Positions 1 to 64,000 of a stretch of 64,000 nucleotides of DNA are shown here, in pieces. How positions within the stretch are numbered: the first letter of the stretch is position 1; each line of letters opens with the position of its first letter. The stretch covers positions 1 to 64,000 of IMG/VR virus record IMGVR_UViG_3300022935_000005; one strand, written 5' to 3'. The position numbers and the translations under genes are program-made. Under the pieces are notes generated by a model. It was not told where the DNA came from, did not search any database, and saw nothing but the letters and a program-made list of their open reading frames with translations.

Positions 1-278
1 TTTCGGAGACGCGCGTTTCCTCCAGTTCTCGCGTAGAGTTCCCCACTATTCACTTTGCCCCTCTGTACACGAGAGACTTGGTCGCCCCGCTGCTGATCGC
101 GTTTTTGTTCCCGCTTTCTCGGCCCAACTCCCCGCCAGAACACAAGAGAACACATGGGCTCTCCGACTATACAAAACTCCACGAGCCGCCTCTGTACACT
201 TTCCACGACAGCGCGCGCAGCGAGGAATCGAGAGGGCTTTTCCCCGGGGCTGAAGTGAAAAAAAGTTCCGCCGATTCA

Positions 279-330
279 TGAACACTCGGACCGCGGCGTC
301 TATAATCTAAATGTTGGTAGGGAATACCAA
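279..330 (+). promoter_or_regulatory. Early promoter (TGAACA-N16-TATAAT) with 5' hairpin
   Basis: TGAACA 279-284, TATAAT 301-306, TTGGTA/TACCAA stem 314-330; same architecture as later early promoters. Confidence 0.7.
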
Positions 331-361
331 ACGCATGCTGAGAAAAAAGGAGAAAGCATAC

Positions 362-589
362 ATGAATTATGAGAAGCAGTATCAGACTAGTCGCTTCACT
401 TTCGGAGTGAACCGTAACACCACGAGCAAGCAGGCCGGCAGCAATGTCGTCACAATCGCGACGAACGCGGGGGATGGATTCTACTCCACGCCGACCACGC
501 AGCTCTCCATGACTGTAAAGGAAGCCCGCGCTCTTCAGGGTTTCCTTAACTCGACTCTCGGAACTAACGACACCGCGGTCAACAGTTAG
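362..589 (+). CDS. Hypothetical early protein (75 aa)
   Basis: AAGGAG SD before ATG 362; lies between a promoter and a terminator. Confidence 0.8.
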   Translation: MNYEKQYQTSRFTFGVNRNTTSKQAGSNVVTIATNAGDGFYSTPTTQLSMTVKEARALQGFLNSTLGTNDTAVNS

Positions 590-626
590 GATCAAGCTCT
601 CACCAGCAGGTGACGGGAAACTCCGG

Positions 627-661
627 GCCGGCGGCTCATTACGGGTCGCCGGCTTTTTTTT
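627..661 (+). terminator. Rho-independent terminator
   Basis: GCCGGCGGC/GTCGCCGGC stem followed by a T8 run. Confidence 0.85.
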
Positions 662-683
662 GTAATCTTCTAGGGAGGTGTGT

Positions 684-767
684 ATGAGAGGTATCGACGT
701 CACAGAAGTCATCGGCATTGCTGCGGTGCTGGCGTTTATCGTCTTCGCGATTGTTGTCACGGCATAA
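684..767 (+). CDS. 27-aa single-TM peptide (MRGIDVTEVIGIAAVLAFIVFAIVVTA)
   Basis: GGAGGT SD, ATG 684, TAA 765-767; translated by hand, below ORF-track cutoff. Confidence 0.65.
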   Translation: MRGIDVTEVIGIAAVLAFIVFAIVVTA

Positions 768-788
768 AACAAAAAAAAGAGAAAAAAG

Positions 789-845
789 CGTGCAAAGCGC
801 CGGCGGTTTGTGGTATAATATTGATGTTGGTCGGGGTAGACCAAC
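789..845 (+). promoter_or_regulatory. Early promoter CGTGCAAA..TGTGGTATAAT plus 5' hairpin
   Basis: CGTGCAAA 789, TATAAT 814, GTTGGTC/GACCAAC stem 826-845. Confidence 0.85.
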
Positions 846-857
846 AAAGGAGACCGC

Positions 858-1088
858 ATGCCCACCGCCGAATACAACACCGCTTTCGCCGCCCAGCTCG
901 GCGACACCCGCCGGGACCTGGCCATTATGGGTTGCGTTGTCGAGGAACAGCGCTTCCAGATCATCCGTGACGGAGCGTTCCTGACCATGACCGAGCTTGA
1001 GTATGTCGACGCCGACGGCATGACCACCCAGCTCCTGTTCGCGGGTACCGGTGACGGCGCTCCCCTTGAACGGTTCAAGCGTTTCTGA
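858..1088 (+). CDS. Hypothetical early protein
   Basis: AAGGAG SD, directly after the promoter. Confidence 0.8.
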   Translation: MPTAEYNTAFAAQLGDTRRDLAIMGCVVEEQRFQIIRDGAFLTMTELEYVDADGMTTQLLFAGTGDGAPLERFKRF

Positions 1089-1096
1089 GATTGACC

Positions 1097-1192
1097 ATGA
1101 AGACAAATACCGATATCATCATTGGCGCGCTGTTGAAGGGCGTCATCATCATGTGTGTTGTTAAGCTCTTGATTGGAGGTGTCCATGTTTGA
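1097..1192 (+). CDS. 31-aa hydrophobic peptide
   Basis: Hand translation MKTNTDIIIGALLKGVIIMCVVKLLIGGVHV; fills the gap and overlaps the next start. Confidence 0.5.
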   Translation: MKTNTDIIIGALLKGVIIMCVVKLLIGGVHV

Positions 1193-1334
1193 TGTTCAGT
1201 TGCGGGCCGTGCACCCCAAGCTGGGTGAGGGAATTGTCCGGCCGCTCAACGGTATGTACTGCGGTCGAGTCCTTGTCGAGTTTGAGGGGTTCGTCCGGTG
1301 GGTAGAGATTGATGACTTGGAATTTCTTGACTGA
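1185..1334 (+). CDS. 49-aa SH3/Tudor-like protein
   Basis: GGAGGT SD; MFDVQLRAVHPKLGEGIV...VLVEFEG (HPxxGxGxV motif); not in ORF track. Confidence 0.75.
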   Translation: MFDVQLRAVHPKLGEGIVRPLNGMYCGRVLVEFEGFVRWVEIDDLEFLD

Positions 1335-1343
1335 GAGGTAGAC

Positions 1344-1544
1344 ATGTTTGCCGGCGATCTCGTTGCACACTGGAACTGGGGTACGGGTCTTGTCCTTAAT
1401 GCTGCACCCACCCGGGAAGAGGTTCCAGAGGAGTGGCAGCACGACTGGCAGAGCGTTGTCCTTGTCCAGTTTCCTGAGTGGCACAACGCATGTGTGTGGG
1501 TCCTTGCCGCCTTCCTTGACCCGATCACCGACGAGTGTGAATAA
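1344..1544 (+). CDS. Small SH3/Tudor-like protein
   Basis: GAGG SD; GDLVAHWNWGTGLV...VLVQF. Confidence 0.75.
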   Translation: MFAGDLVAHWNWGTGLVLNAAPTREEVPEEWQHDWQSVVLVQFPEWHNACVWVLAAFLDPITDECE

Positions 1545-1556
1545 ACTTCAGATAAT

Positions 1557-1615
1557 CGTGCAAAGTACCAGCCCTCTATGGTATAATCTAGATGTTGGTC
1601 GGGGTAACTCGGCAA
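1557..1615 (+). promoter_or_regulatory. Early promoter plus 5' hairpin
   Basis: CGTGCAAA 1557, TGGTATAAT (TATAAT 1582), GTTGGTCGGGGTA leader. Confidence 0.85.
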
Positions 1616-1625
1616 AGGAGAGCGA

Positions 1626-1862
1626 ATGAAGGTCGGCACTGTCACCATCCCGGACTGGGCACCCGAGACTCTGGCCACTGTCCGCGAGGACCTCACCATT
1701 GCCGATGTGGCCTGGGTTGAAAAGCAGTGGTGCGACGTCGACGACGAGAACCGGATGCGGTGGATGACCGAGGTCCTTGTCCCCATGGGACCGTGGGACG
1801 ATCTCAAGTTCTGGTTCGAGGGCCGGGGCGCTGACGCTCGGCTTGTGTGGGCCAACTTCTAG
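1626..1862 (+). CDS. Hypothetical early protein
   Basis: AAGGAG SD; high GC3 codon usage. Confidence 0.8.
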   Translation: MKVGTVTIPDWAPETLATVREDLTIADVAWVEKQWCDVDDENRMRWMTEVLVPMGPWDDLKFWFEGRGADARLVWANF

Positions 1863-1887
1863 AGACACTGACTGAGAGGGAGAGATA

Positions 1888-2076
1888 ATGGGAAAGCACC
1901 TTTACCGCTGGAACTGGAACGAGGGTGGATACAACCAGTGCTACGCCGATACGAAGGCTCAGGCACGGAAGCTGGGTAACGCCATTGTGCCCGGTAAGCT
2001 GACCATCGACGAGAAGACTTTCCGACGGGTGAAGAACCAGGATCGCTTCTGGAAGAACTACCCCATCTTTGATTAA
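1888..2076 (+). CDS. Hypothetical early protein
   Basis: GAGGGAG SD; 62-aa ORF. Confidence 0.75.
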   Translation: MGKHLYRWNWNEGGYNQCYADTKAQARKLGNAIVPGKLTIDEKTFRRVKNQDRFWKNYPIFD

Positions 2077-2085
2077 GGAATCTAT

Positions 2086-2241
2086 TCGGGAGCCAGTAAG
2101 GCCGCGCCCACGGTAACGCTGGAGAGTTAGAGCACAGGGATGGGCGTCCCTGGCGAGCGGACTGGGTCTGCACGGATCGCATCGAAAGCCGCAGGGTGAG
2201 TAGGCACCGTTTCTGTGGGTTCGAATCCCACCTCCCGCACC
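2086..2241 (+). ncRNA. tRNA-like structured RNA (~155 nt) with canonical T-arm and acceptor stem but expanded interior
   Basis: T-arm GTGGG-TTCGAAT-CCCAC 2215-2231; CTCCCG 2232-2237 pairs with CGGGAG 2087-2092; several internal helices. Confidence 0.6.
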
Positions 2242-2280
2242 CTTTGTTTTTGCCAATAAAATCAACAGCTTGGAGAGCAC

Positions 2281-2445
2281 ATGTGGCGTGAAATTGCAGA
2301 CCTGATTCGTGAGCGTTACGAGGAGCAGACCCGAGACCCCGATGAGGACATCATTGTCTGGGGCGATGAGTATTGGGAGGAGCCGCATTACGGCTTTGAT
2401 GCAGAGTACGATCCTCCAGAGTTTGATGTCGACATGCCGTTCTAA
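2281..2445 (+). CDS. 54-aa acidic peptide ending DVDMPF (SSB-tail-like)
   Basis: GGAG SD; hand translation, 19/54 residues D/E; not in ORF track. Confidence 0.75.
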   Translation: MWREIADLIRERYEEQTRDPDEDIIVWGDEYWEEPHYGFDAEYDPPEFDVDMPF

Positions 2446-2480
2446 AATAATCACAAAAAAATAAAATAATTTTGTACATT

Positions 2481-2510
2481 CGTGCAAAGGGCTGACCACT
2501 GTGGTATAAT
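2481..2510 (+). promoter_or_regulatory. Early promoter
   Basis: CGTGCAAA 2481, TGTGGTATAAT (TATAAT 2505), A-rich upstream. Confidence 0.85.
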
Positions 2511-2555
2511 CATAATGTAAGCAAGGTTGGTTAATAAGGAACACGGAGGTTCAGC

Positions 2556-2975
2556 ATGGCAAAGGTAGGATTCGGTAAGGGCGACATCGTTAAGGTTCGG
2601 GACGACGCGTTCGGCGACCGCTGGGACAACACGGTACGGGACTATGTGCCGGAGACTACCGTCCGCGCCAAGTACTACTACACTGCTGCTGACAAGGAGC
2701 GTATGCGGGAAGAACGCCGGAAGGCAATCGCAGAGGCTCAGGCGGCGGGTGAAGACACGTTCGGTATGTGCTTTGATGATGCGGGTGAGCCGCGGTTGAT
2801 GGGTGATGATGGCATTACCTACCTCAAGAAGGGTATCGGATACCGAGTCCTCAGAGCTCGATGCCGTCAGAACTTCAACTACCACACCACTGGCGGCTGG
2901 ACAAAGCTCCTTGACCTTGACACGGGCCGGGAAGTCTTCATCAAGACTGAGAAGCTCGAGCGCGTGGAAGCCTAA
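2556..2975 (+). CDS. Hypothetical protein, possible SH3/KOW-like fold with insertion
   Basis: GGAGG SD; FGKGDIVKV at N-terminus, LLDLDTGREVFIK at C-terminus. Confidence 0.8.
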   Translation: MAKVGFGKGDIVKVRDDAFGDRWDNTVRDYVPETTVRAKYYYTAADKERMREERRKAIAEAQAAGEDTFGMCFDDAGEPRLMGDDGITYLKKGIGYRVLRARCRQNFNYHTTGGWTKLLDLDTGREVFIKTEKLERVEA

Positions 2976-3009
2976 AAAGTTTAATCATTTCAATCACTTG
3001 GGGGGTCTC

Positions 3010-3321
3010 ATGGAAAACGTAATCAAGATCAAGGTCGAACCTTATAACCCACGACGCTCTTATGGGTATCGCGACTACGATATGGAGTGCGGTTGTTGTC
3101 AGCGACCGATCCGGAACCGTGAGACTGCGACTGTGGTCGTGCGGCGCTCTTGTGATGAGCCTGGGTTTGCAGAGTTCCTTCCGATCCCAGAGCATGAGCT
3201 GCCTAACGATCCCGTTGAGTGGGGTACCTTCATCGGTAGTCACTGTGCGAAGGCTCTGCCAAAGACCCACAAGATCACTTACCGAAAGCTTTGGAAGAAC
3301 CACAGCGATACGTGGGTCTAA
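3010..3321 (+). CDS. Putative Zn-binding hypothetical protein
   Basis: CGCC...IGSHC; ATG 3010 after GGGGG. Confidence 0.75.
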   Translation: MENVIKIKVEPYNPRRSYGYRDYDMECGCCQRPIRNRETATVVVRRSCDEPGFAEFLPIPEHELPNDPVEWGTFIGSHCAKALPKTHKITYRKLWKNHSDTWV

Positions 3322-3375
3322 AAACACGCGTTACTCGGATCATAAAAAAATATAACTTGAATAACTCGTGAAAAT

Positions 3376-3442
3376 CGTGCAAATGTGACCCCCTCTGTGG
3401 TATTATATAAATGAAGGTGGGGAAAGGGTTTGAACCCCCGCC
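3376..3442 (+). promoter_or_regulatory. Early promoter plus 5' hairpin
   Basis: CGTGCAAA 3376, TGTGGTATTAT (TATTAT 3401), GGTGGGG/CCCCGCC stem 3416-3442. Confidence 0.85.
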
Positions 3443-3467
3443 ACAGTAAACGTCACAAGGAGACACC

Positions 3468-4268
3468 ATGAACCTCAAGACCTTCCGACTCCTCCAGCAG
3501 GAAAACCCCCACGCCGCGATGATCTTCGATCTCTCCGAGCGGTTCCCACGTGGACCGAAGGGTAAGCTCCGGAAGAAGCACTATCGTCGTGCGGATACGT
3601 GGTCCGACACTTGGGTCTCTGATGAACTGCTGGGTGGTGAGCTCGGCTACGACATCTTTGAGCTCTACAAGGTTGCCAAAGCCGGGATCGGTACGTGGGA
3701 GCTCGCTGATCTTTCAACGACAATCGAAGCAGCTGGTATGGGCTACCACCAGTATATGCCCTCCGCGGACGGAACGGAGAGAGTGTTTGTAAGCCGTAAG
3801 CTCTTCAAGGCCGGGGCTCAGAGTACTCGCCGTCTCAACCGACTGAACGAACGGTTCACTCAGGTGCGGAAGATGGTCGCCGAAAAGAGCAAGAAGAACC
3901 TCTACAACATCCGTATTGGTCATGAATCCAATGAGGTTGTGGTCTTCGGTGACAGCGAGCAGCACGCTCGGATGCAGTATGAAATGATGCTGAAGGCTGG
4001 TTTTGATGCCGGCACTCGTGCGGGATTCATCAACGCGGGCTGGGGTGAGCGTGATGAAGCGCCGATCCGAGTCGTGTACCGCGGACCGAGTCACGGTGTC
4101 CATGAGATCATGGCAGCCAACCAGGAGTACTCGAAGGGAATCGATGATGCCGTCAGCAAGATGGAGCTCCAGATCAAGCAGCTACAGGGCAAGATCGCTG
4201 CCGCTCGGGACATCCAGCAGATGGTCGATATGTTCACCCTTCAGTCCTGTGCCGCGGCGGCTGAATAA
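3468..4268 (+). CDS. Hypothetical protein with C-terminal coiled coil
   Basis: AAGGAG SD; 266 aa. Confidence 0.85.
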   Translation: MNLKTFRLLQQENPHAAMIFDLSERFPRGPKGKLRKKHYRRADTWSDTWVSDELLGGELGYDIFELYKVAKAGIGTWELADLSTTIEAAGMGYHQYMPSADGTERVFVSRKLFKAGAQSTRRLNRLNERFTQVRKMVAEKSKKNLYNIRIGHESNEVVVFGDSEQHARMQYEMMLKAGFDAGTRAGFINAGWGERDEAPIRVVYRGPSHGVHEIMAANQEYSKGIDDAVSKMELQIKQLQGKIAAARDIQQMVDMFTLQSCAAAAE

Positions 4269-4295
4269 GCCAACGATATCAACCACTTAGAAGTT

Positions 4296-4323
4296 TGTAC
4301 ATTTCACAAAGTTGAGGTATAAT
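4296..4323 (+). promoter_or_regulatory. Promoter TGTACA-N16-TATAAT
   Basis: Same spacing as sites at 279, 14520, 17045 and 36717. Confidence 0.6.
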
Positions 4324-4615
4324 GAAAATGAATGGTTTGGTAGAAGCGCTTAAGACCGGATGTCTTGTCTTGACTGATGATGAGTTGAACATCGCTTTCA
4401 AGATTCTGTCAGATGAGATGCTGGTTCGGCGGGAGAGACGAGAGGCAGCGACAAAGAGCAAGCTGTATCAAGGACAGGCTGTGAAGTTCTTTCATAGCGA
4501 GCAGGGAGACATCCACGGAACAATTCATAGGGTAAAGTACAAGAAGGCATTGGTCAAGGATCTCAATAGTGGTGTGGTTTGGGATGTTCCATTCCACATG
4601 CTAACGATCGTTTAG
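4322..4615 (+). CDS. Hypothetical protein, C-terminal SH3-like barrel
   Basis: LYQGQAVKF...GTIHRV...ALVKD...WDVP; true start probably 4328 because 4322 overlaps the -10. Confidence 0.75.
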   Translation: MKMNGLVEALKTGCLVLTDDELNIAFKILSDEMLVRRERREAATKSKLYQGQAVKFFHSEQGDIHGTIHRVKYKKALVKDLNSGVVWDVPFHMLTIV

Positions 4616-4651
4616 TTTGAGTTGATCACCAAGATTACGAAGGAGACGGTG

Positions 4652-4846
4652 ATGGATAAGAACAAGAAGTACAGTCATAACAACCCCAACCCCCACCTCG
4701 ACCCAGATATGCGAGACTACGTTATGGACCTCTGGTTCCGTGGTGTCGATCCAGAAGCTATTTCTCGAATGGTCCGACGCAAGATCGCTCGAGAGCGTGG
4801 GTATGAAAACAGTAAGCGCGAAAAGAATGACAAAAATGTTGCATAA
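4652..4846 (+). CDS. Small basic hypothetical protein (possible HTH)
   Basis: AAGGAG SD at ~4640; VMDLWFRGVDPEAISRMV. Confidence 0.65.
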   Translation: MDKNKKYSHNNPNPHLDPDMRDYVMDLWFRGVDPEAISRMVRRKIARERGYENSKREKNDKNVA

Positions 4847-4857
4847 GTTTTGACAAT

Positions 4858-4923
4858 CGTGCAAACAGCATAGGAACTGTGGTATTATTTATATGTTGGT
4901 GGGGATAAGGAATGGCCGCCAAC
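4858..4923 (+). promoter_or_regulatory. Early promoter plus 5' hairpin
   Basis: CGTGCAAA 4858, TGTGGTATTAT (TATTAT 4883), GTTGGTGG/CCGCCAAC stem 4895-4923. Confidence 0.85.
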
Positions 4924-4948
4924 GTTAACCCAACCAAGGAGAGTTCAC

Positions 4949-6034
4949 ATGGACATCAAGACCATCAAGACCATCGTTCCCAACCTTCCCGCCAACATTG
5001 CTGTTCTCATGCGAGGACCGACAGGTGTGGGTAAGTCTCACGTAGCCCGGGCTTTCGCTGATGAGCTCGGTCTGCCCTTCATCGATGTCCGTGGTTCCAC
5101 CATGGATGAGGCGAAGGTCGGTGGTCTGCCGGATATGCGGGCTGTCGATGAGAAGAAGGTTGCCACCTTCGTGGTCCCTAGCTGGTTCAAGACCGCTTGT
5201 GACCGCCCCTGTGTCATCATGCTGGACGAGCTTAACCGCTCCATGCCGACCGTGATGCAGGCCTTCTTCCAGATTGTCCTGGACCGTGAGCTCGGTAACG
5301 ATGAGGACGGTGTCCCCTACCGACTCCACCCGGAAACCCGGGTCATCGCGGCCATCAACGCCGGTAACGAGTACGACGTCAACGAGATGGACCCCGCTCT
5401 GCTCCGCCGCTTCTGGGTCTGCGATGTTGAGCCCACAGTGGCTGACTGGACCGATTGGGCTGCCGGTGCTGGTGTGGACAAGGTCATGGTCGAGTTCATC
5501 AAGCAGGAGCCTGCGCACTGGCGTGTTGACCCGGCCTCGGTTGAGCCCGGTACGGTTGTCCCGACTCCGGCCAGCTGGCACCGTCTCAGCGACTCGCTGG
5601 TTCACATGGGTCTGGCACCGGAGAAGCTGGCTGGTAACGATGTTCCGGCTCACTTCTACCCCGTCCTGACTGGGTTCGTCGGAGTTGAGGCAGCTATTGC
5701 CTTCCGCGACTTCGTCAAGAACTACGAGCTCCAGATCACCGCTGAAGACATCCTCGAGGGTAAGATCAAGGCTGCAGACATCAAGGATGCTCCTGCTAGC
5801 CAGCTCGCCTCGGTGGTTGAGAAGATCACGGCTCACGCCGCGGACAACAACTGGAAGCCGGCTCAGGTGAAGCGGATTGCCAAGTTCGCGGAAGAGGTTG
5901 GTGGTGAGTTCCTCATCCAGGTCTTCACCGGAGTTCAGAAGGCAGGGAACATGAAGAACCTGCTGCCCCTGAACCAGGCCATCGGCATGAAGGTGGTCGA
6001 GCTGGTTAACGCCGCTCGCGCTACTCAGAAGTAA
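4949..6034 (+). CDS. MoxR-like AAA+ ATPase (AAA_5 type)
   Basis: Walker A GPTGVGKS, Walker B IMLDELNR, sensor AAIN, MDPALLRRF. Confidence 0.9.
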   Translation: MDIKTIKTIVPNLPANIAVLMRGPTGVGKSHVARAFADELGLPFIDVRGSTMDEAKVGGLPDMRAVDEKKVATFVVPSWFKTACDRPCVIMLDELNRSMPTVMQAFFQIVLDRELGNDEDGVPYRLHPETRVIAAINAGNEYDVNEMDPALLRRFWVCDVEPTVADWTDWAAGAGVDKVMVEFIKQEPAHWRVDPASVEPGTVVPTPASWHRLSDSLVHMGLAPEKLAGNDVPAHFYPVLTGFVGVEAAIAFRDFVKNYELQITAEDILEGKIKAADIKDAPASQLASVVEKITAHAADNNWKPAQVKRIAKFAEEVGGEFLIQVFTGVQKAGNMKNLLPLNQAIGMKVVELVNAARATQK

Positions 6035-6051
6035 ACGGGAGTTTGCTCCCT

Positions 6052-6094
6052 AAGGGGGACCGGGGTTTTTGGGTTAACTCGGTCCCCCTTCTTT
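6052..6094 (+). terminator. Rho-independent terminator
   Basis: AAGGGGGACCGGG/CTCGGTCCCCCTT stem followed by CTTT. Confidence 0.75.
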
Positions 6095-6124
6095 ATACAA
6101 TCCTCTATAGACAGGAGGTAACCC

Positions 6125-6331
6125 GTGGCCGAAAAGAAAGTAACTCTTAACGAGATGATCGCTCAGATTCGAGAGTGGCATACTGAAGCTCTTAACATGC
6201 GTAACGATGGATGGACACAGCAGGCTTTTAAGGATCGACTAGAGTTCCTACATGCCCGTATGACAGCTGTGGTAGAGTCAATCAACCCTCCTCAGACGGC
6301 GCCGACAGAGAATAATAACGACAAAGAGTAG
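6125..6331 (+). CDS. Hypothetical protein
   Basis: AGGAGG SD, GTG start. Confidence 0.75.
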   Translation: MAEKKVTLNEMIAQIREWHTEALNMRNDGWTQQAFKDRLEFLHARMTAVVESINPPQTAPTENNNDKE

Positions 6332-6336
6332 ACATT

Positions 6337-6401
6337 CGTGCAATAGTGCTTTAACCTGTGGTATTATATAAATGATGGTGGGGAAGGAATAGAGCTTCTC
6401 C
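6337..6401 (+). promoter_or_regulatory. Early promoter plus 5' hairpin
   Basis: CGTGCAAT 6337, TGTGGTATTAT (TATTAT 6362), GGGGAAG/CTTCTCC stem 6380-6401. Confidence 0.85.
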
Positions 6402-6420
6402 CAAAACTACAGGAGTCCAC

Positions 6421-7821
6421 ATGGCAGACAAGACGACCGCAACAGACGCTCCCTTTGAGCACGCCTCTGAAGAGGTAGCCAAGGCATTTGACCTTCAGCC
6501 TCACCTCGTTGGTATGATGCTGGAGGAGCCGTTCTACACTAAGGTCCTTCGAATCCTGACCAAGACCCGGACTCGGAAGATCCCGACCGCCGGAGTTATT
6601 GCGAAGGACGGGGACCTGCAGATGTACTGGAACGACCGGTTCATGGCGGCTCTGCCCGGTAAGCAGATTCGGGGAGTCCTCAAGCATGAGATGCTCCACC
6701 TCATCCTCGAACACACCACCACTCGTAAGTACGAGCCTCACAAGGTTTGGAACTACGCCACTGACTTGGCGATCAACAGCCACCTCATGGACGAGCTTCC
6801 TGAGTTTGGTCTCTTCCCGGGTAAGGCGTTTAAGCCGCTGACTGAGGAACAACAGGAGCGAATGGGTGAGGCAGCTGTCAAGCAGTACGAGGCAGTGTCC
6901 AAGAAGATTGAAAGCTTCCCAGCTGGGCAGGCTGCTGAGTGGTACTTCGCGCGGCTCATGGAAGATGATGAAGTCAAGGAAGCCATTGAGAACCCGAAGC
7001 AGAACGGTAAGAGTCTGGCTGATGCTCTCCGCGATGGTGATGTGACCATCAACGAGAACGGTCAGATTTGTGATGCTGACGGTAACCCTCTCCCCACTGT
7101 CCCTGGTACGCTGGATGACCATGACGGCTGGGGCGAAATGAGCGATGAAGACCGTGAGTACATCAAGGCCAAGGTCAAGCAGGCTGCTGGTGACGCTGCC
7201 AAGGAGTGCGACCAGAAGGGTAGCTGGGGTTCGGTACCTGCAGAACTGCGGAAGCAGATCAAGGCAGCACTGGTCAACGAAGTTCCCTGGCAGAAGATCC
7301 TTGACCGCTTCTGTGGTTACAGCCGACGGGCCAACCGGACCACGAGCTACAGCCGCCTTCACAGCACCATGGGTCGTTTGGTTCCCGGTGCCAAGCGTGG
7401 GTACACGAGCTCGGTGGCAGCTTACATTGACCAGTCCGGCTCAGTCAGCGATCGTGAGCTGGCCCTCTGCTTCGGCGAGCTGGCTAACCTGGCCAAGAAC
7501 ACTGAGTTCACCTGCTACCACTTCGACACCGAGGTGGATGAGAAGAGCAAGACGGTATGGAAGCGTAAGGGTCACCCTGCCAACCGGACTCGCTGCGGTG
7601 GTACGGACTTCGCTGCTCCGACCGAGCACGCTGGAAAGCACAAGCGGGAGTTCGACGGGTACATCATCCTGACCGACGGCTACGCTCCTGACCCGGGTCC
7701 GAGCCGGTTGCCCCGAGCTTGGGTGGTTACCCCTGACGGAGCAGTTCAGGACTGGATGTTCAACTACAAGAAGGACGTCATCGTAAAGATGACTTGGCCA
7801 AAGAGTCTGCAGGAGGCGTAA
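6421..7821 (+). CDS. DUF2201-family protein: HExxH metallopeptidase-like domain plus vWA-like domain
   Basis: HEMLH, WNYATDLAIN, MIDAS DQSGS, GGTDF, ILTDG. Confidence 0.9.
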   Translation: MADKTTATDAPFEHASEEVAKAFDLQPHLVGMMLEEPFYTKVLRILTKTRTRKIPTAGVIAKDGDLQMYWNDRFMAALPGKQIRGVLKHEMLHLILEHTTTRKYEPHKVWNYATDLAINSHLMDELPEFGLFPGKAFKPLTEEQQERMGEAAVKQYEAVSKKIESFPAGQAAEWYFARLMEDDEVKEAIENPKQNGKSLADALRDGDVTINENGQICDADGNPLPTVPGTLDDHDGWGEMSDEDREYIKAKVKQAAGDAAKECDQKGSWGSVPAELRKQIKAALVNEVPWQKILDRFCGYSRRANRTTSYSRLHSTMGRLVPGAKRGYTSSVAAYIDQSGSVSDRELALCFGELANLAKNTEFTCYHFDTEVDEKSKTVWKRKGHPANRTRCGGTDFAAPTEHAGKHKREFDGYIILTDGYAPDPGPSRLPRAWVVTPDGAVQDWMFNYKKDVIVKMTWPKSLQEA

Positions 7822-8129
7822 TGAAGTTTAAGAAGGCAAATGAACGAGTGGAATGTGCTGATGGATTCTCCATGAGTGTACAGGCAAGTGAACGCAGCTA
7901 CTGTACTCCACGTGACGACCAGGGACCCTATACTGCGGTAGAGGTAGGTTTCCCCTCCTCATATGATTACTACCTCCACGAATACGCTGAGACCCCGGAG
8001 GATCCAACGGGGACAGTATACGGTTGGGTACCAGCTGATACAGTTATGATGTGTATTGAAGCACATGGCGGCATGATCAGTGGAGAGCTTCCGCCGCTAG
8101 TAAAAACAGATTTTGAGAGCATCACATGA
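7821..8129 (+). CDS. Conserved phage hypothetical protein
   Basis: GGAGG SD; CADGFSMSVQAS...VEVGFPS...VYGWVP. Confidence 0.8.
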   Translation: MKFKKANERVECADGFSMSVQASERSYCTPRDDQGPYTAVEVGFPSSYDYYLHEYAETPEDPTGTVYGWVPADTVMMCIEAHGGMISGELPPLVKTDFESIT

Positions 8130-8470
8130 AAGTAGACGAAGAAAAAGTAGACATTGCCAGAATGTTCTGGATAGAGGACTGGGACAAGATGTCTGCCTTT
8201 GATACAGATATAGAGAACGTAGAGTGGCACGTCACAAACTGCATGACGTATCTCATCCAGCTCAGCGAAGAAGTGGTACCTCTATACAAGCCTCCGCCGA
8301 ACATAGAGCTAGAGGGAGACTGGAACGAGAGAGAGATGCTGACTCTATATAGAGACCTGCTTGAAGCGGCAGAGCGTCGGGGGTACGAACCAGATGCCGG
8401 GATGATCACCCGGATTCGGAAAGCTCTACCCCCGAAGCGTGTCCGGGTCCGGAGAGTTGTTCGGCCTTGA
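8126..8470 (+). CDS. Hypothetical protein
   Basis: ATGA overlap with upstream gene. Confidence 0.7.
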   Translation: MKVDEEKVDIARMFWIEDWDKMSAFDTDIENVEWHVTNCMTYLIQLSEEVVPLYKPPPNIELEGDWNEREMLTLYRDLLEAAERRGYEPDAGMITRIRKALPPKRVRVRRVVRP

Positions 8471-8475
8471 GTTCC

Positions 8476-8750
8476 TGTATAGAGGGGGGCTGGTAAACAG
8501 GCCTGGTAAAATGTACAGAGGGGCCCCACTCCGAGCGAGAAAAAGTGGCCCAGATGGCCCCATCGGGGGCCCCTGAAAACAGGCCCCTTTTGGCCCCTTC
8601 TGGTGGCCCCCTGGAGCCTACTCAGTGGGCCTTTCTGGAGGGCATATGCCTAAGCGCGGTAAAAAATTTTTTCGGAGCGATTTTGAAAACCAAAAGCCCA
8701 AAATCCCAAAAAAAATTCTCGGGAAATTTTGAAAACGAAAAGGGTACCCC
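8476..8750. repeat. Non-coding GGCCC repeat cluster followed by A/T tracts
   Basis: GGCCC at 8522, 8547, 8556, 8568, 8582, 8592, 8605; then AAAAAATTTTTT and repeated A-tracts. Confidence 0.7.
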
Positions 8751-8796
8751 AAGAGAGAGACTCAACGCGGTACTAAAGAAAACGAAAGAAGAGCAC

Positions 8797-9036
8797 ATGA
8801 ACAATCTCCACATCATTGCCAACTATCTATTCGATAACCCAGGAGCGCGGTACACGGATGTCACAAAGCACTTGTGCCAGGAGCGCGGAAAGGTATGGAG
8901 CAAAGGGCACTATACTCGGTACTTCACCAACCCGATCTACAGCTCAGGTCGCCGGTACGCTCACCACCTCTGGTGCAAGACCCCATGCGGTGGATGGATG
9001 TTGACATTGGAAGGATATGGATATGTCCGCAAGTAA
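8797..9036 (+). CDS. Hypothetical protein (possible winged helix)
   Basis: MNNLHIIANYLFDNPGARYTDV; ORF-track extension to 8545 spans the repeat DNA and is probably spurious. Confidence 0.7.
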   Translation: MNNLHIIANYLFDNPGARYTDVTKHLCQERGKVWSKGHYTRYFTNPIYSSGRRYAHHLWCKTPCGGWMLTLEGYGYVRK

Positions 9037-9298
9037 GCTCATAGAGGTCGGAGATCTGGTCCGGTGGGGCTGGCCCCGCTTCCACAGCGATTCTCGCGTG
9101 GGAATCGTGACGCGAGTAGATATCAAACCTCGAGGCGCCGGATTCAGAGTGCCCAACCCGCGAGTCCGCTATGTTGTGCAGTGGTTCTACCCAGATGGAC
9201 AACCCAGCATCACTCAAGAGCACGTCTTCAACAATGAGATAACACGAGTCACAGAGGATCGAAATCCATGGCAAGACAAAACAGAGACTTCAAAGTAG
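9017..9298 (+). CDS. Small SH3/KOW-like protein
   Basis: IEVGDLVRW...GIVTRV...YVVQWF. Confidence 0.8.
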   Translation: MDMSASKLIEVGDLVRWGWPRFHSDSRVGIVTRVDIKPRGAGFRVPNPRVRYVVQWFYPDGQPSITQEHVFNNEITRVTEDRNPWQDKTETSK

Positions 9299-9534
9299 GA
9301 GACATTGTCCAGTGGGCTCCACCGATCGGCGGCGCCAACTCCGGTCACGTCTTTAGAGATGCAGTGGGTCTTATTGTAGGTGTCAAGTACCCAGACCCCG
9401 ACTCACAGCGTAACGAATGGGCAGACCCTCACATGTGGTACACAGTCCAGTGGTTCAGAGACGGCATTGCATCGGGTCGACCAGATCACATCGTTGAACA
9501 CCACATTCAGAGAGTTCGAGATGACGCACCATAG
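9268..9534 (+). CDS. Small SH3/KOW-like protein
   Basis: FKVGDIVQW...GLIVGV...YTVQWF. Confidence 0.8.
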   Translation: MARQNRDFKVGDIVQWAPPIGGANSGHVFRDAVGLIVGVKYPDPDSQRNEWADPHMWYTVQWFRDGIASGRPDHIVEHHIQRVRDDAP

Positions 9535-9817
9535 CAAGCTCAGCATCGGCGCGGGAGACACAGTGGTCCGGGTTCATGAGCAGGAAGACACCGATCCCTA
9601 CCCAGGACTCGTTATCAGGCGGGTAGAACCTCGTGAACTCTTGAGTATGGTGTTTGGAGAGGGAGATGACTTCGAAATGGGGGAAGCTCTATGGATGCGA
9701 GATGCAGCATCTGGTCTAGAGGAGTATTCGGGTGAATGGGTCCGCTATGAAGTCCTTTGGCCGGATGGTCGGTTCTCGATCGAATCGATCGCCCAAATCA
9801 GGAAGGCATATTCGTGA
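9521..9817 (+). CDS. Small SH3/KOW-like protein
   Basis: IGAGDTVVRV...GLVIRR...YEVLWPDG. Confidence 0.75.
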   Translation: MTHHSKLSIGAGDTVVRVHEQEDTDPYPGLVIRRVEPRELLSMVFGEGDDFEMGEALWMRDAASGLEEYSGEWVRYEVLWPDGRFSIESIAQIRKAYS

Positions 9818-10017
9818 TCGGTGTGGGAGACATTGTCTGCGTTGACGGAGATCTACTGGGTACAGCAATGGGACTCGGTCTTGTTACCCGGGTTTGTGAG
9901 TCTCGCTTTTCTAATTCATGTACTCGGTTTGTAGACGTCCTCTGGGCCTCGGGTGATATGTTCAAGGATGTTGATATGAACGTGCTGTTGCTTGTGCATT
10001 CTGCCGGCAGCCCGTGA
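9814..10017 (+). CDS. Small SH3/KOW-like protein
   Basis: GTGA overlap; IGVGDIVCV...GLVTRV...VDVLWASG. Confidence 0.75.
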   Translation: MIGVGDIVCVDGDLLGTAMGLGLVTRVCESRFSNSCTRFVDVLWASGDMFKDVDMNVLLLVHSAGSP

Positions 10018-10039
10018 CCTGCTAGTATACTTAAATGTT

Positions 10040-10276
10040 ATGGACACCGACTCACGCTATTCTGATGTTATCATTGGCTCACTTGTTGACCATCCGGTCT
10101 ACGGCCCGGGGCTGATCACTGCTGTCACGACCGAACCCGCATTTGCGACGCGCCAAAGCACGCATCGTCCCGATTACATCATTGTCTGTAGCGTCCTATG
10201 GAACACGGGTGAGTTGCAAACTGGCTGGCCCGCCAACCGGCTCGTCGATTACCTTGTGTTAACGTCGATTATCTAG
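10040..10276 (+). CDS. Small SH3/Tudor-like protein
   Basis: IGSLVDHPVYGPGLITAV...SVLWNTG; TATACTTA 6 nt upstream of ATG. Confidence 0.75.
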   Translation: MDTDSRYSDVIIGSLVDHPVYGPGLITAVTTEPAFATRQSTHRPDYIIVCSVLWNTGELQTGWPANRLVDYLVLTSII

Positions 10277-10293
10277 AGCGTATACTTAACGAT

Positions 10294-10575
10294 ATGGCAA
10301 AGGAAACTGTATTCTCCCCGCGCGGTGCTCTGCACCGGAACCTTGTTGGGTGCATCATCGTTCATCCGCACTTGGGTCACGGGCTCGTCACGAGCACGGA
10401 TCGCTACTGGACTGAAGTCCGGCAACAGCGACGTCAAGTCTGGACTGTTCTCTGGTCTGAGACCGGTACCGCTGAAGATGTTGACGAACGCATCATGCAA
10501 CACTGCATGATCATTGACGACGGAGACGGCGCTAAAGAGTGGGGTTCATGGGCCGAGGTTGTAGGTCACAAGTGA
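10294..10575 (+). CDS. Small SH3/Tudor-like protein
   Basis: VGCIIVHPHLGHGLVTS...WTVLWSETG; TATACTTA 5 nt upstream of ATG. Confidence 0.75.
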   Translation: MAKETVFSPRGALHRNLVGCIIVHPHLGHGLVTSTDRYWTEVRQQRRQVWTVLWSETGTAEDVDERIMQHCMIIDDGDGAKEWGSWAEVVGHK

Positions 10576-10611
10576 CCCTCTGAGACCCGCGGTCTCGAGA
10601 CATGATTGAGT

Positions 10612-10890
10612 CTAAGGTCGGCGAGTCCCGGGACGACTGGAGATGACTCTGAAGCGTGCCTTGGCACGGAGCTTCTCACCTGTTCGCGGGTGAGTCAAGT
10701 CAATTTCTCCCTTGAGTTCCGAGTCTCTATCTGGATCTGACATCATGATTCTGGATATCTGCGCCTGTATTTCACTCATTTGCTTTTTGAGCGCCTTGTC
10801 AATTGTGATGACGCTCCGCACTACGAAGGCAAGTCCCCCGGTGATCATGATGGCAATAGCATAGACCGTTAATTCAAAACCCATATCCAT
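10612..10890 (-). CDS. Membrane-anchored coiled-coil hypothetical protein (92 aa)
   Basis: AAAGGA SD before MDMGFELTVYAIAIM; N-terminal TM helix. Confidence 0.7.
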   Translation of the reverse strand: MDMGFELTVYAIAIMITGGLAFVVRSVITIDKALKKQMSEIQAQISRIMMSDPDRDSELKGEIDLTHPRTGEKLRAKARFRVISSRPGTRRP

Positions 10891-11360
10891 AGGGTATCCT
10901 TTCACAACCGATCTACCTTTAAGTATGGTGACTGGATGTATTGTGATTTCTCTTGGAGTGCGATCCGAGCAAGAAGGCACGCCTTCGGCGCGAGGATGCA
11001 CCCATGAAACGCAAAAAGTGGGTGTGCCGAAAACGCGTCCCGCGTTATTCACTGTTTCCAAAAAAACGCGTGTGTCCGGCGCCGACGCGCCGATAAATGA
11101 GAAAACCCACTTCACTCTCCGGCGGTGCCATTGTATGAGGGTGGGAAAGGTAACAACGTGGGTTTGACTATTATAATAGAGCTGTAATCGTTGAGGAGGA
11201 GGCGGATGGGTCGTGTTGGAGCGAATCAAGAAGATCAACAAGACGTTCGCTGTAATATCTATAATAGTTGCTGTCTGGTTGCACATGTACGTAAAATCAA
11301 TCAAGCAACAGAGCGATGATGCTGTATATTTAGAAAAACAACCAGGATGGAGAAATCAAA

Positions 11361-11726
11361 ATGTCCAACAAAATCAATGCAACCCAGTTGAGAAATCTGA
11401 TCATGGAAGTGCTAAATGAAGAAGCACACGAAGAAGGCGAGCACAATGAGCTAGACGAGATGGACGCTGCCATGCCCATGCCAAAGGGCGATGCTGAGCG
11501 ACTACCTGTCGGCACTCGTGTTACGCACCCTGAATGGGGCGCCGGTGAAGTCGTCGGTCATGGAGACCATGAGTTCGATCACCTTGTTCGATGGGACAAG
11601 CTTCCTAACCGCGATCGTCTTGCTCACAGATTCCAGCTTATTCCTGAGAGCGTTGGTAATGATGATTTGAATGAGTCAGCTGACCTTGCACGTTGGCGTA
11701 AGCTAGCAGGCATTCTAGTAGATTGA
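11361..11726 (+). CDS. Leader-motif protein with Tudor-like domain
   Basis: KINATQLRNLIMEVLNE; LPVGTRVTHPEWGAGEVVG; C-terminal LARWRKLAGI. Confidence 0.85.
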   Translation: MSNKINATQLRNLIMEVLNEEAHEEGEHNELDEMDAAMPMPKGDAERLPVGTRVTHPEWGAGEVVGHGDHEFDHLVRWDKLPNRDRLAHRFQLIPESVGNDDLNESADLARWRKLAGILVD

Positions 11727-11977
11727 TGGTCTCGTCTTTCTATTGCGTCTGGTACAAAGATGCCAGTGTCAATAAGGAGACGTGCGTCGGAGCATGCTCT
11801 ACTTGGGATGAGGCAAGAAGTCTCGCTGGGCGCCTCTACACGGTAAAGAAAAAGATAGACGATTCAGAAAATCTCTCTACTGGTATTTTTCTCTTCTCTC
11901 CCGGCGAACTTTATACAGCGCGATCTCCCAAAAGGTGGCAGATAATGCCGCTGCTGACCAGCAATACACAGCCTTAG
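11726..11977 (+). CDS. Hypothetical protein
   Basis: TGATG coupling to upstream gene. Confidence 0.65.
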   Translation: MVSSFYCVWYKDASVNKETCVGACSTWDEARSLAGRLYTVKKKIDDSENLSTGIFLFSPGELYTARSPKRWQIMPLLTSNTQP

Positions 11978-12019
11978 ATTATATTTACTATTAGTATCTA
12001 CGCACGGGAGATTTTTTAT

Positions 12020-12973
12020 ATGCGCAACTCAAGAGACAAGATTCGAAAGATCATTGCTGAACAGCTCGAGATTGAGCTTGAAAAGCTTGAAGACTTAGAG
12101 GCTACGGAAGATGCCTGGGCCGGCGGAGAAAACCTCGTCCACGACCTCGACCATTCTAAGATCACTGGTGGTGAATCGAACGTTGCGAGTCCAGAGACTC
12201 TAGAGATTATTGTCGCAGAGGTCCGGCGGCGTATCCAAGAGATGCAGGCTCATTCAAGGCCTGGAGATCTAAAACAGCCCCGGCCAGAAGAGACTGAATT
12301 TCCTGTTGTGGTTGGTTACTCCATCAACGGTCAACCCCAGTCAGAGATCGCATATGACGACGAAGAGTTAACTCAAATTTTAGATTACCTCGCGCCGTTA
12401 AGTCCTGGCGCAAAGCAGATCCCCTACAGTATAGATTCACTCAGCGATGTAGAAGCAGCTGACGTTCCTGTTGGTTCTAGAATTGAGCGCTATTCAGAGG
12501 CAAAGGATCAGAACAAGGACGGCAAGAACGATTTCGAAGATGTCAAGATTGCCAGAATGCGTGCTTCTGGTATGTCCGACGCCGAGATCAAGAAGAAACA
12601 TCCAGAGCTCTTTGAGGAAAGTGTTGTGCACAAACAACTTAGAAAGATCATCAGGGAAGCTATCATGGCAGAAAGTGGTATAGACGCAAATAAGCGAGCC
12701 GTTGAATTGTTAAATAGAGACTATGACGTTATTTCTGATGACACTAGCTACCCTTATGGTCGCTACCGCGGGGATGTTAGGCAGAAGACTGTATACGCCA
12801 GAAAAGACGGGCAGCCTGTTCCAGAAGCAGATATTAATCTTCTTAAAACCCGGGATGCTAAGGTTCGGGAAGCAGGTGGCTCAATGGCAGCTCTATCTGG
12901 AGTCTACACATCGAAAGTCTCCAGTGATGGACTCCAGATTATTGTAGATTATTATAGACACACGGCGGGGTAA
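12020..12973 (+). CDS. Modular leader-motif protein (putative internal head protein)
   Basis: DKIRKIIAEQ at N-terminus, internal KQLRKIIREA, DQNKDGKND Ca-binding-like loop. Confidence 0.85.
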   Translation: MRNSRDKIRKIIAEQLEIELEKLEDLEATEDAWAGGENLVHDLDHSKITGGESNVASPETLEIIVAEVRRRIQEMQAHSRPGDLKQPRPEETEFPVVVGYSINGQPQSEIAYDDEELTQILDYLAPLSPGAKQIPYSIDSLSDVEAADVPVGSRIERYSEAKDQNKDGKNDFEDVKIARMRASGMSDAEIKKKHPELFEESVVHKQLRKIIREAIMAESGIDANKRAVELLNRDYDVISDDTSYPYGRYRGDVRQKTVYARKDGQPVPEADINLLKTRDAKVREAGGSMAALSGVYTSKVSSDGLQIIVDYYRHTAG

Positions 12974-12975
12974 TC

Positions 12976-13395
12976 ATGAAGATCACAAGAACACAGATTA
13001 GAAATATTCTACAAGAAGCAATGGGTCAAGATGGAGTGTTTCCTGATCTAAGCCACCCTCTGATTGCTCCCTATGCTGACAAAATGCAGGGTCCTATTAA
13101 GGGCCGAGAAGGTAAGTGGTTCGTAGAATACCAGAGCTACAAGTACAATGCTGGTGGTCAAAGCGATCAAGGTATTACTGTATACCTCCTCCCTGATGGT
13201 AAATACACTGCTCGAGTTGGGGGTAACTTTAACAATACGATCTCTGGTCGTATAGGGAAGGATTTTGACGATCCAGAAAGTGCTATCGAAGCTGCCCTTA
13301 ACTCAGGCCCTTCAGCTACCGGCCCAACAGCCGCAGAGCTTCTCAAGAAGGTCGGCGAAAAAGTCTCCACTCGCGGATACATAGGACAGGATTAA
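12976..13395 (+). CDS. Leader-motif protein
   Basis: MKITRTQIRNILQEA. Confidence 0.85.
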   Translation: MKITRTQIRNILQEAMGQDGVFPDLSHPLIAPYADKMQGPIKGREGKWFVEYQSYKYNAGGQSDQGITVYLLPDGKYTARVGGNFNNTISGRIGKDFDDPESAIEAALNSGPSATGPTAAELLKKVGEKVSTRGYIGQD

Positions 13396-13398
13396 ATC

Positions 13399-13668
13399 AT
13401 GAAAATCACCAAGAGACAACTTAGAAGAATCATCAAAGAATCGTTCGACGAATTTGGTATGAGTGAGTACGGTCTTTACAACGATGCTGGATCGTCAGTA
13501 GAAGCAGAGTTTGACGCATTGCTTGACGAAGTTGCCTTGTTTATGAGTGATGCAAGAAAAAGGCTAAATGCCCTAATGGAGAAACACTCGGACGTCGGGG
13601 CTTCTGATAGTGAAGCGGTCGATTTGATAAGCGCAGCTTTTGAAGACGCAAAGTCTGGCATGCGATAG
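13399..13668 (+). CDS. Leader-motif protein, acidic
   Basis: MKITKRQLRRIIKES. Confidence 0.85.
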   Translation: MKITKRQLRRIIKESFDEFGMSEYGLYNDAGSSVEAEFDALLDEVALFMSDARKRLNALMEKHSDVGASDSEAVDLISAAFEDAKSGMR

Positions 13669-13677
13669 GGAGAAATC

Positions 13678-13980
13678 ATGAAGATCACAAAACAACAACT
13701 TAGAAGAATTATCTCAGAGCAGCTTACACTAGATGATCTTGTGGTTGGACCTGAACAGCCTCGACAACTCGGTTACGGTGAAGGTGAGGGTCGCATGTCA
13801 AAATCTCAACTTGACAAGATCGCTCGTTATTCTCAATCACTGCATGATAAACTGCTTGACGATGATGATCTACCAGAATGGGTACAATCAAAGATCGCTG
13901 TCGCTGCAGATAACATCGGTAAAGTATACCACTATCTTGATTACAAAATTAGACGTATGGAACAAGGAGATGAATCATGA
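13678..13980 (+). CDS. Leader-motif protein with helical domain
   Basis: MKITKQQLRRIISEQ; LPEWVQSKIAVA. Confidence 0.85.
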   Translation: MKITKQQLRRIISEQLTLDDLVVGPEQPRQLGYGEGEGRMSKSQLDKIARYSQSLHDKLLDDDDLPEWVQSKIAVAADNIGKVYHYLDYKIRRMEQGDES

Positions 13981-14522
13981 GACTGAAAGAATGCTGCGGT
14001 TCGTGTGGCGCTGAACTAGACAATGTTGAAGTTGATGCTCACGTAGAGCTTGATGATCTTATGATGCCGGCACCATCCGAAGTACTTGGTGCGTATGTTG
14101 GGTTCCTTAGAGCTTACCATCTTTGGATGCACGGCGCGCACAATGTAGTTAGTGGTCCGTCCTTTGCTGGTGACCATGTAGAGCTTTATGGTAAGATCTA
14201 TGAAGAGGTACAAGGCTCCGTCGACGGAGTGGTAGAGAAGGGTCTCGGAGTACTTCAGGATGAGTCTATTGCTTGCCCTATGAAGATTATGGGAGACGCT
14301 ATGCTTATTCTTGGTGAGTGGGAATCTCCTGTAGGTCTACCAGCTGAGAGGCTTGCTGCTCTCGCTCTTGAATATACTAAGGCTTTAGTCCAGATAACTG
14401 AAGGAACCGCACAAGTTCTAGAAGATATGGGAGTACTTAGCTATGGTATGGACAATATGCTCGGAGGACTGGCTGATACTCACGAGAACTATGTCTATCT
14501 TCTTCAGCAGCGTAATGGGTGA
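13977..14522 (+). CDS. Dps/ferritin-like protein
   Basis: HGAHNVVSGPSFAGDHVELYGKIYEE resembles the Dps HWNVxGxxF.xLH signature; four-helix pattern. Confidence 0.75.
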   Translation: MRLKECCGSCGAELDNVEVDAHVELDDLMMPAPSEVLGAYVGFLRAYHLWMHGAHNVVSGPSFAGDHVELYGKIYEEVQGSVDGVVEKGLGVLQDESIACPMKIMGDAMLILGEWESPVGLPAERLAALALEYTKALVQITEGTAQVLEDMGVLSYGMDNMLGGLADTHENYVYLLQQRNG

Positions 14523-14573
14523 ACAATATCTTACTACTCGTTAGAATTATATCTAAATGAGGAGTGAGTTGAT

Positions 14574-14837
14574 ATGAGAGACATCGCGAGCATTTTGGGA
14601 GCAAAGGAGGTTACCTTGACCCCATTTGAGGAAGCAGATTATAATCTTCTCATGTTCGCCGAGCATGCTGTTTTTCATTCGCAGCTTCGTAGATTGCTTG
14701 ATAGAATCAAGGTTGTTGATACTCAACTAGAGCACTCTAAAGAAAGCGACCCTCGACTTATTGCAGAAAAAGAGTTACTAAACATGACTCTGATCACGTT
14801 TTTAGATTCATATGATGTGTTTGTATATGAGGCCTGA
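14574..14837 (+). CDS. Hypothetical protein
   Basis: GAGGAG SD; TGAACA-N16-TAGAAT upstream (14520-14547). Confidence 0.75.
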   Translation: MRDIASILGAKEVTLTPFEEADYNLLMFAEHAVFHSQLRRLLDRIKVVDTQLEHSKESDPRLIAEKELLNMTLITFLDSYDVFVYEA

Positions 14838-15115
14838 TGACACATATACCTGATACCCACTATGATAGTGTTGTTGTTACCGTGAAGGGATGGGATGGCT
14901 CAAGAATTATTGGGGCATTTGCTAATTTAGACTGCGCAAAAACTGCTATTAAGAGTTATTACGAGAACACATGTGATACAGGAAGCTTTAAGGAAGAAGT
15001 AATTATTGACTTTCTTAAGCTGAACAAGGTAAGTAAGGTAATGACCGTACAGTTTGCGCGGGATAGTGATCTTCCTTATGAAGACTTGACTCTTCGCTAC
15101 CATGATTATGTTTAA
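14837..15115 (+). CDS. Hypothetical protein
   Basis: TGATG coupling. Confidence 0.7.
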   Translation: MTHIPDTHYDSVVVTVKGWDGSRIIGAFANLDCAKTAIKSYYENTCDTGSFKEEVIIDFLKLNKVSKVMTVQFARDSDLPYEDLTLRYHDYV

Positions 15116-15136
15116 AGTAGCGTAATAATTAAAGTC

Positions 15137-15427
15137 ATGGCCAAAGTAAATGAAAATGGGATAGGAAGCAACTATAAGACTCTTGACCCAAACCCTATAA
15201 CTCACTTTAACGATCCAAGAATCAGTGTTGAGATTTATCCCGGGGCTTGGGGAGATGTGCACGCAAACGTTTCGTGTAAAGAGTTGAGTTATGACTCAGG
15301 CCTTAAGACATTTAAGACCGACCAAGAGGCAAGAACGTTTGCTCTAAACCTACACGATCAGCTTGTTACCAAACTTGATTCGTTAATAGAAAACGTTATG
15401 TTAAGAATCATCAGGGAGATGAGCTAA
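15137..15427 (+). CDS. Hypothetical protein with C-terminal LRIIRE motif
   Basis: ORF; ends LIENVMLRIIREMS. Confidence 0.7.
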   Translation: MAKVNENGIGSNYKTLDPNPITHFNDPRISVEIYPGAWGDVHANVSCKELSYDSGLKTFKTDQEARTFALNLHDQLVTKLDSLIENVMLRIIREMS

Positions 15428-16195
15428 TAGAAATTCTCTTATTGATCTAGTCTTTGGTCCAATAGCGTATTCATCAAACCTAACAGCTGCCGCTGACACA
15501 ATGGAGACAACTTCATTTTTGTGGTTCATTATCGGAGAACCACTTGAGCCACCTACCGCCGGCACTGTGAATAGACTTATCATCGATATATCACCGATAT
15601 AGTAACCATCGAAAACAGGAACTGCTAACGGAGAAGATAGCCCAGCTGGGTTGGCCATGTTGTATACTTTGGAATGGAGCATCATGTCCTTTTGTGCTAT
15701 CTCTAAACCGGGTCCTAAGTCCTTGTTCGCTTTGAGGAGACATATGTCATTGTTTGTATCGATCGCAACAATCTCTCCTCGTCCTTCTCTGCCAAATCCT
15801 GTAGTCAAGCTTATCCTGTAAGCCACCCTGAGATTTGACGCTAATGGCCCGGGTACCATTGGCATCTTTGGAGGCATGCATATATGACCTGCTGTAACGA
15901 TATATTCATCTTTACTTGAGGTCTCTAAAATAAACCCTGAACCCATGCTGGTTTGACTTCCCAAGATTCCTTCTACACACCCTTCGCTTTTATCATTTTC
16001 GCATGAGATTGAAAAAACAAACTCTTGTGTTGTCATGACAAATGACTCTATGGGGAAGTATGAGTTCTCTTTTTTGATTACAGTATTGTCTGTTGTTCTT
16101 ATAATTTTATTCGGAACTTTAATGTTGAGACAACCAGACAGCAGAAAGAATAAAGCCGTAATCGAGAGTAGCAGCTGAATGATTAACTTTCTCAT
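15401..16195 (-). CDS. Trypsin-like serine protease, probable lipoprotein
   Basis: Lipobox LLSGC; TAGHIC, NDICLL, GGSSGSP catalytic triad motifs. Confidence 0.88.
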   Translation of the reverse strand: MRKLIIQLLLSITALFFLLSGCLNIKVPNKIIRTTDNTVIKKENSYFPIESFVMTTQEFVFSISCENDKSEGCVEGILGSQTSMGSGFILETSSKDEYIVTAGHICMPPKMPMVPGPLASNLRVAYRISLTTGFGREGRGEIVAIDTNNDICLLKANKDLGPGLEIAQKDMMLHSKVYNMANPAGLSSPLAVPVFDGYYIGDISMISLFTVPAVGGSSGSPIMNHKNEVVSIVSAAAVRFDEYAIGPKTRSIREFLLAHLPDDS

Positions 16196-16258
16196 TTGTC
16201 AAATGCTCCGCAATGGGATCTTTATTAATAATAAGTATAGAAGGAAGCATAATAAACG

Positions 16259-17047
16259 ATGACTGCGAAACAAAAAATTGTCTTGTTTGACATGGACGGT
16301 ACTCTGACACCAGCTAGAGAGCCAATAGAAGATGATATGATAGCTGCTTTAATACGTCTCACCAAGCACTCTAGAGTTGGTATCGTGACCGGATCAGACA
16401 TGGATTACGTAATGCAGCAGATGGGAAGAGCGTTTGATATCGGTGGGGTTCCAGTCAATAGGCTAGATGTTCTACCTTGCAACGGTACAAAATTCTATTC
16501 GTCAAACAGCTCCAACAATTACGTACTTGTCTCTGAAGCTGATATGCTTAAGGAAATTGGTCAGGCTGTATACAATAAGATTATTTCTAGATGTATGAGC
16601 TGGCAGACTGCTATCACTACCGACTATCCGAACCTTCCTTTTACCGGTACATTCTTTCAATACAGGGGCTCGTTATTAAACTGGTGTCCAATAGGGAGAT
16701 TAGCCGGCCAAGAACAAAGAAGCGCGTGGACCTCTTTGGATCAGCAAGAAGGAATAAGAGAGAAGTATTGTTCACAATTGTCTTCCCTACTTAAAGAAGA
16801 TGGTATCGACGTGACTGTTGCTCTTGGGGGTACAACTAGTTTTGATATATACCCGACTGGATGGGATAAAACATACGCTCTAAAGCACTACCCTGATCAT
16901 GATATATGGTTCGCCGGCGACCGCTGTGATCCAGGGGGGAACGATTGGCACATCTATGAGAAGCTAATTTCTGACAATCGGTCCTTTAAAGTTGAAAGCA
17001 CCTCGGAAACCATCGAACTTATCGATTCTCTAATCCTGACTTTCTGA
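16259..17047 (+). CDS. pmm: HAD-superfamily (eukaryotic-type) phosphomannomutase
   Basis: FDMDGTLT, VTGSD, CPIGR, GGTTSFDIYPTGWDKTYAL, GDRCDPGGND. Confidence 0.88.
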   Translation: MTAKQKIVLFDMDGTLTPAREPIEDDMIAALIRLTKHSRVGIVTGSDMDYVMQQMGRAFDIGGVPVNRLDVLPCNGTKFYSSNSSNNYVLVSEADMLKEIGQAVYNKIISRCMSWQTAITTDYPNLPFTGTFFQYRGSLLNWCPIGRLAGQEQRSAWTSLDQQEGIREKYCSQLSSLLKEDGIDVTVALGGTTSFDIYPTGWDKTYALKHYPDHDIWFAGDRCDPGGNDWHIYEKLISDNRSFKVESTSETIELIDSLILTF

Positions 17048-17072
17048 ACATGCTTTGCCCTGCTATTACAAT
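17045..17072 (+). promoter_or_regulatory. Promoter TGAACA-N16-TACAAT
   Basis: Same spacing as other TGWACA-N16 sites. Confidence 0.6.
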
Positions 17073-17091
17073 ATAGCATCAGGAGTAGTGC

Positions 17092-18717
17092 ATGAATCAA
17101 GAAATTATTTCTAAATTTCCGTATAAGTCAATTAGAGATCAGCAGCTTCAAGCTATAGAATTTTCAATCGACGCTATAAAGTCACAAGGCAAGAAGTTTG
17201 TGGTTATCGAGGCTGGTACCGGTGTCGGGAAATCAGCTATTGGATTAACAGTGGCAAGACTTCTTAGCGATGGAAGTTCAGAAAAGCATGCGCCCGGTGC
17301 ATACTTTTTAACCACTCAAAAAATTCTACAAGAACAGTATGTCAAAGACTTTGGTGGATTTAGCGGACCCATGAAGTCGATTAAATCTTCGTCTAACTAC
17401 TGTTGCAACTTCAATAAGGGAACTTCTTGTGGAGAAAGCTTAAGAGCTCTAAAGACAGCAGACAAATCGAGCAGGTTCTTTAAGTCATGCGCGTTTAATT
17501 GTGTATATAAGAAAGCCAAAGAATCTTTTGTCAATGGAACAGAGGGAGTTACTAACTTCCCTTACTTTCTAGCAGAGACACAATACTCTGGCAAAATTAC
17601 GCCAAGAGATGTTCTGGTAATTGATGAGGCCCACAATATCGATTCAGAGTTGAGCAAATTTATTGAGATCACCATCTCTGATAAGTTTTGCATGTCATTC
17701 TTGAATATGTCTATCCCGAATGGGATGACGCAACTACAGTACATTAAATGGATCAGTGATGTATATTTGAAGACAACAGTTTCAAAACTTACTCATCTTG
17801 AGAAGATGATGGAAAAATACATTGGGTTGAAGGAGAAAATTCGATCAGGCGAATTTGCATCAATTGCAAAAAAGTTTGAGATGCTTGATAAGCATGTGTG
17901 TAAGCTAAGAAGGTTCTTAGATTTGTATGACGGAAATAATTGGGTTATGAATGACATACCAAAAGACAATATGTCAAGTAGAAAACTACAATTTAAACCA
18001 ATTGATGTAGCACCGTATGCAAATGAAATGCTATATGATCATGGTCGTTACGTCGTATTAATGTCTGCGACAATTCTTGATAGAGATGCGTTTGCTTTGT
18101 CGGTCGGTATCCCTTCTCAGGATATGGCTTTTATATCTCTCGAGTCGCCGTTTCCTGTTGAGAATATGCCGATCATCTACGCCGGTATCGGAAAGATGAC
18201 GTACTCTGCTATTGACGGTACTTTGCCTAAGATGGTACAAGCTATTAAGCAGATCATTGATGAACACAAGAATGAAAAAGGCATCATACATTGTCATTCG
18301 TATAAGGTCGCTAGCTATATTAAGAAGAATATCAGAAGCACGAGAATCTTGATCCATGGATCTGATAACCGGGACGAAGTCTTGGAAAAGCACAAGAAGT
18401 CTAAAAAACCGACTGTTCTAATTTCTCCTTCAATGACAGAGGGTGTTGATCTAAAGGGAGAGTTAAGTAGATTTCAAGTTATCTGTAAAGTACCGTACCC
18501 TTACCTCGGTGACAAACTAATTAAAAAGAAGATGAATAAGTGGCAGTGGTGGTATCCGCTTCAGACTGCTAAGACCATCGTACAGTCTGTTGGAAGGTCA
18601 GTCAGGTCTAACGAGGATAGAGCAGTGACGTATATTCTGGATTCAGATTTCGAGAGGTTCTACAAATCTAATTCATCTCTTTTTCCAGCTAAGTTTAGGG
18701 AGTGTTTAAAATTATGA
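17092..18717 (+). CDS. DinG/Rad3-like SF2 helicase
   Basis: EAGTGVGKS, DEAH, MSATI, EGVDL, QSVGRSVR, Cys cluster. Confidence 0.9.
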   Translation: MNQEIISKFPYKSIRDQQLQAIEFSIDAIKSQGKKFVVIEAGTGVGKSAIGLTVARLLSDGSSEKHAPGAYFLTTQKILQEQYVKDFGGFSGPMKSIKSSSNYCCNFNKGTSCGESLRALKTADKSSRFFKSCAFNCVYKKAKESFVNGTEGVTNFPYFLAETQYSGKITPRDVLVIDEAHNIDSELSKFIEITISDKFCMSFLNMSIPNGMTQLQYIKWISDVYLKTTVSKLTHLEKMMEKYIGLKEKIRSGEFASIAKKFEMLDKHVCKLRRFLDLYDGNNWVMNDIPKDNMSSRKLQFKPIDVAPYANEMLYDHGRYVVLMSATILDRDAFALSVGIPSQDMAFISLESPFPVENMPIIYAGIGKMTYSAIDGTLPKMVQAIKQIIDEHKNEKGIIHCHSYKVASYIKKNIRSTRILIHGSDNRDEVLEKHKKSKKPTVLISPSMTEGVDLKGELSRFQVICKVPYPYLGDKLIKKKMNKWQWWYPLQTAKTIVQSVGRSVRSNEDRAVTYILDSDFERFYKSNSSLFPAKFRECLKL

Positions 18718-19217
18718 AAGTCTACAACAACATAGAAGATTTCTTGAAAGAGTCATGGGTACAAACAGAAAACCCTATATACATGACATCTGGTGGGTTT
18801 GATCCTTTACATATCGGACATCTTAGATGTATTTTAGAGACCGCTGACATGGCAGATCTTGATGGCGGACATGTCGTCGTCATTGTCAACGGTGACGGTT
18901 TCCTAAACAGAAAAAAAGGAAAGCCGTTCATGAATGAGGCAGAACGTGCTGAAATTATTGCTGGTATTCGTGGTGTTGATGCTGCTATCATTTGGGATGA
19001 TGGTGGCCAAACAGTAATTGGTGCCATTGAAAAACTTAAACCGACATTTTTTACCAAGGGTGGAGATAGAGCGGCACCTGAGGACATTCCTGAATGGGAC
19101 ATTTGTCAACAAGTCGGATGTGAAGTGTTGTTTAACATTGGTGGAGAGAAAATCCAGAGCTCTTCTTGGTTAATTGAAAACGCAGCTAACGAGGAAAATG
19201 ATGAGAAAAAAGATTGA
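18714..19217 (+). CDS. Cytidylyltransferase-like nucleotidyltransferase (RfaE-II/TagD-like)
   Basis: SGGFDPLHIGH, KGGD, KIQSSS. Confidence 0.88.
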   Translation: MKVYNNIEDFLKESWVQTENPIYMTSGGFDPLHIGHLRCILETADMADLDGGHVVVIVNGDGFLNRKKGKPFMNEAERAEIIAGIRGVDAAIIWDDGGQTVIGAIEKLKPTFFTKGGDRAAPEDIPEWDICQQVGCEVLFNIGGEKIQSSSWLIENAANEENDEKKD

Positions 19218-19542
19218 TAAGCCCTGGGGATTTGAGTTAATTTGGGCCCAGACAGAAGATTATGTAGCCAAGCTTATTGTTATCGAAGCCGGCCAACGGC
19301 TTTCGAAGCAATACCACGAAAAAAAGACAGAGACAGTGTATGTCATGGAAGGTGTGTTGTTGAATTATGACAAAGATGATAATGAAACAAGACTGATGCA
19401 AGGTGAAACGTTACATGTAGAACCTGGACAAGTTCACAGATTCTGTGCACCAGAAGATCGATATGTGAAAGTGATCGAAGTAAGTACGAACCACTTAGAT
19501 GATGTTGTCCGAATTAGCGATGATTACGGCAGGGGAGAATGA
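19201..19542 (+). CDS. Cupin, type II mannose-6-phosphate isomerase-like
   Basis: KPWG, LSKQYHEKKTE, PGQVHRF, DDVVRISDDYGR. Confidence 0.85.
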   Translation: MRKKIDKPWGFELIWAQTEDYVAKLIVIEAGQRLSKQYHEKKTETVYVMEGVLLNYDKDDNETRLMQGETLHVEPGQVHRFCAPEDRYVKVIEVSTNHLDDVVRISDDYGRGE

Positions 19543-19545
19543 ATA

Positions 19546-19953
19546 ATGGCTGGATCGGGATTCGTGCTATTTCGAGAAGACACTATTAGCAGCCCCTCGC
19601 CGCTGATGTTAGCATTAATTCGGAAAGATGGCATATTCGATATACCGAAAGGTCACAAGGAAAAGGGGGAGGATGATATTACTACAGCCACCAGAGAGTG
19701 CTTCGAGGAGTGTTCAGTGATGGTTAGGAGTGGTGATATTCTCTACAGCCCTTTCACCAACGGTGAGCTAACTTCATTTTGTGCTAGCACAAATCAAACT
19801 CCGACCATCACAAAAAACCCATCATCAGGTTTAGTTGAGCATGCAGGCTGGCGGTGGGTTACAAAGGATGAGTTTGTACAAAACTGCTTAAGCTACCTGA
19901 GACCTGGCGTTGAATATTTTTATTCAGAGCACTCTAGGAAATATAATCCATAG
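19546..19953 (+). CDS. NUDIX hydrolase
   Basis: PKGHKEKGEDDITTATRECFEE Nudix box. Confidence 0.88.
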   Translation: MAGSGFVLFREDTISSPSPLMLALIRKDGIFDIPKGHKEKGEDDITTATRECFEECSVMVRSGDILYSPFTNGELTSFCASTNQTPTITKNPSSGLVEHAGWRWVTKDEFVQNCLSYLRPGVEYFYSEHSRKYNP

Positions 19954-19996
19954 TTAGTAATATGTAGAATGGTTTAGGATCCAAGGATACAAAAGA

Positions 19997-21166
19997 ATGT
20001 CGATATTCAAGAAGCATAAAACTATCGCAGACCGATCAGCTAGCGACAGAGCACGTCATAGAAAAAAGATCGAAAAAGCGATAAAAGACGGCATTCACAA
20101 TATCGTAGCAGAAGAATCTATCATCGGAGAAAGTGGAAAAAAGAAGTTTAAGATTCCAGTTAGGGGAATCAAAGAACATCGCTTTGTCTATGGAGACAAC
20201 GGATCCAGAAGAGCTGGTTCTGGTGAAGGCAACGATATTAGTCGCGGTCAAACAATCGGAAAAAAGAAGAAGCAAAAAGGTCAAGGAAACCCTGATAAAC
20301 CTGGTAACGAAAAAGGCGAAGAGTTCTACGAAGTAGAGTTAACTCTTGATCAAGTCGCAGAATATCTCTTTAAAGACTTAAAGCTTCCAAACTTTGAAGA
20401 CAAGAAGAATGCTCAAGTAATAACCAAGAAAATCAGAAGGAAAGGTTACAGGACAAAAGGCATCAGACCAAGACTAGATAAAAAGAAGTCTGCAATTCAA
20501 CGTATTAAGAGAATGAAGAAAGATGAGTTCGCGGGCAAAAGAGACTCCGACTCTGATGAGAACTTTAGTTTCTTGGAAAAGGATTTACGTTACAAGCACT
20601 TTAAAGTTACCGAAAAGCGTACTTCGAATGCTGCTATCTTCTTTTTGATGGATATATCTGGGTCTATGACTACTGAAAAGAAGTTCCTGTCGAGAAGCTT
20701 TTTCTTCCTACTTTATCATTTCATCCGTTCAAGATACGACACCGTTGAAATAAATTTTGTCGCATATGAATCTCAAGCTTATGAAGTGGATGAAAAAAGC
20801 TTCTTTGAACGTGGCTCATCTGGAGGTACGATCACATCAACTGGTGTCAAGATGGTGAACGAGATCATTGACTCCCGATACCATCCATCATCATGGAATA
20901 TATATACTTTTCACGCGTCTGACGGCGATAACTGGCCAAGTGATAATGAGGCTTTGCTAAGCCAAATTGATGAGATGATCCCGAAGGTTCAATTCTATGG
21001 CTATTGTGAAATTGAGCCAAGCGCAGACAGGATACAGTTTTTAAGAGATAAAAGCTTAGGAGTACTCTTTGAAGGTTTAGTGTATGACAAGTTTAAGTCT
21101 TCCTCTATTACTTGTAAGGAAGATATATGGGAGGCATTCAATAGTTTCTTTGGGGGTGAGTTGTGA
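19997..21166 (+). CDS. yeaH: YeaH/YhbH (DUF444) vWA-like protein
   Basis: DRARH, DLRY, LMDISGSM, SGGT, YHPSSWNIYTFHASDGDNW. Confidence 0.92.
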   Translation: MSIFKKHKTIADRSASDRARHRKKIEKAIKDGIHNIVAEESIIGESGKKKFKIPVRGIKEHRFVYGDNGSRRAGSGEGNDISRGQTIGKKKKQKGQGNPDKPGNEKGEEFYEVELTLDQVAEYLFKDLKLPNFEDKKNAQVITKKIRRKGYRTKGIRPRLDKKKSAIQRIKRMKKDEFAGKRDSDSDENFSFLEKDLRYKHFKVTEKRTSNAAIFFLMDISGSMTTEKKFLSRSFFFLLYHFIRSRYDTVEINFVAYESQAYEVDEKSFFERGSSGGTITSTGVKMVNEIIDSRYHPSSWNIYTFHASDGDNWPSDNEALLSQIDEMIPKVQFYGYCEIEPSADRIQFLRDKSLGVLFEGLVYDKFKSSSITCKEDIWEAFNSFFGGEL

Positions 21167-22467
21167 ACTTCTTTGATGAACTAGCAGAGTGGGATGAAAA
21201 GCTTTGTAAGATGGCAAAAGAGCACGGACTAGATTGGTTTCCGCTTGCTTACGAGACTTGTGATTACTACGAAATGATTGGAGCTATGGCTTATCACGGC
21301 ATGCCGTCGCATTACAGTCACTGGAGCTTCGGTAAGTCTTTTGAAAGAAACCATACGATGTATGGAATGGGAATGCAGGGGTTACCTTATGAGATGATCA
21401 TCAATAGTAATCCATCGCTAGCTTATCTCATGGAAGAAAATCCGATGTACCTACAGGTTCTAATCATGGCTCACTGTATTGGACACTCCGACTTCTTTAA
21501 GAATAACATTACCTTTAAGCATACACACCCAGAAAACATTATATTAAGGATGAGAAATGCTAAGAGGTTTATCGATAAACTGATCGAAGATCCAAGCATA
21601 GGGATCGATGCAGTAGAAGATATTCTAGATTCAGCGCACGCTTTATCAATGAATGTTCCTCACAGGTATGTACCGTATGTTTCACAGAAGGACCAAAAGC
21701 GACAGTTAGTCAGTGACATCAAGGGTGGTTTATACGATAACTCTTTCCATGTTCCTGATCCGGAAAAAGTTCCAGTCTCTAATGAAATAAATATTCTAGC
21801 ATTCTTGGCAGACCAAAGCCCGATCTTGGAAGAGTGGCAAAGAGACCTACTGTTGATTGTAGAAGAAGAAGCTCACTACTTCATGCCACAGATAAGAACT
21901 AAGATTATGAACGAAGGATGGGCGAGTTATTGGCACTATCGTCTTATGCATGAGCTCGAGCTTCCTTCGTCGATGCATATACCTTTTCTTAAAACTCACA
22001 ATGAGGTTGTAAGACCTCATCCAGCATCCATTAACCCATATCATCTAGGGTTTCATTTATTTAGAAAGATAGAAGAAAGACATGGGTTAGAGGAATGCTT
22101 TATTGCCAGAGAATCTTTAAATGATGAAAGCTTCATAAGGCAGTATTTAACACAAGAAGACTGCGAAGAGTTAGAGCTGTTTAGCTTTTCGCTAAAAAAA
22201 GATGAATACGTTGTTGACGATGTCTCTGATGATGAGGGGTGGAAAAATATCAAGGAAGACCTAATCAAACAGGTCGGAGGTAATAGTATACCAATAATAG
22301 AGATTGACAATGTGGACGAATCTAATGTGCTTTGCTTAATTCATGAACATGATGGAAGGGACCTAGAGCTAGACTACGCAGATGCAGTTGTGCACCATAT
22401 TAGCAAGCTATGGGGCGATGTAGTAAAGCTTGATACCATCATTGAAGACGAACCTTTTGAGATCTAA
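21163..22467 (+). CDS. spoVR: SpoVR/YcgB family protein
   Basis: GMPSHYSHWSFGK, YEMIINSNP, GHSDFFKNN, TKIMNEGWASYWH, NPYHLG. Confidence 0.95.
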   Translation: MNFFDELAEWDEKLCKMAKEHGLDWFPLAYETCDYYEMIGAMAYHGMPSHYSHWSFGKSFERNHTMYGMGMQGLPYEMIINSNPSLAYLMEENPMYLQVLIMAHCIGHSDFFKNNITFKHTHPENIILRMRNAKRFIDKLIEDPSIGIDAVEDILDSAHALSMNVPHRYVPYVSQKDQKRQLVSDIKGGLYDNSFHVPDPEKVPVSNEINILAFLADQSPILEEWQRDLLLIVEEEAHYFMPQIRTKIMNEGWASYWHYRLMHELELPSSMHIPFLKTHNEVVRPHPASINPYHLGFHLFRKIEERHGLEECFIARESLNDESFIRQYLTQEDCEELELFSFSLKKDEYVVDDVSDDEGWKNIKEDLIKQVGGNSIPIIEIDNVDESNVLCLIHEHDGRDLELDYADAVVHHISKLWGDVVKLDTIIEDEPFEI

Positions 22468-22479
22468 CCCGGGGAAAAC

Positions 22480-24408
22480 ATGTCTGATAAAAACTTTCTA
22501 GAAATCATTAAGAGCCAAAGAGAAGAGAAGAAGCGCGAGAAGTTCGCCGGTACTTTTCTTGAATATCTTTCTTTAGTAGAGGAAGATCCAAGTATTACTG
22601 ACCACGCGCATAAGCGTCTGTATGACGCTGTAGTTTCTCACGGGACAGGGGTGATGGAAGACTCTGATCCTCGAAAGCACAAATTGTTTGATGGTGATAA
22701 CGTAAAAACCTACGAATACTTTCAATCAGAATTTTTTGGAATGGAATCAGTTATCGCGAAGCTTATGAGGTTTATGCGCTCTGCTGCTCTTAAGGGTGAA
22801 GAAAGTCGACAAGTTCTATTGTTGATGGGTCCTGTAGGAGCTGGTAAGTCTGCGCTAACAGAGCACATTAAGAAGTCTTTGGATGGGCAACCATACTATC
22901 ACCTTGTAGGAGACCCTCAGCGAGGAGAGCCACTTCAGTTGTTACCTCGTTCCCTAAGAGACCGATTTAATGAAATGCTGGGTGTCAGTATCGAGGGTGA
23001 CCTTTCCCCAGTCGCTAGACATCTACTATTTGAAGAATACGATGGTCAATACGAAAAGTTTAAAGTAAAAGAAACTACATTCTCCCAACGGGCTCGTCGA
23101 GGTGTTGCATCTGTTCCGCCAATGGACGCAAACTCACAAGATGTATCAGTGTTGATCGGTTCAGAAGATATTTCGAAACTTGATAGGTATTCAGAAGACG
23201 ACCCACGAGCGTTATCTCTAAATGGCGCCTTCAACGTAGGTAATAGAGGTATTGTTGAGCTTGTGGAGGTCTTTAAGAATGAAATTGAGTTTCTCCACAC
23301 AATCATTACAGCGACCCAGGAGAAGAGAGTTCCTGCCCCTGGAAAGCACGACATGATTTACTTCGATGGAGTCATTCTCGCGCATTGTAATGAAGCTGAA
23401 TGGAATCGATTCCAGAGCGAGCACACTAACGAGGCTATCTTAGACCGTATTGTTAAGATTGATGTGCCATACGTTTTGGAGCTAGAGCAAGAAATTAAGA
23501 TTTATGAAAAGATTCTTTCTCGCTCTAACTTTAAAGCCCACATTGCTCCTCATACGATTAGAATTGCTTCGATGTTTTCCGTGCTTAGCCGGCTTAAGGA
23601 AAGTCAAAAGTGCGATCTTCTTACGAAGCTTAAGCTTTACAACGGCGAAGAAGTTGTTGAAAAGGGTAGAGTTAAGAAGATCGATATTAAAGACCTTCGT
23701 GATGAAGCACCGAATGAGGGTATGAATGGTATTTCTACAAGATTTATTATGAAAGCCGTCGATAATGCATTGAGCGATTCTGATAAAGACTTCATCACTC
23801 CAATCTCAATATTAGATTCTCTCGTCAAGCAGGTCAAGGATCAGATTATAGATAGAGAGTTCCAGAGTCGTTGTCTTGAGTTGATAAGGAACGTAGTAAG
23901 AGGTGAATACCTCAAGATGCTTGAAAAAGAAATTGCTAAGGCGTTCATCACAGCATATGAGCCGCAAGCGCAGTCTATCTTTGAAAACTATATGGATCAT
24001 GCAGAGGCTTACACAACGAAGAGCAGGCTTAAGGATCGTATCACAAAAGAAGAGATGCAGCCTGATGAGAACTTTATGAGGTCTATTGAGTCAACAATCG
24101 GAGTCAGTGGTTCGGGTAAGGATGGCTTTAGAGCTGACGTGACTGCTTACATGTTCTCTAAGATGAGAAGAGGGGAGAAGGTAGACTATACTTCCTATGA
24201 GCCTCTTAAGGAAGCTATCGAGACCTATCTAATCACGTCAGTAAAAGACTTGGCCAGGATTGTTACTAAGTCTAGAGCAAGAGATGAAGAACAGCAACAG
24301 AAATATTCAGAGATGGTTCAGACGCTAATTGATGAATATGGATACACTGCTGACTCTGCAGAAGAAGTTCTAACTTACGCCAGTAATAATCTCTGGAGAG
24401 ACAGTTAA
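22480..24408 (+). CDS. prkA: PrkA/YeaG AAA+ serine protein kinase family
   Basis: LLLMGPVGAGKS, GNRGIVELVEVFK, LAHCNEAEW, NEAILDR, EGMNGISTRF. Confidence 0.95.
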   Translation: MSDKNFLEIIKSQREEKKREKFAGTFLEYLSLVEEDPSITDHAHKRLYDAVVSHGTGVMEDSDPRKHKLFDGDNVKTYEYFQSEFFGMESVIAKLMRFMRSAALKGEESRQVLLLMGPVGAGKSALTEHIKKSLDGQPYYHLVGDPQRGEPLQLLPRSLRDRFNEMLGVSIEGDLSPVARHLLFEEYDGQYEKFKVKETTFSQRARRGVASVPPMDANSQDVSVLIGSEDISKLDRYSEDDPRALSLNGAFNVGNRGIVELVEVFKNEIEFLHTIITATQEKRVPAPGKHDMIYFDGVILAHCNEAEWNRFQSEHTNEAILDRIVKIDVPYVLELEQEIKIYEKILSRSNFKAHIAPHTIRIASMFSVLSRLKESQKCDLLTKLKLYNGEEVVEKGRVKKIDIKDLRDEAPNEGMNGISTRFIMKAVDNALSDSDKDFITPISILDSLVKQVKDQIIDREFQSRCLELIRNVVRGEYLKMLEKEIAKAFITAYEPQAQSIFENYMDHAEAYTTKSRLKDRITKEEMQPDENFMRSIESTIGVSGSGKDGFRADVTAYMFSKMRRGEKVDYTSYEPLKEAIETYLITSVKDLARIVTKSRARDEEQQQKYSEMVQTLIDEYGYTADSAEEVLTYASNNLWRDS

Positions 24409-24480
24409 TACTAGTCTTGAAAATTAACTGCTGTCTCGATTACAATTATCATTATCCATTAGACATAAGGGAGTAATGAG

Positions 24481-24759
24481 ATGAAGATCGGTTATGCTGA
24501 AACACTATTGGCTTTTGCGGCTGTTACAACGTACCACAGTCTAACGTGGGGCCTTTCAATTGCAGCGTTAAGCTTGTTCATAGCATTTTGTAGATTTGCA
24601 ATCAGCTTTCAAGAAAAGAAAGAAGAAAAAGAAAAGCTACAAAACGCAACAAAGGTATTGAATGAACAAGCAGAAGAGCTTGGTAGCGCACTATCAAAAC
24701 TATTTAACAATGTAACGACGGATATCAACCAAAAGAACAGCAATAAGAAGTATCACTGA
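24481..24759 (+). CDS. Membrane protein with coiled coil
   Basis: Hydrophobic N-terminus, charged C-terminus. Confidence 0.75.
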   Translation: MKIGYAETLLAFAAVTTYHSLTWGLSIAALSLFIAFCRFAISFQEKKEEKEKLQNATKVLNEQAEELGSALSKLFNNVTTDINQKNSNKKYH

Positions 24760-24776
24760 ACATGTAGGGGTACGTT

Positions 24777-26033
24777 ATGAAAAACAAAGTTATTGCTGGT
24801 ACCTCACTTGATCGAATTAATTCTGATCTACTAGATCATATCAAGTCATTTGTTGAATCTATAGATAGCAAGAGTTATTCGCTTGTTGCGGAAGGCGGCC
24901 TATATTCATTAGGGTGGCTTGATTCATTTCGTTTGTTTTTAGAGCAGTATAAAGATAACGACTCTCCTCAAAAGAAGATGATTGTCTCATCTTTGCACAA
25001 CCTTAACAAGACATGCCCATGGGCAATACCTTTATACTTCGAAGAATTTTTTAGTTGTAATAAGGGGTTTGGCGTCCCAAAGAGAATTAGCTCTTTAGAG
25101 TTGTTTAATGGTATGAATAGAGTTAATGATGAGTTCATAACAGCCAATTCATCTACGCTCTATGACGCAATTCTACAATCAGGCTCATCAGGAAGTTTAA
25201 CTCTTAAGCACCACGATGATGCATCTCCTTTTGTAGAAACCCACTTGGGATTTAAAACCCTAGTATCTCTAAATGAGTTTTTTCATGGTTATGTTGGTTC
25301 CAGAGAAATAAAGGACTGTAAAGTACTTGTTGTAAACGGGGCTATTATAGATGTCAGTGAAATACATCATATCCTAGAATATGCATACGACACCAAAGAC
25401 AACATTATCATAGTGTCCAGCGCGTTTTCAGATGATGTTTCAAATACACTCTACGTAAACTGGAGCTCTGGTAAGACTCATATCATACCTTTTGTGTTAC
25501 CAGATTCAATAGAAACGATAAATGAAGCAAAAGATATATGCACAGCTTTGGGTATAGTTCCAGTTGATAAAGCAAATGGACTAAGACTTAGTAACATCGA
25601 CTTGAAAGAGCACAAGGGAATAGATGTGTATTATGACAGTAGCAAAGATACGCTTAGACTTTTACTAGATGATGTTGGCAGTTTACGAATCCACAAAGCA
25701 AAAATGAGTCTACAGGACCAGTACGAAAACGAAGAAGTTGATGATGTGAAAAGTATACTCTCAGAAAGAATAAGCAGAATGTCTGCTAGAAATACTGTCA
25801 TCTACACGAGACTTTCTAACACGAGCAAAGGCCTGCTAGAGGATCGAGCAGGAGCAGTGTTCTCGTACTTTTCAAGATGTGCTAAGCAGAATGTAGTAGA
25901 AATGAATGACGAATATTTCGTAAAATATCTACCAGCTAATGATGCTGCTAAAGCAGTCAACATGGCAAAATCTGATCGTAGATCCTTAAGTAGTATTAAG
26001 GCCATCTTAAGGATAGATGATGAAGCATGTTGA
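24777..26033 (+). CDS. Degenerate GroEL/Cpn60-like protein
   Basis: Apical-domain-like KVLVVNGAIIDVSEIHHILE..NIIIVSSAFSDDVSNTLYVN; ILSERISRMS; no GDGTT motif. Confidence 0.65.
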   Translation: MKNKVIAGTSLDRINSDLLDHIKSFVESIDSKSYSLVAEGGLYSLGWLDSFRLFLEQYKDNDSPQKKMIVSSLHNLNKTCPWAIPLYFEEFFSCNKGFGVPKRISSLELFNGMNRVNDEFITANSSTLYDAILQSGSSGSLTLKHHDDASPFVETHLGFKTLVSLNEFFHGYVGSREIKDCKVLVVNGAIIDVSEIHHILEYAYDTKDNIIIVSSAFSDDVSNTLYVNWSSGKTHIIPFVLPDSIETINEAKDICTALGIVPVDKANGLRLSNIDLKEHKGIDVYYDSSKDTLRLLLDDVGSLRIHKAKMSLQDQYENEEVDDVKSILSERISRMSARNTVIYTRLSNTSKGLLEDRAGAVFSYFSRCAKQNVVEMNDEYFVKYLPANDAAKAVNMAKSDRRSLSSIKAILRIDDEAC

Positions 26034-26493
26034 TTTAACACAGCTTACTTGGTGTAATGCAAGTTCTGACGTGGTTGAATTTAACGAAGTTCTAAGTGCT
26101 GTTGAGCTATCAAGAGGAAAAAAAGAACTACATGTTGGATGTGATTCACACTTCATAGGAAATCGATGTATTTTTGCTGTTGTGGTAGCGCTATACGAAA
26201 AGGGAAAAGGCGGGACCTACTTTTTTGCTAGAATCAAGAAAGATAGAAAGCTGTTCCACAATTTGAAGATCAGACTCTTGAAAGAGACGGAATACTCGAT
26301 CTCTTTGGCGGGACTTATAGGTGATACCCAAAGTGATGTTAATGTTCACTTAGATATCAACCCTAATGAAGCCTTTAAATCTAATGTAGTTTTTACTTCT
26401 GCGACGGCATGGGTAAAATCACTAGGTTACCAGTGTATTGTAAAGCCTGATTCTTGGGCCTCATCATGGTTAGCAGATGCGTACGCTAAGTAG
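26017..26493 (+). CDS. RNase H-like YkuK/DUF458 protein
   Basis: HVGCDS, RLLKETEYS, VHLDIN, KPDSWASSWLAD. Confidence 0.85.
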   Translation: MMKHVDLTQLTWCNASSDVVEFNEVLSAVELSRGKKELHVGCDSHFIGNRCIFAVVVALYEKGKGGTYFFARIKKDRKLFHNLKIRLLKETEYSISLAGLIGDTQSDVNVHLDINPNEAFKSNVVFTSATAWVKSLGYQCIVKPDSWASSWLADAYAK

Positions 26494-26530
26494 AAAAGAT
26501 AAATGCATCGATTTTTTTAGGAGAATATTC

Positions 26531-26758
26531 ATGCCAAGAAAAAATTCAGCACCATCAGTGCCTGTTATTGAAAAGTCAAAAGTCAAAGAAGCATTCTTAG
26601 ACTGTAAAGCTCTCTGTGAAGACTCTGTTTCCAGAGCAGTTGCAGAGATGGTTGCTCAAGAGCAAATAACTAGAGAACAGGCCGAAAGAATCTCAGCAGT
26701 CCTTCAGCCCGTCCTTGCAGACTCTATATTCAGAACGATGAGTAATAGAGGCTTCTAG
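26531..26758 (+). CDS. Hypothetical protein
   Basis: AGGAG SD before MPRK. Confidence 0.7.
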   Translation: MPRKNSAPSVPVIEKSKVKEAFLDCKALCEDSVSRAVAEMVAQEQITREQAERISAVLQPVLADSIFRTMSNRGF

Positions 26759-27237
26759 TGCAAAAGCAAGGGATCAAGCATCTTATAAAATGCAGATGCA
26801 TACTTCCAACGATGAAAAGACTCAGTGATCCGCCGGCTCACTCATTTGTTGTATTTTCTGTTGTGGGAGAAGATGGGGTGATGATCCCAAAAAAAGCTAG
26901 TTGTAATAATTGTGGTATCATGCACGAAGTTATAGAGGCATGTACGTCCAAGATTATTACCAGTGCCGAAGGTTCTGCTTCTGAAATGTCTCTCGAAGAC
27001 GTGGCAGTTTTTTTACCTGAGAGCGTCCGAAATGTATTATCATCTTACAATCTAGAGTTGCCAGACTACGAATACGTTAGGTTTATGATCGAAGAAAATA
27101 AGGTCGGAGAATGGTTAATTTTAGGTAGCGAATTAAACGATACAAGAAGGTCAGGTAAAATCCTAAAGTATAAAGGTGATAACCGGTTTGAGGTTGAGCC
27201 ATTTTCTAGGGAAGAATTTTTTGGTAATAGCAAATGA
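26758..27237 (+). CDS. Hypothetical Zn-ribbon protein
   Basis: CRC, CNNCG, H and C residues. Confidence 0.75.
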   Translation: MQKQGIKHLIKCRCILPTMKRLSDPPAHSFVVFSVVGEDGVMIPKKASCNNCGIMHEVIEACTSKIITSAEGSASEMSLEDVAVFLPESVRNVLSSYNLELPDYEYVRFMIEENKVGEWLILGSELNDTRRSGKILKYKGDNRFEVEPFSREEFFGNSK

Positions 27238-27518
27238 ACGCTAACAAGAATATGAATAATGACAAGCTTCATAATGAAGATGTCAATTGGTTAAACGACA
27301 CTAAGAAATCTAGAGAAATTGTTACTGAGATTTTAAGGTTTGGTGTGACACAAACACAAATGAAGAAGATTATTGGTTTACTAGCATTAGAGCTAGAAGA
27401 TAGATCTCTGATGATTGGCATTAGAAATCTAGTAGAGCCTTCCGAAGAATCTGAAAGCTCTGATAGTGAAAATTCACAAACAAAATTGATATACCCAGGA
27501 GGAATGGAAGATGAGTGA
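27234..27518 (+). CDS. Hypothetical protein
   Basis: ATGA overlap. Confidence 0.75.
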   Translation: MNANKNMNNDKLHNEDVNWLNDTKKSREIVTEILRFGVTQTQMKKIIGLLALELEDRSLMIGIRNLVEPSEESESSDSENSQTKLIYPGGMEDE

Positions 27519-27702
27519 ATCTACTAGCATTTTAGAGAGTTGGGAGTCTCTTAAGACTCTAGTCGAAGAGCTTGAGCTTGACGTGCATAAAAACGCTCAT
27601 GGCAATAAGTCAGCCGGTGTGCGAGCTAGAAAGGGTCTTCGGGCTCTTAAGTCAGCAGCTGGAGATCTTGTTAAGCTAACTCTCGAAGCCCAGAAAGATT
27701 AA
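27511..27702 (+). CDS. Histone H1-like (Hc1 family) protein
   Basis: GNKSAGVRARKGLRALK. Confidence 0.8.
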   Translation: MSESTSILESWESLKTLVEELELDVHKNAHGNKSAGVRARKGLRALKSAAGDLVKLTLEAQKD

Positions 27703-27727
27703 GTTTTTAAAGTCATTTTGGCAACAT

Positions 27728-27755
27728 AAAAGAGAGGCATCGCCTCTCTTTTTTT
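27728..27755. terminator. Bidirectional terminator between convergent genes
   Basis: AAAAGAGAGGC-ATC-GCCTCTCTTTTTTT. Confidence 0.85.
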
Positions 27756-27775
27756 GTGTTCGAAGATAGTTAATA

Positions 27776-28090
27776 CTAGCAAGGATTGTCAACTGTCTCT
27801 ATTGAGGTTTTTAAGATTTGTTTAGCTATTTTCTCTATTTGACATATCCTCATCCTGGTCACATCAAAAATGTCACCAACCTCTTGAAGAGTAAGCGGTC
27901 CTTGCTCAGAAGCGTTGATGATACAATTTTGAAAATTTCCAGCCATATCTTGGAAATAACGGCATTCAGAAACAACACAACTTACATCAAAGTTTTTGCA
28001 TGCAGAAAAACATGTCTCTCCTTTTATTGGTTGAGCATTGTCTCTTAAATTTATTAATGATGGTTCTTTCTTATTTGTTTTCTTACCCAC
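27776..28090 (-). CDS. Sigma-70 region 4 HTH protein with Cys-rich N-terminal part
   Basis: LTLQEVGDIFDVTRMRICQIEK; GGAG SD before GTG. Confidence 0.85.
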   Translation of the reverse strand: MGKKTNKKEPSLINLRDNAQPIKGETCFSACKNFDVSCVVSECRYFQDMAGNFQNCIINASEQGPLTLQEVGDIFDVTRMRICQIEKIAKQILKTSIETVDNPC

Positions 28091-28160
28091 TAACGAAGTC
28101 CTCCATGAGGTTTATTGATTATTTTAAGTTGGAACTACCGGATTTTTCAAGGAGTTTATT

Positions 28161-29480
28161 TTGAGTAACGTCAGAAAAAGGTTCGTATTAGATACTAGCG
28201 TTCTGTTATATGACAAAACAGCAATACATTCTTTTCCCGGAAATGATGTCATCTTGCCGCTCCAAGTGATGGATGAGATTGATAAATTCAAGGAAAAGCC
28301 GGGAGTTATTGGAGAGTCAGCCAGATACGTTAACAGGTTTCTAGATGAAATGCGAGATTTTGGTAGACTAGATGTGGGAGTAGAAGTTCCAGAAGAATTC
28401 GCGGTCTCGCAAACTGTTATGATTAAGATTGAGGATAGAGTTGATTCTCTACCTAACGGATTAAAGGCCGACCGCCCCGACAACAAGATACTAGCAACTT
28501 GTCTCAACGAGGCTCAGAATGACGATCAGAGGCCCCTTGTCGTAATTACCAAAGACATTAACCTCCGAGTTAAGTGCGATGCACTGGGGATAGCTTCAGA
28601 GGACTACTATAAGGACCATATCGAGCAGGACAGCGCTGCCTTTACGGGGAGGAGAGAAATAGAGGTTACCAAGTCACAGCTTGACCTGTTTTTCCTTGAA
28701 GGAGAAGTAAAACTCACCGACCCGGCGCTCATCTTAATGCCTAATGAGTTTGTTGTGCTTAAGTCTGCTGAGAGTGGTGGATCTGGCTTAGGCATGTTTG
28801 ATGGAAACCAGATTGTTAAACTTAGACATGAGCCAGGAAAAGCAATGTCTGATTTTCAATCAAAAAATAAAGAGCAGAGATTTGCCGTAGAAGCATTGTT
28901 AGATAGTGACATAGAGCTGGTAACACTGACAGGCTTAGCTGGTTCAGGAAAGACTTACGTTGCGCTGATGGCTGGCCTTGACGGATTACAAGAGGGAAGG
29001 TACAACAGAATCGTAATCAGTAGGTCCATTCAACCTGTTGGTCGCGATTTAGGTTATTTACCCGGTGACGTCGACGAAAAAATGGCACCGTGGTTAGCTC
29101 CTATTATGGATAACTTTAGAACCATGATGGGTGATAAGGACTTTACGTATTTCAATATCATGATGGACAAGGGAGAGCTTGAAGTTGCTCCTCTATCATT
29201 TATTCGCGGTCGGACTTTCAATGATGCCTATGTAATAGTCGACGAGGCTCAAAACGCCACAATCCATGAGCTAAAGACTATCATCACCCGTGTTGGCAAG
29301 AATTCTAAAATCGTTCTTCTTGGAGATACAGATCAAATTGACACTCCGTACATCGACAGGCTAAGCAACGGATTGTCAATCGTTATCGATAAATTCAAGG
29401 ACAGAAAAGAACACGCGCATGTTCAGCTCGCCAAGGGACAGCGCTCCAATATAGCTTCAATTGCCTCAGAAATTCTTTAA
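28161..29480 (+). CDS. phoH: PIN-PhoH fusion (PhoH2/YlaK type)
   Basis: VLDTSVLL and DNKIL..ITKDINLRVK (PIN); GLAGSGKT, GYLPGD, RGRTF, DEAQN, GDTDQID. Confidence 0.93.
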   Translation: MSNVRKRFVLDTSVLLYDKTAIHSFPGNDVILPLQVMDEIDKFKEKPGVIGESARYVNRFLDEMRDFGRLDVGVEVPEEFAVSQTVMIKIEDRVDSLPNGLKADRPDNKILATCLNEAQNDDQRPLVVITKDINLRVKCDALGIASEDYYKDHIEQDSAAFTGRREIEVTKSQLDLFFLEGEVKLTDPALILMPNEFVVLKSAESGGSGLGMFDGNQIVKLRHEPGKAMSDFQSKNKEQRFAVEALLDSDIELVTLTGLAGSGKTYVALMAGLDGLQEGRYNRIVISRSIQPVGRDLGYLPGDVDEKMAPWLAPIMDNFRTMMGDKDFTYFNIMMDKGELEVAPLSFIRGRTFNDAYVIVDEAQNATIHELKTIITRVGKNSKIVLLGDTDQIDTPYIDRLSNGLSIVIDKFKDRKEHAHVQLAKGQRSNIASIASEIL

Positions 29481-29518
29481 ACGCTTCTTGCTACATATTT
29501 AAGCAAGAGGTGTAAATT

Positions 29519-29869
29519 ATGGCTGTTAGAACAAAGTCTATAGACAGAAACCGATGGCGTAAGACGTACCCGAGGTTTCGCAAAGAGCCCAAGCCTGGTC
29601 TTCAAGCGGATGGGCATGTCGTGCTAGATGGTATATTGGTCGACTTTAATAACGAAGATTCCAAGACAGCAACTTTCAAGGGATACTATAAGAACGAAAT
29701 ACCAACAGTCACTTTAACACCATACGGCGATATAAACAACGTAAATCTCTTCATAACGGGTATAGTTTTATCGGGTGTACCTTCCAGCGGAGGGCGTGAA
29801 GTTACAGTAACTATAGAGGCTAGTGCACCATTCACGGGACAAGTCCATGTGCAGGTGGTGCAAGTATGA
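29519..29869 (+). CDS. Putative virion/tail-associated protein
   Basis: Beta-rich; first gene after CATATTTA motif, upstream of the fibres. Confidence 0.7.
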   Translation: MAVRTKSIDRNRWRKTYPRFRKEPKPGLQADGHVVLDGILVDFNNEDSKTATFKGYYKNEIPTVTLTPYGDINNVNLFITGIVLSGVPSSGGREVTVTIEASAPFTGQVHVQVVQV

Positions 29870-30225
29870 TAGGAGATAGCATCTACATAGCTTCTGGAGT
29901 CGGTGTCATACCAGCAGGACAGGAAGACTTACTGGATCCTGTAGAGTTAGATTTCCCGTCAGACTATTTTCCGGTTATAACTGTAATTCCGTACAGGCCT
30001 GCAGTGGGCGCAGACTACGAAGATGATAATGCAAACATCAACATTCATTTATTCACGAGACTTGAATTTGATACTTCTGACGACAAGTGGAAATTCAATG
30101 TAAGAAGAAGTGTTGGGGAAAATCTTGTAGATGACGGTGGCATAGAAACCATGTCTTTTATGTGGAAAGCTATTGGGGTCAAAAACAAGACGCTAAGCAC
30201 GACAACAGTTACTGAGAATGCGTGA
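29866..30225 (+). CDS. Putative virion/tail-associated protein
   Basis: ATGA overlap; FPVITVIPY resembles IPTVTLTPY of the previous gene. Confidence 0.7.
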   Translation: MIGDSIYIASGVGVIPAGQEDLLDPVELDFPSDYFPVITVIPYRPAVGADYEDDNANINIHLFTRLEFDTSDDKWKFNVRRSVGENLVDDGGIETMSFMWKAIGVKNKTLSTTTVTENA

Positions 30226-30254
30226 AGATATAAGACAATTGGAGCTTTTAAGAT

Positions 30255-33200
30255 ATGGCAAAAGACTTTAGAGCAGACAGAATTAGAATAAAAGCTATTG
30301 TGGGCACAGGCTCTATTGCTAGCACAAAACCCCACCTCGGCTTGCTAATATACAGCTCCTCCATAGCATCTGACTGGAGAGGTAACGTCACTGATTCCGC
30401 CATACTATCTAATGTTGGTGATGACGTTTGGATGTTTGTAAGCGGAGCTGCCAATCCAGGACTTACAAGAGCTGATGGTTCTTCTGTTCTTTTCGGTGGA
30501 GATGTTGTTGTCAGTGGTACTCTTTGGGCTGAAAGAAGTGTCATTGAAGTGTCAGATACTGTTGTCGGTGACTTTAAGGTACCTAATAAGATCATACAGG
30601 GATACACTACGGATCCAACTACAGGTAAAGCGTTATTTCTCGCAGATCCCACAACCAGTAATAACGGAAGCAGCAACGGTGCTGGAAACATATCTTTTAA
30701 GATCGTCGACGGCGTAGCCGGAGCGTTCGCGTATCCCGACGACGGGTCAACGAACACAGACGTCTTTTTCCACGTGTCTGGTTCACGAGGAGTTAAGGGA
30801 ACGGATGATCGTGGTCTCGCTCTTTTCGATGGTGATGTCTTTATTTCTGGTAACTTTGAGCTGTCTCCAGAGTCTGCTTTCTCACTGGCGGGGGACTTCA
30901 CAATTGGTGGTGACCTAACCGTTGGTGGAAATGACATTCTCGGGTCCGCTGGTAATGCTCTGAGCTTCGGAGCCGTAGATCCTGATGTCACCATTACCAG
31001 AGGACTTAAAATAGGAAACGACGCCCTTACAGGGTCTGATGGTACGGTTTTTCTTGTTCACACTGGAGCGGGAAATACCGGAATATACGGTATGCTGCAA
31101 GTAGCTGGTAACGAAATCAAGAACTCTCAATGGGACACGGTCTTGAGGTTCTCAGAATATAGTGGAACTCCAGGTACTATATATGGTCAAGGGGTGGGAG
31201 GAAAGCCAGGGCCCTTATTGGGAGAAGTGTATATAACCGGTTCAGGAGTAGGGTATGGCGCCGCAGAGCTCTTCATTGATGGTGATCGAAAGCAGGGCGT
31301 TTTAAATCTTTCGAATATCAACGCTGGTATTTCAAGCGAGGACCCACTCGGAGTAATCAAGTTTGGCTCCAATAATGGAGGCTCAGGTCGTTCCGATGCA
31401 GCTTACATAGGTGCACGAGCAAAATCAACCTGGAGTACTGTACCAGATTTTAACACAGCGATTGAATTCTGGACAAGAGGAACTTCTGACAGCGGATTTG
31501 GACCCCCTAAGCTAAGAGCAACTATAGAAAACAACCCCAACGTCTCAGACAGGATTCAGCTCACGATTAGCGGAAACCTTAAGCTAGCTGACGGCCTCTC
31601 CCCTGGCGGTGGGAGTAGTTTTGGATCTAGTGTTCTTAGTGCTGATGATGTTGTTTCGTTCAGCGTTTTAGACAACGGAACAGTCCGCTTTTTTGAGGAC
31701 GCTATTATAGATAGTGATGTTTACATCGGCGGAAATCTAGACGTTAACGGTACGTTGACAACGATAGATACTGTAAACCTGCAAGTTAAGGATGCCCTAA
31801 TCGAGCTAGCTAGCGCTGGCGGAGGCGGTTCAAATAACACAAATGGCGGTATTGCAATTGCCAGTGGTTCTAGTATAAATGATGTATCTCTGGTGTTCGG
31901 GCGAGGTAGCGCAAATGATACGTGGCGCGCTGGTATAAAAGATACCGTTGAAGGAACTATAACTGATGTATCCGATTCTGAACCTGTTAGGGTAGAAATG
32001 GCTGGCGTCAGTATCCCAGCGACTGCACCCGGAGTTGGTTACCTGCTAATAACAGGTTCTGACAATGCTCTCGGTACCGTAACTCACTTAACAGCGTCGA
32101 CAGGAAACGGACTAGGTAGAGGCGGTATTCTGTTTAATCCAGGACCTAGCTATGGTACAACATTCAAAAATCAGATCAACTTAGACCCGGGTAATCAAAT
32201 CAATGCCGGTGACAATCCATTGATGGTTACCTCTGATGGAAATGATTTAAGCTTCTACGCTCCAGCCGGTTCATTCCAGGTACGGAATGTTCAGAGTCAA
32301 CTTGCGGGAGCAACTCCCGCTGATGATGACACTGATCTCCAGATTGGTATTCCCACAACTAAATTGAGGTCTGAGAGACTTGGATCTACATGGTTCTATG
32401 GTTCACAGCTTTTCGTTTCCGGTACTCATATTAACATAATAGCAGACAGACCAGCCGACGGCGGCGGGGGAAGTTACTTGAATAATATACCGGCACAAAG
32501 CATCGTTCTTAGTGCGTCTTCAGATGAGCAAGCCGGTGGAGCAGTTATAATTCTTAGCTCCAGTCAAGAATATGCTGGTGGACCGGGTAGCGGATTCGAA
32601 GGATTCATATCTATCGGTGGGAACCAAGCAGACGTCGATCGTGACTTTACCATGCTTCGACATCGGGACGTAAGGACACTATTGAGTGGAGCTGTTGGTA
32701 CAACCAACTCTAACACAAGAGGGGTTACCTTAGTCGGAGGTGACTTGGTTGTCTCTGGTAACACTGATTTTAAAGGCGCTGTTGCTATTGGTTCAATCTC
32801 TTCAGATAACTTGACACTCGCATCCGTGAGCTCAAATGAACCATATCTCAGATTTAGAGACAGTACTGTACAAATCAATAGAAGAACCGGAGATGACGCT
32901 TTAGTGTTTCTTGATGGTGACTTAGGTATATCTAAATCTCTTAGAGATCTGGCTTCCTTATCTGTCACTGACAATACTGACGTCTTTACAATCAGTGGTG
33001 GTGAACCATCGTACATAAAGACGACTGGCTCGTTCTCATTCGATTCAGATGATCAGTATACGACCGCTGTGAATGGCGGTAACTCAGATACATATTTCTA
33101 CGTTAGTGGATCAATAGGTTCTGCCGTCAAATCCTACCGACCAGCCAGCAACTTGGATAGAGGAACAGCAGTGTTCGGTGGTGATGTACACATATCTGGT

Positions 33201-33884
33201 TCAATATTCACTGACAATCCTCAATTCTATATGACACTCCACACTGCATATAATACGCCTGGCTATGGTTATCCGGTACCGTTTTCCGGGCTCATGGCAG
33301 GTGCTGGTGCAGTAATTGATACGGACGGATCAGGAATTCCAGTTCAGGTGAGAGGTGCAAATGCAGGTAATGAACACCTGTTAGCTCTCACAGGAAGTAT
33401 GGCATTTGCGTATCCGGGTAGCGGTGATAATGTCAAGATAGAGATGAAGACAGACAACCGGCTCGAATTTCACAACAGCGCCGGCGAAGTTTTCAGGATG
33501 ACAGGCGCGAGTGGCGGACAAGCTGTCTGGTTTACGGGTAACAACAGAATCTATTTTGAGGATACATCTAGATATGTTTATGGCGTCACGCAAGACTCAG
33601 TCAAGAAGTTGAAACTTGAAAACACTGATTCAGGCGGAACAGTCGCTGTCTCCACAAATTCAGGACGAATGGAAGTCACCGGGAGTCTTTACCCGGGTGC
33701 AGACAACACCTACGATCTTGGGTCCAATGATTACAGGTGGGCAAACATCTATACAGGCGACTTACACCTGCAAAATGAACGTGGCGATTGGACTGTGATC
33801 GAGGAAGAAGACTTTCTCACTTTGCGAAACAATAAGAACGGCAAGAGATACAAGCTCTTGATGGAACTTATGGACGAGGAATAA
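30255..33884 (+). CDS. Long tail fibre protein
   Basis: 1209 aa Gly/Ser/Thr-rich, internal repeats, C-terminal YDLGS..RWANIYTGDLHL. Confidence 0.85.
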   Translation: MAKDFRADRIRIKAIVGTGSIASTKPHLGLLIYSSSIASDWRGNVTDSAILSNVGDDVWMFVSGAANPGLTRADGSSVLFGGDVVVSGTLWAERSVIEVSDTVVGDFKVPNKIIQGYTTDPTTGKALFLADPTTSNNGSSNGAGNISFKIVDGVAGAFAYPDDGSTNTDVFFHVSGSRGVKGTDDRGLALFDGDVFISGNFELSPESAFSLAGDFTIGGDLTVGGNDILGSAGNALSFGAVDPDVTITRGLKIGNDALTGSDGTVFLVHTGAGNTGIYGMLQVAGNEIKNSQWDTVLRFSEYSGTPGTIYGQGVGGKPGPLLGEVYITGSGVGYGAAELFIDGDRKQGVLNLSNINAGISSEDPLGVIKFGSNNGGSGRSDAAYIGARAKSTWSTVPDFNTAIEFWTRGTSDSGFGPPKLRATIENNPNVSDRIQLTISGNLKLADGLSPGGGSSFGSSVLSADDVVSFSVLDNGTVRFFEDAIIDSDVYIGGNLDVNGTLTTIDTVNLQVKDALIELASAGGGGSNNTNGGIAIASGSSINDVSLVFGRGSANDTWRAGIKDTVEGTITDVSDSEPVRVEMAGVSIPATAPGVGYLLITGSDNALGTVTHLTASTGNGLGRGGILFNPGPSYGTTFKNQINLDPGNQINAGDNPLMVTSDGNDLSFYAPAGSFQVRNVQSQLAGATPADDDTDLQIGIPTTKLRSERLGSTWFYGSQLFVSGTHINIIADRPADGGGGSYLNNIPAQSIVLSASSDEQAGGAVIILSSSQEYAGGPGSGFEGFISIGGNQADVDRDFTMLRHRDVRTLLSGAVGTTNSNTRGVTLVGGDLVVSGNTDFKGAVAIGSISSDNLTLASVSSNEPYLRFRDSTVQINRRTGDDALVFLDGDLGISKSLRDLASLSVTDNTDVFTISGGEPSYIKTTGSFSFDSDDQYTTAVNGGNSDTYFYVSGSIGSAVKSYRPASNLDRGTAVFGGDVHISGSIFTDNPQFYMTLHTAYNTPGYGYPVPFSGLMAGAGAVIDTDGSGIPVQVRGANAGNEHLLALTGSMAFAYPGSGDNVKIEMKTDNRLEFHNSAGEVFRMTGASGGQAVWFTGNNRIYFEDTSRYVYGVTQDSVKKLKLENTDSGGTVAVSTNSGRMEVTGSLYPGADNTYDLGSNDYRWANIYTGDLHLQNERGDWTVIEEEDFLTLRNNKNGKRYKLLMELMDEE

Positions 33885-33888
33885 GAAT

Positions 33889-36573
33889 ATGTCAATTTGG
33901 GTAACAGGATCTTTAGAAGTCAGAAACACATCAGGTGACCTCGTTTTCCAAGTAGGGGACAGCGCCGTTGCTAATCCAGATCCCACTCCTATGAACTTTA
34001 GATCCTCTATTGTCGAAGGGTCTTTTGAGGTTATTGGTGATCAGAATGTCAGCCATAAAATCCTTACAGCATCTTATGCTGGTGGCACTAACGGTGCCCG
34101 GGTTGGAGTAGGTGTAAGCGCAGAAACAAACGTAGCTTTCGCGGTAGGTGGAGACTTAGGATTAAGCGATACTTCTAGTGATCGCAGGATTGTAGTAGAG
34201 TCAGCTAGCGCTTTAGGAGATGCTTATATAAACGCTGGGTATGATAACAGTAACCGTCTTTTCATAATGTGGGAAGGTCAAGAAAAACGCATACGGATGG
34301 GTACCAGGGAAAGTGGTAGTACGTACTTCAGCTCTTTTATTATTAAATCTGGAAGCGCTGATTTACAAAACACTTTTACGGCCGGCGGAGATATAAAGGC
34401 TGGTGGTTCATTACAAGTCGGCGGTAATGTTATTCAAGCTTCAGACGGTGGAAACACCATCATCATGGATACGGATGATAACGTTACAATACGTGGTGAC
34501 TTAACAGTCAATGGTGGAGACATTCTTGGACCCACTGCCGGCCAATTAGCAATCAAGTCAGATGGTAATGCTATCATACAGGTTGATGCAGATAGCACCG
34601 GTGGAACCCCTGTTTTTGCTGTTTGGGATGAGTCTCAAAATCCCCAGTTTAGAGTACAGCTAAATGCTGCTGACGGCGGCACTAATAGCGTGACAACCAC
34701 ATATGGGCACGCCCATGTGGGAGAGAACTTAAACGTTACCGGATCTTTTGAGATGGGTAGTAGCGCAGTAGCCAACTTCGGCGCGGGTTCGACCCTAAAC
34801 TTTGGAGCGAACTCTTCTATTGATTGTGCTGCTTTCACTATTGACTCCACGTCAAACATAACGCTAGATTCTGACTTAAGTCAAATATACATCAAGGATA
34901 ACGGTGCTGATCGTTTCTCTTTCACCGCTGCTAACTTAAAAATACATAATGAGAGCAATACTTCAGACTATTTTGCTATTGATGTTGGAGCAAATGGGGC
35001 GACTACGCTGTCTACTGTCGATGATGGTGTCACTGCTACTGGTCACCTTTATGTAAATCCAGACGGTATCATACAACTACAACCGATCGGTGGAGTCAGG
35101 ATCGTTGGAACCAACCCTTACTTGAGAATTGGTGATGGTGGGGCAGAAGACGTTAAGGTTGAGTTTTATTATCAAGCAGCTGGTACTCTTTACTACCATG
35201 CCGGTGTGGATAATACTGACAGTATCTTCAAGATTGGACATGGGAATGTTCTTGGTACAGATTCAGCTATAGAGGTTGACACAACAACATCTGTTAACGT
35301 GAATCTTCCCATGACAGTTAATGACACGATCACTCTAGAGAATGGCGCAACAATAGGTAATGGAGTCTCAGGACGGATTGATCTTGCCGCCGCCACGACA
35401 CGCTTGAGTGGTGACTTACAAATTGCAGGAAACGACATCTTGAACAGCGGTGGTACCGCTGTGATGTCTATTAGCACTGGTAATGTCGTTGCCACCGCGG
35501 ATGTTGAGGCCCAGAACGTTCTAGCTGGAGGCTTGACTAGTACTAATTTGACTAGGGATAGAGTTGTGATTGCTGGGACTGGTGGTTTGCTAGATGATAG
35601 TGCTAACCTAACTTATACTACTAACAGACTAGCCATGGAGGGTGGCGGAACTCCATCAGTAGTGCTCATGTCAGATAGTACAAGTATGAATAATGGCGCC
35701 GGTTTGTACCTAAAGAGATATGTACCAAGTTCTACGACGCCTGCAGCAGGATATAACGTTGGTGAGCTAAACTTCCAAGCCTCCACCGATGATATTACAT
35801 ATCATGACGTCGCAAACGTTATAGTAGAGTTTTCTGAAACCTTCCAGCCAGCTACGGCGGAAGGAACTAGAATTGTTTTCAACTCCACGGCCAACGGAGC
35901 GACGTCGACCACTCAACACTTACAGGTCGGAGGTATGGATAATGCTCATGTTGCTGTTGGGTCTAATCCCCTAACAAATGGTGGTGGAAACGCAGGACTT
36001 TTAATTGGTGTTGGTTCCGGTAATGAAGCTAGATTAGACTTGATTGAGAACACTATTTCTACAACAGAAGGCTTTGGAACCGTTGGAGCTTACGGCTTCA
36101 GGGTGATGTACGATGGGACTGCTAATGACCTTATAATACAAAGCGGAGAGGCGACGAGCGTCGTCAATCGGATCATAGTTGATCGAGCCAGTGGGCTATT
36201 ACAGGTACCGTCGGTGTACACTTTATCCACCGCCTCCTCCGCGAATGTCAATGTCGATGTCGCCGGACAGATTAGAAGATCTACTTCCGACCGTAGAGTA
36301 AAGAAAGATATATCTGATTTGTCTGCTAGTCTCGATCAGGTGACAAGTCTTTTACCACGTCTGTTCTATGACATATCCGATGATACCAATAGTGTACATA
36401 TACCTGGGTTTGTAGCTGACGAAGTTGTTGATATTTTTCCAGAACTAGTCCCAGAAAGAAATGAGCCTGTAGAGATCACGAGGTCAGTATCTTATGACAG
36501 AGTGACAGCTTACATAGTTTCAGCGCTAAAAGAAGTAAAAGATAGATTAGAGGCTTTAGAAAGCTCTAACTAA
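33889..36573 (+). CDS. Tail fibre/spike with C-terminal intramolecular chaperone (peptidase S74)
   Basis: SDRRVKKDI, GFVADEV, VSYDRV, terminal coiled coil ALKEVKDRLEALE. Confidence 0.88.
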   Translation: MSIWVTGSLEVRNTSGDLVFQVGDSAVANPDPTPMNFRSSIVEGSFEVIGDQNVSHKILTASYAGGTNGARVGVGVSAETNVAFAVGGDLGLSDTSSDRRIVVESASALGDAYINAGYDNSNRLFIMWEGQEKRIRMGTRESGSTYFSSFIIKSGSADLQNTFTAGGDIKAGGSLQVGGNVIQASDGGNTIIMDTDDNVTIRGDLTVNGGDILGPTAGQLAIKSDGNAIIQVDADSTGGTPVFAVWDESQNPQFRVQLNAADGGTNSVTTTYGHAHVGENLNVTGSFEMGSSAVANFGAGSTLNFGANSSIDCAAFTIDSTSNITLDSDLSQIYIKDNGADRFSFTAANLKIHNESNTSDYFAIDVGANGATTLSTVDDGVTATGHLYVNPDGIIQLQPIGGVRIVGTNPYLRIGDGGAEDVKVEFYYQAAGTLYYHAGVDNTDSIFKIGHGNVLGTDSAIEVDTTTSVNVNLPMTVNDTITLENGATIGNGVSGRIDLAAATTRLSGDLQIAGNDILNSGGTAVMSISTGNVVATADVEAQNVLAGGLTSTNLTRDRVVIAGTGGLLDDSANLTYTTNRLAMEGGGTPSVVLMSDSTSMNNGAGLYLKRYVPSSTTPAAGYNVGELNFQASTDDITYHDVANVIVEFSETFQPATAEGTRIVFNSTANGATSTTQHLQVGGMDNAHVAVGSNPLTNGGGNAGLLIGVGSGNEARLDLIENTISTTEGFGTVGAYGFRVMYDGTANDLIIQSGEATSVVNRIIVDRASGLLQVPSVYTLSTASSANVNVDVAGQIRRSTSDRRVKKDISDLSASLDQVTSLLPRLFYDISDDTNSVHIPGFVADEVVDIFPELVPERNEPVEITRSVSYDRVTAYIVSALKEVKDRLEALESSN

Positions 36574-36716
36574 GAATTAACTTATATAATATATAGATTA
36601 ATAGTATTTAATAAGTAATAAGATTCAGTAATACAGTAGTTCAGTTATTCAGTTACAGAAATATATTAGCAGTCTTTCCAGAATTTGTACAAGCACTTTT
36701 CGAAAAAAACTTGACG

Positions 36717-36744
36717 TATACAACCTCAGACCCCTCTCTATTAT
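36717..36744 (+). promoter_or_regulatory. Promoter TATACA-N16-TATTAT for the glycan cluster
   Basis: Same spacing as TGWACA-N16 class; upstream AT-rich tract. Confidence 0.5.
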
Positions 36745-36770
36745 TGATGGAGTAAGGTTAGAGGTCGTAT

Positions 36771-38720
36771 ATGTCAGTATTCAAAAGTCCATTTGAGCAA
36801 CAGCAGCCTTCTGTCAATTTGATCGATGACAGTACAGATGTGGTTGTAGTTGCAGATTTATTTGTAGAAGATTATGTCGGTGGTGCTGAGCTAACAACCG
36901 AAGCTCTAATTCAAGCCGCAAGTGATGTCAAGGTACAGAAGGTTTATGCTAGAGATGTAAGCATGGCAATGCTAAAGTCCGGGCATGGGAAGCATTGGGT
37001 TTTTTGTAACTCGACTTCTATGAATCCATCTCTTATTCCGACCATCATCGCTAACATGGAATATTCAATAATCGAATATGACTACAAGTTCTGTAAATTC
37101 AGAAGCATAGAGAAGCATGAGTTAGAGACTGGTACTCAATGCGACTGTCATGAAGATCTTCACGGTAAGATGATATCAGCTTTCTTCCATGGCGCAAAGA
37201 GCCTATGGTGGATGAGTGAAGATCAAGAAGCAAGATACTTAGCACGTTTTCCTTTCCTAAGAGAAAATGATTCAGTTGTGCTTAGCAGCGTTTTCGATGA
37301 TAGCTTCTTTGCATATGTCAACTCCGTGAAGTATGAAAATGAGAATCAAGACCGTCAGGGGTGGATTGTTCTCGGCTCAAATTCTTGGATCAAGGGGTTT
37401 GAAGATGCCGAGCAGCACTGTAAAGATAACGACTTGGAATACGAAGTCGTGTGGGGAGTTCCTCATGAAGAACTGCTTCAAAAGCTTTCTGCTGCTGAGG
37501 GTTTTGTGTATCTGCCTAAGGGAGGAGACACATGTCCAAGAATGGTTATCGAAGCCAAGGCTTTAGGATGCGAACTGGTCTTAAATGAGAACGTTCAGCA
37601 CGCTAATGAGGAGTGGTTCACTGGATCTGATATCGACATGCTGTCATATCTCTATGCAGCCCGCGAAAGATTTTGGAACGCAATCAAGTCTATCATGAAT
37701 TATACTCCTACACTTTCTGGCTATACCACTGTTAGGAACGCAAATCGTATGAAGTACCCTTGGCAGGCGACTGTAAGGTCCATGCTTGGCTTCTGTGATG
37801 AGGTAGTTGTTGTCGATGGTGGTTCCGATGACGATACATGGGAAGAACTACAGACCATGGCTCAGGGTCAGGAAGACGGACGTCTTAAAGTATACCAGCA
37901 TTCTGTTCCGAATGATCACCCCTCATTTGCGTATGAGACAGACGGTAAGCTAAAAGCTACAGCTAGAAGCTATTGTACAGGTGATTTCTGCTGGCAGATG
38001 GATGCCGATGAGATAGTCCACGAAAATGACTATCAAAAAGCTAGAAATGTCATGAAGGCTTTCCCACCACAGTTTGACATCATGTCGTTACCAGTTATCG
38101 AGTACTGGGGCGGTGACGAAAAAGTTCGTATGGATATCAATCCATGGAAGTGGCGGATAAGCAGAAACAAACCATATGTTACGCAAGGTATCCCGAGTGA
38201 ACTTCGAAGATGGGATGAAGAAGGTAACATATATGCTGCTTTAGGGACAGACACATGTGATTACATACACTCTGAGACAGGTGAAAGAATACCCCACGTC
38301 GGCTTCTACACTGAGGATGCGCATAGGGTTAGGCTAGCTGCTTTGATGGGTAATGATGAAGCGATGTCCGCATATCAAAACTGGTTCCAGCAGGTTGTAG
38401 ATCAGATTCCATCAGTTCACCACTATTCATGGTATGATATTTCTAAGAAGATTAAGCAGTACAAGCTTCATTGGGCATCATTCTGGAAAAGCCAGTATCG
38501 TCATGATGCAGAGGATACCACAGAGAACAATGTCATGTTTGATAAGCCGTGGAGCGAAGTAACTGATGAAGACATCGAAGCTTTAAGCAAAAGGTTGGCT
38601 TCTGAGTTAGGGGGGTGGATATTCCACACTAAAGTTGACTTCTCTGCGAATGTTCCTCATGTAACTCTTAATACAACTCATCCTGTAGAGTTCTTAAATT
38701 TACGAGAGAAAAATGAATAG
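36771..38720 (+). CDS. Two-domain glycosyltransferase (GT4-like plus GT2-like)
   Basis: GGAELT, DTCPRMVIEAKALGC; DEVVVVDGGSDDDT, QMDADE. Confidence 0.85.
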   Translation: MSVFKSPFEQQQPSVNLIDDSTDVVVVADLFVEDYVGGAELTTEALIQAASDVKVQKVYARDVSMAMLKSGHGKHWVFCNSTSMNPSLIPTIIANMEYSIIEYDYKFCKFRSIEKHELETGTQCDCHEDLHGKMISAFFHGAKSLWWMSEDQEARYLARFPFLRENDSVVLSSVFDDSFFAYVNSVKYENENQDRQGWIVLGSNSWIKGFEDAEQHCKDNDLEYEVVWGVPHEELLQKLSAAEGFVYLPKGGDTCPRMVIEAKALGCELVLNENVQHANEEWFTGSDIDMLSYLYAARERFWNAIKSIMNYTPTLSGYTTVRNANRMKYPWQATVRSMLGFCDEVVVVDGGSDDDTWEELQTMAQGQEDGRLKVYQHSVPNDHPSFAYETDGKLKATARSYCTGDFCWQMDADEIVHENDYQKARNVMKAFPPQFDIMSLPVIEYWGGDEKVRMDINPWKWRISRNKPYVTQGIPSELRRWDEEGNIYAALGTDTCDYIHSETGERIPHVGFYTEDAHRVRLAALMGNDEAMSAYQNWFQQVVDQIPSVHHYSWYDISKKIKQYKLHWASFWKSQYRHDAEDTTENNVMFDKPWSEVTDEDIEALSKRLASELGGWIFHTKVDFSANVPHVTLNTTHPVEFLNLREKNE

Positions 38721-39495
38721 AGTTTCCGTATTGATACCCTTATACAACTGCGAATCGACAGTTCGTAGAGCATTAGTATCAGTAAAAAATCAGACCTACA
38801 AAGACTTTGAAGTCATCGCCGTCGACAATAACTGTACAGATAGCACTATCGAAATAGTCGAAGAATTTATTGACGATATGGACATAAAGATAGTGAGCTG
38901 TAAAGAGCCGGGTATTGTTCCTGCCCTCAATGCAGGTCTTAAACATTGCCATCTTGAGTTTGTGGCGCGCCAGGACGGAGATGATTACTGGTATCCTGAA
39001 AAGCTAGAAAAGCAAGTTGCTTTTATGGACGAAAATCCTGAAGTGTCAGTCTTGGGAACGCAGATACAGTTACTTGACGAAGAAGGTAACTTACAAGAAA
39101 TGGGTACGATGGGAAGAAAAGTTGATTACCCAACTGATGACAATACAATTAAGGCGTTTTTTCTTTATGGTCAAAATTCAATATGTCACCCATCTGTGCT
39201 GATAAGAAACAAAATGTTTGGTATAGTCGGAGGCTATGAGCAGCTTTTTCCAAAAGCTGAAGACTTACATCTCTGGCTTAAGCTTTTACCACATACAGAT
39301 TTTGCTAACTTAGAAGATGTTCTTGTTGATTATACTCAAAGAAAAGACCCTGACTATGACGCTAGAATACCGATTTTTATGAGCGATACATACTACACGA
39401 TGTATAAGACAGCAGGTATTGTTCATGGAGAAAGAGAGAAAAAGATTTATGATTGGCAACTCGATCCTACTGCACATGGTAACAAGAGGGTGTGA
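38713..39495 (+). CDS. GT2 glycosyltransferase
   Basis: VSVLIPLYN, VDNNCTD, ARQDGDD, HPSV, AEDLHLW. Confidence 0.92.
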   Translation: MNRVSVLIPLYNCESTVRRALVSVKNQTYKDFEVIAVDNNCTDSTIEIVEEFIDDMDIKIVSCKEPGIVPALNAGLKHCHLEFVARQDGDDYWYPEKLEKQVAFMDENPEVSVLGTQIQLLDEEGNLQEMGTMGRKVDYPTDDNTIKAFFLYGQNSICHPSVLIRNKMFGIVGGYEQLFPKAEDLHLWLKLLPHTDFANLEDVLVDYTQRKDPDYDARIPIFMSDTYYTMYKTAGIVHGEREKKIYDWQLDPTAHGNKRV

Positions 39496-40250
39496 CTATG
39501 CAAAAAATGAAGATAGTGGTTCCCACCTACAATACAGAGAACTGGATAGAGCGTTGTCTTAAGTCTATTTCTACTCAGACTTTTGTGAATTGGGAGTGTG
39601 TCATAATAAACGATGCTAGCACTGACAAGACAGGAGAAGTTATCGATAGCCTTCCCTTTGTGAAAGATGACAAAAGGTTTAAAGTCGTTCACAACCAAGA
39701 GAATGTTAAAGCGCTTAAGAATATAGTCGACGGTTTTAATATACTGAAGTGCCATGAAGATCCGGATAACATCATGATGGTAATCGATGGAGACGATTTT
39801 CTGTATTCAGATTCTAGCCTGTCTATAATAGAAGCAGTGTATACGCAAAACCCTTCTTTCTTGTTGACTTACGGTGACTGGATTGGCCACCCCTATGGTG
39901 ATCGTAGCAATTGCAGACCCTATGCAAGAGAAGTGGTTATTGGAAATGACTATAGAAACGTCCCTTTTTGCGCTTCGCACTTAAGAACATTCAAGAGCCG
40001 ATTGTGGTACTCGATTAAAGATGAAGATCTACGTGACAACAGTGGAAAGTACTTTTCGGCTGGCTGGGATGTTGCATTCATGGTACCAATGTTAGAAATG
40101 GCTCAAGAGCGTCATGCGTTCTTACCGTATGTTATGTATTGCTATAATAAGGAAAACCCTTTGTCGGATTATAAGGTAAACTCCAAAGAGCAAAATGATG
40201 CAGTCACGCTAACGAAAAGTCGTAAAAAGTACGAAAGACTTTCTTGGTAA
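39492..40250 (+). CDS. GT2 glycosyltransferase
   Basis: VVPTYN, INDASTD, IDGDD, SHLRTF. Confidence 0.9.
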   Translation: MTMQKMKIVVPTYNTENWIERCLKSISTQTFVNWECVIINDASTDKTGEVIDSLPFVKDDKRFKVVHNQENVKALKNIVDGFNILKCHEDPDNIMMVIDGDDFLYSDSSLSIIEAVYTQNPSFLLTYGDWIGHPYGDRSNCRPYAREVVIGNDYRNVPFCASHLRTFKSRLWYSIKDEDLRDNSGKYFSAGWDVAFMVPMLEMAQERHAFLPYVMYCYNKENPLSDYKVNSKEQNDAVTLTKSRKKYERLSW

Positions 40251-40273
40251 AAAAAGAATAACGGAAGAAGAAT

Positions 40274-41476
40274 ATGGAAGATAATCAACTACTGCAACTA
40301 TATAGAAGATCTTTGGTGCATCTATCAACTTCAAATATTAATTCTACTAGGGTCCACACTCTCAAATCACTTGAAAAAGACAAATTTCGATTGTATGAAG
40401 AAGATCAAAGCTGCGAGTTGCTAATAATAGTGCCTGTCCATAAAAGAGGTAACCACTTAAAAGCAACAGTTAGATGTCTAAAGTCTCAAATAAATAATTT
40501 GGAAGATCCAACCGCTGTTGGGTTGATAGTGTCCGAGATGGATGATGAGCCCTTACATAACATTTTCTGTACAGAGGAGAAAACAAGCTATCACTTTATG
40601 AGAAAAGTGAAGGGTGAATTTAATAAATCTGTTACGATGAACGCCGCAGTAAATCACTTTATTGGAGACACTAGTCATATCCCTTCCTACATTTTGTTTC
40701 ATGATGTAGACATTGTTACAGACGATGGGTGGGTTAAAAGTTGCTTGGACAATGCTAGAAATTTTCAAGCATCACTACCTGCTGGTGAAGGATGGATATG
40801 CCAAACTATAAAAGACAGAAAGCTAGAATACGTTTCAAAAGAAAATACAGAAAAATACTTTTCGAATGAATTGAGTACCAAAGACTTGAGTCAGATATCA
40901 CATAACATAAGCAGCAGGTGGTATGAACAAGTGTATCCACCTGGTGGTAGTATAATGGTGAACGCTCTCCTTCTATATGCTAGTGGTGGTTATGATGAAG
41001 CTTTGTTCTGGGGTTACAGTCCAGAAGATAAGCACTTTTTAGATATATGTCAAATCTTGGCCCCCAACTGTTTTTTTACGTTTGAAAGTGAGAAGAGGTC
41101 TTATCATTTGCACCATGAAAACCTAGAGCTCACCAACAATAGTTTGGAACACATGGTCGCGATAAGTGGCATGATAAAAGCAGATATATCTGTATTTTGC
41201 TATCACCAAGCTATGAAATTAGCCGCGCACATTATTTTTCCCAAAATCAACCACATCGCTTTCTATAGTTTGCTAGACACATCTGGAAAGGATGGGTACC
41301 TAGATTTCTATAAAAACGCTTTTTCTGATATCGATGGCGAGACTTTTGTTCTTGTTCACCGTGCGAACAGGCCTCTTGCTAGGTTTATATTAACTTACTT
41401 GGCTCAAATTATACCAGACCATAAGTTGGTCCAACAATTTAACACAAGCGCCGGCCCAAAGCCCGGTGTTCAGTGA
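40274..41476 (+). CDS. GT2/GT7-like glycosyltransferase
   Basis: FNKS, FHDVD, GGYDEALFWGYSPED. Confidence 0.75.
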   Translation: MEDNQLLQLYRRSLVHLSTSNINSTRVHTLKSLEKDKFRLYEEDQSCELLIIVPVHKRGNHLKATVRCLKSQINNLEDPTAVGLIVSEMDDEPLHNIFCTEEKTSYHFMRKVKGEFNKSVTMNAAVNHFIGDTSHIPSYILFHDVDIVTDDGWVKSCLDNARNFQASLPAGEGWICQTIKDRKLEYVSKENTEKYFSNELSTKDLSQISHNISSRWYEQVYPPGGSIMVNALLLYASGGYDEALFWGYSPEDKHFLDICQILAPNCFFTFESEKRSYHLHHENLELTNNSLEHMVAISGMIKADISVFCYHQAMKLAAHIIFPKINHIAFYSLLDTSGKDGYLDFYKNAFSDIDGETFVLVHRANRPLARFILTYLAQIIPDHKLVQQFNTSAGPKPGVQ

Positions 41477-42159
41477 GGACGATTTTGCAACACAAGATTA
41501 AATACAACAGTGAAAAATACAATTTTGTAGGCCTTATATCAGATCTGTTTGAAGCTGAAGATTTGCAGGTCTTGCATAATCACCTTGAAGAGATTTATGT
41601 AGCCCCAGATGGAAATACTGGTTTGGGAAATGATACACACAGTAAATACCACAAACTGTTTTATGATAAATTGAGATCTGGATGGGACGAGTTTTTGAGT
41701 TCTTACAAATCATTCATAAAAGATGAAGTTGCTTCTAAGTTTAAAGACGAGAAAAGAATCATATATCAAACATTACCGTCATTTCGAATACAGTATCCCA
41801 CAGGAAAAGCCGTTACTACCTGGCATTGTGACAATGATGAAAGACACAAGCATCCGCTGGGTGAATTGAACATATTATTACCTTTGACACAGATGAGAGA
41901 TGAAAGTGCTGTCTGGGCTGAGTCGTTACCAGGATTAGGTGATTTTTCTCCGATGAACTGTGAGTATGGCGAGTTTATAATCTGGAATGGAAACAGGTGC
42001 CGCCACGGAAATAAGCCAAACACTACTGGGCTAACTCGCGTTAGTCTTGATTTTCGTGTGCTTCCTGAAATGTACTACAACGAAGATTATGACTTATCAA
42101 CTGCCACTACAAATATGAAGTTTAAAATTGGTGAATACTATTCCGCCTTAGGAGTTTGA
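41473..42159 (+). CDS. StrG-like 2OG-Fe(II)-fold protein
   Basis: YQTLPSFR, WHCD, HGNKPNTTGLTRVSLDFR. Confidence 0.75.
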   Translation: MRTILQHKIKYNSEKYNFVGLISDLFEAEDLQVLHNHLEEIYVAPDGNTGLGNDTHSKYHKLFYDKLRSGWDEFLSSYKSFIKDEVASKFKDEKRIIYQTLPSFRIQYPTGKAVTTWHCDNDERHKHPLGELNILLPLTQMRDESAVWAESLPGLGDFSPMNCEYGEFIIWNGNRCRHGNKPNTTGLTRVSLDFRVLPEMYYNEDYDLSTATTNMKFKIGEYYSALGV

Positions 42160-42160
42160 G

Positions 42161-42826
42161 ATGTTTGTTTCTTTAGAAGATGTGATACCGTACCTGAAGA
42201 AAAAAGGGTTTACTATCAATGATCCATGGGACGTTGTTGATGCCTTCGAAAAAATGGTAGCAGAATACGCAGGAAGTAAATTTGCAGTATCAGTAGATAA
42301 CTGCACAGATGCTATGTTTCTTTGTCTAAAGTATCTCGACGCAAAAGGTACCATTACTGTTCCGTCTAAGACTTACGTTTCCGTCCCACAGACTATTATA
42401 CATGCTGGGTGTAGGGTAAAGTTTGAAGATGTTGAGTGGTCTGGTGCATACCAACTTCACCCGTATCCAGTAATTGATGGTGCAACAAGGTTTACTAAAG
42501 GAATGTATGTTCCAGGGACATATCAGTGTTTGTCATTTCATATAAAGAAAATCCTGAATATTGGTAAAGGTGGTATGATTCTAACAGATGATCCAGAAGC
42601 AGCAAGGTGGTTCAAGGTTGCGCGTTACGAAGGCCGTCACATAGACGTACCGTATGACAAAGATGAGATAGAGATGCTAGGTTGGAATATGTACATGCCA
42701 CCTGAGCAAGCTGCAAGAGGAATTCAAATCTTTAAAGACTTACCAGAAGAAAATAAAGACTGTGGTGGCTCATGGAAGTATCATGATGTCTCTAACTTGA
42801 GCGTATTCAAGGGGTTCGTAGACTAG
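42161..42826 (+). CDS. Short DegT/DnrJ/EryC1/StrS-type PLP aminotransferase
   Basis: FEKMVAEYAG, AVSVDNCT, SFHIKK..GKGGMILTDD. Confidence 0.85.
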   Translation: MFVSLEDVIPYLKKKGFTINDPWDVVDAFEKMVAEYAGSKFAVSVDNCTDAMFLCLKYLDAKGTITVPSKTYVSVPQTIIHAGCRVKFEDVEWSGAYQLHPYPVIDGATRFTKGMYVPGTYQCLSFHIKKILNIGKGGMILTDDPEAARWFKVARYEGRHIDVPYDKDEIEMLGWNMYMPPEQAARGIQIFKDLPEENKDCGGSWKYHDVSNLSVFKGFVD

Positions 42827-42852
42827 AATGAGTCTAATGAAAGTGGTTTAAT

Positions 42853-43449
42853 ATGAATGATAGCGAAAGAAAGTTCTATAACGAAGACTATTGGTTTAAG
42901 AACACTCATCTTCATGGAGAAGTTAACGGATACGGCTTAGAATATTATGTCTGTAAGATCTACAGAGATGTCATATTCAAGATTAATGACATTCCCGATA
43001 ACGGATACATAGTGGTTCTTGGAAGCAATAATTGCGTTTCTTTTAACTTGCTTTGTGAAAGATATGGTAAAGAAAGATGCATCGGGTATGACATAGCTAA
43101 TCCGACCAACCACGAAAAAGTGATAGTCAAGAATGTCTTAGATTTCAATTCTAGTGATGACATACCCATAGCTTTTGTTCATAACGATATTGGCTCTTTT
43201 CCGACCACGCCGATAGCAAAGTTCGCAGCGCAAGACTGGGCAGCCAGAAATGTCGTAGAAGGAGGTTATTTTTTAAGCAGAAATAATTTTAACGCAGCGA
43301 AATATCCACTTGAGCAGCACTTAGAGAGGCATGGCTTCATAAACACTCACTTTCTAGGTTTACAACCCTTCATGGACTTGAGCTCTTTGGACTCTGCTTG
43401 CGTAGAGGGTCATATGATATCAAAGAAGAATCGGCCGAAACTAAGATAG
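42853..43449 (+). CDS. Hypothetical protein, possible SAM-dependent methyltransferase fold
   Basis: IVVLGS, IGYDI; located in the glycan cluster. Confidence 0.55.
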   Translation: MNDSERKFYNEDYWFKNTHLHGEVNGYGLEYYVCKIYRDVIFKINDIPDNGYIVVLGSNNCVSFNLLCERYGKERCIGYDIANPTNHEKVIVKNVLDFNSSDDIPIAFVHNDIGSFPTTPIAKFAAQDWAARNVVEGGYFLSRNNFNAAKYPLEQHLERHGFINTHFLGLQPFMDLSSLDSACVEGHMISKKNRPKLR

Positions 43450-43459
43450 AGGATACAAC

Positions 43460-44332
43460 ATGGGTTCTAATAAAGATAATGATGTGCTTGAAGTCAACTT
43501 GTTTGACTATAATATTGCCCACGCTACTAGCTATGACGACTCTTTAGAGAAGGGAAGGATAGAGCCCGGTATCAAATACATTAGAGATTATGACCCTCAA
43601 AGAGTAAGCGTATTTACCGATAATATGCTGAGTCAAGTTGATAACAAACCGGGAATTATTAACGTAGCTTGGATAATGGAACCCATAGACTTCGCTCCAA
43701 CTTCTTATAAGTACCTTTCGCAAAATTACAAGAAGTTTGATTTAATCTTAACCCATAACCTAGATGTTATTGATAAACACTTATCAGAAGTTGACTGTCG
43801 ATACGTAACAGCAGATGGTATTTTTTTAGACACTCCTGCTCTTGATAAAGCAAACCACAATAAAAGCCGACTTTGCTCACATATTTTCTCTAGCAAAAGG
43901 TCTCTTCCTGGGCATAGGTTAAGACACGACATCGCCACGATGTTACCTAATTCTTTTGATATGTTCGGATCAGGAACAGGAAAATGGCTAGAAAAAAAGT
44001 CGGATGCTCTAAGAGATTACTATTTTTCTGTTTCAATAGAAAACAGCAGGTCTAGAGGCTACTTTACAGAGAAGATTATGGATTGTTTTGCAACAAGGAC
44101 GGTGCCTATCTATTGGGGAGATGCTCATGTGTGGGAGTATTTCAATAAAGATGGAGCAATCAGGTTTGATACCCTAGAGCAGCTAAAAGACATAATCAAT
44201 GGTATCAATAAAGAGATGTATGATGAGATGCTACCGGCTATTGAGCAGAACTACGAGCTATGTATTAAGTCGTGTTATAGCGTAGACCGTCAAGTAAAGC
44301 AACACATACAAGAATTTATTAAGTCTAGATAA
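43460..44332 (+). CDS. GT10 (alpha-1,3-fucosyltransferase-like) protein
   Basis: YYFSVSIENS..GYFTEKIMDCF..TVPIYWG. Confidence 0.85.
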   Translation: MGSNKDNDVLEVNLFDYNIAHATSYDDSLEKGRIEPGIKYIRDYDPQRVSVFTDNMLSQVDNKPGIINVAWIMEPIDFAPTSYKYLSQNYKKFDLILTHNLDVIDKHLSEVDCRYVTADGIFLDTPALDKANHNKSRLCSHIFSSKRSLPGHRLRHDIATMLPNSFDMFGSGTGKWLEKKSDALRDYYFSVSIENSRSRGYFTEKIMDCFATRTVPIYWGDAHVWEYFNKDGAIRFDTLEQLKDIINGINKEMYDEMLPAIEQNYELCIKSCYSVDRQVKQHIQEFIKSR

Positions 44333-44347
44333 ACAAAGGAAAATAGC

Positions 44348-45061
44348 ATGTATGACATAACGCAACAGTTAGAGGATAGAAACATATTCGATGATATGTC
44401 TTTTCCAAGATTGGTTTCCTACCCAAGAACAGGCTCACACTGGCTAAGGATGATGCTGGAGGTCCACCTGGGCATGCCTTCTTACGTTCAAAGTTTTTTT
44501 GATCCGAATCCCGTTAAATGCTGGGGATTTCATATCCATAATAGGTTGATAAAAGAACCACACCATACAGAGGGTCCTGTTATAGGACTAAAGAATGTGT
44601 TATACCTTTACAGGGATCCAATAGACACGATATTCTCACAACTTAGGTACGAAAAAAATCTACTACCTTCCTGGGACGGCAAGACTAATGAACGTTTAGA
44701 CCAGGACGTTGAAAAGATATCACAAGAATACTACGCTCATCTTAAGCGTTGGTTATCCAATAACAGTGATGTCAAGAATTTTATGTCATTGACGTACGAG
44801 GATTTGAAAGACGATCCTGTTGGAAAGCTGATGGCAATATCTACTTTTTTGGGAATGGGCGGTACTGTTGATACGGCTAGCGAGGCAGTGAGAAGATGTG
44901 ATAAGTCTTTGACAAAAAAACTTACACCACATGACAATAGCGCTTTGAACGACCAGTCTTTAAATCGTCCAGATCAATATGCTGACCAAAAACGGCTCTT
45001 TGCGTCCAGATATGGAAGCGCAATAACTGAGAAGTTCAAGGGTGTATATTATGTCAAGTAA
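44348..45061 (+). CDS. Sulfotransferase
   Basis: PAPS loops SYPRTGSHWL and YLYRDPID; TYEDL. Confidence 0.85.
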   Translation: MYDITQQLEDRNIFDDMSFPRLVSYPRTGSHWLRMMLEVHLGMPSYVQSFFDPNPVKCWGFHIHNRLIKEPHHTEGPVIGLKNVLYLYRDPIDTIFSQLRYEKNLLPSWDGKTNERLDQDVEKISQEYYAHLKRWLSNNSDVKNFMSLTYEDLKDDPVGKLMAISTFLGMGGTVDTASEAVRRCDKSLTKKLTPHDNSALNDQSLNRPDQYADQKRLFASRYGSAITEKFKGVYYVK

Positions 45062-45719
45062 ACTAGAGCATAATGAACACTGGAATTTAGAGCAAGGTAT
45101 ATCGGAAAGTAATAGCTTATTTTTTGTAGGTGTGCCGAAAACAGGTAGTCAGACTTTCGCTTCTATCCTCGGCGCAGGAGGACCTAACAAGATAAATTCC
45201 GGTAACTTTACGTTAGAAGACTTTTGCTTAATGCACGGAATAGAAAAAGTAAGAAGGTTTAAGAAGGTAGCCTCGATCAGAAATCCGTATGATAGAATAT
45301 ATTCGTGTTGGACATACGCCGCAAAACCGAGAGGCATTAGCTTCAAAGAATTCACCAACCTCTTGAAATCACACTCTAATAGAATAAAGAATTTAGACGA
45401 GCTTTCGTCTATATCTTCTCTAGACTTGATAAGAGAGAACTTTCCTTTTGGGAACTGGACGATGCATGGGTTGGCTTCAATGCACAACTTTATTAAGCAT
45501 CCTGAGATTGGCATAGATCTAATCGTTTCGATTGACGATATGGATCATTCTATAGAGGGAATAAAGGGCTTACTAAAAAAAGACGTCAGCCCTATACATG
45601 TTAATAAGAGTAGTAAACCAGTAGACTCTAGCTCTATGAAACGCGACCCTGAATTTATTTCAATAGTGAACGAAATATATGAGAGAGATTTTGCAGAGTT
45701 TGGTTATGAAATGCTGTGA
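45051..45719 (+). CDS. Sulfotransferase (family 2)
   Basis: VPKTGSQT, IRNPYDRIYS, YERDFAEFGY. Confidence 0.85.
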   Translation: MSSKLEHNEHWNLEQGISESNSLFFVGVPKTGSQTFASILGAGGPNKINSGNFTLEDFCLMHGIEKVRRFKKVASIRNPYDRIYSCWTYAAKPRGISFKEFTNLLKSHSNRIKNLDELSSISSLDLIRENFPFGNWTMHGLASMHNFIKHPEIGIDLIVSIDDMDHSIEGIKGLLKKDVSPIHVNKSSKPVDSSSMKRDPEFISIVNEIYERDFAEFGYEML

Positions 45720-45849
45720 GTAGCTATACAGACAGCTTTACAACTATCTAGAGTGTTGTATTTCACTATTCCTTCGTTTTTCTTAATATAAATAGAAGTA
45801 GTACGTAGCGTAATGTGTAAACATGTCGTTCCGCAAATAAGGTTTATCT

Positions 45850-46779
45850 ATGAAGATACTAGTTACAGGTGGGCATGGGATGGTTGGATCTGCATTTAAC
45901 CGTGTAGACACCACTCACACAATCATCACTATAGGCCGCCAAGATGCGGATTTAGCAAATCGGTCCGAAGTATTATCAGTGATTGATAAAGTGGAGCCTG
46001 ATGCCGTTATACATCTTGCTGCAAAGGTGGGTGGTGTCAAGGGTAACACTGATTTCGTCGCAGACTTTTATACCGAGAATACCTTGATGAATACCAATAT
46101 CCTTGACTGTTGTCACGAGGCTGGTGTAACAAAAGTGCTATCGCTACTTTCTACGTGTATATATCCAGATGACGCAGTTTACCCATTAACTGAAGATCAA
46201 ATTCATCTTGGTCCACCTCATGTAAGCAACTTTGGATATGCGTATGCAAAGAGGATGCTAGATGTACACTCTAGAGCACTTCGAAGACAATATGATAGAA
46301 ACTACATCTGCGCCGTGCCAAACAATCTGTATGGCCCTTATGACAACTTTGATCTTGAGAATAGTCATGTGATTCCAGCCATCATAAGAAAGATATGGGA
46401 AGCGAAAATTAATAATAGCACACCAATTTTCTGGGGAGACGGTAGTCCCTTAAGAGAGTTTACTTTCTCTGACGATATAGCTAAGTGTTTGATTTTTTTA
46501 CTTGAAAAGTATGAAGATGCCGACCCTGTGAACGTAGGAAACATAGGGGAGGTTAGTATCAAACAAATCGTGGAAAAGACATGCGATATTTTAGATTACA
46601 AGGGTAGTATAGAGTGGGATCCAACAAAGCCTGCTGGACAGTTTAGAAAGCCAAGCGACAACTCTAAATTCATAGGTTTAGGCTGGTCTAACGATATGTA
46701 TACAGACTTCGATACAGGACTGAAGGTAACAATCGATTGGTTTAAGAAAAACTACCCAAATATAAGGGGAGTTAGATGA
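45850..46779 (+). CDS. fcl: GDP-L-fucose synthase (Fcl/ColC-type epimerase-reductase)
   Basis: TGGHGMVG, HLAAKVGG, STCIYP, YAYAK, SHVIPA, WGDGSPLREF. Confidence 0.92.
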   Translation: MKILVTGGHGMVGSAFNRVDTTHTIITIGRQDADLANRSEVLSVIDKVEPDAVIHLAAKVGGVKGNTDFVADFYTENTLMNTNILDCCHEAGVTKVLSLLSTCIYPDDAVYPLTEDQIHLGPPHVSNFGYAYAKRMLDVHSRALRRQYDRNYICAVPNNLYGPYDNFDLENSHVIPAIIRKIWEAKINNSTPIFWGDGSPLREFTFSDDIAKCLIFLLEKYEDADPVNVGNIGEVSIKQIVEKTCDILDYKGSIEWDPTKPAGQFRKPSDNSKFIGLGWSNDMYTDFDTGLKVTIDWFKKNYPNIRGVR

Positions 46780-47552
46780 TCACATGTAATCTAAAGGGAA
46801 GGCTGGGAAACCAGTTGTTTCAGATCGCAACAGCACACGCTCTCGCTCTAGATAATGGTGACAGATGCATATTCCCACTTGGCATTGAGGGTGCTACACC
46901 CAATATCTATGAAAGAACCTTTTACGCAAATACTGTATTAAGAAACATTGTGTATGGATATGACTTTTCGTGGATAAAAAGTATCTATAGAGAACCTGGA
47001 TTCCATTACAGCAAGATAGGCTATCAAGACGGACTACTATTAGACGGGTACTTTCAAAGTGAAAAGTATTTTGTACACCAGAGGGATAGAATACTGGAGC
47101 TTTTTTCGCCCTCTGAATATATCACTGAAAGAGTGGAAAGATATACTGAAGTTATTAACTTTGGTGAGTGTGTAGCGGTTCACGTAAGAAGAGGTGATTA
47201 TGTGAAGTTGTCTGATGTCCACACAAATCTTGCTGAAAACTCACCGTACTACACAGATGCATTAAGTAAATTTTCTAATAAGAAAAAAGTGTTCTTTAGC
47301 GACGATATACAGTGGTGCAAGCAGAAGTTCGGAGACCAACACACATATGTTGCTAATGAAAACGATGTAGTTGAGTTGTTTCTATTTTCGAAGATGTCGA
47401 GTAAGATAATCGCAAATTCATCGTTCAGCTGGTGGGGAGCATGGCTAGGAAGTTTTGACGATGAAGTTATAGCTCCAAAGCAGTGGTTTGGTCAAAATAA
47501 TTCTCACTTAAACACTGAAGATGTGATACCGCAAAGATGGAAAAGAATATGA
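46776..47552 (+). CDS. GT11 alpha-1,2-fucosyl/colitosyltransferase
   Basis: GRLGNQLFQ, GYFQSEKYF, HVRRGDY, NSSFSWWGAWL. Confidence 0.92.
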   Translation: MITCNLKGRLGNQLFQIATAHALALDNGDRCIFPLGIEGATPNIYERTFYANTVLRNIVYGYDFSWIKSIYREPGFHYSKIGYQDGLLLDGYFQSEKYFVHQRDRILELFSPSEYITERVERYTEVINFGECVAVHVRRGDYVKLSDVHTNLAENSPYYTDALSKFSNKKKVFFSDDIQWCKQKFGDQHTYVANENDVVELFLFSKMSSKIIANSSFSWWGAWLGSFDDEVIAPKQWFGQNNSHLNTEDVIPQRWKRI

Positions 47553-48715
47553 GCATTAGATATCCTCTGGTGAAAGATACCATTGATAATTCCGACATCG
47601 ATGAGCTAATCGAGTGGTTGAAGACGTATCCTAGACTAACAAAGGGACCTTTGACCAAAGAATTCGAATCAAGGTGGGCTTCTTGGCTTGGGTCAAAAAG
47701 AGCAATTTATGTAAATTCAGGAAGCTCAGCGAATCTTCTTATGTTGTATTCCTTGATAGTCGATGGAAAAATAAACCACGGCGATTCGATTATCGTTCCG
47801 GCAATATCATGGGCTACAGACTTATCTCCCGTAATGCAGTTTGGATTGAGACCGATCCTTTGCGATTGTAACATGGAAGACCTGTCTGTGGATCTAGAAC
47901 ACCTTGAGCAATTAATTAAGGATAAAAAACCGAAAGCTCTTATGCTAGTCTCTGTACTTGGACTTGTTCCAGATATGGATAAGCTCATGAAGCTCTGCGA
48001 TGATAATAACGTGATTGTCTTAGAAGACACATGCGAATCATTAGGTTCTATGTTCAGCGGCCGGAAGCTTGGTACATTCGGAACGATGTCGAGTTTCTCT
48101 CTTTATTTTGGTCACCACATATCTACCATAGAGGGTGGTATGATATGCACAGATGATGATAATTTAGCAGATATATTGTTAAGTATAAGGAACCACGGTT
48201 GGGATCGCGACTGGAGCGAAGACAGAAAAGAAAGATACAGGAAAGAGTACAACGTTAAAGAGTTTGACGCTCTTTACAAATTTTATTATCCTGGATTCAA
48301 TGTAAGAGCCACAGATCTTCAAGCAAAGTTGGGCTTTCGACAACTAGAAAAATTAGACGAAGTTTGCAAAATTAGAGAAAGAAATTTTCAACTGTACATG
48401 TCAAACTTAAGTGAATCAGGGATTTGGTTGCCTAAAAACAGTCCAGAGAATTTCACATCTAATTTTTGCTTCCCCATCATCCATGAAAATAGAGATAAGA
48501 TTGCAGGTTCTTTGATATCTGCGGGAGTTGAGTGTCGGCCACTTATCGCTGGTTCAATGGGCACTCAACCCATGTACACTCGTAAGTATGGCGTTTTGCA
48601 TCTCAAGAATGCAAGTGTGGTGGACAACAGCGGAATGTATGTTCCAAACAATCAATCTTTCAAAGAAGAAGACATAGACAGAATTTGTGAAATCATCATT
48701 GGTTCTGTAAACTAG
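47549..48715 (+). CDS. colD: ColD-like GDP-4-keto-6-deoxymannose 3-dehydratase (DegT family, His in place of Lys)
   Basis: VNSGSSANLL, EDTCESLG, SLYFGHHISTIEGG, RNHGW, GVECRPLIAG. Confidence 0.75.
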   Translation: MSIRYPLVKDTIDNSDIDELIEWLKTYPRLTKGPLTKEFESRWASWLGSKRAIYVNSGSSANLLMLYSLIVDGKINHGDSIIVPAISWATDLSPVMQFGLRPILCDCNMEDLSVDLEHLEQLIKDKKPKALMLVSVLGLVPDMDKLMKLCDDNNVIVLEDTCESLGSMFSGRKLGTFGTMSSFSLYFGHHISTIEGGMICTDDDNLADILLSIRNHGWDRDWSEDRKERYRKEYNVKEFDALYKFYYPGFNVRATDLQAKLGFRQLEKLDEVCKIRERNFQLYMSNLSESGIWLPKNSPENFTSNFCFPIIHENRDKIAGSLISAGVECRPLIAGSMGTQPMYTRKYGVLHLKNASVVDNSGMYVPNNQSFKEEDIDRICEIIIGSVN

Positions 48716-48753
48716 ACTTTGAAAAACTAAATTTATTATTTAGGGAGTACTTT

Positions 48754-49734
48754 ATGAAGACAGCGATGGTAACTGGTATAACAGGACAGGATGGCTCTTA
48801 CTTAGCAGAACTGTTACTAAACAAAGGTTACAGAGTGGTTGGTCTCAAGAGAAGAACAAGTATCCTGTCGACTGATAGAATAGACCACTTGTTCGATAAC
48901 CCGATGTTATCACTGGAATATTATTCTCTTCACGACGCCACAACGTTATACAGGCTGATTGAGAAATATAAACCACAAGAGTTTTACAACTTAGCTGCTC
49001 AATCGCACGTTAAGGTTTCATTTGATGTACCTGTCGAGACCGTTGATACTATCGTGATGGGTACTTTAAAGATTCTAGAAGCAGTTAGACACGTCGATCC
49101 AACAATAAAGGTTTACCAAGCAAGTTCTTCAGAGATGTTTGGAGACAATCCGACTGTGCCGCAGTCAGAGACAACAGCTCTGCAACCAGCAAGCCCATAC
49201 GCATGTGCAAAAGTATTTGCCCACAATCTCTGTAGGAACTATAGAGAGTCTTACGGAATGCATATATCTAGCGGTATCTTGTTTAATCATGAAAGCCCTC
49301 GACGTGGCGAAACATTTGTCACGAGAAAAATTACGCTGGCTGCTGCGAGAATAAAGCTCGGGCTCCAAGACAAGCTTTATCTTGGAAATCTAGACGCAAA
49401 AAGAGACTGGGGTTTTGCTGGTGATTATGTGGAGGCAATGTGGAGAATGCTGCAGCAGGAATCGCCAGATGACTATGTAATTGCTACAGGCGAAACGTCG
49501 ACAGTCAAGGAGTTTCTGCACAAAGTCTTTGAGATAGCAGGTCTTGATGTAGAAAAATATGTAGAAATAGACTCTCGTCTGTTCAGACCTCATGAGGTTC
49601 CTCTTCTTTTGGGAGACGCTACAAAGGCAACAGAAAGGCTTGGGTGGAAAGCAACAGTTGATTTAGACGGACTAGCTAGGATGATGTATGAGTCAGACCT
49701 AAAGATGTTAAGCAAAGAACAAGGAAGACAATAA
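48754..49734 (+). CDS. gmd: GDP-mannose 4,6-dehydratase
   Basis: TGITGQDGSYLAE, NLAAQSHV, QASSSE, PYACAK, NHESPRRGETFVTRKI. Confidence 0.96.
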   Translation: MKTAMVTGITGQDGSYLAELLLNKGYRVVGLKRRTSILSTDRIDHLFDNPMLSLEYYSLHDATTLYRLIEKYKPQEFYNLAAQSHVKVSFDVPVETVDTIVMGTLKILEAVRHVDPTIKVYQASSSEMFGDNPTVPQSETTALQPASPYACAKVFAHNLCRNYRESYGMHISSGILFNHESPRRGETFVTRKITLAAARIKLGLQDKLYLGNLDAKRDWGFAGDYVEAMWRMLQQESPDDYVIATGETSTVKEFLHKVFEIAGLDVEKYVEIDSRLFRPHEVPLLLGDATKATERLGWKATVDLDGLARMMYESDLKMLSKEQGRQ

Positions 49735-50297
49735 TGGCAATACCTGAGCAACTTTTAAAAGAAGTAAAGGAAAAACACAACTGTACTGTCTTTTTTGAGA
49801 CTGGATTATATCATGGGTATTCTGCGAGGATTGCTCTCGACATGGGTTTTGAAAAAGTGGTGTCTATTGAGCTGTTGCAAAGATTCGTAGACAGGGGAAA
49901 AGACACGTTTAAAAAAGAGATTGCTGAAAATAGATACTTTGTGATACCTGATGACAGTGCGAATTTAGGCAACCACTTAAGCTCTATATTGGATGACAAG
50001 GTTGTTTTTTGGCTGGATGCCCACATAGACAATCCACTAAATGGAGCTGTTTGTCAACCACTCGAGACGTGTCCAGTTGTGCAAGAGATTAACTCCCTTA
50101 GCGTGATGAGGCAAAAGCCAGTGATCTTGGTTGATGACATAAGCATAATAGAAGGTTCAGCACCGTGGGGTGATAGATCACCTGATGCCATAAATCTTGA
50201 AAAAATAATCTCAGCAATAAACAACTTACCGTTTGACTATAGCATATCCTATTGGCCATCTGTTTCTTCTGAGAAAGATATATTGGTGGCTGTGTAA
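49734..50297 (+). CDS. Methyltransferase-fold hypothetical protein
   Basis: FFETG.YHG, SIEL, FWLDAH, ILVDD. Confidence 0.65.
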   Translation: MAIPEQLLKEVKEKHNCTVFFETGLYHGYSARIALDMGFEKVVSIELLQRFVDRGKDTFKKEIAENRYFVIPDDSANLGNHLSSILDDKVVFWLDAHIDNPLNGAVCQPLETCPVVQEINSLSVMRQKPVILVDDISIIEGSAPWGDRSPDAINLEKIISAINNLPFDYSISYWPSVSSEKDILVAV

Positions 50298-50325
50298 AGT
50301 CACAAAATAAAGTATAATATTCTTT

Positions 50326-51204
50326 ATGAGTGATGAATTAGATAACAGAGTTGCCTTAGTGCAATTTCCGACTAGTAAACCCCACGTTTCATACTCTGAG
50401 ATTCGTACATGGAAAGAGTGTCCGTATAGACACAAACTTACTTACATAGACAAGATCTCTGTTGATGAGCCAAGTCCGTATCTTTCTTATGGTACAGCGG
50501 TCCATGCTGCGCTAGAGGATTTTTTAAAGACCCGCTCTATGGACGTTTCTATAGCTCTTGATCAGATTAAAGCAGAGTGGGAAAAGCACGGCTTCGATTC
50601 TGATGTATGGATAAAGGCTCAAGCCGACTATCGCTCTTCACAAGGGTGGAAGCCTAAGCCGCACAATTATTTAAGTGAATGGCTTGAGTGGGCTGAAAAC
50701 TGTCTTAATGAAATCCCACAATTTCTAGATTCTGAATTTGATGAGTGGGAAACAGTATCAGCAGAAGAAGAACTCTATGAGTTTGTGGAAGGTTATGACA
50801 TTTTCTTCAAGGGCTTTATCGATGCTCTTCTTAAGGTAAAGATTAAGGGGAAAGAATTCTATTATGTTCTTGACTGGAAGACCGCCGGTGATAAAGGGTG
50901 GTACGCGTCCAAGAGAAGAGACATACTAACATGGGCTCAAATTGCTTTATACAAGTCATTCTGGATGAGAAAGAATGATTTAGATACAAAGCAAGTTAAA
51001 TGCGGGTTTGTACTTCTCAAACGAGGTGCCAAGAAAGGCAACACTTGTGAGCTAGTAAAAGTGTCTGTTGGTCCTAAAGCGGAAGAGAATGCTCTATCGA
51101 TTATGAGAAGTATGGTAAAGACAGTCCGCCGCGGCATTTTTCTGAAGAATAGAGACTCATGCTTGTTCTGTGAGTTCAAGGGGACAACGAACTGTCCAGG
51201 ATAG
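50326..51204 (+). CDS. PD-(D/E)XK nuclease, RecB/Cas4-like
   Basis: SYSEI..ECP, GTAVH, GFIDA, DWKT, QIALY, CLFC..C. Confidence 0.88.
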   Translation: MSDELDNRVALVQFPTSKPHVSYSEIRTWKECPYRHKLTYIDKISVDEPSPYLSYGTAVHAALEDFLKTRSMDVSIALDQIKAEWEKHGFDSDVWIKAQADYRSSQGWKPKPHNYLSEWLEWAENCLNEIPQFLDSEFDEWETVSAEEELYEFVEGYDIFFKGFIDALLKVKIKGKEFYYVLDWKTAGDKGWYASKRRDILTWAQIALYKSFWMRKNDLDTKQVKCGFVLLKRGAKKGNTCELVKVSVGPKAEENALSIMRSMVKTVRRGIFLKNRDSCLFCEFKGTTNCPG

Positions 51205-51283
51205 TCTCATTAGATAAATATACTTCTGAAATCGTTTTGATATGATTACTCACAAGGTACCCAACATTTAGACAGGGCTTACA

Positions 51284-52549
51284 ATGAGTGAAAATCAAAA
51301 CAAAAAATTAAAAATACTTCTAATATCAGACCACGCCTTGAGCACATCTGGTGTAGGTTGTCAGTCACGATTCTTGATGAATGGACTGATAGAAAAGGGA
51401 AATTGGACAGTCAGGCAGCTAGGTGCCGCAATGAAGCACAGCAGTTATGACGTCCAAGCACCGCACCCAGAGTTTATCATAAAGCCCATTGACGGGTTCG
51501 GTAACCCAGATATGATACGAGTTCTTCTTGCAACAGAGAAGCCAGATGTACTCATGATCTTTACCGACCCGCGCTTTTATACTTGGCTGTGGGCAATGGA
51601 AGACGAAATCCACCAAGTTTGTCCTATCGCTTATTGGCACGTTTGGGACAACTATCCGTCTCCTGATTTTAATGACGACTTTTATGCATCAACAGACTTA
51701 ATAAATTGTCACTCGTACCTGACTTATGGAATAGTCAAAGAAAAGTTTCCTGATAGAACAAACTTCATACCTCATGCTCTACCAGATGAATTGTTCTTTA
51801 AGCTCCCTGAGAATCAAAAAAAGAGCTTTAGGCAACAACTGCTTGGTCCAAATTCTGAAGACAAGTTTGTTCTTTTTTGGGTCAACAGGAATGCTAAGAG
51901 AAAAAGACCAAATGACGTACTATGGTCTTGGAAGTTGTTTCTAGATAAGCTAGATGGGGAACAGCGCAAGAACGTGATGTTACTGATGCACACTGACCCT
52001 CATGATCAAGAAGGACCGAATTTGATGGCTACTTCTCAAAAGCTGGGTATCTTGGATACTGTGAAATTTTCAAGAGAGCGTGTTGGATTTGAACAGATGA
52101 ATGTTCTTCACAACATATCAGATGCATGTATTAATATAGCTTTTGCAGAAGGTTTTGGTCTTGCAACTTTAGAGGCAATGAAGGTCGGGAATCCAATTAT
52201 CGCTTGTAAGACGGGTGGATTGACAAGACAAGTTGTTGATCATCGTGACGGGTCTGAAAATGGTGTGGCTCTTGACATTGTAACAAAGACTCTCGTGGGG
52301 TCTCAAAATGTTCCGTACATATACGAAGACTATTGCTCTGTCGAAGATACTGCTGAGGCGATAAATAAGCTGTACTCTATGTCTAAGCAAGAAAGAGAGC
52401 AGCTCGGCCAGAAAGCTATGGAATATGTTCAAGAAGAGTTTGCGATGCAAAAAACTATTGACTTGTGGCATGATTCTCTTCTTAAACTCGTAGAAGACTG
52501 GAAAGAAGGAAAGAGGGTTGTCCCACGTTATGAGATCAAGGAGTTGTAA
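51284..52549 (+). CDS. GT4 glycosyltransferase
   Basis: NRNAKRK, AEGFGLATLEAM. Confidence 0.88.
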   Translation: MSENQNKKLKILLISDHALSTSGVGCQSRFLMNGLIEKGNWTVRQLGAAMKHSSYDVQAPHPEFIIKPIDGFGNPDMIRVLLATEKPDVLMIFTDPRFYTWLWAMEDEIHQVCPIAYWHVWDNYPSPDFNDDFYASTDLINCHSYLTYGIVKEKFPDRTNFIPHALPDELFFKLPENQKKSFRQQLLGPNSEDKFVLFWVNRNAKRKRPNDVLWSWKLFLDKLDGEQRKNVMLLMHTDPHDQEGPNLMATSQKLGILDTVKFSRERVGFEQMNVLHNISDACINIAFAEGFGLATLEAMKVGNPIIACKTGGLTRQVVDHRDGSENGVALDIVTKTLVGSQNVPYIYEDYCSVEDTAEAINKLYSMSKQEREQLGQKAMEYVQEEFAMQKTIDLWHDSLLKLVEDWKEGKRVVPRYEIKEL

Positions 52550-52551
52550 GG

Positions 52552-53727
52552 ATGATTGTTTTAATTAGAGGTCCATTGCTCAGCGTAACTGGATATGGAT
52601 GCCATACTAGGCAGATATGGAAGTGGGCGAGATCGAAACCCGGTTGGCAAGTGTATGCCAACATCGTCCCTTGGGGAACGTGCACTTATTACGTAGATCC
52701 TGAAGCTGAGGATGGGGTCATCGGCGATGTGATGGCAAATTCCAGTCCACCCACTACGAAACCAGATTTAACGATTCAAGTGCAGCTGCCAGATGAGTGG
52801 GACCCTACCTTGGGCAAGGTTAATATCGGTGTAACAGCAGGAATAGAGGCAGACAAGTGTAGCATGAAGTGGATTTCTGCTTGCGAAAAAATGGACAGGG
52901 TAGTCGTTCCGAGTGAGTACTCAAAAGTGGCTTTGCTTAACGGCGGACTAGCGAAGGACAAACTTGTAAATATTCCAGAGGCTACTACATGTGGATTTGA
53001 ACAGACACCCGGTTCCATTGAGGTTACTAAAAGGCTCGACAAAATTAGCACTGATTTTAATTTTCTGATGTTCGGTCAGATAACAGCACATAATGCGGAA
53101 ACAGACAGAAAAAACACTTTTAATTGTCTAAAGTGGTTGTGCGAAGAATTTGAGGGAAGAGAAGACGTGGGGATTATCATAAAGACTAACCTGGGAAGAA
53201 TGACTGTCCAGGATCGGTCATATGCAACATCTACAATCACTCAAGTTCTATCTATGGTCCGAAAAGGTGAGTACCCTCGCATTCATATTGTCCATGGGCT
53301 CATGGATCCTAACGAAATCGGTGCTGTATACAGGCATGATAAGGTAAAGGCGCTTGTAGCTCCCACTAGAGGAGAAGGATGGGGACTTCCAATTCTTGAT
53401 GCCGCCGCCAATGGTTTACCTGTTATTGCAACAGGACACTCTGGTCATCTAGATTTCCTAAAACACACGAAGTTCTTAGATATTAAATTTTCCTTAAGGG
53501 AAATACCGGAAGCCATGCAAGACGGAAGAATATGGGTAAAAGGCGCAAGATGGGCTGAGCCTAGCGAAAAGCACTTTAAGAGTCGTGTGAGAAAATTTAA
53601 AGACTCTCATCGACCACCCACGGAATGGGCAAGCAATAGCGCAAGCAAGATTAGAGAACTTTTTTCTATTGAGTCTGTGTTTACGAAATATGATGAAGCG
53701 CTAGGTGACTTAATTGACTTATCTTGA
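52552..53727 (+). CDS. GT4 glycosyltransferase
   Basis: TGYG, DRKN, TRGEGWGLPILDA, TGHSGHLDF. Confidence 0.88.
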   Translation: MIVLIRGPLLSVTGYGCHTRQIWKWARSKPGWQVYANIVPWGTCTYYVDPEAEDGVIGDVMANSSPPTTKPDLTIQVQLPDEWDPTLGKVNIGVTAGIEADKCSMKWISACEKMDRVVVPSEYSKVALLNGGLAKDKLVNIPEATTCGFEQTPGSIEVTKRLDKISTDFNFLMFGQITAHNAETDRKNTFNCLKWLCEEFEGREDVGIIIKTNLGRMTVQDRSYATSTITQVLSMVRKGEYPRIHIVHGLMDPNEIGAVYRHDKVKALVAPTRGEGWGLPILDAAANGLPVIATGHSGHLDFLKHTKFLDIKFSLREIPEAMQDGRIWVKGARWAEPSEKHFKSRVRKFKDSHRPPTEWASNSASKIRELFSIESVFTKYDEALGDLIDLS

Positions 53728-54040
53728 GATAATACTTCTTTTTGTTCTGGCTATCCTCTTATGTTTATTAGGATGGATGGGATTTAAACTGTACACCCTG
53801 GGTGTAACGATACTTAACGTACAGGACACTCTGGAAGACAGTATAGAAGTACTTGATAGCAAGGTCGAGTCAATGGAGAGAATTCTCGCAATTCCTTTAT
53901 TTTCTGACAGTCCAGAGATAAAGTCGCTACAAAGGGACATGATAGCGTGTAGGGACGCAACACTGGACATTGCGTATTCGCTTTCAAATTCTCTGAAAAG
54001 AGAAATTGCTGAAGAAGAAGTCGTTGGAGAACAACAGTGA
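53714..54040 (+). CDS. Membrane-anchored hypothetical protein
   Basis: N-terminal TM helix followed by coiled coil. Confidence 0.7.
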   Translation: MTYLEIILLFVLAILLCLLGWMGFKLYTLGVTILNVQDTLEDSIEVLDSKVESMERILAIPLFSDSPEIKSLQRDMIACRDATLDIAYSLSNSLKREIAEEEVVGEQQ

Positions 54041-54771
54041 CAATAAAGAAGAAGAAGATTATAAGAAGAAAACCTGGTCAAAAAAGAAATATGTATTTCA
54101 CCAAAGACACTCAGGTTTCAATAGAGTCATACCAGCAAGAGGAAGATAAAGACGCCAGAGAAGTCATCTACAAAAAAGAGATAGCTCCCGCGTTTGAGCA
54201 GCTTGCTGAGAGTCTTATATACGTATACGGGTTTAATTCTCCATATGAGACTGTTGCTTCGATGAAAGATGATTGCGTGGCTTTCCTTTACGAGACAATA
54301 CATAAGTGGGATCCAGAAAGAGGAACGAAAGCATTTTCTTATTTTAATGTAGTAGCCAAAAACTGGCTAATCATAAGATGTAGAAATGCTAAAAAGAATT
54401 TCCACCGTCACGTTTCAATGTCAGATATGTCAGTATTGAACTCAAACGATAAGCACACTATTGCTAGCCATCAAGTTGTACCCTCACCTGAAGATATATT
54501 AGAACAAGCAAATTACAAGAATGAGCTATTTAGTGTAATCACAGAAATAGAAAACAGAGTTAAAAAGCAGAATGAGGTCACATGTGTAAAAGCAATCCGA
54601 ACAGTCTTTGAGAATATAGACAATCTGGATTTCTTAAATAAACGTGCAATATACGTTTATATCCGAGAGATATCTGGCTTAAATTCAAAACAACTATCTG
54701 TTGCGATGTCTAGGATTCGAAAGCACTACAAGGACATAGTGAAAGACGAAAGATTGGTAGATTTATTCTGA
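54037..54771 (+). CDS. Phage sigma-factor-like protein (putative late sigma, gp55-like)
   Basis: Region-2-like IHKWDPERGTKAFSYFNVVAKN; C-terminal HTH-like IREISGL. Confidence 0.7.
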   Translation: MTIKKKKIIRRKPGQKRNMYFTKDTQVSIESYQQEEDKDAREVIYKKEIAPAFEQLAESLIYVYGFNSPYETVASMKDDCVAFLYETIHKWDPERGTKAFSYFNVVAKNWLIIRCRNAKKNFHRHVSMSDMSVLNSNDKHTIASHQVVPSPEDILEQANYKNELFSVITEIENRVKKQNEVTCVKAIRTVFENIDNLDFLNKRAIYVYIREISGLNSKQLSVAMSRIRKHYKDIVKDERLVDLF

Positions 54772-54778
54772 GGTACGT

Positions 54779-55147
54779 ATGAGTTTAGATAAAGTTTCAA
54801 ATGCTCTACAAGATTTTGATGAGCTAAAAAAGAAGGTCAAAGATTTTTCTGAAGTACTTCAGAAATTAGAGCATGCTGATGCAAAGAAGAAGATTCTCTG
54901 GAAAGAGATTTATGAGAATGCGATAACAGACAGACAAAATGCTCACGTTCTATTTGTAGAGGCATATACAACGATGAGCCAAGGTACAACTGAGCATGCG
55001 ACGCTGGGATCGACTTTGAGTAAATACCTGGAAAGAATGAACAAAGCGAACGATCAATTACTTAAGCTAGCGGAAATAATGGCGCGCTCTGAAGATGACT
55101 TCAATAAGATTAACGCTGACGATTTGTTCGATCAAATTCAAGGATAG
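54779..55147 (+). CDS. Hypothetical helical protein
   Basis: GAGG SD; coiled-coil character. Confidence 0.75.
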   Translation: MSLDKVSNALQDFDELKKKVKDFSEVLQKLEHADAKKKILWKEIYENAITDRQNAHVLFVEAYTTMSQGTTEHATLGSTLSKYLERMNKANDQLLKLAEIMARSEDDFNKINADDLFDQIQG

Positions 55148-55153
55148 TTTTAG

Positions 55154-56995
55154 ATGGCTAGCAACGTAGGAAAAGATGCGGTATCGGAATCGTTAGAGAC
55201 AAGATCTAGCGTAGCTGACGTCGTCCAACAGCAGGCCACGGCCAGTCCTACACAGACCTTACTTCGAGCTGTAGTGGTGGAAGTACTTTACGATTTAGCT
55301 GCCATACCAGATGAGGACATAGAGGAGCTCAAATCGCTAGTTAATGTTCCTGACTTGGTCGCCTCAGCACCACGAAATTCAATCATTGCGAGAGTTACCA
55401 CTGCCGGCGCTGACAAGAAAGCAGAAGTCGCGAGAGAACAAGTCACAGAGGAAGAACAGCAAAAAGCTGACGAAAACAAAGAGCCGGTTGAGGAAAAAGA
55501 CGCGATAGGGAAGGTAGGTATACTGGCTTATCCGTTCTTTCCACCTCATCTCTGCATGCCTCTCAAACCTGGAGAGCAAGTCTGGCTGGTCACTGAGTCT
55601 CCTGATACACCTTCTAAGATAATGTACTGGATGTGCAGAGTTACAGAGCCAGATCATATAGACGACATTAACTACACTCACTCAGACAGAAAATTTTCTG
55701 GATCACTCGCTCCAAAAACATCAAAGGAAAAAGCTGACGCAGCAACTGGTTCATCTGAAAAAACGGACACTTCACCATCAAGCTCTACAGGACAAGCTGA
55801 GGGAAAAAAAGAAACATTCGATAAGAATGAAGACGGAATAGATGATCGTATTTTTGGCTTTCCCAATGGAACCGGCGAGGCTGATGGTTACACTTTAGCA
55901 GAAGAGTTTGCTTACGAAGAGATTGTCAACTTGGCTTCCGCCTATAATCAGTTTCGTACTCAAGATGTGCCAAGATATACGAAACGTCCTGGTGACCTAG
56001 TGCTGCAAGGTTCAAACAATACTCTTATATGCTTAGGCGAAGAAAGAGGATGGCGCCACGATGACAGTCCGGCAGATAGCGAGACCTCAAACGCGACAGA
56101 GACAGAAGATCAGCTTACTGAGAAAAAAGATCACGTATGGGGAGCAATCGATATTGTTGCCGGACGTGGCAGGTACAACTGGAGAATGCTGGGTGAAGAA
56201 GTCGAAACTTCAACAAGCTCAGAGCCTCTAAGTCCATCCGCTCGCGTCATACTGAACTCTCCAGATGCAGACCAAGGCCGTGAAGCGTGGGTTGAAGTAA
56301 ACAAGAATCCTCAAGAGTCTGATAACGCAGAGGAGAACAGAAAGGATAACCCGACTGAAGGCGACCCGGATTTCTTTAGCGACGCTGCAAGAATAATAAT
56401 TTCTCATGGCTCTAAGACGGACGAAAACTTTAATATTGCGGAGATCGGTGCAACTCTTCCGACTCCTATCGGCGAATCGTTCGGTCAATACGATTTGGTG
56501 AACAAGGAAGGGGAGTATCCTTCTGCGATCACAACAAAGGCTGATGAGATAAGAGTCATAGCTCGTAAGCTTGAAGCAGGTTCACCTGTAGAAGGAGCAC
56601 CAGAAATTAATGGTTCTATACGGCTGGTTAAAGAGGGGACACCAGATGGTGATCTCGCCACCATCATGTTACTTCCTGACGGTACTGTACAGATAACTGG
56701 CTCTAGAATAGTACTAGGTCGGCATCCTGATGATGGTGGACTGGGTGCCGATAACAAGGGTCCAGGAGAGGGTAATTCTCAACCTTATGTGAAGTACCAG
56801 CAGCTAGAAGACTTGTTAACTGCGATGATGAAAGACGTGCAAACATTTTGTGATACAGTGTTGACTCACACAACACCTGGGTATGGTGCTCCATCAGTTC
56901 AATTGAATTCAGCTGCAAACGCATTAAAGGCTGCAATGTCTTCCCGTATAGGCGAAATACCAGACTTACAGTCTGAAAGAATATTCGGAGAATAG
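55154..56995 (+). CDS. Putative baseplate hub/central spike (gp5/VgrG-like)
   Basis: OB-like PLKPGEQVWLV..YW, PGDLVLQG; position upstream of gp25/gp6-like genes. Confidence 0.6.
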   Translation: MASNVGKDAVSESLETRSSVADVVQQQATASPTQTLLRAVVVEVLYDLAAIPDEDIEELKSLVNVPDLVASAPRNSIIARVTTAGADKKAEVAREQVTEEEQQKADENKEPVEEKDAIGKVGILAYPFFPPHLCMPLKPGEQVWLVTESPDTPSKIMYWMCRVTEPDHIDDINYTHSDRKFSGSLAPKTSKEKADAATGSSEKTDTSPSSSTGQAEGKKETFDKNEDGIDDRIFGFPNGTGEADGYTLAEEFAYEEIVNLASAYNQFRTQDVPRYTKRPGDLVLQGSNNTLICLGEERGWRHDDSPADSETSNATETEDQLTEKKDHVWGAIDIVAGRGRYNWRMLGEEVETSTSSEPLSPSARVILNSPDADQGREAWVEVNKNPQESDNAEENRKDNPTEGDPDFFSDAARIIISHGSKTDENFNIAEIGATLPTPIGESFGQYDLVNKEGEYPSAITTKADEIRVIARKLEAGSPVEGAPEINGSIRLVKEGTPDGDLATIMLLPDGTVQITGSRIVLGRHPDDGGLGADNKGPGEGNSQPYVKYQQLEDLLTAMMKDVQTFCDTVLTHTTPGYGAPSVQLNSAANALKAAMSSRIGEIPDLQSERIFGE

Positions 56996-57004
56996 GAGAG
57001 AGAA

Positions 57005-57274
57005 ATGCCATTATCAGTTGCAAAAGTACCGTTAGAGACTCAAATAGCCGCCGCTTTCAAGAGAGTTAGGAATGCTGGCAAAGAAGACGGTGCCAACCCC
57101 GACGCTATTATAGACCAGTTGGCTAACGATCTTGCTACAGCTATTAATGCTTATGTTACTCAAGCTGTCGTACAAGTTACACTAGTTAATACAGCTGTAG
57201 TCGGAGTAGGCGGTGGTGTTCCAGGACCTGTGGTAGGAACAGGCGTCGGAATAGGTTCTGGGATATTGATATGA
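57005..57274 (+). CDS. Small baseplate-associated protein
   Basis: Helical N-half, Gly/Val-rich C-terminus; between spike and gp25-like genes. Confidence 0.65.
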   Translation: MPLSVAKVPLETQIAAAFKRVRNAGKEDGANPDAIIDQLANDLATAINAYVTQAVVQVTLVNTAVVGVGGGVPGPVVGTGVGIGSGILI

Positions 57275-57314
57275 CAAAACATCACCACTATTTTTGAGCA
57301 ATGGATATTTATGA

Positions 57315-57830
57315 GTGGTGGTGGAACAAGTTATGTCAATTGAACGAAGAGTAAATACAAAAACTTACAGTTTCAAATCTGTAGGGAATACAGCCGAGCT
57401 AAAGAAGAAGCTCGCGAACTCCGACCTACAGCGTCCACCTGTGGGTATAAAGACTCCCGTTGCTTTGTCTGAAAAGGGCGGAGCTTTTCTGGAAATGCAT
57501 GATAATTTTCCAGATCAGATACATGACAACTTATTGAACTTGATACTTTGTAACCATGGAGAAAGATTGGGACTACCTGACTTTGGAGCTAACCTGATGG
57601 AACTGACGTTCGAACTACAGGAATCAGATACTCAATCTGAAGCGATGTCTAGAATCAACTCTGCTGTTTCAAAGTACATGCCCTACGTTTCTTTAGAGAC
57701 GTTTACACCGATTATTGATCTGTTTGACAACAAAGAAGTCGCAAAGATCGGAGTCAATTTAGGCTACACCATACCTAAGCTTCGTACCGACCTTCGTCAA
57801 ATTGAGGTAATTTTGTATAGTGCAGGATGA
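57315..57830 (+). CDS. Baseplate wedge subunit, gp25/GPW family
   Basis: NLLNLILCNHGERLGLPDFGANL, AVSKYMPYV. Confidence 0.9.
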   Translation: MVVEQVMSIERRVNTKTYSFKSVGNTAELKKKLANSDLQRPPVGIKTPVALSEKGGAFLEMHDNFPDQIHDNLLNLILCNHGERLGLPDFGANLMELTFELQESDTQSEAMSRINSAVSKYMPYVSLETFTPIIDLFDNKEVAKIGVNLGYTIPKLRTDLRQIEVILYSAG

Positions 57831-57834
57831 TTGA

Positions 57835-59679
57835 ATGGCTATTGACGCAAAAAAACAATTAAAGAACGCGACGAAAAGAAATTATCTTGCAAGAGATTTT
57901 CAATCTTTTAGAAACGAGCTGTATTCACACGCAAAGCTTTTTTTCTCTGACAAGATACAGGACTTTACAGAGCCCGGGTTAGGGGGACTCTTACTAGACA
58001 TGGCTGCATATGTCGGCGACACCATGTCATTCTATCTAGATCATCAGTTCAACGAGTTAAACTGGTCAACAGCTATAGAGAATAGAAACATCAAGAGACA
58101 TCTTAGAAACGCAGGTGTTAAGGCTCGTGGCGCAAACCCAGCTGTCGCGATGATAAAGCTTTATTTTGAAGTGCCAGCAGAGACCGTCGACGACGAAATA
58201 ATACCTAAGAGAAATCTGCTTCCGATAGTCCAAGCGGCGACAACTTTCGTCTCTAAGGATGGTGTACCGTTTTCCCTAACTGCGGATGTTGATTTTTCTG
58301 AAAAAGATTCTGCTGGTAATTACCTGTATGACTCTATCGTTGTTGAAACAGATGATGACTCCAATCCTACTTCATTTGTGGTCGTAAGAAATGGTCTGGT
58401 GTTGTCTGGAATAAGAAAAGAGGAGCAATTTGCGATCTCTAACGTTTCTAAACCTTTTAGAAAGATTATCCTTCCTGATGAGAACATAACATCTATAATA
58501 AGCGTGAAAGATAGTGATGATAATCAATATTATGAAGTTGAATCGCTATCACAAGACACGGTATTTAAAAGAGTAGAAAACGTGTCTGTAGACCGAGACG
58601 ACGTTTCTCATAATTTAGAAGTCATACCAGCTCCCAGGAGATTTGTTTCATATTATGATTATGACACTAAGTTGACATCTTTACAATTCGGCTCCGGAGA
58701 CGCAACCACAACAGATAATGACTTGCTACCTGACCCATCTGAGTTAGCATTACCTCTTTACGGGAAGACTACTTTCACAAGATTTTCTTTAGATCCTAAC
58801 AAGCTAATGCAAACGCAGACCTTGGGAATATCACCGAGAAACACGACACTAACTGTAGCCTATAGAGCTGGTGGCGGATTAAAGCACAATGTAGCGGCAG
58901 ACATGATAAAGACTGTCACTAAGCTCTTCATAAAGTTTCCACAAAACGCAAGTGCCAGTGACTCCGCTCTTGTTAGGGCAAGTATAGATGTTACTAACCC
59001 TCTCCCGGCGATGGACGGAGATAGAGCGCCAACGCTTGAGGATTTGCGGTCGCAAATACCAGCTGCTAGAAACAGTCAGTCAAGAATCATTACAAAGCCT
59101 GATTTAATAGCGAGGATCTACACACTCCCCAATGAGTTTGGAAGAGTGTTTAGGGTCGGCATAAGACCCAACCCTATAAATTCTCTAGCCAGCCAGATCT
59201 TCGTGATTTCTAGATCAAGATCTGGAACTTTAAAAATGTCATCTGACACTTTGAAGAAAAACTTACGTACTTACTTAAACGAATTCCGAGCCGTTAGCGA
59301 TGCTTACGATATACTAGATGCTAGAATAATCAATTTTGGAGTACACATCGACGTAGTTGCCCATCCTGACTCAAACAAAGGTCAGGTTGCGCAAGGGATT
59401 ATATCAAACCTCACTAACCTTCTGGCACTGAAGAATATGCAAATAGATCAACCGATCGCATCTGCAGATATAATGAACTCAATATTAAACAGTGCCGGTG
59501 TGATATCGCTAATAGACTTTAGGGTGGTAAATCTTTCTGGCACGATAGAAGACAGAACTTATAGCGATGTCTCATTCAACGTCGACGCGAATACAATGCA
59601 ACGAATGGTGGTAGGTCAACCTGGATCGATATTTGAGCTGAAGTATCCAGCAAATGATATCGTGGTAACAGTGAGGTAA
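57835..59679 (+). CDS. Baseplate wedge subunit, T4 gp6/baseplate J-like
   Basis: YLARDFQSFR, AYVGDTMSFYLD, LQFGSG, QSRIITKPD. Confidence 0.88.
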   Translation: MAIDAKKQLKNATKRNYLARDFQSFRNELYSHAKLFFSDKIQDFTEPGLGGLLLDMAAYVGDTMSFYLDHQFNELNWSTAIENRNIKRHLRNAGVKARGANPAVAMIKLYFEVPAETVDDEIIPKRNLLPIVQAATTFVSKDGVPFSLTADVDFSEKDSAGNYLYDSIVVETDDDSNPTSFVVVRNGLVLSGIRKEEQFAISNVSKPFRKIILPDENITSIISVKDSDDNQYYEVESLSQDTVFKRVENVSVDRDDVSHNLEVIPAPRRFVSYYDYDTKLTSLQFGSGDATTTDNDLLPDPSELALPLYGKTTFTRFSLDPNKLMQTQTLGISPRNTTLTVAYRAGGGLKHNVAADMIKTVTKLFIKFPQNASASDSALVRASIDVTNPLPAMDGDRAPTLEDLRSQIPAARNSQSRIITKPDLIARIYTLPNEFGRVFRVGIRPNPINSLASQIFVISRSRSGTLKMSSDTLKKNLRTYLNEFRAVSDAYDILDARIINFGVHIDVVAHPDSNKGQVAQGIISNLTNLLALKNMQIDQPIASADIMNSILNSAGVISLIDFRVVNLSGTIEDRTYSDVSFNVDANTMQRMVVGQPGSIFELKYPANDIVVTVR

Positions 59680-59686
59680 ATAAAAC

Positions 59687-61240
59687 ATGTTCTATATCAT
59701 TACAGCTAGCTCTGATACATACATCACTGACAAAATCTTACAAAATAAATTTAGAGCCACCGACGCAAACGTAGGTAGGGCTGGCACTCTGGATCTGTTT
59801 AAGTTATATGATGAGTCGATATTCACGCAGAATGGAACCATAGTGACTAGTTCTGTCAGTGAGTTATCGAGAATACTGATTAAGTTTGATTATGAAAACT
59901 TAGTCTCTCTTACTTCAAGCAGTCTAGATCTGAATAGCGATACTTTTAAAGCCGAACTTCAATTAACAGAAGTTAATTCAGGTGTGCCGGTCCCTAGAGA
60001 TTTTTCCGTCATTGCCAATCCTCTAGCGGTGAAGTTTGATGAAGGTTCTGGAAAGAGTACTTCACAGTTTTCTGATGTCGATGTTGCAAACTTTATAACT
60101 GCTTCCGTAACTGCTGGAACACCTTCTCTATGGAATGTGACGGGCTCAGGCCAGGGTGGATATCTTAATTCTTCTGGTATCGACTATATCACTAGTGGCT
60201 CAATAGGCTCGGCGGAGATTGACTTTGGAGCTTCCAAGACTTTTGTTGAAGGACCCGGTAATCTGGTGTTAGACGTGACCAAGCAGGTCTCTTCATCATT
60301 AGCGAATGATATGGTCAATCACGGCTTCAGAATAGCTTTTAGCGGCTCCTACGAAAGCGACACTAAAACACGATTTGTGAAGAGGTTTGCTTCTAGACAT
60401 TCAAGAAATAGACTTCTTGTTCCAAGACTACTTTTGACCTGGGACAACTCAATCCAAGATCGGCATTTAGACCTACAGTTTAATGTGTCATCATCTTTGT
60501 TTTTAAAGAACTTCATTTCAGGACGTCCTGCAAATCTCGTCAGTGGGTCAGCGCTGACTGAACTAACAGGACAGAACTGTTTGAACCTGAGGTTCGTATC
60601 AGGATCAGGTACGATTACAGAGACGACGTTCAACGTATCTGTGTCTCAACATACTGGGTCGACAGACGGTTCTGGTATGGTAGGCGTATATTCTGGAACT
60701 TTTAACTTAGATGAGTTTAACACAACCTTCTTCGGTAATTCTACGAAATACGTCGATGAGATAGAGCTAAAAGAAATTTGGTCCTCTAATGATTTGACTG
60801 TTTCATTCTTTAGCGGTTCTGTGAAGATCAGAAAGGGTTCTAGAAGCACAGCGGGATTTTCTAATAGAAGATTACATGTTTCTGTTGTGAATGCACAGAC
60901 GGCATACAGGGAAGGTGATGAAGCGAGTTTTAGACTATTCGTAGAGGACCTCGACAAGACACTAAATGAGAAAGCCTATAAGCTTCCTAGAAGAAGAACA
61001 AGCGAGGTATTTGATGTTGCTCATTATAGACTTGTAGACAAAGAAACAGGCACAATCATCGTTCCATTCGACAAGATAAGAAATTCAACTCGCGTTTCAA
61101 CAGACGCGGATGGAATGTATATTTCGTTCTTGACAGCTGGTCTTCCAAAGGGCCGGACGTACACTATACATCTTTTAGTAAATGACCGAGGTATCGAGAG
61201 GTTGTTCAGTCTAGATGATATATCTTTCACGGTGGTATAA
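59687..61240 (+). CDS. Virion structural protein
   Basis: DTYI, RILIKFD, KRFASR..PRLLLTWD; in baseplate cluster. Confidence 0.75.
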   Translation: MFYIITASSDTYITDKILQNKFRATDANVGRAGTLDLFKLYDESIFTQNGTIVTSSVSELSRILIKFDYENLVSLTSSSLDLNSDTFKAELQLTEVNSGVPVPRDFSVIANPLAVKFDEGSGKSTSQFSDVDVANFITASVTAGTPSLWNVTGSGQGGYLNSSGIDYITSGSIGSAEIDFGASKTFVEGPGNLVLDVTKQVSSSLANDMVNHGFRIAFSGSYESDTKTRFVKRFASRHSRNRLLVPRLLLTWDNSIQDRHLDLQFNVSSSLFLKNFISGRPANLVSGSALTELTGQNCLNLRFVSGSGTITETTFNVSVSQHTGSTDGSGMVGVYSGTFNLDEFNTTFFGNSTKYVDEIELKEIWSSNDLTVSFFSGSVKIRKGSRSTAGFSNRRLHVSVVNAQTAYREGDEASFRLFVEDLDKTLNEKAYKLPRRRTSEVFDVAHYRLVDKETGTIIVPFDKIRNSTRVSTDADGMYISFLTAGLPKGRTYTIHLLVNDRGIERLFSLDDISFTVV

Positions 61241-61242
61241 GA

Positions 61243-64000
61243 ATGTCAAGAAAAAAGAACGTTTTCTCAAACCAAAAGTTGTTTACACCAGCTGTTGTAA
61301 GAAAATATACAAAATCGTCTGGAGTCTTAAAAGAACAGACATTGGGCTCTGTCTCTGGATCAAAGGAGGTTAATGATACTCCGTCTGGGTCATTCCGTTA
61401 TGATCCTCCAGGGTCTCCCCTTAAGTCATCGCAACAGCTTCCTTTAGATTTTTCGAAGTTTGAAAATCACACGTTCTTTTCTTCTGCTGAGGTAAACGTT
61501 AATTTAGCGTACGAAAAAATTATTAACAAGTTTCCGTTTGACGGAACAAAGAAAGAGTACGAAGACTGGCTTGATGACCTATCAGGATTTGAGAAGTACA
61601 TTTTAGATATATACCCATCATATACCGGCTATCTGACCTTTCATGGTAACAATGAGTATGTGGAAGTCATAGATAAAGCAGGTGTTATATTTCCTTCTAT
61701 CTCTAAGAAGGTATCTGCCAAGACTGTCTTGAACCCCCGCTCAAATCCAATTTTTATTGAGCTAGACTTGGCAATACCTAGCGAAGCATCTAATGACCAA
61801 TACATCTTATATCATAATTCGAATAATGATGTTGGGTATGCTGCATTCACAAGAGCATCAACATCGAGCTCTAAAGCTGATCTAACATTCACAGTCTTTA
61901 GTGGGTCGACTACTGCATCTGCAACAACTGAGATTGAAAAGGGTAGCTTTACCCACGTCTGTCTCTCTTATGATAACTCTATACAGGAGAAGAGAGCAAA
62001 GATATTGTCTGGAAGTGTTGTTGTCGCAACCTCGGATAGGGTATCTTTTGATTCAATTAGTACTGCGGGAAATTCGTTACTGATCGGATCAGGCTCAACT
62101 TTAGCAATCAGTAGCTTTACGCCAACTCAAACGTTTTCAGGGTCAATCAATAACTTTAGAGTATACCATAAGACAAGAACATCATCTGAAATTGACCGCT
62201 ATATAAAAAGGACTCTTTTTGCCGACAGTAACAGCATGAACGTCTTAAACTTAAGGTTTAATGAGGCAACGGGAAGCTATCAAAACAATTCAGTTGTTTT
62301 AGATTCTTCTGGTGAGAGTTTACACTCCAGGATTGTCAACTACGACGCCGGAATACGCTCTGAAAAGCCTTACGACAGTTTATGCTTATTTGAAAGTTCT
62401 GTATATCATCCTACGCTGTTTCCAAGTCATCCTGACGTCATTTCTTTAAACGAGCAGTTGTTGGTTAGCGCTTCTAACTATGATGCCAATAACCCTAACT
62501 TGATAACAAAGCTTATTCCTGATCATTACTTTGAAGTTGCAAAAGCCTCAACTGGACAAAGCGATTATGGCACAACCTTGAACGGTATAGAACAATCACC
62601 TGACGCATATTCTGTTCCTGGCGCAGCCAAGATGGGACAACCACAGATCATATCAGCTCTGTTGTTTATGTGGGCCAGAATGTTCGACGAATTAAAGCAA
62701 ATGATCGATCATGCATCTGAACTAGTTCATATAGACTATGAATCAGAGGAATCGATAGCGAACCAGCTTTTACCAATGTTATCTGAGTATTACGGTTTTG
62801 AGCTTTCTAGCATGTTTAGGAACGCAAGTTATGACCAATTCTTTGACGGTGAATCTATAGTTGCTGGGAAAGTACCGGGCCTTCTGGCACTACAGAACGA
62901 AATATGGCGTAGAATATTAATTAATCTACCTGAGATTGTACGATCGAAAGGGACACTGCATAGTATAAAATCCCTATTTAGATCCGCCGGTATCGATCCG
63001 GATAGGATGTTTCGATTCGTTGAGTACGGGAGTGAAAACCAACTTCGGCTCGGCCGGTCAAGAAAAAAGATAACAGAAATATCGACGTTACTAGATTTTT
63101 CGGGAAGTATCTCCTACACTCCCTCTGCTACAACAGACGTACAGGGATACAACAGCAACAAGCCAAACCTAATATCTTCTTTCTTGACTGGGTCTAGGAT
63201 AGAAGTCGGTTATCCTGACATTTCTGGAGTAATGATACAACAGGAAGAGTATTCTCCACACGGCATATCCAACTCTGAAAATGACGGCTTGTTCACATCC
63301 GGAAGCTGGTCGATAGAAAGTAGATTTAAGTTTCCTACAACTAGAAATTTTTATGATCCACAAAGTCTTTTACGACTACACACAACTGGATCGTCTGTAT
63401 CGCACAACGTGATTGTGAACTTGGTAGCAGACCCCAATATTGACGAAGATGCCGAGAATGGAATAGTGACGCTGTATTGCCGACCCGGCTTTGAAACCTC
63501 AGATGATCTATTAACTCTCTCTATTAATGATGTCAACATCTTCGACGGAAATAAATGGTACGTATCCGCGGGAAGAAAGAGAAATGATGAGATAGACAGC
63601 TATGTGTCATCAAGCTACTTTCTGACTCTTGCCAGACAAGAGAATGGCGAGATACTGGAATATTACACAACATCGTCTTTGTTCTTGGACTCAAATGTCG
63701 TTGGAGAAAATGCGTTCCAAAAGAAAGATTATCTTGGCACGACGCTGAACGCATCAGGCTCTTTCATAGTGGTTGGAAGCCAGACACTAGACGACTCTAT
63801 TTCTCGCCACTTAAATGATAGCACAATAGTTGAAAAAGCTAGAACAACAAACTTTTCTGGGCTAATGGGTCACACAAGGTTTTGGTCGAAAGCCTTGACA
63901 CAAGAAGAAATGAAAGAACACACGAGGAACTTTACTTCTTTGGGTGTAGAAGACCCTCTAAAGAACTTCGGTTTTTCTCATGAGATCACTGGTTCATTCG
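61243..64000 (+). CDS. Large virion/baseplate protein with LamG-like domains (3'-truncated by window end)
   Basis: Partial hand translation, open wherever checked: DFSKFENHTFFSSA, FSGSINNFRVY, EIWRRILINLP..SKGT, GHTRFWSKAL; absent from ORF track, consistent with no stop in the window. Confidence 0.85.
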   Translation, partial: MSRKKNVFSNQKLFTPAVVRKYTKSSGVLKEQTLGSVSGSKEVNDTPSGSFRYDPPGSPLKSSQQLPLDFSKFENHTFFSSAEVNVNLAYEKIINKFPFDGTKKEYEDWLDDLSGFEKYILDIYPSYTGYLTFHGNNEYVEVIDKAGVIFPSISKKVSAKTVLNPRSNPIFIELDLAIPSEASNDQYILYHNSNNDVGYAAFTRASTSSSKADLTFTVFSGSTTASATTEIEKGSFTHVCLSYDNSIQEKRAKILSGSVVVATSDRVSFDSISTAGNSLLIGSGSTLAISSFTPTQTFSGSINNFRVYHKTRTSSEIDRYIKRTLFADSNSMNVLNLRFNEATGSYQNNSVVLDSSGESLHSRIVNYDAGIRSEKPYDSLCLFESSVYHPTLFPSHPDVISLNEQLLVSASNYDANNPNLITKLIPDHYFEVAKASTGQSDYGTTLNGIEQSPDAYSVPGAAKMGQPQIISALLFMWARMFDELKQMIDHASELVHIDYESEESIANQLLPMLSEYYGFELSSMFRNASYDQFFDGESIVAGKVPGLLALQNEIWRRILINLPEIVRSKGTLHSIKSLFRSAGIDPDRMFRFVEYGSENQLRLGRSRKKITEISTLLDFSGSISYTPSATTDVQGYNSNKPNLISSFLTGSRIEVGYPDISGVMIQQEEYSPHGISNSENDGLFTSGSWSIESRFKFPTTRNFYDPQSLLRLHTTGSSVSHNVIVNLVADPNIDEDAENGIVTLYCRPGFETSDDLLTLSINDVNIFDGNKWYVSAGRKRNDEIDSYVSSSYFLTLARQENGEILEYYTTSSLFLDSNVVGENAFQKKDYLGTTLNASGSFIVVGSQTLDDSISRHLNDSTIVEKARTTNFSGLMGHTRFWSKALTQEEMKEHTRNFTSLGVEDPLKNFGFSHEITGSF

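What the first reader, a model, noticed from the sequence alone, without database searches (positions are those of the whole stretch)
279..6401. Early promoter cassette in which transcripts start with a covarying 5' stem-loop
Seen: six copies of CGTGCAA-(N)-TGGTAT(A/T)AT at 789, 1557, 2481, 3376, 4858 and 6337, with a 25-nt offset to the -10 (24 at 2481), plus a variant at 279. Six of the seven continue into a G-rich leader whose downstream partner changes to keep pairing: 314-330, 826-845, 1595-1615, 3416-3442, 4895-4923, 6380-6401. Each stem ends upstream of the SD. Established: 5'-terminal hairpins block 5'-end-dependent decay (RppH/RNase E, RNase J). Inference: a modular promoter-plus-stabiliser cassette, with a non-canonical -35 (TGCAAA), that may also act as a recombination unit for swapping early genes.
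Basis: partly seen in the sequence, partly recalled or inferred. Interest (0 to 1): 0.65.

Follow-up and report, generated by a model that had tools for sequence, protein, structure and literature searches.

The report
Phage promoter cassettes with 5' hairpin leaders
An uncultured 281-kb salt-marsh phage and its marine relatives drive their small early genes from a repeated promoter whose transcripts usually start with a short hairpin; this probably steadies the messages and is a new variant of known phage promoter/stem-loop cassettes.

Summary
CGTGCAA-N15-TGGTATWAT occurs five times exactly (0 expected), once with N14 (2481), plus a degenerate copy at 279. All are on the + strand, in front of small ORFan genes. 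Relaxed scans find about 21 such cassettes in the 280,913-bp viral contig, one in front of the phage's own sigma-factor gene.

They begin 0-5 nt after the predicted start, the purine 7 nt past the -10, and end before the Shine-Dalgarno. Single hairpins are only modestly better than shuffles. In aggregate the pairing is real:
- swapping 3' halves between leaders weakens the folds (p<=5e-5);
- orthologous leaders in relatives keep a stem through compensatory changes;
- the sense strand folds better than the antisense.

The stems are not in one register, and the 5' arm is a conserved polypurine tract, so "covarying" is only partly apt.

The -35 position holds a clade-wide box, YGTGYAA(A), not TTGACA.

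The stabiliser role is plausible but untested, because RNA contigs cannot map starts. The recombination-unit idea has partial support. The closest known systems are the PeSL cassettes of T4-type phages, whose stem-loop is placed differently and acts as a terminator, and 5' stem-loop mRNA stabilisers. I rate it a new variant of a known kind, of moderate interest.

The parts
279..306 (+). Degenerate cassette promoter: TGAACA-16-TATAAT, with -10 at 301-306 and predicted +1 at G313. Drives gene 362-589.
   Evidence: orthologous copy in L024
314..330 (+). 5' leader hairpin UUGGUA / GGGAA / UACCAA
   Evidence: -5.6 kcal/mol, z -0.8; the orthologous leader in L024 has a different stem, GUGGGG/CUCCAC
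625..662 (+). Intrinsic terminator (13-bp stem plus T-run) after gene 362-589. It is the left edge of the block that relatives lack.
661..3320 (+). Block absent from syntenic relatives L024 and L233. It holds a small hydrophobic ORF (685-767), cassettes 789, 1557 and 2481, about 10 small ORFan genes and a tRNA-like stretch.
789..819 (+). Cassette promoter: box CGTGCAAA 789-796, extended -10 TGTGGTATAAT 809-819, predicted +1 at G826. Drives gene 858-1088.
826..845 (+). 5' hairpin GUUGGUC / GGGGUA / GACCAAC, starting at the predicted +1
   Evidence: -11.7 kcal/mol, z -5.4
1557..1587 (+). Cassette promoter with predicted +1 at G1594. Drives gene 1626-1862.
1598..1613 (+). 5' hairpin GUCGGG / GUAA / CUCGGC (two G.U pairs)
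   Evidence: -8.3 kcal/mol, z -3.9
2481..2510 (+). Cassette promoter (spacer one base shorter) with no stable leader hairpin. The leader starts ATGTAA. Drives gene 2556-2975.
3376..3406 (+). Cassette promoter with predicted +1 at G3413. Drives gene 3468-4268.
3416..3442 (+). 5' hairpin GGUGGGG / 13-nt loop / CCCCGCC
   Evidence: -13.3 kcal/mol, z -1.6
4858..4888 (+). Cassette promoter (TTGACAAT-CGTGCAAA...TGTGGTATTAT) with predicted +1 at G4895. Drives the MoxR-like AAA ATPase gene 4949-6034.
4895..4923 (+). 5' hairpin GUUGGUGG / 13-nt loop / CCGCCAAC, starting at the predicted +1
   Evidence: -12.8 kcal/mol, z -2.9; orthologue L233 keeps the stem with U-G>U-A and G-C>G-U changes and a 9-nt loop
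6337..6367 (+). Cassette promoter with predicted +1 at G6374. Drives the DUF2201 / VWA-like gene 6421-7821.
6379..6403 (+). 5' hairpin GGGGAAG(G) / loop / (C)CUUCUCC. The 5' tract is the same as in the cassette at contig position 252767, but it is paired in another register.

Best explanation
What it is. These are about 21 same-strand transcription-start cassettes in the ORFan-rich early region of an uncultured ~281-kb phage from salt-marsh and estuary samples. The early region runs from about 181 kb of the contig, across its ends, to about 6.4 kb. Related marine phage contigs carry the same cassettes.

Anatomy of a cassette:
1. A clade-specific box YGTGYAA(A) where a -35 would sit.
2. A spacer of 17-18 bp.
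3. An extended -10, TRTG-n-TATWAT.
4. A pyrimidine/purine start 7 nt after the -10.

The strong extended -10 should let host RNA polymerase fire these promoters early; this is inferred. About two thirds of the transcripts then open with a polypurine tract (for example GGUGGGGAA or AAGGAGGGAA). It pairs with a downstream pyrimidine tract to give a 6-11-bp hairpin. The hairpin starts 0-5 nt from the 5' end and stops before the Shine-Dalgarno sequence.

Most likely role (inferred, not shown). The 5'-terminal hairpin leaves too few unpaired 5' nucleotides for 5'-end-dependent decay (RppH with RNase E, or RNase J). That would give long-lived, strongly expressed early messages whatever gene lies downstream. 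Cassettes with short leaders have the ribosome-binding site at the same place instead.

The cassette behaves as a module. The spacer-to-hairpin part differs between orthologous genes of related phages, and cassettes within one genome resemble each other. This fits exchange or conversion between cassettes.
For: Shown:
- Motif statistics: 5 exact matches against 0 in shuffles. With a relaxed -10 there are 24 on the + strand and 4 weak ones on the - strand, against about 7 expected on both strands together.
- Of 183 cassettes in this phage and related contigs, 89% have a purine at nt 7 after the -10 (only one has C), and 75% have a pyrimidine at nt 6. This supports the predicted start.
- All 34 G-rich leaders compiled from this phage and related contigs, taken without a pairing criterion but picked by eye, fold into a 5'-proximal hairpin: median 9 bp and -10.6 kcal/mol, with 3 or fewer unpaired 5' nt in 25 of 34.
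- Swap test on 33 leaders chosen without regard to pairing: cognate halves -11.0 against non-cognate -8.4 kcal/mol, permutation p<=5e-5. Within this genome alone p=0.002, and Stouffer Z is -4.9 against shuffled 3' halves.
- RNA-level signature: 35 of 310 pairs are G.U, and the sense strand is more stable than the antisense in 26 of 34 (Wilcoxon p=3e-4).
- Orthologous leaders keep a stem. In the sigma-gene leaders L351 and L352 the 9-bp stem shows 2 double and 3 wobble changes and none disruptive, while the loop and flanks are identical. The ATPase leader of the window and of L233 share a 10-bp stem with wobble changes and a changed loop length.
- Cassettes 6337 and 252767 share a near-identical 5' tract, yet different 3' arms pair with different parts of it.
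- The genes behind the cassettes are ORFans, plus a MoxR-like ATPase and a DUF2201 protein. The phage's sigma gene is behind a cassette in this phage and in 6 relatives.

Established knowledge: B. subtilis RppH needs at least 2, and prefers 3 or more, unpaired 5' nucleotides. 5' stem-loops stabilise ompA, papA and aprE mRNAs (review PMC3997798).
Against: - No start site is mapped. Metatranscriptome data were available only as assembled contigs. Some of these cross the promoters (4679-5314, 6078-6373) or begin upstream of the -10 (4874, 1587). One begins 3 nt after a predicted start (3416). None of this is decisive.
- With the start at nt 7, 9 of 34 hairpins leave 4-7 unpaired nucleotides, which may be too many for protection.
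- Single hairpins are weak against shuffles that keep composition (mean z -1.0).
- The 5' arm is far more conserved than a purely structural element needs, and is always the purine strand (83% against 17% purine). This hints at a further sequence-specific role.
- A third of the cassettes lack the hairpin, as do the AT-rich relatives.
- The host, and so its decay machinery, is unknown.
Confidence: 0.5

Rival explanations
1. The hairpin, or its conserved polypurine arm and purine-rich loop, is a binding site for a phage or host protein. That protein would control the early regulon after initiation. It could act as an antiterminator loading site like nut/boxB or put, as a translational operator, or as a target of a nuclease that shuts off early messages.
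For: The 5' arm (..GGU.GGGGA..) and loop motifs (GGAAUGG, AAGGAA) recur across paralogues and across relatives far more than pairing requires. The element sits at a fixed place behind every promoter of one regulon. A terminator follows at least one cassette gene.
Against: Loop length (3-14 nt), loop sequence, stem length and pairing register all vary, unlike boxB-type sites. A third of the cassettes lack the element. No Rfam family matches. No candidate RNA-binding protein was identified.
Confidence: 0.15
2. The hairpin masks the 5' tract. The G-rich start of the transcript is there for its own reason: either it is the leftover ribosome-binding site of a short-leader cassette fused to a gene with its own site, or it is an initially transcribed sequence that the promoter needs. 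The 3' arm evolved to hide it from ribosomes. The hairpin is then damage control rather than a stabiliser.
For: Short-leader cassettes carry AAGGAGG exactly where long-leader cassettes carry the 5' arm. Intermediates exist, for example ATGTTGGTAAGGAGG at 244938. Arms in relatives read AAGGAGGGAAGGA and GGGAGGAAAGG, with CCUCC-like partners. The 5' arm is conserved while the 3' arm varies and pairs in different registers.
Against: The commonest arm, GGUGGGG, is a poor match to a Shine-Dalgarno sequence. This does not explain why the tract would be kept instead of lost. In this genome the 3' arms are not consistently complementary to the real SD (by inspection).
Confidence: 0.15
3. PeSL-type element: the stem-loop is a terminator or attenuator for transcription arriving from upstream, and the cassette's main significance is as a recombination site that shuffles ORFans.
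For: A repeated promoter plus G/C-rich stem-loop in an ORFan-rich region, as in RB49 and phi1 (PMC2839356). There is a block difference of three cassettes against relatives, and a replaced spacer-to-hairpin segment. Paralogues are as similar as orthologues.
Against: The hairpin lies downstream of the -10 and of the predicted start, not between or over the promoter hexamers. No U-tract follows it. RNA-library contigs run across two of the cassettes. The block's breakpoints are about 55 nt upstream of the box and just after a terminator, not inside the repeat. The longest exact identity between cassettes is 30 nt, and otherwise at most 20 nt.
Confidence: 0.07
4. Transcription starts at the A of the conserved ATG (nt 5 after the -10), giving leaderless mini-ORFs whose translation regulates the downstream gene.
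For: ATG sits at nt 5-7 in most cassettes of this genome. It opens short frames of 2-14 codons in several of them, ATGTAA at 2481 and 242712 for example (by inspection).
Against: Relatives have TTG, ATA or CTA at that place. The frames vary in length and overlap the genes out of frame. A start only 5 nt after the -10 is unusual, whereas nt 6/7 fit the pyrimidine/purine start rule.
Confidence: 0.05

Closest known systems
PeSL (promoter-early stem-loop) cassettes of T4-type phages RB49, phi1, PST/T4 and nt-1/KVP40 (Arbiol et al. 2010, PMC2839356; Comeau et al. 2014, PMC4122927)
   Same: Many copies of a strong early promoter joined to a G-run/C-run stem-loop. They sit in intergenic positions in ORFan-rich, variable regions and end at the SD of the next gene. 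Gene-content differences between relatives lie next to them.
   Different: In PeSLs the stem-loop lies mostly between the -35 and -10 or over the -10, and it was shown to act as a terminator. The promoter matches the sigma-70 consensus, including the -35, and conservation spans about 100 bp. Here the hairpin is in the transcribed leader and has no U-tract. The -35 position holds a different, clade-specific box. Identity between copies is short. No sign of mini-circles could be looked for.
5'-terminal stem-loop mRNA stabilisers (E. coli ompA and papA; B. subtilis aprE leader), reviewed in PMC3997798
   Same: A hairpin within a few nucleotides of the 5' end, upstream of the ribosome-binding site, with a variable stem sequence. 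This is the mechanism proposed here.
   Different: Those are single cellular genes with measured half-life effects. Here it is a repeated module on a whole phage regulon, the purine strand is always 5', and nothing has been measured.
Polypurine / STAB-SD 5' stabilisers (phage SP82 early RNA, Hue et al. 1995, cited in PMC3997798; cryIIIA)
   Same: A polypurine, SD-like sequence near the 5' end of a phage early transcript.
   Different: Those act single-stranded, by binding the 30S subunit. Here most of the tract is base-paired and only some loops (AAGGAA) are free.
Extended -10 (TGn / TRTG) sigma-70 promoters
   Same: TRTG-n-TATAAT with a weak or absent -35. Such promoters can work without -35 contacts.
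   Different: An 8-nt box, CGTGCAAA, is nevertheless nearly invariant at the -35 position across the clade.

Membership tests
PeSL cassettes (T4-type phages) | Strong sigma-70-like early promoter repeated in intergenic regions of ORFan-rich variable regions | tested here: met
   About 21 copies before ORFan genes. The -10 is consensus; the -35 is not (3/6).
PeSL cassettes (T4-type phages) | Stem-loop placed between the -35 and -10 or over the -10, acting as a terminator/attenuator for upstream transcription | tested here: not met
   The hairpins start 5-14 nt after the -10. No U-tract follows, and the terminator scan does not call them. RNA-library contigs cross two cassettes. Position as described in PMC2839356.
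PeSL cassettes (T4-type phages) | Indels and replacements between close relatives have their junctions in the cassettes | tested here: inconclusive
   The block 661-3320 (three cassettes) is absent from L024 and L233, but its junctions lie beside the repeat. The spacer-to-hairpin segment 4866-4926 is replaced between homologous flanks. Near-identical contigs do not cover this region.
5'-terminal stem-loop mRNA stabilisers | Hairpin within about 0-3 unpaired nucleotides of the true 5' end | tested here: inconclusive
   With the predicted start (nt 7), the median is 2.5 unpaired nt and 25 of 34 have 3 or fewer. The real 5' ends are not mapped.
5'-terminal stem-loop mRNA stabilisers | Pairing, not sequence, is conserved | tested here: met
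   Swap test; compensatory changes between L351 and L352; G.U pairs and strand asymmetry. Caveat: the 5' arm itself is conserved.
5'-terminal stem-loop mRNA stabilisers | Removing the stem shortens mRNA half-life | not testable with these tools
   Needs reporter and half-life experiments.
Polypurine / STAB-SD stabilisers | Single-stranded SD-like sequence near the 5' end that binds 30S | tested here: inconclusive
   The 5' arm is 83% purine and SD-like in several relatives, but it is predicted to be paired. Only some loops show a free AAGGA.
nut/boxB-type antiterminator sites | Fixed short stem with a conserved purine pentaloop, plus boxA | tested here: not met
   Loops are 3-14 nt with varying sequence, the register varies, and there is no consensus structure.
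Any Rfam family | Match to a curated covariance model | tested here: not met
   No relevant match in window 1-9000 at E<=1.
Canonical sigma-70 promoter | TTGACA-17-TATAAT | tested here: not met
   The -10 is perfect or 5/6 and has TG. The -35 position holds TGCAAA (17 bp) or GTGCAA (18 bp), 3/6 either way, and the consensus scan does not call the six copies.

The most novel reading that the evidence does not exclude
The invariant box YGTGYAA(A) may not be a weak host -35. It may be the target of a clade-specific factor.

Grounds:
- The phage and its relatives encode an RpoD-like sigma whose match to solved SigA ends at region 4.1, so the -35-reading helix-turn-helix appears to be missing.
- A conserved overlapping 92-aa ORF follows that sigma gene.
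- Two further proteins carry a lone sigma region-4 motif.
- The sigma gene is itself behind a cassette.

The cassettes could then be a self-amplifying phage regulon. Host polymerase would start it through the extended -10. A split or re-targeted phage sigma module would then read the box. The polypurine hairpin could be a second recognition mark on the RNAs of that regulon.
Probability: 0.15. Interest if true: 0.7.

Novelty: new variant of a known kind. Interest (0 to 1): 0.45.

Why it matters
If the 5' hairpin is a stabiliser, this is a natural, portable promoter-plus-leader module. A whole lineage of large uncultured marine phages would use it to standardise expression of fast-changing early genes. 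That is a different solution from the PeSL cassettes of T4-type phages.

It also gives a ready signature for finding the early regulon and the variable regions in metagenomic phage contigs: box, extended -10, and a polypurine hairpin.

It also raises a testable question: what reads the non-canonical -35 box in a phage that carries its own sigma factor lacking region 4.2?

Tried and rejected
- Alignment-based covariation. MAFFT plus RNAalifold on 32 paralogous or related leaders (A1) and on 6 orthologous sigma leaders (A2) gave no consensus structure. Loops and pairing registers differ, so no covariance model was built. I used alignment-free tests instead.
- Start sites from RNA data. Only Logan contigs of six metatranscriptome runs were available, and contig ends are not interpretable as starts.
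- Host assignment. The one genome-contig scan found the cassette in marine MAG/SAG contigs labelled Pelagibacteraceae, Flavobacteriales, Rhodospirillaceae, Peribacter, Halobacteriovorax, Rubritalea and Pedosphaera. These labels are inconsistent and the contigs are probably mis-binned phage DNA. There is no near DNA match among cultured phages, and protein matches are at most about 32% identical.
- Population-level indels. Contigs with an identical sigma gene (probably the same phage) do not cover the first 9 kb.
- Alternative pairing of the 3' arm with the real SD (a switch): no consistent complementarity in this genome, by inspection.
- RNase III site: the stems of 6-11 bp are too short.
- DNA cruciform or operator palindrome: disfavoured by the G.U pairs and the strand asymmetry and by the variable arm sequences.
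- The 92-aa ORF after the sigma gene as a detached region 4.2: this is a resemblance by eye only, with no Pfam match at E<=1.

Full report
**Source.** The window is the first 64 kb of a 280,913-bp IMG/VR viral contig, 45% G+C, with nearly all long ORFs on the + strand. Near-identical DNA is held by salt-marsh and estuary metagenomes and by six metatranscriptome runs. No cultured phage is close. There is no DNA match, and the proteins tried match at about 32% identity or less. The last bases of the contig resemble its first bases, so the ends probably abut.

**Observation.** CGTGCAA-N15-TGGTATWAT matches exactly at 789, 1557, 3376, 4858 and 6337, all on the + strand. None occurred in 100 dinucleotide shuffles.
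- The 2481 copy has a spacer one base shorter.
- The copy at 279 keeps only TGAACA-16-TATAAT.
- The repeat finder groups all seven through the -10 and what follows: TATWAT-NNNN-ATG-..GGT.GGG.
- The whole contig has two more exact copies. With a relaxed -10 there are 24 matches on the + strand and 4 weak ones on the - strand, against about 7 expected for both strands.
- About 21 of these look real. They lie at 181-274 kb and 0.3-6.4 kb, which is one region if the ends join.
- The -10 is of the TRTG-n-TATAAT extended type.
- In this genome and its nearest relatives the box is preceded by a TTGACA-like hexamer plus AT. At about 27 bp from the -10, that hexamer is too far away to serve as a -35.

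**Predicted start.** Among 183 non-redundant cassettes from this phage and related contigs, nt 7 after the -10 is a purine in 89% (C once), and nt 6 is a pyrimidine in 75%. I therefore take nt 7 as +1. The conserved 'ATG' is then A, T(-1), G(+1). Relatives have TTG, ATA or CTA there, which argues against a conserved start codon.

| Stem | kcal/mol | z |
|---|---|---|
| 314-330 | -5.6 | -0.8 |
| 826-845 | -11.7 | -5.4 |
| 1598-1613 | -8.3 | -3.9 |
| 3416-3442 | -13.3 | -1.6 |
| 4895-4923 | -12.8 | -2.9 |
| 6379-6403 | -10.6 | -2.0 |

The 2481 leader has none. All stems end before the Shine-Dalgarno sequence.

**Relatives.** A scan of IMG/VR with the promoter pattern, a second scan with the leader pattern, and one scan of GTDB genomes returned many marine and estuarine phage contigs with the same box, -10 and start. 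Some have a short leader in which AAGGAGG follows the start directly. Others have a long leader that begins with a polypurine tract.
- I compiled 34 long G-rich leaders, 11 from this phage and 23 from relatives. I picked them by eye for a G-rich leader and applied no pairing criterion. All 34 fold into a 5'-proximal hairpin: median 9 bp and -10.6 kcal/mol, with a 5' arm 83% purine and a 3' arm 17% purine.
- With +1 at nt 7, the unpaired 5' stretch has a median of 2.5 nt and is 3 nt or less in 25 of 34.

**Is the pairing more than composition?**
- Against 3' halves shuffled with dinucleotides kept, single leaders are weak (mean z -1.0), but together they give Stouffer Z -4.9.
- A swap test on 33 leaders, chosen only by leader length and a G-rich run, gave -11.0 kcal/mol for cognate 5'+3' halves against -8.4 for non-cognate ones (permutation p<=5e-5). 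Within this genome alone p=0.002.
- 35 of 310 predicted pairs are G.U. The sense strand folds better than the antisense in 26 of 34 (Wilcoxon p=3e-4). This points to RNA rather than a DNA palindrome. The caveat is that the stems were defined on the sense strand.
- MAFFT plus RNAalifold finds no common structure. The stems use different parts of the 5' tract and the loops run from 3 to 14 nt. So this is not one RNA family with a fixed architecture.

**Orthologous leaders** give the cleanest evidence.
- The phage's sigma gene is preceded by a cassette here and in six relatives at 72-84% amino-acid identity. All six distinct leaders fold from about +1.
- L351 and L352 differ in the 9-bp stem by two double changes (U-A to C-G, G-C to A-U) and three wobble-compatible single changes, with none disruptive. 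Their loops and downstream leaders are identical.
- The ATPase leader of the window and of L233 share a 10-bp stem, with U-G/U-A and G-C/G-U differences and loops of 13 against 9 nt.
- Cassettes 6337 and 252767 share 38 of 40 nt of -10, 5' tract and loop. Their 3' arms differ: CUUCUCC pairs with GGGGAAG, and CCCCCAC pairs with GGUGGGG.

**The -35 position.** Promoters found through protein homology, not through the pattern, carry CGTGCAAA almost without change, even where the TG of the extended -10 is lost. About 30 AT-rich contigs, whose ATPase is only about 45% identical, have GTGTAA 18 bp before TATAAT and no hairpin. The box is thus a clade-wide element. It matches TTGACA in 3 of 6 positions in either register. 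What reads it is unknown.

**The phage's sigma.** The phage encodes an RpoD/SigA-like sigma of 252 aa. Its alignment to solved SigA stops at the end of region 4.1. A conserved, overlapping 92-aa ORF with no Pfam match follows. Two other proteins carry a lone Sigma70_r4 motif. Because the sigma gene itself lies behind a cassette, the cassette must be usable by host polymerase, which fits 'early'. A later contribution by phage factors is not excluded.

**Modularity.** L024 and L233 are syntenic with the window (ATPase 88-89% identical).
- Both go directly from the homologue of gene 362-589 and its terminator to the cassette and homologue of gene 3468-4268. They lack window 661-3320, which holds a small ORF, three cassettes and about ten ORFans.
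- The junctions lie just after the terminator's T-run and at the stop codon of gene 3010-3321, about 55 nt before the box. They are therefore next to the repeat rather than inside it.
- Before the ATPase gene, window and L024 are homologous at 4821-4865 and from 4927 onward. They are not homologous over 4866-4926, which covers the spacer, the -10 and the hairpin. There L024 and L049 carry another leader type.
- Paralogous cassettes within the genome are as similar as orthologous ones (0.67-0.83 against 0.63-0.79).
- Exact identity between cassettes is 30 nt at most, and otherwise 20 nt or less.
- This fits exchange or conversion among cassettes but does not prove it. Contigs that carry an identical sigma gene do not cover this region.

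**RNA data.** RNA-library contigs cover the region in patches. One starts at 3416, 3 nt after a predicted start. Others cross promoters or start upstream of the -10. Contigs cannot show starts, and DNA carry-over is possible, so this neither supports nor refutes the model.

**Interpretation.**
- *Shown:* a repeated promoter cassette with a clade-specific box, and an RNA-level hairpin at the start of most long leaders that is kept through sequence change.
- *Inferred:* host polymerase fires these promoters early, and the hairpin protects the 5' end from RppH/RNase E or RNase J. B. subtilis RppH needs at least 2-3 unpaired nucleotides, and 5' stem-loops stabilise ompA, papA and aprE mRNAs (PMC3997798). 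In short-leader cassettes the ribosome-binding site occupies the same place and could protect the end itself.
- *Against a purely structural role:* the purine strand is always 5' and is well conserved. A protein-binding role, or masking of an SD-like tract, remain live rivals.

**Comparison with known systems.** PeSL cassettes of T4-type phages are the nearest described thing (PMC2839356 and PMC4122927). Their stem-loop lies within or over the promoter and terminates upstream transcription, and their promoter matches the sigma-70 consensus. That defining position was tested here and is not met. No Rfam family matches.

**Verdict.** This is a new variant of a known kind, of moderate interest.

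Noticed in passing
G000:C1:184798-185919 (outside the window; locus L271:1302-2423): RpoD/SigA-like sigma factor of 252 aa whose match to SigA ends at region 4.1, so there is no region 4.2 helix-turn-helix. A conserved overlapping 92-aa ORF without any Pfam match follows. The same two-ORF layout is found in six relatives. The gene sits behind a cassette with an 11-bp 5' hairpin.
   Followed up: partly
window 27776-28090 (- strand); also G000:C1:175157-176161: A 104-aa Cys-rich protein that carries only a sigma-70 region-4 motif (31 bits); it is one of the few minus-strand genes. A 334-aa protein has the same lone motif (26 bits). Either could bind a -35-like site.
   Followed up: partly
window 2090-2245: tRNA-like 3' part (GGTTCGAATCCCACC T-arm, then CTCCCGCACC, with CGGGAG about 145 nt upstream). 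It is not called by ARAGORN or Rfam, and its fold is no better than shuffles (z +0.7). An RNA-library contig covers 2022-2228.
   Followed up: partly
window 460-659: In metatranscriptome run X17 a contig of depth 556 lies in this bin, against 2-8 elsewhere. The bin holds the 3' end of gene 362-589 and the terminator 625-655. There is a weak Rfam sRNA-like hit at 509-660 (E 0.027). It could be a stable 3' fragment or another organism's sequence.
   Followed up: no
window 1-11000: The first ~11 kb is 52-60% G+C, while the rest of the genome is 39-48% (apart from one 52% bin near 235 kb). Relatives encode the same proteins with lower G+C (ATPase 88% amino-acid but 74% nucleotide identity).
   Followed up: no
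window 1-35 and G000:C1:280875-280913: The contig end (...cgcgtttccaactgttctcgcgt) nearly repeats the contig start (...cgcgtttcctccagttctcgcgt). The record is probably circular or terminally redundant, so the early region runs across its ends. Positions 1-280 are G+C-rich, with no obvious gene, and carry a repeated ctctgtacac.
   Followed up: partly
window 4296-4334: A different promoter-like site (TGTACA-16-TATAAT) lies directly before gene 4322/4328-4615. An in-frame ATG sits at nt 5-7 after the -10, the same geometry as the ATG in the cassettes. The mRNA may be leaderless, or the gene may use the GAGG at 4314-4317.
   Followed up: no
window 22480-24408: PrkA/YeaG-type serine protein kinase / AAA protein (phrog_22605, E 4e-133). 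Its best phage matches are Thermus phages and huge uncultured phages, at about 31% identity.
   Followed up: no
window 1328-1345 and 1869-1886: A repeated gene junction, TGACTGAGAGG(T/G)AGA(C/G)AT, which contains a stop codon and a Shine-Dalgarno sequence and runs into the next ATG, between small early genes.
   Followed up: no
loci L237-L267 (IMG/VR marine contigs): About 30 AT-rich contigs, some of 200-240 kb, carry the same ATPase at about 45% identity behind GTGTAA-N18-TATAAT. They have no hairpin, and the ATPase appears to start with TTG. This looks like a large sister group of marine phages.
   Followed up: partly
locus L126 (Pelagibacteraceae single-cell assembly AG-430-L09, 7-kb contig): A cassette with an 11-bp leader hairpin sits on a small contig of a SAR11 single-cell genome. 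This is a possible host link, but other copies are binned with unrelated phyla.
   Followed up: no

What the first reader, a model, noticed from the sequence alone, without database searches (positions are those of the whole stretch)
1185..11726. Expanded family of stand-alone SH3/Tudor-like barrels, several with the UvrD/PcrA C-terminal HPxxGxG signature
Seen: at least 9 short ORFs share G-[D/S/C/T]-x-V...G-[L/I/E]-[V/I]...V-x-[W/F]: 1185, 1344, a tandem run of six (9017, 9268, 9521, 9814, 10040, 10294), and 11361; 2556 and 4322 match more weakly. Four carry HPxxGxG (HPKLGEG, HPVYGPG, HPHLGHG, HPEWGAG) and one has HWNWGTG. Established: the PcrA/UvrD C-terminal Tudor-like domain (HxxFGxG) and the CarD/Mfd RID are small barrels that bind RNA polymerase. 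Inference: a diversified paralog array of RNAP-, ribosome- or defence-protein-binding decoys for host takeover, with a shared scaffold and variable loops.
Basis: partly seen in the sequence, partly recalled or inferred. Interest (0 to 1): 0.75.

Follow-up and report, generated by a model that had tools for sequence, protein, structure and literature searches.

The report
Expanded small beta-barrel proteins in phage
A 281-kb salt-marsh jumbo phage carries at least two dozen tiny, fast-evolving SH3/Tudor-like barrel proteins, five of which resemble the domain that bacterial repair helicases use to grip RNA polymerase. Their fold and family are now supported, but what they bind is still untested.

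Summary
The nine short + strand ORFs exist at the stated coordinates. They are conserved as ORFs in related phages with pN below pS. The shared motif is about 19 times more frequent than chance. HPxxGxG occurs four times in the whole 281-kb genome, and all four are in these ORFs.

AlphaFold models of o10294 (pLDDT 77) and o9017 (pLDDT 83) give the same five-strand SH3/Tudor-like barrel. For o10294 the best solved-structure matches are Mfd-RID, CarD/CdnL and the PcrA/UvrD C-terminal Tudor domain. o9017 matches generic Tudor, KOW and HspQ barrels.

Profile comparisons link the four HPxxGxG ORFs to genuine PcrA_UvrD_tudor repeats (84-94% probability over short alignments). None reaches a Pfam cut-off.

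The family is larger than reported. A decoy-controlled HMM finds 21 members in this genome, 15 of them outside the window, and 78 in the genome plus fetched loci.

ORFs 2556 and 4322 are not supported as members.

The array sits in a hot spot whose copy number differs between relatives. Binding to RNA polymerase or any other host target remains inference; the one co-fold attempt gave no answer.

Verdict: a real, lineage-specific expansion of a known fold, with function unproven.

The parts
1185..1334 (+). o1185, 49 aa, minimal Tudor-like barrel with HPKLGEG. It is the most UvrD-CTD-like of the set in sequence.
   Evidence: Orthologs at 80-86% identity exist in other metagenomes. Its family profile's two best PDB hits are the E. 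coli UvrD C-terminal Tudor domain (E 0.13 and 0.17, 32 aligned columns). hhalign gives 93.5% to a profile of genuine Tudor repeats. GGAGG lies upstream of the ATG. The fold itself was not modelled.
1344..1544 (+). o1344, 66 aa, barrel with GDLVAHWNWGTGLV.
   Evidence: Orthologs at 69-81% identity. Pfam PcrA_UvrD_tudor gives E 0.029 and 14.7 bits against a cut-off of 23.9. It is the third-best non-seed hit of the group-B profile (E 0.028). It was taken into the decoy-free iterated HMM.
9017..9298 (+). o9017, 93 aa, first gene of the tandem array, GDxV type, basic (pI 9.3).
   Evidence: AlphaFold pLDDT 82.7 with five strands. Foldseek and VIA matches are HspQ, Tudor, KOW, PsaE/NdhS and YorP. The L044 ortholog is 65% identical with pN 0.23 and pS 0.71. 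It is a paralog of o9268 (phmmer 3e-5, hhalign 96%).
9268..9534 (+). o9268, 88 aa, GDxV type, paralog of o9017.
   Evidence: Searches show the pairing with o9017. The ESM Atlas model (pLDDT 0.63) neighbours viral hypothetical proteins, YccV-like, Hva1_TUDOR and NusG-KOW. No relative beyond near-identical copies was found by the word-indexed search.
9521..9817 (+). o9521, 98 aa, barrel with a long acidic insert between strands. It is the weakest member by sequence.
   Evidence: The L044 ortholog is 33% identical with pN 0.45 and pS 0.59. The ESM Atlas model (pLDDT 0.61) neighbours Tudor/SH3 families: BAHCC1 Tudor, DUF1918, DUF4537 and DUF4314. There is no significant hhalign or HMM link to the others.
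9814..10017 (+). o9814, 67 aa, GTG start overlapping the previous stop. It bridges the GDxV and HPxxGxG groups.
   Evidence: It is the best non-seed hit of the group-B profile (E 0.0022). hhalign to the o10294 family is 85% over 41 columns. Orthologs in L044 and L042 fix the start. pN is 0.39 and pS 0.68.
10040..10276 (+). o10040, 78 aa, HPVYGPG, paralog of o10294.
   Evidence: hhalign to the o10294 family is 97%. hhalign to the Tudor-repeat profile is 91.5%. Orthologs are P0007, L042 and L044. It shares the upstream GTATACTTAA with o10294.
10294..10575 (+). o10294, 93 aa, HPHLGHG. It belongs to a small metagenomic family that starts M[AP]KETV and keeps HPxxGxGL[IV]T...W invariant.
11361..11726 (+). 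o11361, 121 aa. An N-terminal helix (QLRNLIMEVLNEE) and acidic linker are followed by a Tudor-like barrel (residues 48-95, nt 11502-11645, VGTRVTHPEWGAGEVV) and a C-terminal RWRKLAGILVD.
   Evidence: Orthologs in L044, L002 and L001 keep both ends but lack the barrel. PF21196 scores E 0.015 in the own-genome scan. hhalign to the Tudor-repeat profile is 92.7%. GGAG lies upstream.
8797..9036 (+). Conserved 79-aa protein that marks the upstream border of the array hot spot. It is not a barrel.
   Evidence: It is 63-68% identical in L001 and L002 and sits directly upstream of their arrays.
10612..10890 (-). Conserved 92-aa membrane protein on the opposite strand. It marks the downstream border of the array.
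   Evidence: Homologous - strand ORFs follow the array in L001 (8913-9191), L002 (13976-14242) and L044 (3297-3572).

Best explanation
These are real genes for stand-alone, mostly acidic, 50-120-residue SH3/Tudor-like five-strand barrels. They form a lineage-specific expansion in a salt-marsh jumbo phage: at least 21-24 copies, six of them in one tandem array that lies in a gene-turnover hot spot. The conserved positions are core and turn residues (hGDhV in strand 1, GhGhV in strand 2, hxVhW in strand 3, LEVI at the end). The loops between strands vary from about 5 to 30 residues.

The most likely reading is that each copy is a small protein-binding module with its own loop-defined target. Five copies (1185, 1344, 10040, 10294, 11361) carry the strand 1-2 hairpin signature of the PcrA/UvrD C-terminal Tudor domain. 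These most likely dock on the beta subunit of the host RNA polymerase by edge-strand pairing, as the CarD and Mfd barrels do (the PcrA/UvrD barrel binds RNA polymerase through a conserved surface). There they would compete with host factors or retune the polymerase that the phage, which has its own sigma factor but no polymerase, must take over.

Shown: the genes, the family, the fold, and the likeness to RNA-polymerase-interacting Tudor domains.
Inferred: protein binding, RNA polymerase as a target, and the effect on the host.
For: Genes:
- The ORFs are conserved in the same order in relative L044 with pN below pS.
- Orthologs of 1185 and 1344 exist in other metagenomes.
- 75 of 78 HMM members lie on the coding strand.

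Family:
- The motif is enriched about 19-fold over shuffles.
- Iterated HMM searches met zero reversed-sequence decoys.
- The 39-sequence alignment shows the conserved core and variable loops.

Fold: AlphaFold models of o10294 and o9017 have the same strand order.

Likeness to RNA-polymerase binders:
- Foldseek top hits for o10294 are Mfd RID, CarD/CdnL and PcrA/UvrD CTD, and ESM Atlas neighbours agree.
- The group-B profile hits multi-repeat proteins that pass the Pfam cut-offs for PcrA_UvrD_tudor and CarD_TRCF_RID.
- hhalign to those repeats is 84-94% for the four HPxxGxG ORFs and below 2% for the GDxV ORFs.
- The o1185 profile's best PDB hits are the UvrD CTD.
- In PcrA, H681 and W684 of this hairpin were among the conserved surface residues mutated, and CTD point mutations greatly reduce RNA polymerase binding (PMC5397179). 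The His is invariant in the o10294 family. The Trp position is kept in 11361 and 1344.

Context:
- The phage encodes a sigma-70-family protein and no RNA polymerase.
- 19 of 24 members have pI below 6, which argues against general nucleic-acid binding.
Against: - No window ORF reaches the Pfam cut-off for PcrA_UvrD_tudor (best 14.7 bits against 23.9). None matches CarD_TRCF_RID, DUF3553 or Hva1_TUDOR.
- The hhalign matches to Tudor repeats are short (13-26 columns) and driven by the hairpin motif.
- The PcrA W684 position is not conserved in the o10294 family. The PcrA K712 equivalent could not be placed.
- The co-fold with E. coli RpoB 1-520 gave no answer, and the host is unknown.
- The GDxV members show no preference for RNA-polymerase binders.
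- Metatranscriptome libraries hold pieces of the region, but this does not prove transcription.
Confidence: 0.5

Rival explanations
1. The barrels are anti-defence or other decoy binders. Each fast-evolving copy would neutralise a different host immunity or stress protein, not RNA polymerase, in the way many small early phage proteins and SH3-like antitoxins act.
For: Divergence is very fast: 33-65% identity between relatives, against 57-73% for the neighbouring genes in the same comparison; the MoxR ATPase is 88-89% identical between the window and L001/L002, whose o10294 orthologs are 34-42%. Copy number turns over inside a hot spot bounded by conserved genes. The members are acidic. The VapX antitoxin appears among the fold matches.
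Against: There is no match in PHROGs or Pfam to any known anti-defence family. PADLOC was not scanned. Nothing links any copy to a particular defence system. This reading does not explain the PcrA/UvrD-type hairpin.
Confidence: 0.17
2. The barrels bind nucleic acid (KOW, Sm, Cren7 or YccV style). They would act as regulators or chaperones of phage RNA or DNA.
For: Fold matches include NusG and Spt5 KOW domains, the HspQ/YccV hemimethylated-DNA-binding fold and ribosomal SH3-like proteins. o9017 is basic, with pI 9.3.
Against: 19 of 24 members have pI below 6 and many carry net charges of -9 to -12. No KOW or YccV Pfam match appeared even at E up to 1.
Confidence: 0.13
3. The barrels are virion or assembly accessories, either packaged in the head or helping the MoxR-vWA chaperone pair next to the array.
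For: ESM Atlas neighbours of o9017 include phage prohead proteases fused to Hva1_TUDOR barrels. The array lies 1.2 kb downstream of a MoxR AAA+ / peptidase-vWA pair that has been proposed to aid virion assembly in jumbo phages (PMC7824862). o11361 carries a degenerate form of the N-terminal MKITKxQLRRIIKE tag, which resembles a capsid targeting signal.
Against: Only o11361 has that tag. The other copies start directly with the barrel. The structural module lies elsewhere, from about 30 to 60 kb. Rapid sequence turnover is unusual for assembly factors.
Confidence: 0.1
4. The similarity is a chance motif in spurious short ORFs.
For: The motif is degenerate. Several pairwise comparisons are not significant.
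Against: The motif and the HPxxGxG signature are far above shuffled expectation and absent from the - strand. The ORFs are conserved with pN below pS. AlphaFold models are confident. The HMM iterations met zero decoys.
Confidence: 0.02

Closest known systems
PcrA/UvrD C-terminal Tudor domain (Pfam PF21196; PDB 5DMA, 6YI2, 7EGS)
   Same: Both are five-strand barrels of about 50 residues. The strand 1-2 hairpin reads [VL]G.R..H..[WFLY]G.G.V in both. The His that was among the conserved surface residues mutated in PcrA (CTD point mutations greatly reduce RNA polymerase binding) is kept in all five ORFs. o1185 aligns over 32 columns to the E. coli UvrD CTD.
   Different: The phage proteins stand alone and are not the tail of an SF1 helicase. 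They score below the Pfam cut-off. The Trp/Phe position varies in three of the five. The conserved Lys of strand 4 could not be identified. o10294 and o10040 have longer loops and an extra N-terminal MAKETVF peptide.
CarD/CdnL N-terminal domain and Mfd RID (Pfam PF02559)
   Same: These are the best Foldseek PDB matches of the o10294 model (probability about 1, rmsd 2-3 A over 48-58 residues). They are also small barrels, and they bind the RNA polymerase beta1 lobe by strand pairing.
   Different: There is no sequence match in this genome. CarD carries a C-terminal DNA-contacting domain that is absent here.
DUF3553 and other stand-alone bacterial Tudor-like proteins
   Same: They are stand-alone small proteins with the same hairpin. 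An ESM Atlas cluster annotated with DUF3553 and PcrA_UvrD_tudor is a structural neighbour of o10294.
   Different: PF12073 finds nothing in this genome. Those proteins are single-copy bacterial genes, not phage arrays.
Uncharacterised small SH3-like phage proteins (BFVD and ESM Atlas clusters; B. subtilis SPbeta YorP, PDB 2HEQ; T-even Gp30.5)
   Same: They share the size, the fold, the viral origin and the lack of a known function.
   Different: No report of an expansion to two dozen copies in one genome, or of a PcrA-type subgroup, turned up in the literature searches.
Lineage-specific expansions of small domains in jumbo phages, such as about 35 zinc ribbons in Bacillus phage G (PMC7824862)
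   Same: One small domain is multiplied many times in a jumbo phage genome, with a suspected regulatory or conflict role.
   Different: The fold differs. Here the copies cluster near both ends of the assembled contig (positions 211-281 kb and 1-12 kb).

Membership tests
PcrA_UvrD_tudor (PF21196) | Score at or above the Pfam gathering cut-off (23.9 bits) | tested here: not met
   The best scores are o1344 at 14.7 bits (E 0.029) and o11361 at 14 bits in the own-genome scan (E 0.015). Only model positions 1-19 of 48 are matched.
PcrA_UvrD_tudor (PF21196) | Five-strand Tudor/SH3-like barrel of about 50 residues | tested here: met
PcrA_UvrD_tudor (PF21196) | Strand 1-2 hairpin H-x-x-[W/F]-G-x-G, containing the conserved surface residues H681 and W684 that were mutated in PcrA | tested here: inconclusive
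   His and G-x-G are present in all five ORFs and are invariant in the o10294 family. The aromatic position is W in 11361 and 1344, Y in 10040, and L in 1185 and 10294. hhalign to genuine repeats gives 84-94% for four ORFs and 15% for 1344. The residues mutated in PcrA come from PMC5397179.
PcrA_UvrD_tudor (PF21196) | Position at the C-terminus of an SF1 helicase | tested here: not met
   All copies are stand-alone ORFs of 49-121 residues.
PcrA_UvrD_tudor (PF21196) | Binds RNA polymerase beta | not testable with these tools
   Complex prediction of o10294 with E. coli RpoB 1-520 returned 'no answer'. The host is unknown.
CarD_TRCF_RID (PF02559) | Pfam cut-off (23 bits) | tested here: not met
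   There is no match in the genome at E up to 10. Two metagenomic relatives of o10294 reach only E 0.13.
CarD_TRCF_RID (PF02559) | Fold of the RNA-polymerase-interacting barrel | tested here: met
SH3-like / Tudor-like small barrel (fold level) | Five antiparallel strands forming a closed barrel | tested here: met
   o10294 and o9017 by AlphaFold. o9268 and o9521 by ESM Atlas models of moderate confidence. The others are assigned by sequence relation only.
One homologous family comprising all nine ORFs | Significant sequence or profile links between all members | tested here: inconclusive
   Firm links: 9017-9268, 10040-10294, 9814-10294. Moderate: 1344 and 11361 to group B, and 9017 by iterated HMM. 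None for 9521. 1185 is linked only through the Tudor-repeat profile.
KOW motif (PF00467), Hva1_TUDOR (PF11160), DUF3553 (PF12073) | Pfam match | tested here: not met
   No hits.

The most novel reading that the evidence does not exclude
The HPxxGxG barrels are phage-made mimics of the RNA-polymerase-docking domains of host UvrD/PcrA, Mfd or CarD. They would occupy those sites on the beta subunit and so shut off transcription-coupled repair or polymerase displacement while the phage sigma factor redirects the enzyme. One copy (o11361) would be delivered with the DNA as an ejected head protein. The remaining GDxV copies would form a loop-diversified binder repertoire aimed at other host machines.
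Probability: 0.15. Interest if true: 0.8.

Novelty: new variant of a known kind. Interest (0 to 1): 0.5.

Why it matters
Small ORFs of unknown function make up much of every large phage genome. Here one fold accounts for about two dozen of them, which turns a set of orphan genes into a family that can be tested. If the PcrA/UvrD-like copies do dock on RNA polymerase, they would be a new class of phage transcription modulators built by copying the host's own polymerase-recruitment domain. The array would also be a natural library of loop-diversified binders on a 50-residue scaffold.

Tried and rejected
- Megablast and tblastn against GenBank phages found no close relative and no homolog of o9017.
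- The word-indexed protein search with o9268 found only itself.
- Simple iterated HMMs seeded on 9017+9268, or on the four group-B sequences, did not grow in the small pool.
- PHROGs and Pfam have no family above threshold for any of the 24 genome members.
- Profiles A1 and A2, and the o11361 barrel alone, found no relevant hit among PDB sequences.
- The anchor-gene search found no further syntenic contigs beyond L001, L002 and a 99.95% identical strain, which carries no information on selection.
- The co-fold with E. coli RpoB gave no answer.
- Sigma-70-like promoter and terminator scans were not above chance.
- TATACTTAA is not a genome-wide motif. Its only exact + strand matches in the window lie upstream of 10040 and 10294 (one further exact match is on the - strand at 48179).
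- RNA-library contigs cover the region only patchily and cannot show transcription.
- Membership of 2556 and 4322 was considered and rejected for lack of any signal.

Full report
**Setting.** The window is the first 64 kb of a single 280,913-bp viral contig. IMG/VR classes it as linear, and CheckV estimates 92% completeness. It has a helicase, tail-fibre proteins and a baseplate protein. It encodes a sigma-70-family protein at 184,997-185,200 and no detectable RNA polymerase. The same DNA occurs in many salt-marsh metagenomes. No close relative exists among GenBank phages; the best helicase identity is 35%. The first 12 kb, where the finding lies, has 53-55% G+C against 40-47% for most of the genome.

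**Observation.** All nine ORFs are on the + strand at the stated coordinates. Most have a Shine-Dalgarno-like sequence upstream. Starts and stops overlap at 9268, 9521 and 9814 (GTGA), as expected for coupled phage genes.

Shuffles give 0.58 +/- 0.76. HP..G.G occurs four times in the whole genome, only in 1185, 10040, 10294 and 11361, against 0.36 expected. A looser form adds only 1344. So the pattern is real and not chance.

**Are they genes?** A 7.5-kb contig from another sample (L044) has the same six genes in the same order. Identities are 33-65%, and pN is below pS for every pair. Orthologs of 1185 (80-86%) and 1344 (69-81%) occur in other metagenomes. The o10294 type has about 15 small relatives among 1.84 billion representative proteins. 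Metatranscriptome libraries contain pieces of the region, but contaminating DNA cannot be excluded.

**Relations among the nine.**
- Firm pairs are 9017-9268 (phmmer 3e-5, hhalign 96%) and 10040-10294 (hhalign 97%; both hit the same orthologs).
- A profile of the o10294 family was searched against all 4,581 six-frame ORFs of the genome and related loci. After its own seeds it ranks 9814 (E 0.0022), 11361 (0.018) and 1344 (0.028) first.
- hhalign gives 85% for 9814 against the o10294 family.
- Iterating this profile with reversed sequences as decoys never admitted a decoy. It grew to 78 members, 21 of them in this genome: 1344, 9017, 9814, 10040, 10294, 11361 and 15 more at 211-280 kb. 75 of the 78 lie on the coding strand although 55% of the pool ORFs do not.
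- 9268 joins only through 9017. 9521 and 1185 are not reached. 2556 and 4322 show no signal.

The 39-sequence alignment shows what is shared: hGDhV, GhGhV, hxVhW and a terminal LEV[IV]. The loops between these elements vary widely in length.

**Fold.** AlphaFold with family alignments gives pLDDT 76.8 for o10294 and 82.7 for o9017. Both have five strands in the same order. ESM Atlas models of o9268 and o9521 (pLDDT about 0.6) neighbour Tudor, SH3, KOW and YccV families and many viral hypothetical proteins.

**Sequence link to PcrA/UvrD.**
- The o10294 profile hits four long metagenomic proteins made of six repeats (E 6e-9 to 6e-5). These proteins pass the Pfam cut-offs for PcrA_UvrD_tudor and, in two cases, CarD_TRCF_RID.
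- One of their repeats finds the UvrD and PcrA Tudor structures directly (E 0.008-0.014). This shows the canonical hairpin: VGDRANHRKWGIGTVV in PcrA and LGQRVRHAKFGEGTIV in UvrD.
- A profile of these repeats gives hhalign probabilities of 93.5% (1185), 92.7% (11361), 91.5% (10040) and 84.2% (10294). It gives 14.8% for 1344 and below 2% for the GDxV ORFs.
- The same repeat profile, run as an HMM, ranks the four HPxxGxG ORFs above every decoy.
- The o1185 family profile's two best hits in the whole PDB are the E. coli UvrD CTD (E 0.13 and 0.17, 32 columns).
- These alignments are short and centred on the hairpin.
- No window ORF reaches a Pfam cut-off.
- In PcrA, H681, W684, K712 and L714 were the conserved surface residues chosen for mutation, and point mutations in the CTD greatly reduce RNA polymerase binding (PMC5397179). 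The His is kept in all five ORFs. The Trp position is kept in only two. The Lys could not be placed.

**Locus dynamics.** The array lies between a conserved 79-residue protein (8797-9036) and a conserved - strand membrane protein (10612-10890). Between the same two anchors L044 has six barrels, L001 has five single barrels plus a two-barrel fusion (8382-8858), and L002 has two. The barrel genes are 33-65% identical between the window and L044, where the two neighbouring genes compared are 57-73%. Between the window and L001/L002 the MoxR ATPase is 88-89% identical but o10294 only 34-42%. 10040 and 10294 share the leader GTATACTTAA, which has no other exact + strand match in the window; this points to a tandem duplication that included the leader. 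o11361 is a conserved small acidic protein into which a barrel has been inserted in this phage only.

**Function (inference).**
- Most copies are acidic: median pI 4.9, and 19 of 24 are below 6. This speaks for protein partners rather than nucleic acid.
- A conserved core with variable loops suggests one scaffold with many specificities.
- The phage must use the host polymerase, and five copies look like the host's own polymerase-docking domain. RNA polymerase beta is therefore the most likely target for that subgroup.
- This was not tested. The co-fold with E. coli RpoB 1-520 returned no answer, which is not evidence either way, and the host is unknown.
- Rival readings are anti-defence binders, nucleic-acid binders and virion accessories. 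None is excluded.

**Comparison and novelty.** The fold and the PcrA/UvrD/CarD-type Tudor domain are known, and small uncharacterised barrels are common in phages. Expansions of small domains in jumbo phages have been described for other folds (PMC7824862). New here are the scale (about two dozen copies), the hot-spot array, and a stand-alone phage subgroup with the PcrA/UvrD hairpin. No paper describing this turned up. I rate it a new variant of a known kind, of moderate interest.

Noticed in passing
window 12976-13395, 13399-13668, 13678-13980 (degenerate forms at 11361 and 12020); genome 197228, 238299-241424, 277734-278295; L002 15155-18632: A second paralog family. At least 13 proteins begin with a near-invariant MKITK(R/N/S)QLRRIIKE and then differ completely. 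This resembles T4 internal proteins, which share only a capsid targeting sequence, so these may be packaged or ejected proteins.
   Followed up: partly
genome 211056-280093 (loci L048-L051), outside the window: Fifteen more small barrel genes of the same family, many starting MKVGDLV and ending EV[IL]NESR. The family clusters near both ends of the contig as assembled.
   Followed up: partly
window 4949-6034 and 6421-7821: A MoxR-type AAA+ ATPase followed by a protein with an HEMLH metallopeptidase motif and a vWA-like C-terminal half. This pair was described for group 2.2 jumbo phages as a possible assembly chaperone system.
   Followed up: partly
window 1-12000: G+C is 53-55% here against 40-47% for most of the genome. 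A second rise, to 52%, lies at about 235-240 kb. No explanation was sought.
   Followed up: no
window 640-3460: Relative to L001, the window has about 2.8 kb of extra small genes, including 1185 and 1344, between the homologs of 311-589 and 3468-4268. This is a second variable spot.
   Followed up: no
L001 8382-8858: A 158-residue protein with two barrel repeats in tandem, at the end of the L001 array.
   Followed up: no
proteins P0011, P0016, P0019, P0020 (metagenomic, about 500 aa): Proteins built of about six PcrA/UvrD-type Tudor repeats separated by low-complexity linkers, from an A+T-rich source. Their function is unknown.
   Followed up: no
genome 184997-185200: A sigma-70-family region 2 match (74 bits) in a 260-residue frame. 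No multisubunit or T7-like RNA polymerase was found.
   Followed up: partly
window 10294-10314 and relatives: The o10294 family keeps the N-terminal peptide M[AP]KETV[FYH] almost unchanged, although AlphaFold leaves it disordered. It may be a short binding or signal peptide.
   Followed up: no

What the first reader, a model, noticed from the sequence alone, without database searches (positions are those of the whole stretch)
2086..2241. tRNA-shaped RNA with perfect T-arm and acceptor but a pseudoknotted domain where the D-arm should be
Seen: the 3' end reads like a tRNA (T-arm 2215-2231, CTCCCGC-A-CC), but its acceptor partner (T)CGGGAG lies ~150 nt upstream at 2086-2092. The interior can form CCAGT/ACTGG (2093-97/2161-65), CCGC/GCGG (2102-05/2157-60) and hairpin CAGGGA/TCCCTG (2135-52), whose loop TGGGC complements GCCCA (2106-10, potential pseudoknot). 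It also has an anticodon-position arm CTG..CGG/CCG-CAG (2168-94) and a variable-arm-like GGTG/CACC (2195-2208). It is too long for a tRNA, too short for tmRNA and lacks the tmRNA G3:U70 end. Inference: an undescribed tRNA-mimic ncRNA in an early operon, possibly a decoy for anticodon nucleases or tRNA-binding proteins, or an RNase P/Z processing signal.
Basis: partly seen in the sequence, partly recalled or inferred. Interest (0 to 1): 0.8.

Follow-up and report, generated by a model that had tools for sequence, protein, structure and literature searches.

The report
Phage tRNA-like RNA with non-tRNA body
An uncultured 281-kb salt-marsh phage carries a conserved ~155-nt RNA that has the acceptor stem and T-arm of a leucine tRNA but a body of four other hairpins. 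It matches no described RNA family, and its job is not known.

Summary
The element is real. Window 2086-2241 has a canonical T-arm (2215-2231), a 6-bp acceptor stem (2087-2092 with 2232-2237; U2086 faces C2238), A2239 at the discriminator position and an encoded CC. That 3' half is identical to tRNA-Leu genes.

Default ARAGORN finds no tRNA or tmRNA, and Rfam finds no family. Eight sequence variants (89-96% identical) come from related phage contigs. In one lineage the module sits in a different gene order.

The RNA is 91% identical where neighbouring genes are 57-81% identical at third codon positions. Three base pairs change on both sides and stay paired: one each in the T-stem, hairpin P2 and hairpin P3. 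Under random substitution this has a probability of about 6e-5.

The supported fold is acceptor, P2, P3, P4, a long arm P5 and the T-arm. The hexaloops of P2 and P3 are perfectly complementary.

ARAGORN can read the region as tRNA-Ser(CGA) with a 66-nt intron, but only below its threshold, and the variation does not fit that model.

Best reading: a tRNA-derived stable small RNA matured by tRNA-processing enzymes, resembling T4 species 1 RNA in layout. Its function is inferred, not shown.

The parts
2083..2249 (+). Conserved RNA module: the block that stays homologous when the flanking genes differ
   Evidence: In L104/L106/L112 the module lies between the 78-aa and 64-aa genes instead of after the 62-aa gene. 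Similarity starts near 2083 and ends in the T-run.
2087..2092 (+). Acceptor stem, 5' strand (CGGGAG). U2086 precedes it and is mismatched with C2238.
   Evidence: Six pairs with 2232-2237, invariant in 8 variants. Real tRNA-Leu genes have GCGGGAG here.
2093..2122 (+). Hairpin P2: outer helix 2093-97/2118-22, 3x3 internal loop, inner helix 2101-04/2111-14, hexaloop CGCCCA 2105-2110
   Evidence: Predicted from the single sequence and by RNAalifold. Pair 2097:2118 is U.G, U-A or A-U.
2123..2134 (+). Conserved linker AGAGUUAGAGCA. AGAG 2123-26 could pair with UUCU 2211-14 (helix H, speculative).
   Evidence: G2126A in L104 would turn G.U into A-U. The helix costs +1.6 kcal/mol in the energy model.
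2135..2152 (+). Hairpin P3 with hexaloop UGGGCG 2141-2146, complementary to the P2 loop (proposed kissing loops)
   Evidence: C2135-G2152 becomes A-U in L104. The six loop-loop pairs are invariant.
2157..2171 (+). Hairpin P4 (GCGGAC-UGG-GUCUGC)
   Evidence: A variant contig in an RNA library has G2159A, turning G.U into A-U.
2172..2210 (+). Arm P5: ACGG/CCGU, GC/GC, internal loop AUCGAAA (2181-87) opposite RAGUAG (2198-2203), 3-bp tip 2188-90/2195-97 with variable loop 2191-94
   Evidence: RNAalifold and a fold constrained to keep acceptor and T-arm. Almost all of the dense variation at 2188-2198 is loop or wobble change in this model. The GAA/AGUA internal loop resembles a bulged-G (loop E) motif; this comes from my own knowledge and was not tested.
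2215..2231 (+). T-arm with canonical T-loop UUCGAAU
   Evidence: G2217-C2229 becomes U-A in L104/L112. U2216-A2230 becomes U.G in L121/L122.
2232..2241 (+). Acceptor 3' strand CUCCCG, C2238, A2239 at the discriminator position, encoded CC
   Evidence: From the T-arm through A2239 and CC (2215-2241) the sequence is identical to the tRNA-Leu genes, which continue with A to give CCA where the window has C.
2243..2251 (+). U-rich tract kept with the module (TTTGTTTTT; TTTCTTTTT in L104)
   Evidence: In L104 it is followed directly by a promoter-like TGGTATAAT cassette.
1556..1590 (+). Early-type promoter cassette (CGTGCAAAG-N14-TGGTATAAT) heading the unit that contains the RNA
   Evidence: The same motif recurs at about 786-820 and 2480-2513. 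Consensus match only.

Best explanation
Window 2086-2241 encodes a tRNA-derived structured small RNA. It is not a decoding tRNA. It keeps the acceptor/T-arm coaxial minihelix of a tRNA-Leu. The D-arm, anticodon arm and variable arm are replaced by four hairpins (P2-P5) held in a compact core, probably through a 6-bp kissing interaction between the P2 and P3 loops.

Inferred steps. It is transcribed with small early genes from a host-type promoter. The minihelix is the part that RNase P, the 3'-trimming nucleases and the CCA-adding enzyme recognise. The RNA is therefore most likely cut out of the operon transcript at about 2085/2086 and after A2239-CC, completed to CCA, and left as a stable ~157-nt tRNA mimic, as is known for the 139-nt T4 species 1 RNA. 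Its strongly constrained body most likely binds a host or phage protein that normally handles tRNA.

Shown: conservation, fold and tRNA-Leu origin. Inferred: processing. A guess: the binding partner and the effect.
For: No tRNA, tmRNA or Rfam family is detected. From the T-arm through A2239 and CC (2215-2241) the sequence is identical to the tRNA-Leu genes of many organisms and of another phage; those genes continue with A to give CCA, where the window has C.

Eight variants were found, and the module is kept as a unit in two different gene orders. Window versus L104: the RNA is 91% identical, while third codon positions of neighbouring genes are 71%, 81%, 59% and 57% identical.

All 360 pair cells of the proposed fold are standard pairs. 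Three pairs changed on both sides, and 1 of 500 shuffles reaches this. RNAalifold finds the same helices on its own. With 14 random substitutions on 32 pairs fixed beforehand, three or more kept double changes occur with probability about 6.5e-5.

The P2 and P3 hexaloops are perfectly complementary and invariant. T4 rnaC has the same layout: closing stem, long 5' hairpin, second hairpin, perfect T-arm.
Against: There is no direct evidence that the RNA is excised, stable or CCA-tailed. The RNA-library data are assembled contigs, which span the region unbroken and cannot separate RNA from contaminating DNA.

All three double changes lie on one lineage (L104/L106/L112). The variants are close (89-96%), so covariation is thin, and the acceptor stem, P2 inner helix, P4, P5 and the kissing loops never vary within the eight aligned variants. 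The only change seen in any of them is G2159A in P4, in a variant contig from the RNA library.

U2086 opposite C2238 weakens the stem end, and the encoded tail is CCC/CCU, not CCA. Folding energy is not better than that of shuffles. No binding partner is identified, and all neighbouring proteins lack known families.
Confidence: 0.55

Rival explanations
1. It is a true tRNA gene interrupted by a short intron, like the 'enigmatic introns' of Lak megaphage tRNAs. Removing 2115-2180 would give a class II tRNA with anticodon CGA (Ser) and a Leu-type acceptor.
For: ARAGORN with intron search and a threshold lowered to 95% or 90% calls tRNA-Ser(cga) at 2085-2242 with a 66-nt insert. With those 66 nt deleted, default ARAGORN calls a 93-nt tRNA-Ser(CGA). 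Short introns in phage tRNA genes are reported in PMC6784885. Another phage contig, L002, has two tRNA genes with 53- and 95-nt inserts.
Against: The call is below threshold, and shuffled windows give 2-5 such calls per 64 kb at the 90% setting. The D-arm would have only 2 pairs, and its 'G18' (2100) is G, A or C among variants. Anticodon-stem pair 2111:2191 is broken in 4 of 8 variants, and the variable-arm pairs are broken in 3-7 of 8, so only 87% of cells pair. The covarying pair 2097:2118 joins 'exon' to 'intron'. No bulge-helix-bulge motif lies at the junctions: one strict hit elsewhere against 1.5 expected. At 66 nt the insert is far too short for a group I or group II intron. No joined form appears in the RNA-library contigs (weak evidence). 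No allele lacks the insert.
Confidence: 0.12
2. It acts only in cis on the operon transcript. It would be a tRNA-like punctuation signal where RNase P or 3' nucleases separate the upstream and downstream messages, or a 3'-end structure with its U-tract that ends or stabilises the upstream message. The excised RNA would have no role of its own.
For: It lies between cistrons in the window lineage. In L104 it lies at the end of a unit, followed by a T-run and then a promoter. The U-tract travels with the module.
Against: A processing signal needs only the minihelix. Here about 120 nt of interior, including loops and linkers, are held almost invariant, and two interior helices covary. The U-tract starts 4-5 nt after the stem, which is poor geometry for an intrinsic terminator, and the scan reports no terminator there.
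Confidence: 0.2
3. It is a decaying tRNA pseudogene, a fusion of tRNA fragments, or an attachment-site remnant, with no function.
For: The 3' half is a perfect tRNA-Leu end. The interior has fragments that look like a D-arm (GCUGGAGAGUUAGAGCA) and a T-arm-like hairpin (P3), which suggests descent from tRNA genes. L005 and L006 carry the same 3' end without a tRNA call.
Against: The RNA diverges far less than synonymous sites of its neighbours. Compensatory changes occur in three helices. The whole module, not just the 3' half, is kept when the gene order changes. No integrase was seen among the ORFs tested in the window: all ten in the first ~8 kb and roughly 30 of the larger ones further on. 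The other small ORFs were not scanned.
Confidence: 0.03
4. It is a miniature tmRNA or another aminoacylated ribosome-rescue RNA.
For: It has a tRNA-like acceptor/T-arm with a non-tRNA interior. A distant relative, L102, encodes a normal 386-nt tmRNA in the same kind of region.
Against: ARAGORN's tmRNA search finds nothing, even at an 80% threshold. Pair 3:70 is G-C, not G.U. There is no tag reading frame and no tmRNA-type 5' sequence, and 155 nt is far below tmRNA size.
Confidence: 0.02

Closest known systems
Bacteriophage T4 species 1 RNA (rnaC, 139 nt) and species 2 RNA (rnaD, 119 nt)
   Same: Phage-encoded, about 120-140 nt, and annotated as a small stable RNA. rnaC ends in a perfect T-arm (CCGGGTTCGAATCCCGG) followed by an acceptor-like strand that pairs with the 5' end. 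One long and one shorter hairpin take the place of the D and anticodon arms. From my own knowledge: it is matured by tRNA-processing enzymes, and its function is still unknown.
   Different: No detectable sequence homology beyond the T-loop (model R1: 9.0 bits, E about 0.1). rnaC lies in a tRNA gene cluster, whereas this RNA sits alone among small early ORFs, with no tRNA in 64 kb. P2/P3 loop complementarity and the P5 internal-loop motif were not looked for in rnaC.
Phage tRNA genes with short 'enigmatic' introns (Lak megaphages, PMC6784885)
   Same: A tRNA-like gene in a very large phage, interrupted by tens of nucleotides that are nearly identical between strains. Tools call it only when introns are allowed.
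   Different: Lak cases have otherwise complete tRNAs and alleles without the insert. Here the D-arm and anticodon stem are not maintained, the 'intron' covaries with the 'exon', and no insert-free allele exists.
tmRNA tRNA-like domain
   Same: An acceptor/T-arm minihelix joined to a large non-tRNA interior containing tertiary pairings.
   Different: No G3.U70, no tag ORF, no tmRNA call, and less than half the size.
Bacterial Y RNA YrlA (tRNA-like module bound with Ro/Rsr)
   Same: A tRNA mimic that is not used in decoding. Some jumbo phages carry the Ro/TROVE partner (PMC7824862).
   Different: From my own knowledge, YrlA has its ends in the Ro-binding stem and a closed acceptor end, the opposite topology. 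There is no Rfam hit. No TROVE protein was found among the window proteins tested; the only trace is a sub-threshold vWA_Ro60 hit inside a DUF2201 protein.

Membership tests
canonical tRNA | Detected by tRNA finders and covariance models at their normal thresholds | tested here: not met
   ARAGORN default: 0 genes in 64 kb. Rfam gathering: 0. Best tRNA-clan match 16.9 bits against a cut-off of 47.
canonical tRNA | T-arm of 5 bp with a T-loop UUCRANY, directly followed by the acceptor 3' strand | tested here: met
   2215-2231; one compensatory and one wobble change.
canonical tRNA | 7-bp acceptor stem | tested here: inconclusive
   Six pairs plus a U2086/C2238 mismatch, invariant in all variants.
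canonical tRNA | D-arm with conserved G18 G19 and U8 | tested here: not met
   No 8-9 linker. 2093-2097 pairs with 2118-2122 (covariation). 2100 is G, A or C among variants.
canonical tRNA | Anticodon arm: 5-bp stem and 7-nt loop with U33 | tested here: not met
   It exists only after deleting 66 nt, and even then pair 2111:2191 is broken in 4 of 8 variants.
intron-containing tRNA | Removing the insert yields a sequence that passes as a tRNA | tested here: met
   ARAGORN default calls tRNA-Ser(CGA), 93 nt, on the sequence without 2115-2180.
intron-containing tRNA | A recognisable splicing signal: bulge-helix-bulge at the junctions, or a group I/II intron core | tested here: not met
   No bulge-helix-bulge at 2114/2115 or 2180/2181; one strict hit elsewhere against 1.47 expected in shuffles. 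66 nt is too short for a self-splicing intron, and Rfam gives no intron hit.
intron-containing tRNA | Exon helices maintained in relatives | tested here: not met
   87% of cells paired. D, anticodon and variable stems all lose pairs, against 100% for the unspliced fold.
intron-containing tRNA | Spliced RNA observed | tested here: inconclusive
   No joints in four RNA-library runs, but only assembled contigs were available.
tmRNA | G3.U70 alanine identity pair, tag reading frame, tmRNA-type fold | tested here: not met
   Pair 3:70 is G2088-C2236. ARAGORN -m finds nothing at default or at 80%. No Rfam tmRNA hit.
any Rfam 15 family | Score at or above the family's gathering threshold | tested here: not met
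   0 matches in the window. In the scan of 1950-2350 at E up to 10, the best matches have E of about 0.8-1.
T4 species 1 RNA (rnaC) kind | Homology to rnaC | tested here: not met
   Model R1 scores rnaC 9.0 bits, E about 0.1, through the T-arm only. The resemblance is in layout.
T4 species 1 RNA (rnaC) kind | Stable RNA matured by RNase P and 3' trimming with CCA addition | not testable with these tools
   Needs end-mapped RNA data or enzyme assays.
Y RNA / YrlA | Ro/Rsr (TROVE) partner gene and a Ro-binding stem formed by the RNA ends | tested here: not met
   No TROVE domain in the ~40 window proteins scanned, ~30 of them against Pfam. The ends form an open acceptor stem. The rest of the 281-kb genome was not examined.

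The most novel reading that the evidence does not exclude
This is the founding member of an undescribed class of phage tRNA mimics. A tRNA-Leu minihelix would be grafted onto a kissing-loop core that acts in trans on the host's tRNA-handling machinery. For example, it could act as a decoy or inhibitor for a tRNA-directed defence enzyme that reads the acceptor/T-arm, or as a hijacker of a tRNA-processing, modifying or charging enzyme early in infection.
Probability: 0.25. Interest if true: 0.8.

Novelty: new variant of a known kind. Interest (0 to 1): 0.58.

Why it matters
Phages have been known for fifty years to make tRNA-like stable RNAs (T4 species 1 and 2) whose purpose is still unknown. 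Large phages also carry odd 'intron-bearing' tRNA genes that nobody has explained. This element is a compact case supported by covariation. It retains the half of a tRNA that processing enzymes, the CCA-adding enzyme, EF-Tu and many tRNA-directed toxins recognise, and it lacks the half that decodes. If it proves to be a trans-acting mimic, it would open a testable route into how phages manipulate or shield the host tRNA system. It would also give a model for searching other phage genomes. If it is only a processing signal, it is a minor curiosity.

Tried and rejected
- DNA similarity of 1800-2600 to 50,697 GenBank phages: no match.
- Exact-pattern scans of IMG/VR: the interior motif occurs only in the window's own contig. 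The T-arm/acceptor 23-mer hits ordinary tRNA-Leu genes and two possible att-like sites.
- Relatives of the 139-aa neighbour in IMG/VR and JGI metagenomes (about 80 loci). Model R1 on 675 kb of them found only the close variants and ordinary tRNAs. No distant homologue turned up.
- The 78-aa neighbour's more distant relatives (83% and 71% identity) gave no new variant: the longer contigs lack the RNA and the 71% one ends before its expected position.
- Ro/TROVE partner (Y RNA idea): not found.
- RNA ligase or splicing endonuclease in the window: none among about 30 larger proteins scanned against Pfam.
- Bulge-helix-bulge search: at chance level.
- DGR-like template repeat for the hypervariable 139-aa gene or for the RNA's variable patch: none in the window.
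- Antisense targets of two conserved single-stranded segments within the window: at chance level.
- Structure of the 139-aa protein: confident model (pLDDT 86.9) but no significant PDB match, only weak SH3-like hits.
- Triplet 2192-94 reads CAG, UAG or UAA (all Leu anticodons) among variants. It has no U33 and no closing stem, and any transition keeps YAR, so I treat it as a probable coincidence.
- Two other sub-threshold ARAGORN calls in the window (3415-3495 on the minus strand; 8165-8422) have non-canonical T-loops and look spurious.

Full report
**Where it is.** The window is the first 64 kb of a 280,913-bp viral contig from a salt-marsh metagenome (IMGVR_UViG_3300022935_000005 = Ga0255780_10000006). 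Nearly all genes are on the + strand. Hits include tail-fibre, baseplate, helicase and PhoH families, so this is a jumbo phage. Its best match to a cultured phage is only 35% protein identity.

The finding lies in the GC-richer first 11 kb. That stretch consists of small ORFs headed by a repeated promoter-like cassette, CGTGCAAAG-N14-TGGTATAAT. The RNA fills the 204-nt gap between a 62-aa ORF (1888-2076) and a 54-aa ORF (2281-2445). None of the neighbouring proteins matches Pfam or PHROGs.

**The observation.** CGGGAG at 2087-2092 pairs with 2232-2237. T2086 faces C2238, so the stem has six pairs plus a terminal mismatch.

Default ARAGORN finds no tRNA or tmRNA in the whole window. Rfam finds nothing at gathering score. 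In an E-value scan the best tRNA-clan match is tRNA-Sec at 16.9 bits (E=1.1), and it is essentially the T-arm. The minimum-energy fold is no more stable than shuffled sequence (z = -0.49).

**Origin of the 3' half.** From the T-arm through A2239 and CC (2215-2241) the sequence is identical to tRNA-Leu genes; those genes continue with A to give CCA, where the window has C. These include tRNA-Leu(CAG) of another phage contig. They also include tRNA-Leu genes of Nitrosopumilus, Bathyarchaeia, Acidimicrobiia and others, all of which begin GCGGGAG. The element therefore carries a tRNA-Leu-type minihelix with position 1 changed from G to U.

**Relatives.** I followed the neighbouring 139-aa, 62-aa and 78-aa proteins through the protein and contig collections. 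This gave eight distinct versions of the RNA, 89-96% identical to the window. A ninth partial version came from an RNA-library contig.

In the window lineage the gene order is 78-aa, 62-aa, RNA, 54-aa. In L104/L106/L112 it is 78-aa, RNA, T-run, promoter, 64-aa, promoter, 281-aa. Similarity begins near 2083 and ends in the T-run near 2249. The RNA plus its U-tract therefore behaves as a discrete module.

More distant relatives of the phage carry ordinary tRNA genes, and in one case a tmRNA, in the equivalent region. They do not carry this RNA.

**Constraint.** Between the window and L104 the RNA is 91% identical. Third codon positions of the four nearest shared genes are 71%, 81%, 59% and 57% identical. 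Among the closest strains the RNA is no better conserved than its flanks, so the signal comes from the more distant lineage.

**Fold.** Variation singles out one structure:
- In the T-stem, G2217-C2229 becomes U-A, and U2216-A2230 becomes U.G.
- Pair 2097:2118 is U.G, U-A or A-U. This fixes hairpin P2 (2093-2122).
- C2135-G2152 becomes A-U in hairpin P3.
- G2159A turns a G.U into A-U in hairpin P4.

All 360 pair cells of this fold are standard pairs. Three pairs changed on both sides, and only 1 of 500 shuffles reaches that; slid controls give none. RNAalifold recovers the acceptor, P2, P3, P4 and the T-arm independently. It adds a long arm P5 (2172-2210) just before the T-arm. A fold that merely enforces acceptor and T-arm gives the same picture at -61.3 kcal/mol, against -64.5 unconstrained.

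I fixed 32 pairs from the single-sequence fold plus the canonical T-arm. Fourteen random substitutions then give three or more kept double changes with probability about 6.5e-5. One caveat applies: all three double changes are on one branch.

**Tertiary features.** The hexaloops of P2 (CGCCCA, 2105-2110) and P3 (UGGGCG, 2141-2146) are perfectly complementary and never vary. By my estimate the chance is about 4e-4 per loop pair.

In the P5 model the dense variation at 2188-2198 falls in a 4-nt tip loop or is wobble-type change in its 3-bp stem. The flanking GAA and AGUA strands are invariant. From my own knowledge this resembles a bulged-G/loop E motif; I did not test it.

A four-pair helix AGAG/UUCU (2123-26 with 2211-14) would make a neat four-way junction. 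It is only weakly supported.

The long-range pairs CCAGT/ACTGG and CCGC/GCGG are contradicted. The 'anticodon-position arm' and the GGTG/CACC arm lose pairs in most variants.

**The intron alternative.** With intron search and a lowered threshold, ARAGORN calls tRNA-Ser(cga) at 2085-2242 with a 66-nt insert at 2115-2180. Without those 66 nt it calls the tRNA at default settings. Short unexplained introns in phage tRNAs have been reported for Lak megaphages (PMC6784885). An unrelated phage contig here also has two tRNA genes with such inserts.

Several results argue against this reading:
- Shuffled windows give 2-5 sub-threshold calls per 64 kb.
- The D-arm would have two pairs, and its 'G18' varies.
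- The anticodon-stem and variable-arm pairs are broken in many variants, so only 87% of cells pair.
- The covarying P2 pair joins 'exon' to 'intron'.
- No bulge-helix-bulge motif is present at the junctions.
- No joined form appears in the RNA-library contigs.

I give this reading about 0.12.

**Other alternatives.**
- A tmRNA is excluded: pair 3:70 is G-C, there is no tag frame, and ARAGORN -m finds nothing.
- A Y RNA is unlikely: the ends are open rather than closed, and no TROVE protein was found.
- A dead pseudogene or att remnant is contradicted by constraint and covariation. The interior nevertheless looks tRNA-derived: it has a D-arm-like GGAGAGUUAGAGCA segment and a T-arm-like P3.
- A purely cis-acting processing or 3'-end signal remains possible. 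It fits the position and the travelling U-tract. It does not explain why about 120 interior nucleotides are held almost fixed.

**Closest known.** T4 rnaC (species 1 RNA, 139 nt) is annotated as a small stable RNA. It ends in a perfect T-arm, and its ends pair. It has a long and a short hairpin in place of the D and anticodon arms. No sequence homology is detectable.

**Verdict.** This is a real, conserved, tRNA-derived structured RNA that fits no described family. The most likely mechanism is excision and maturation by tRNA-processing enzymes into a stable tRNA mimic that binds a tRNA-handling protein. The structure and the constraint are shown. The processing and the partner are inferred.

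Noticed in passing
window 1-11000 vs 11000-64000: GC content is 52-55% in the first ~11 kb (small early-type ORFs) and 38-46% in the rest of the window.
   Followed up: no
window ~279-330, ~786-850, ~1556-1620, ~2480-2550, ~4296-4323: A promoter-like cassette (CGTGCAAAG-N14-TGGTATAAT) recurs, often followed by a 5'-leader hairpin GTTGGT..ACCAAC. Gene order around the RNA differs between lineages at these cassettes, which suggests cassette-mediated shuffling of small early genes.
   Followed up: partly
window 2556-2975 (+): The centre of this 139-aa protein is 69-79% identical in DNA between strains that are 95-100% identical around it. Its family (alignment A3) often lies next to tRNA genes or a tmRNA in distant relatives. 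The AlphaFold model is confident (pLDDT 86.9) but has no significant PDB match. No DGR-like template repeat occurs in the window.
   Followed up: partly
window 19997-24408 (+): DUF444/YeaH, SpoVR and PrkA genes lie in a row. This is a bacterial stress-kinase trio carried by a phage.
   Followed up: no
window 28161-29480, 18702-19953, 4949-7821 (+): PhoH with an N-terminal PIN domain; a cytidylyltransferase-like gene and, ~330 bp downstream, a Nudix gene; a MoxR-type AAA ATPase and, ~390 bp downstream, a DUF2201 vWA/metallopeptidase protein.
   Followed up: no
L102 5907-6292: A distant relative of this phage encodes a full tmRNA (tag ANDNVELNYALAA) inside an array of ten tRNA genes, just upstream of its 139-aa family gene.
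   Followed up: no
L002 606-775 and 1117-1242 (same in L004): In an unrelated tRNA-rich phage contig, two genes have perfect acceptor, D and T arms but 95- and 53-nt inserts after position 32. ARAGORN calls them only with intron search.
   Followed up: partly
L005 6059-6085; L006 9455-9481 (-): The same tRNA-Leu T-arm/acceptor 3' end occurs in AT-rich viral contigs without a tRNA call. These may be attachment-site remnants.
   Followed up: no
window 2192-2194: Among the nine variants this triplet is CAG, UAG or UAA. All are leucine anticodons, on an RNA with a tRNA-Leu acceptor. It has no U33 and no closing stem, so it is probably a coincidence, but it remains unexplained.
   Followed up: partly
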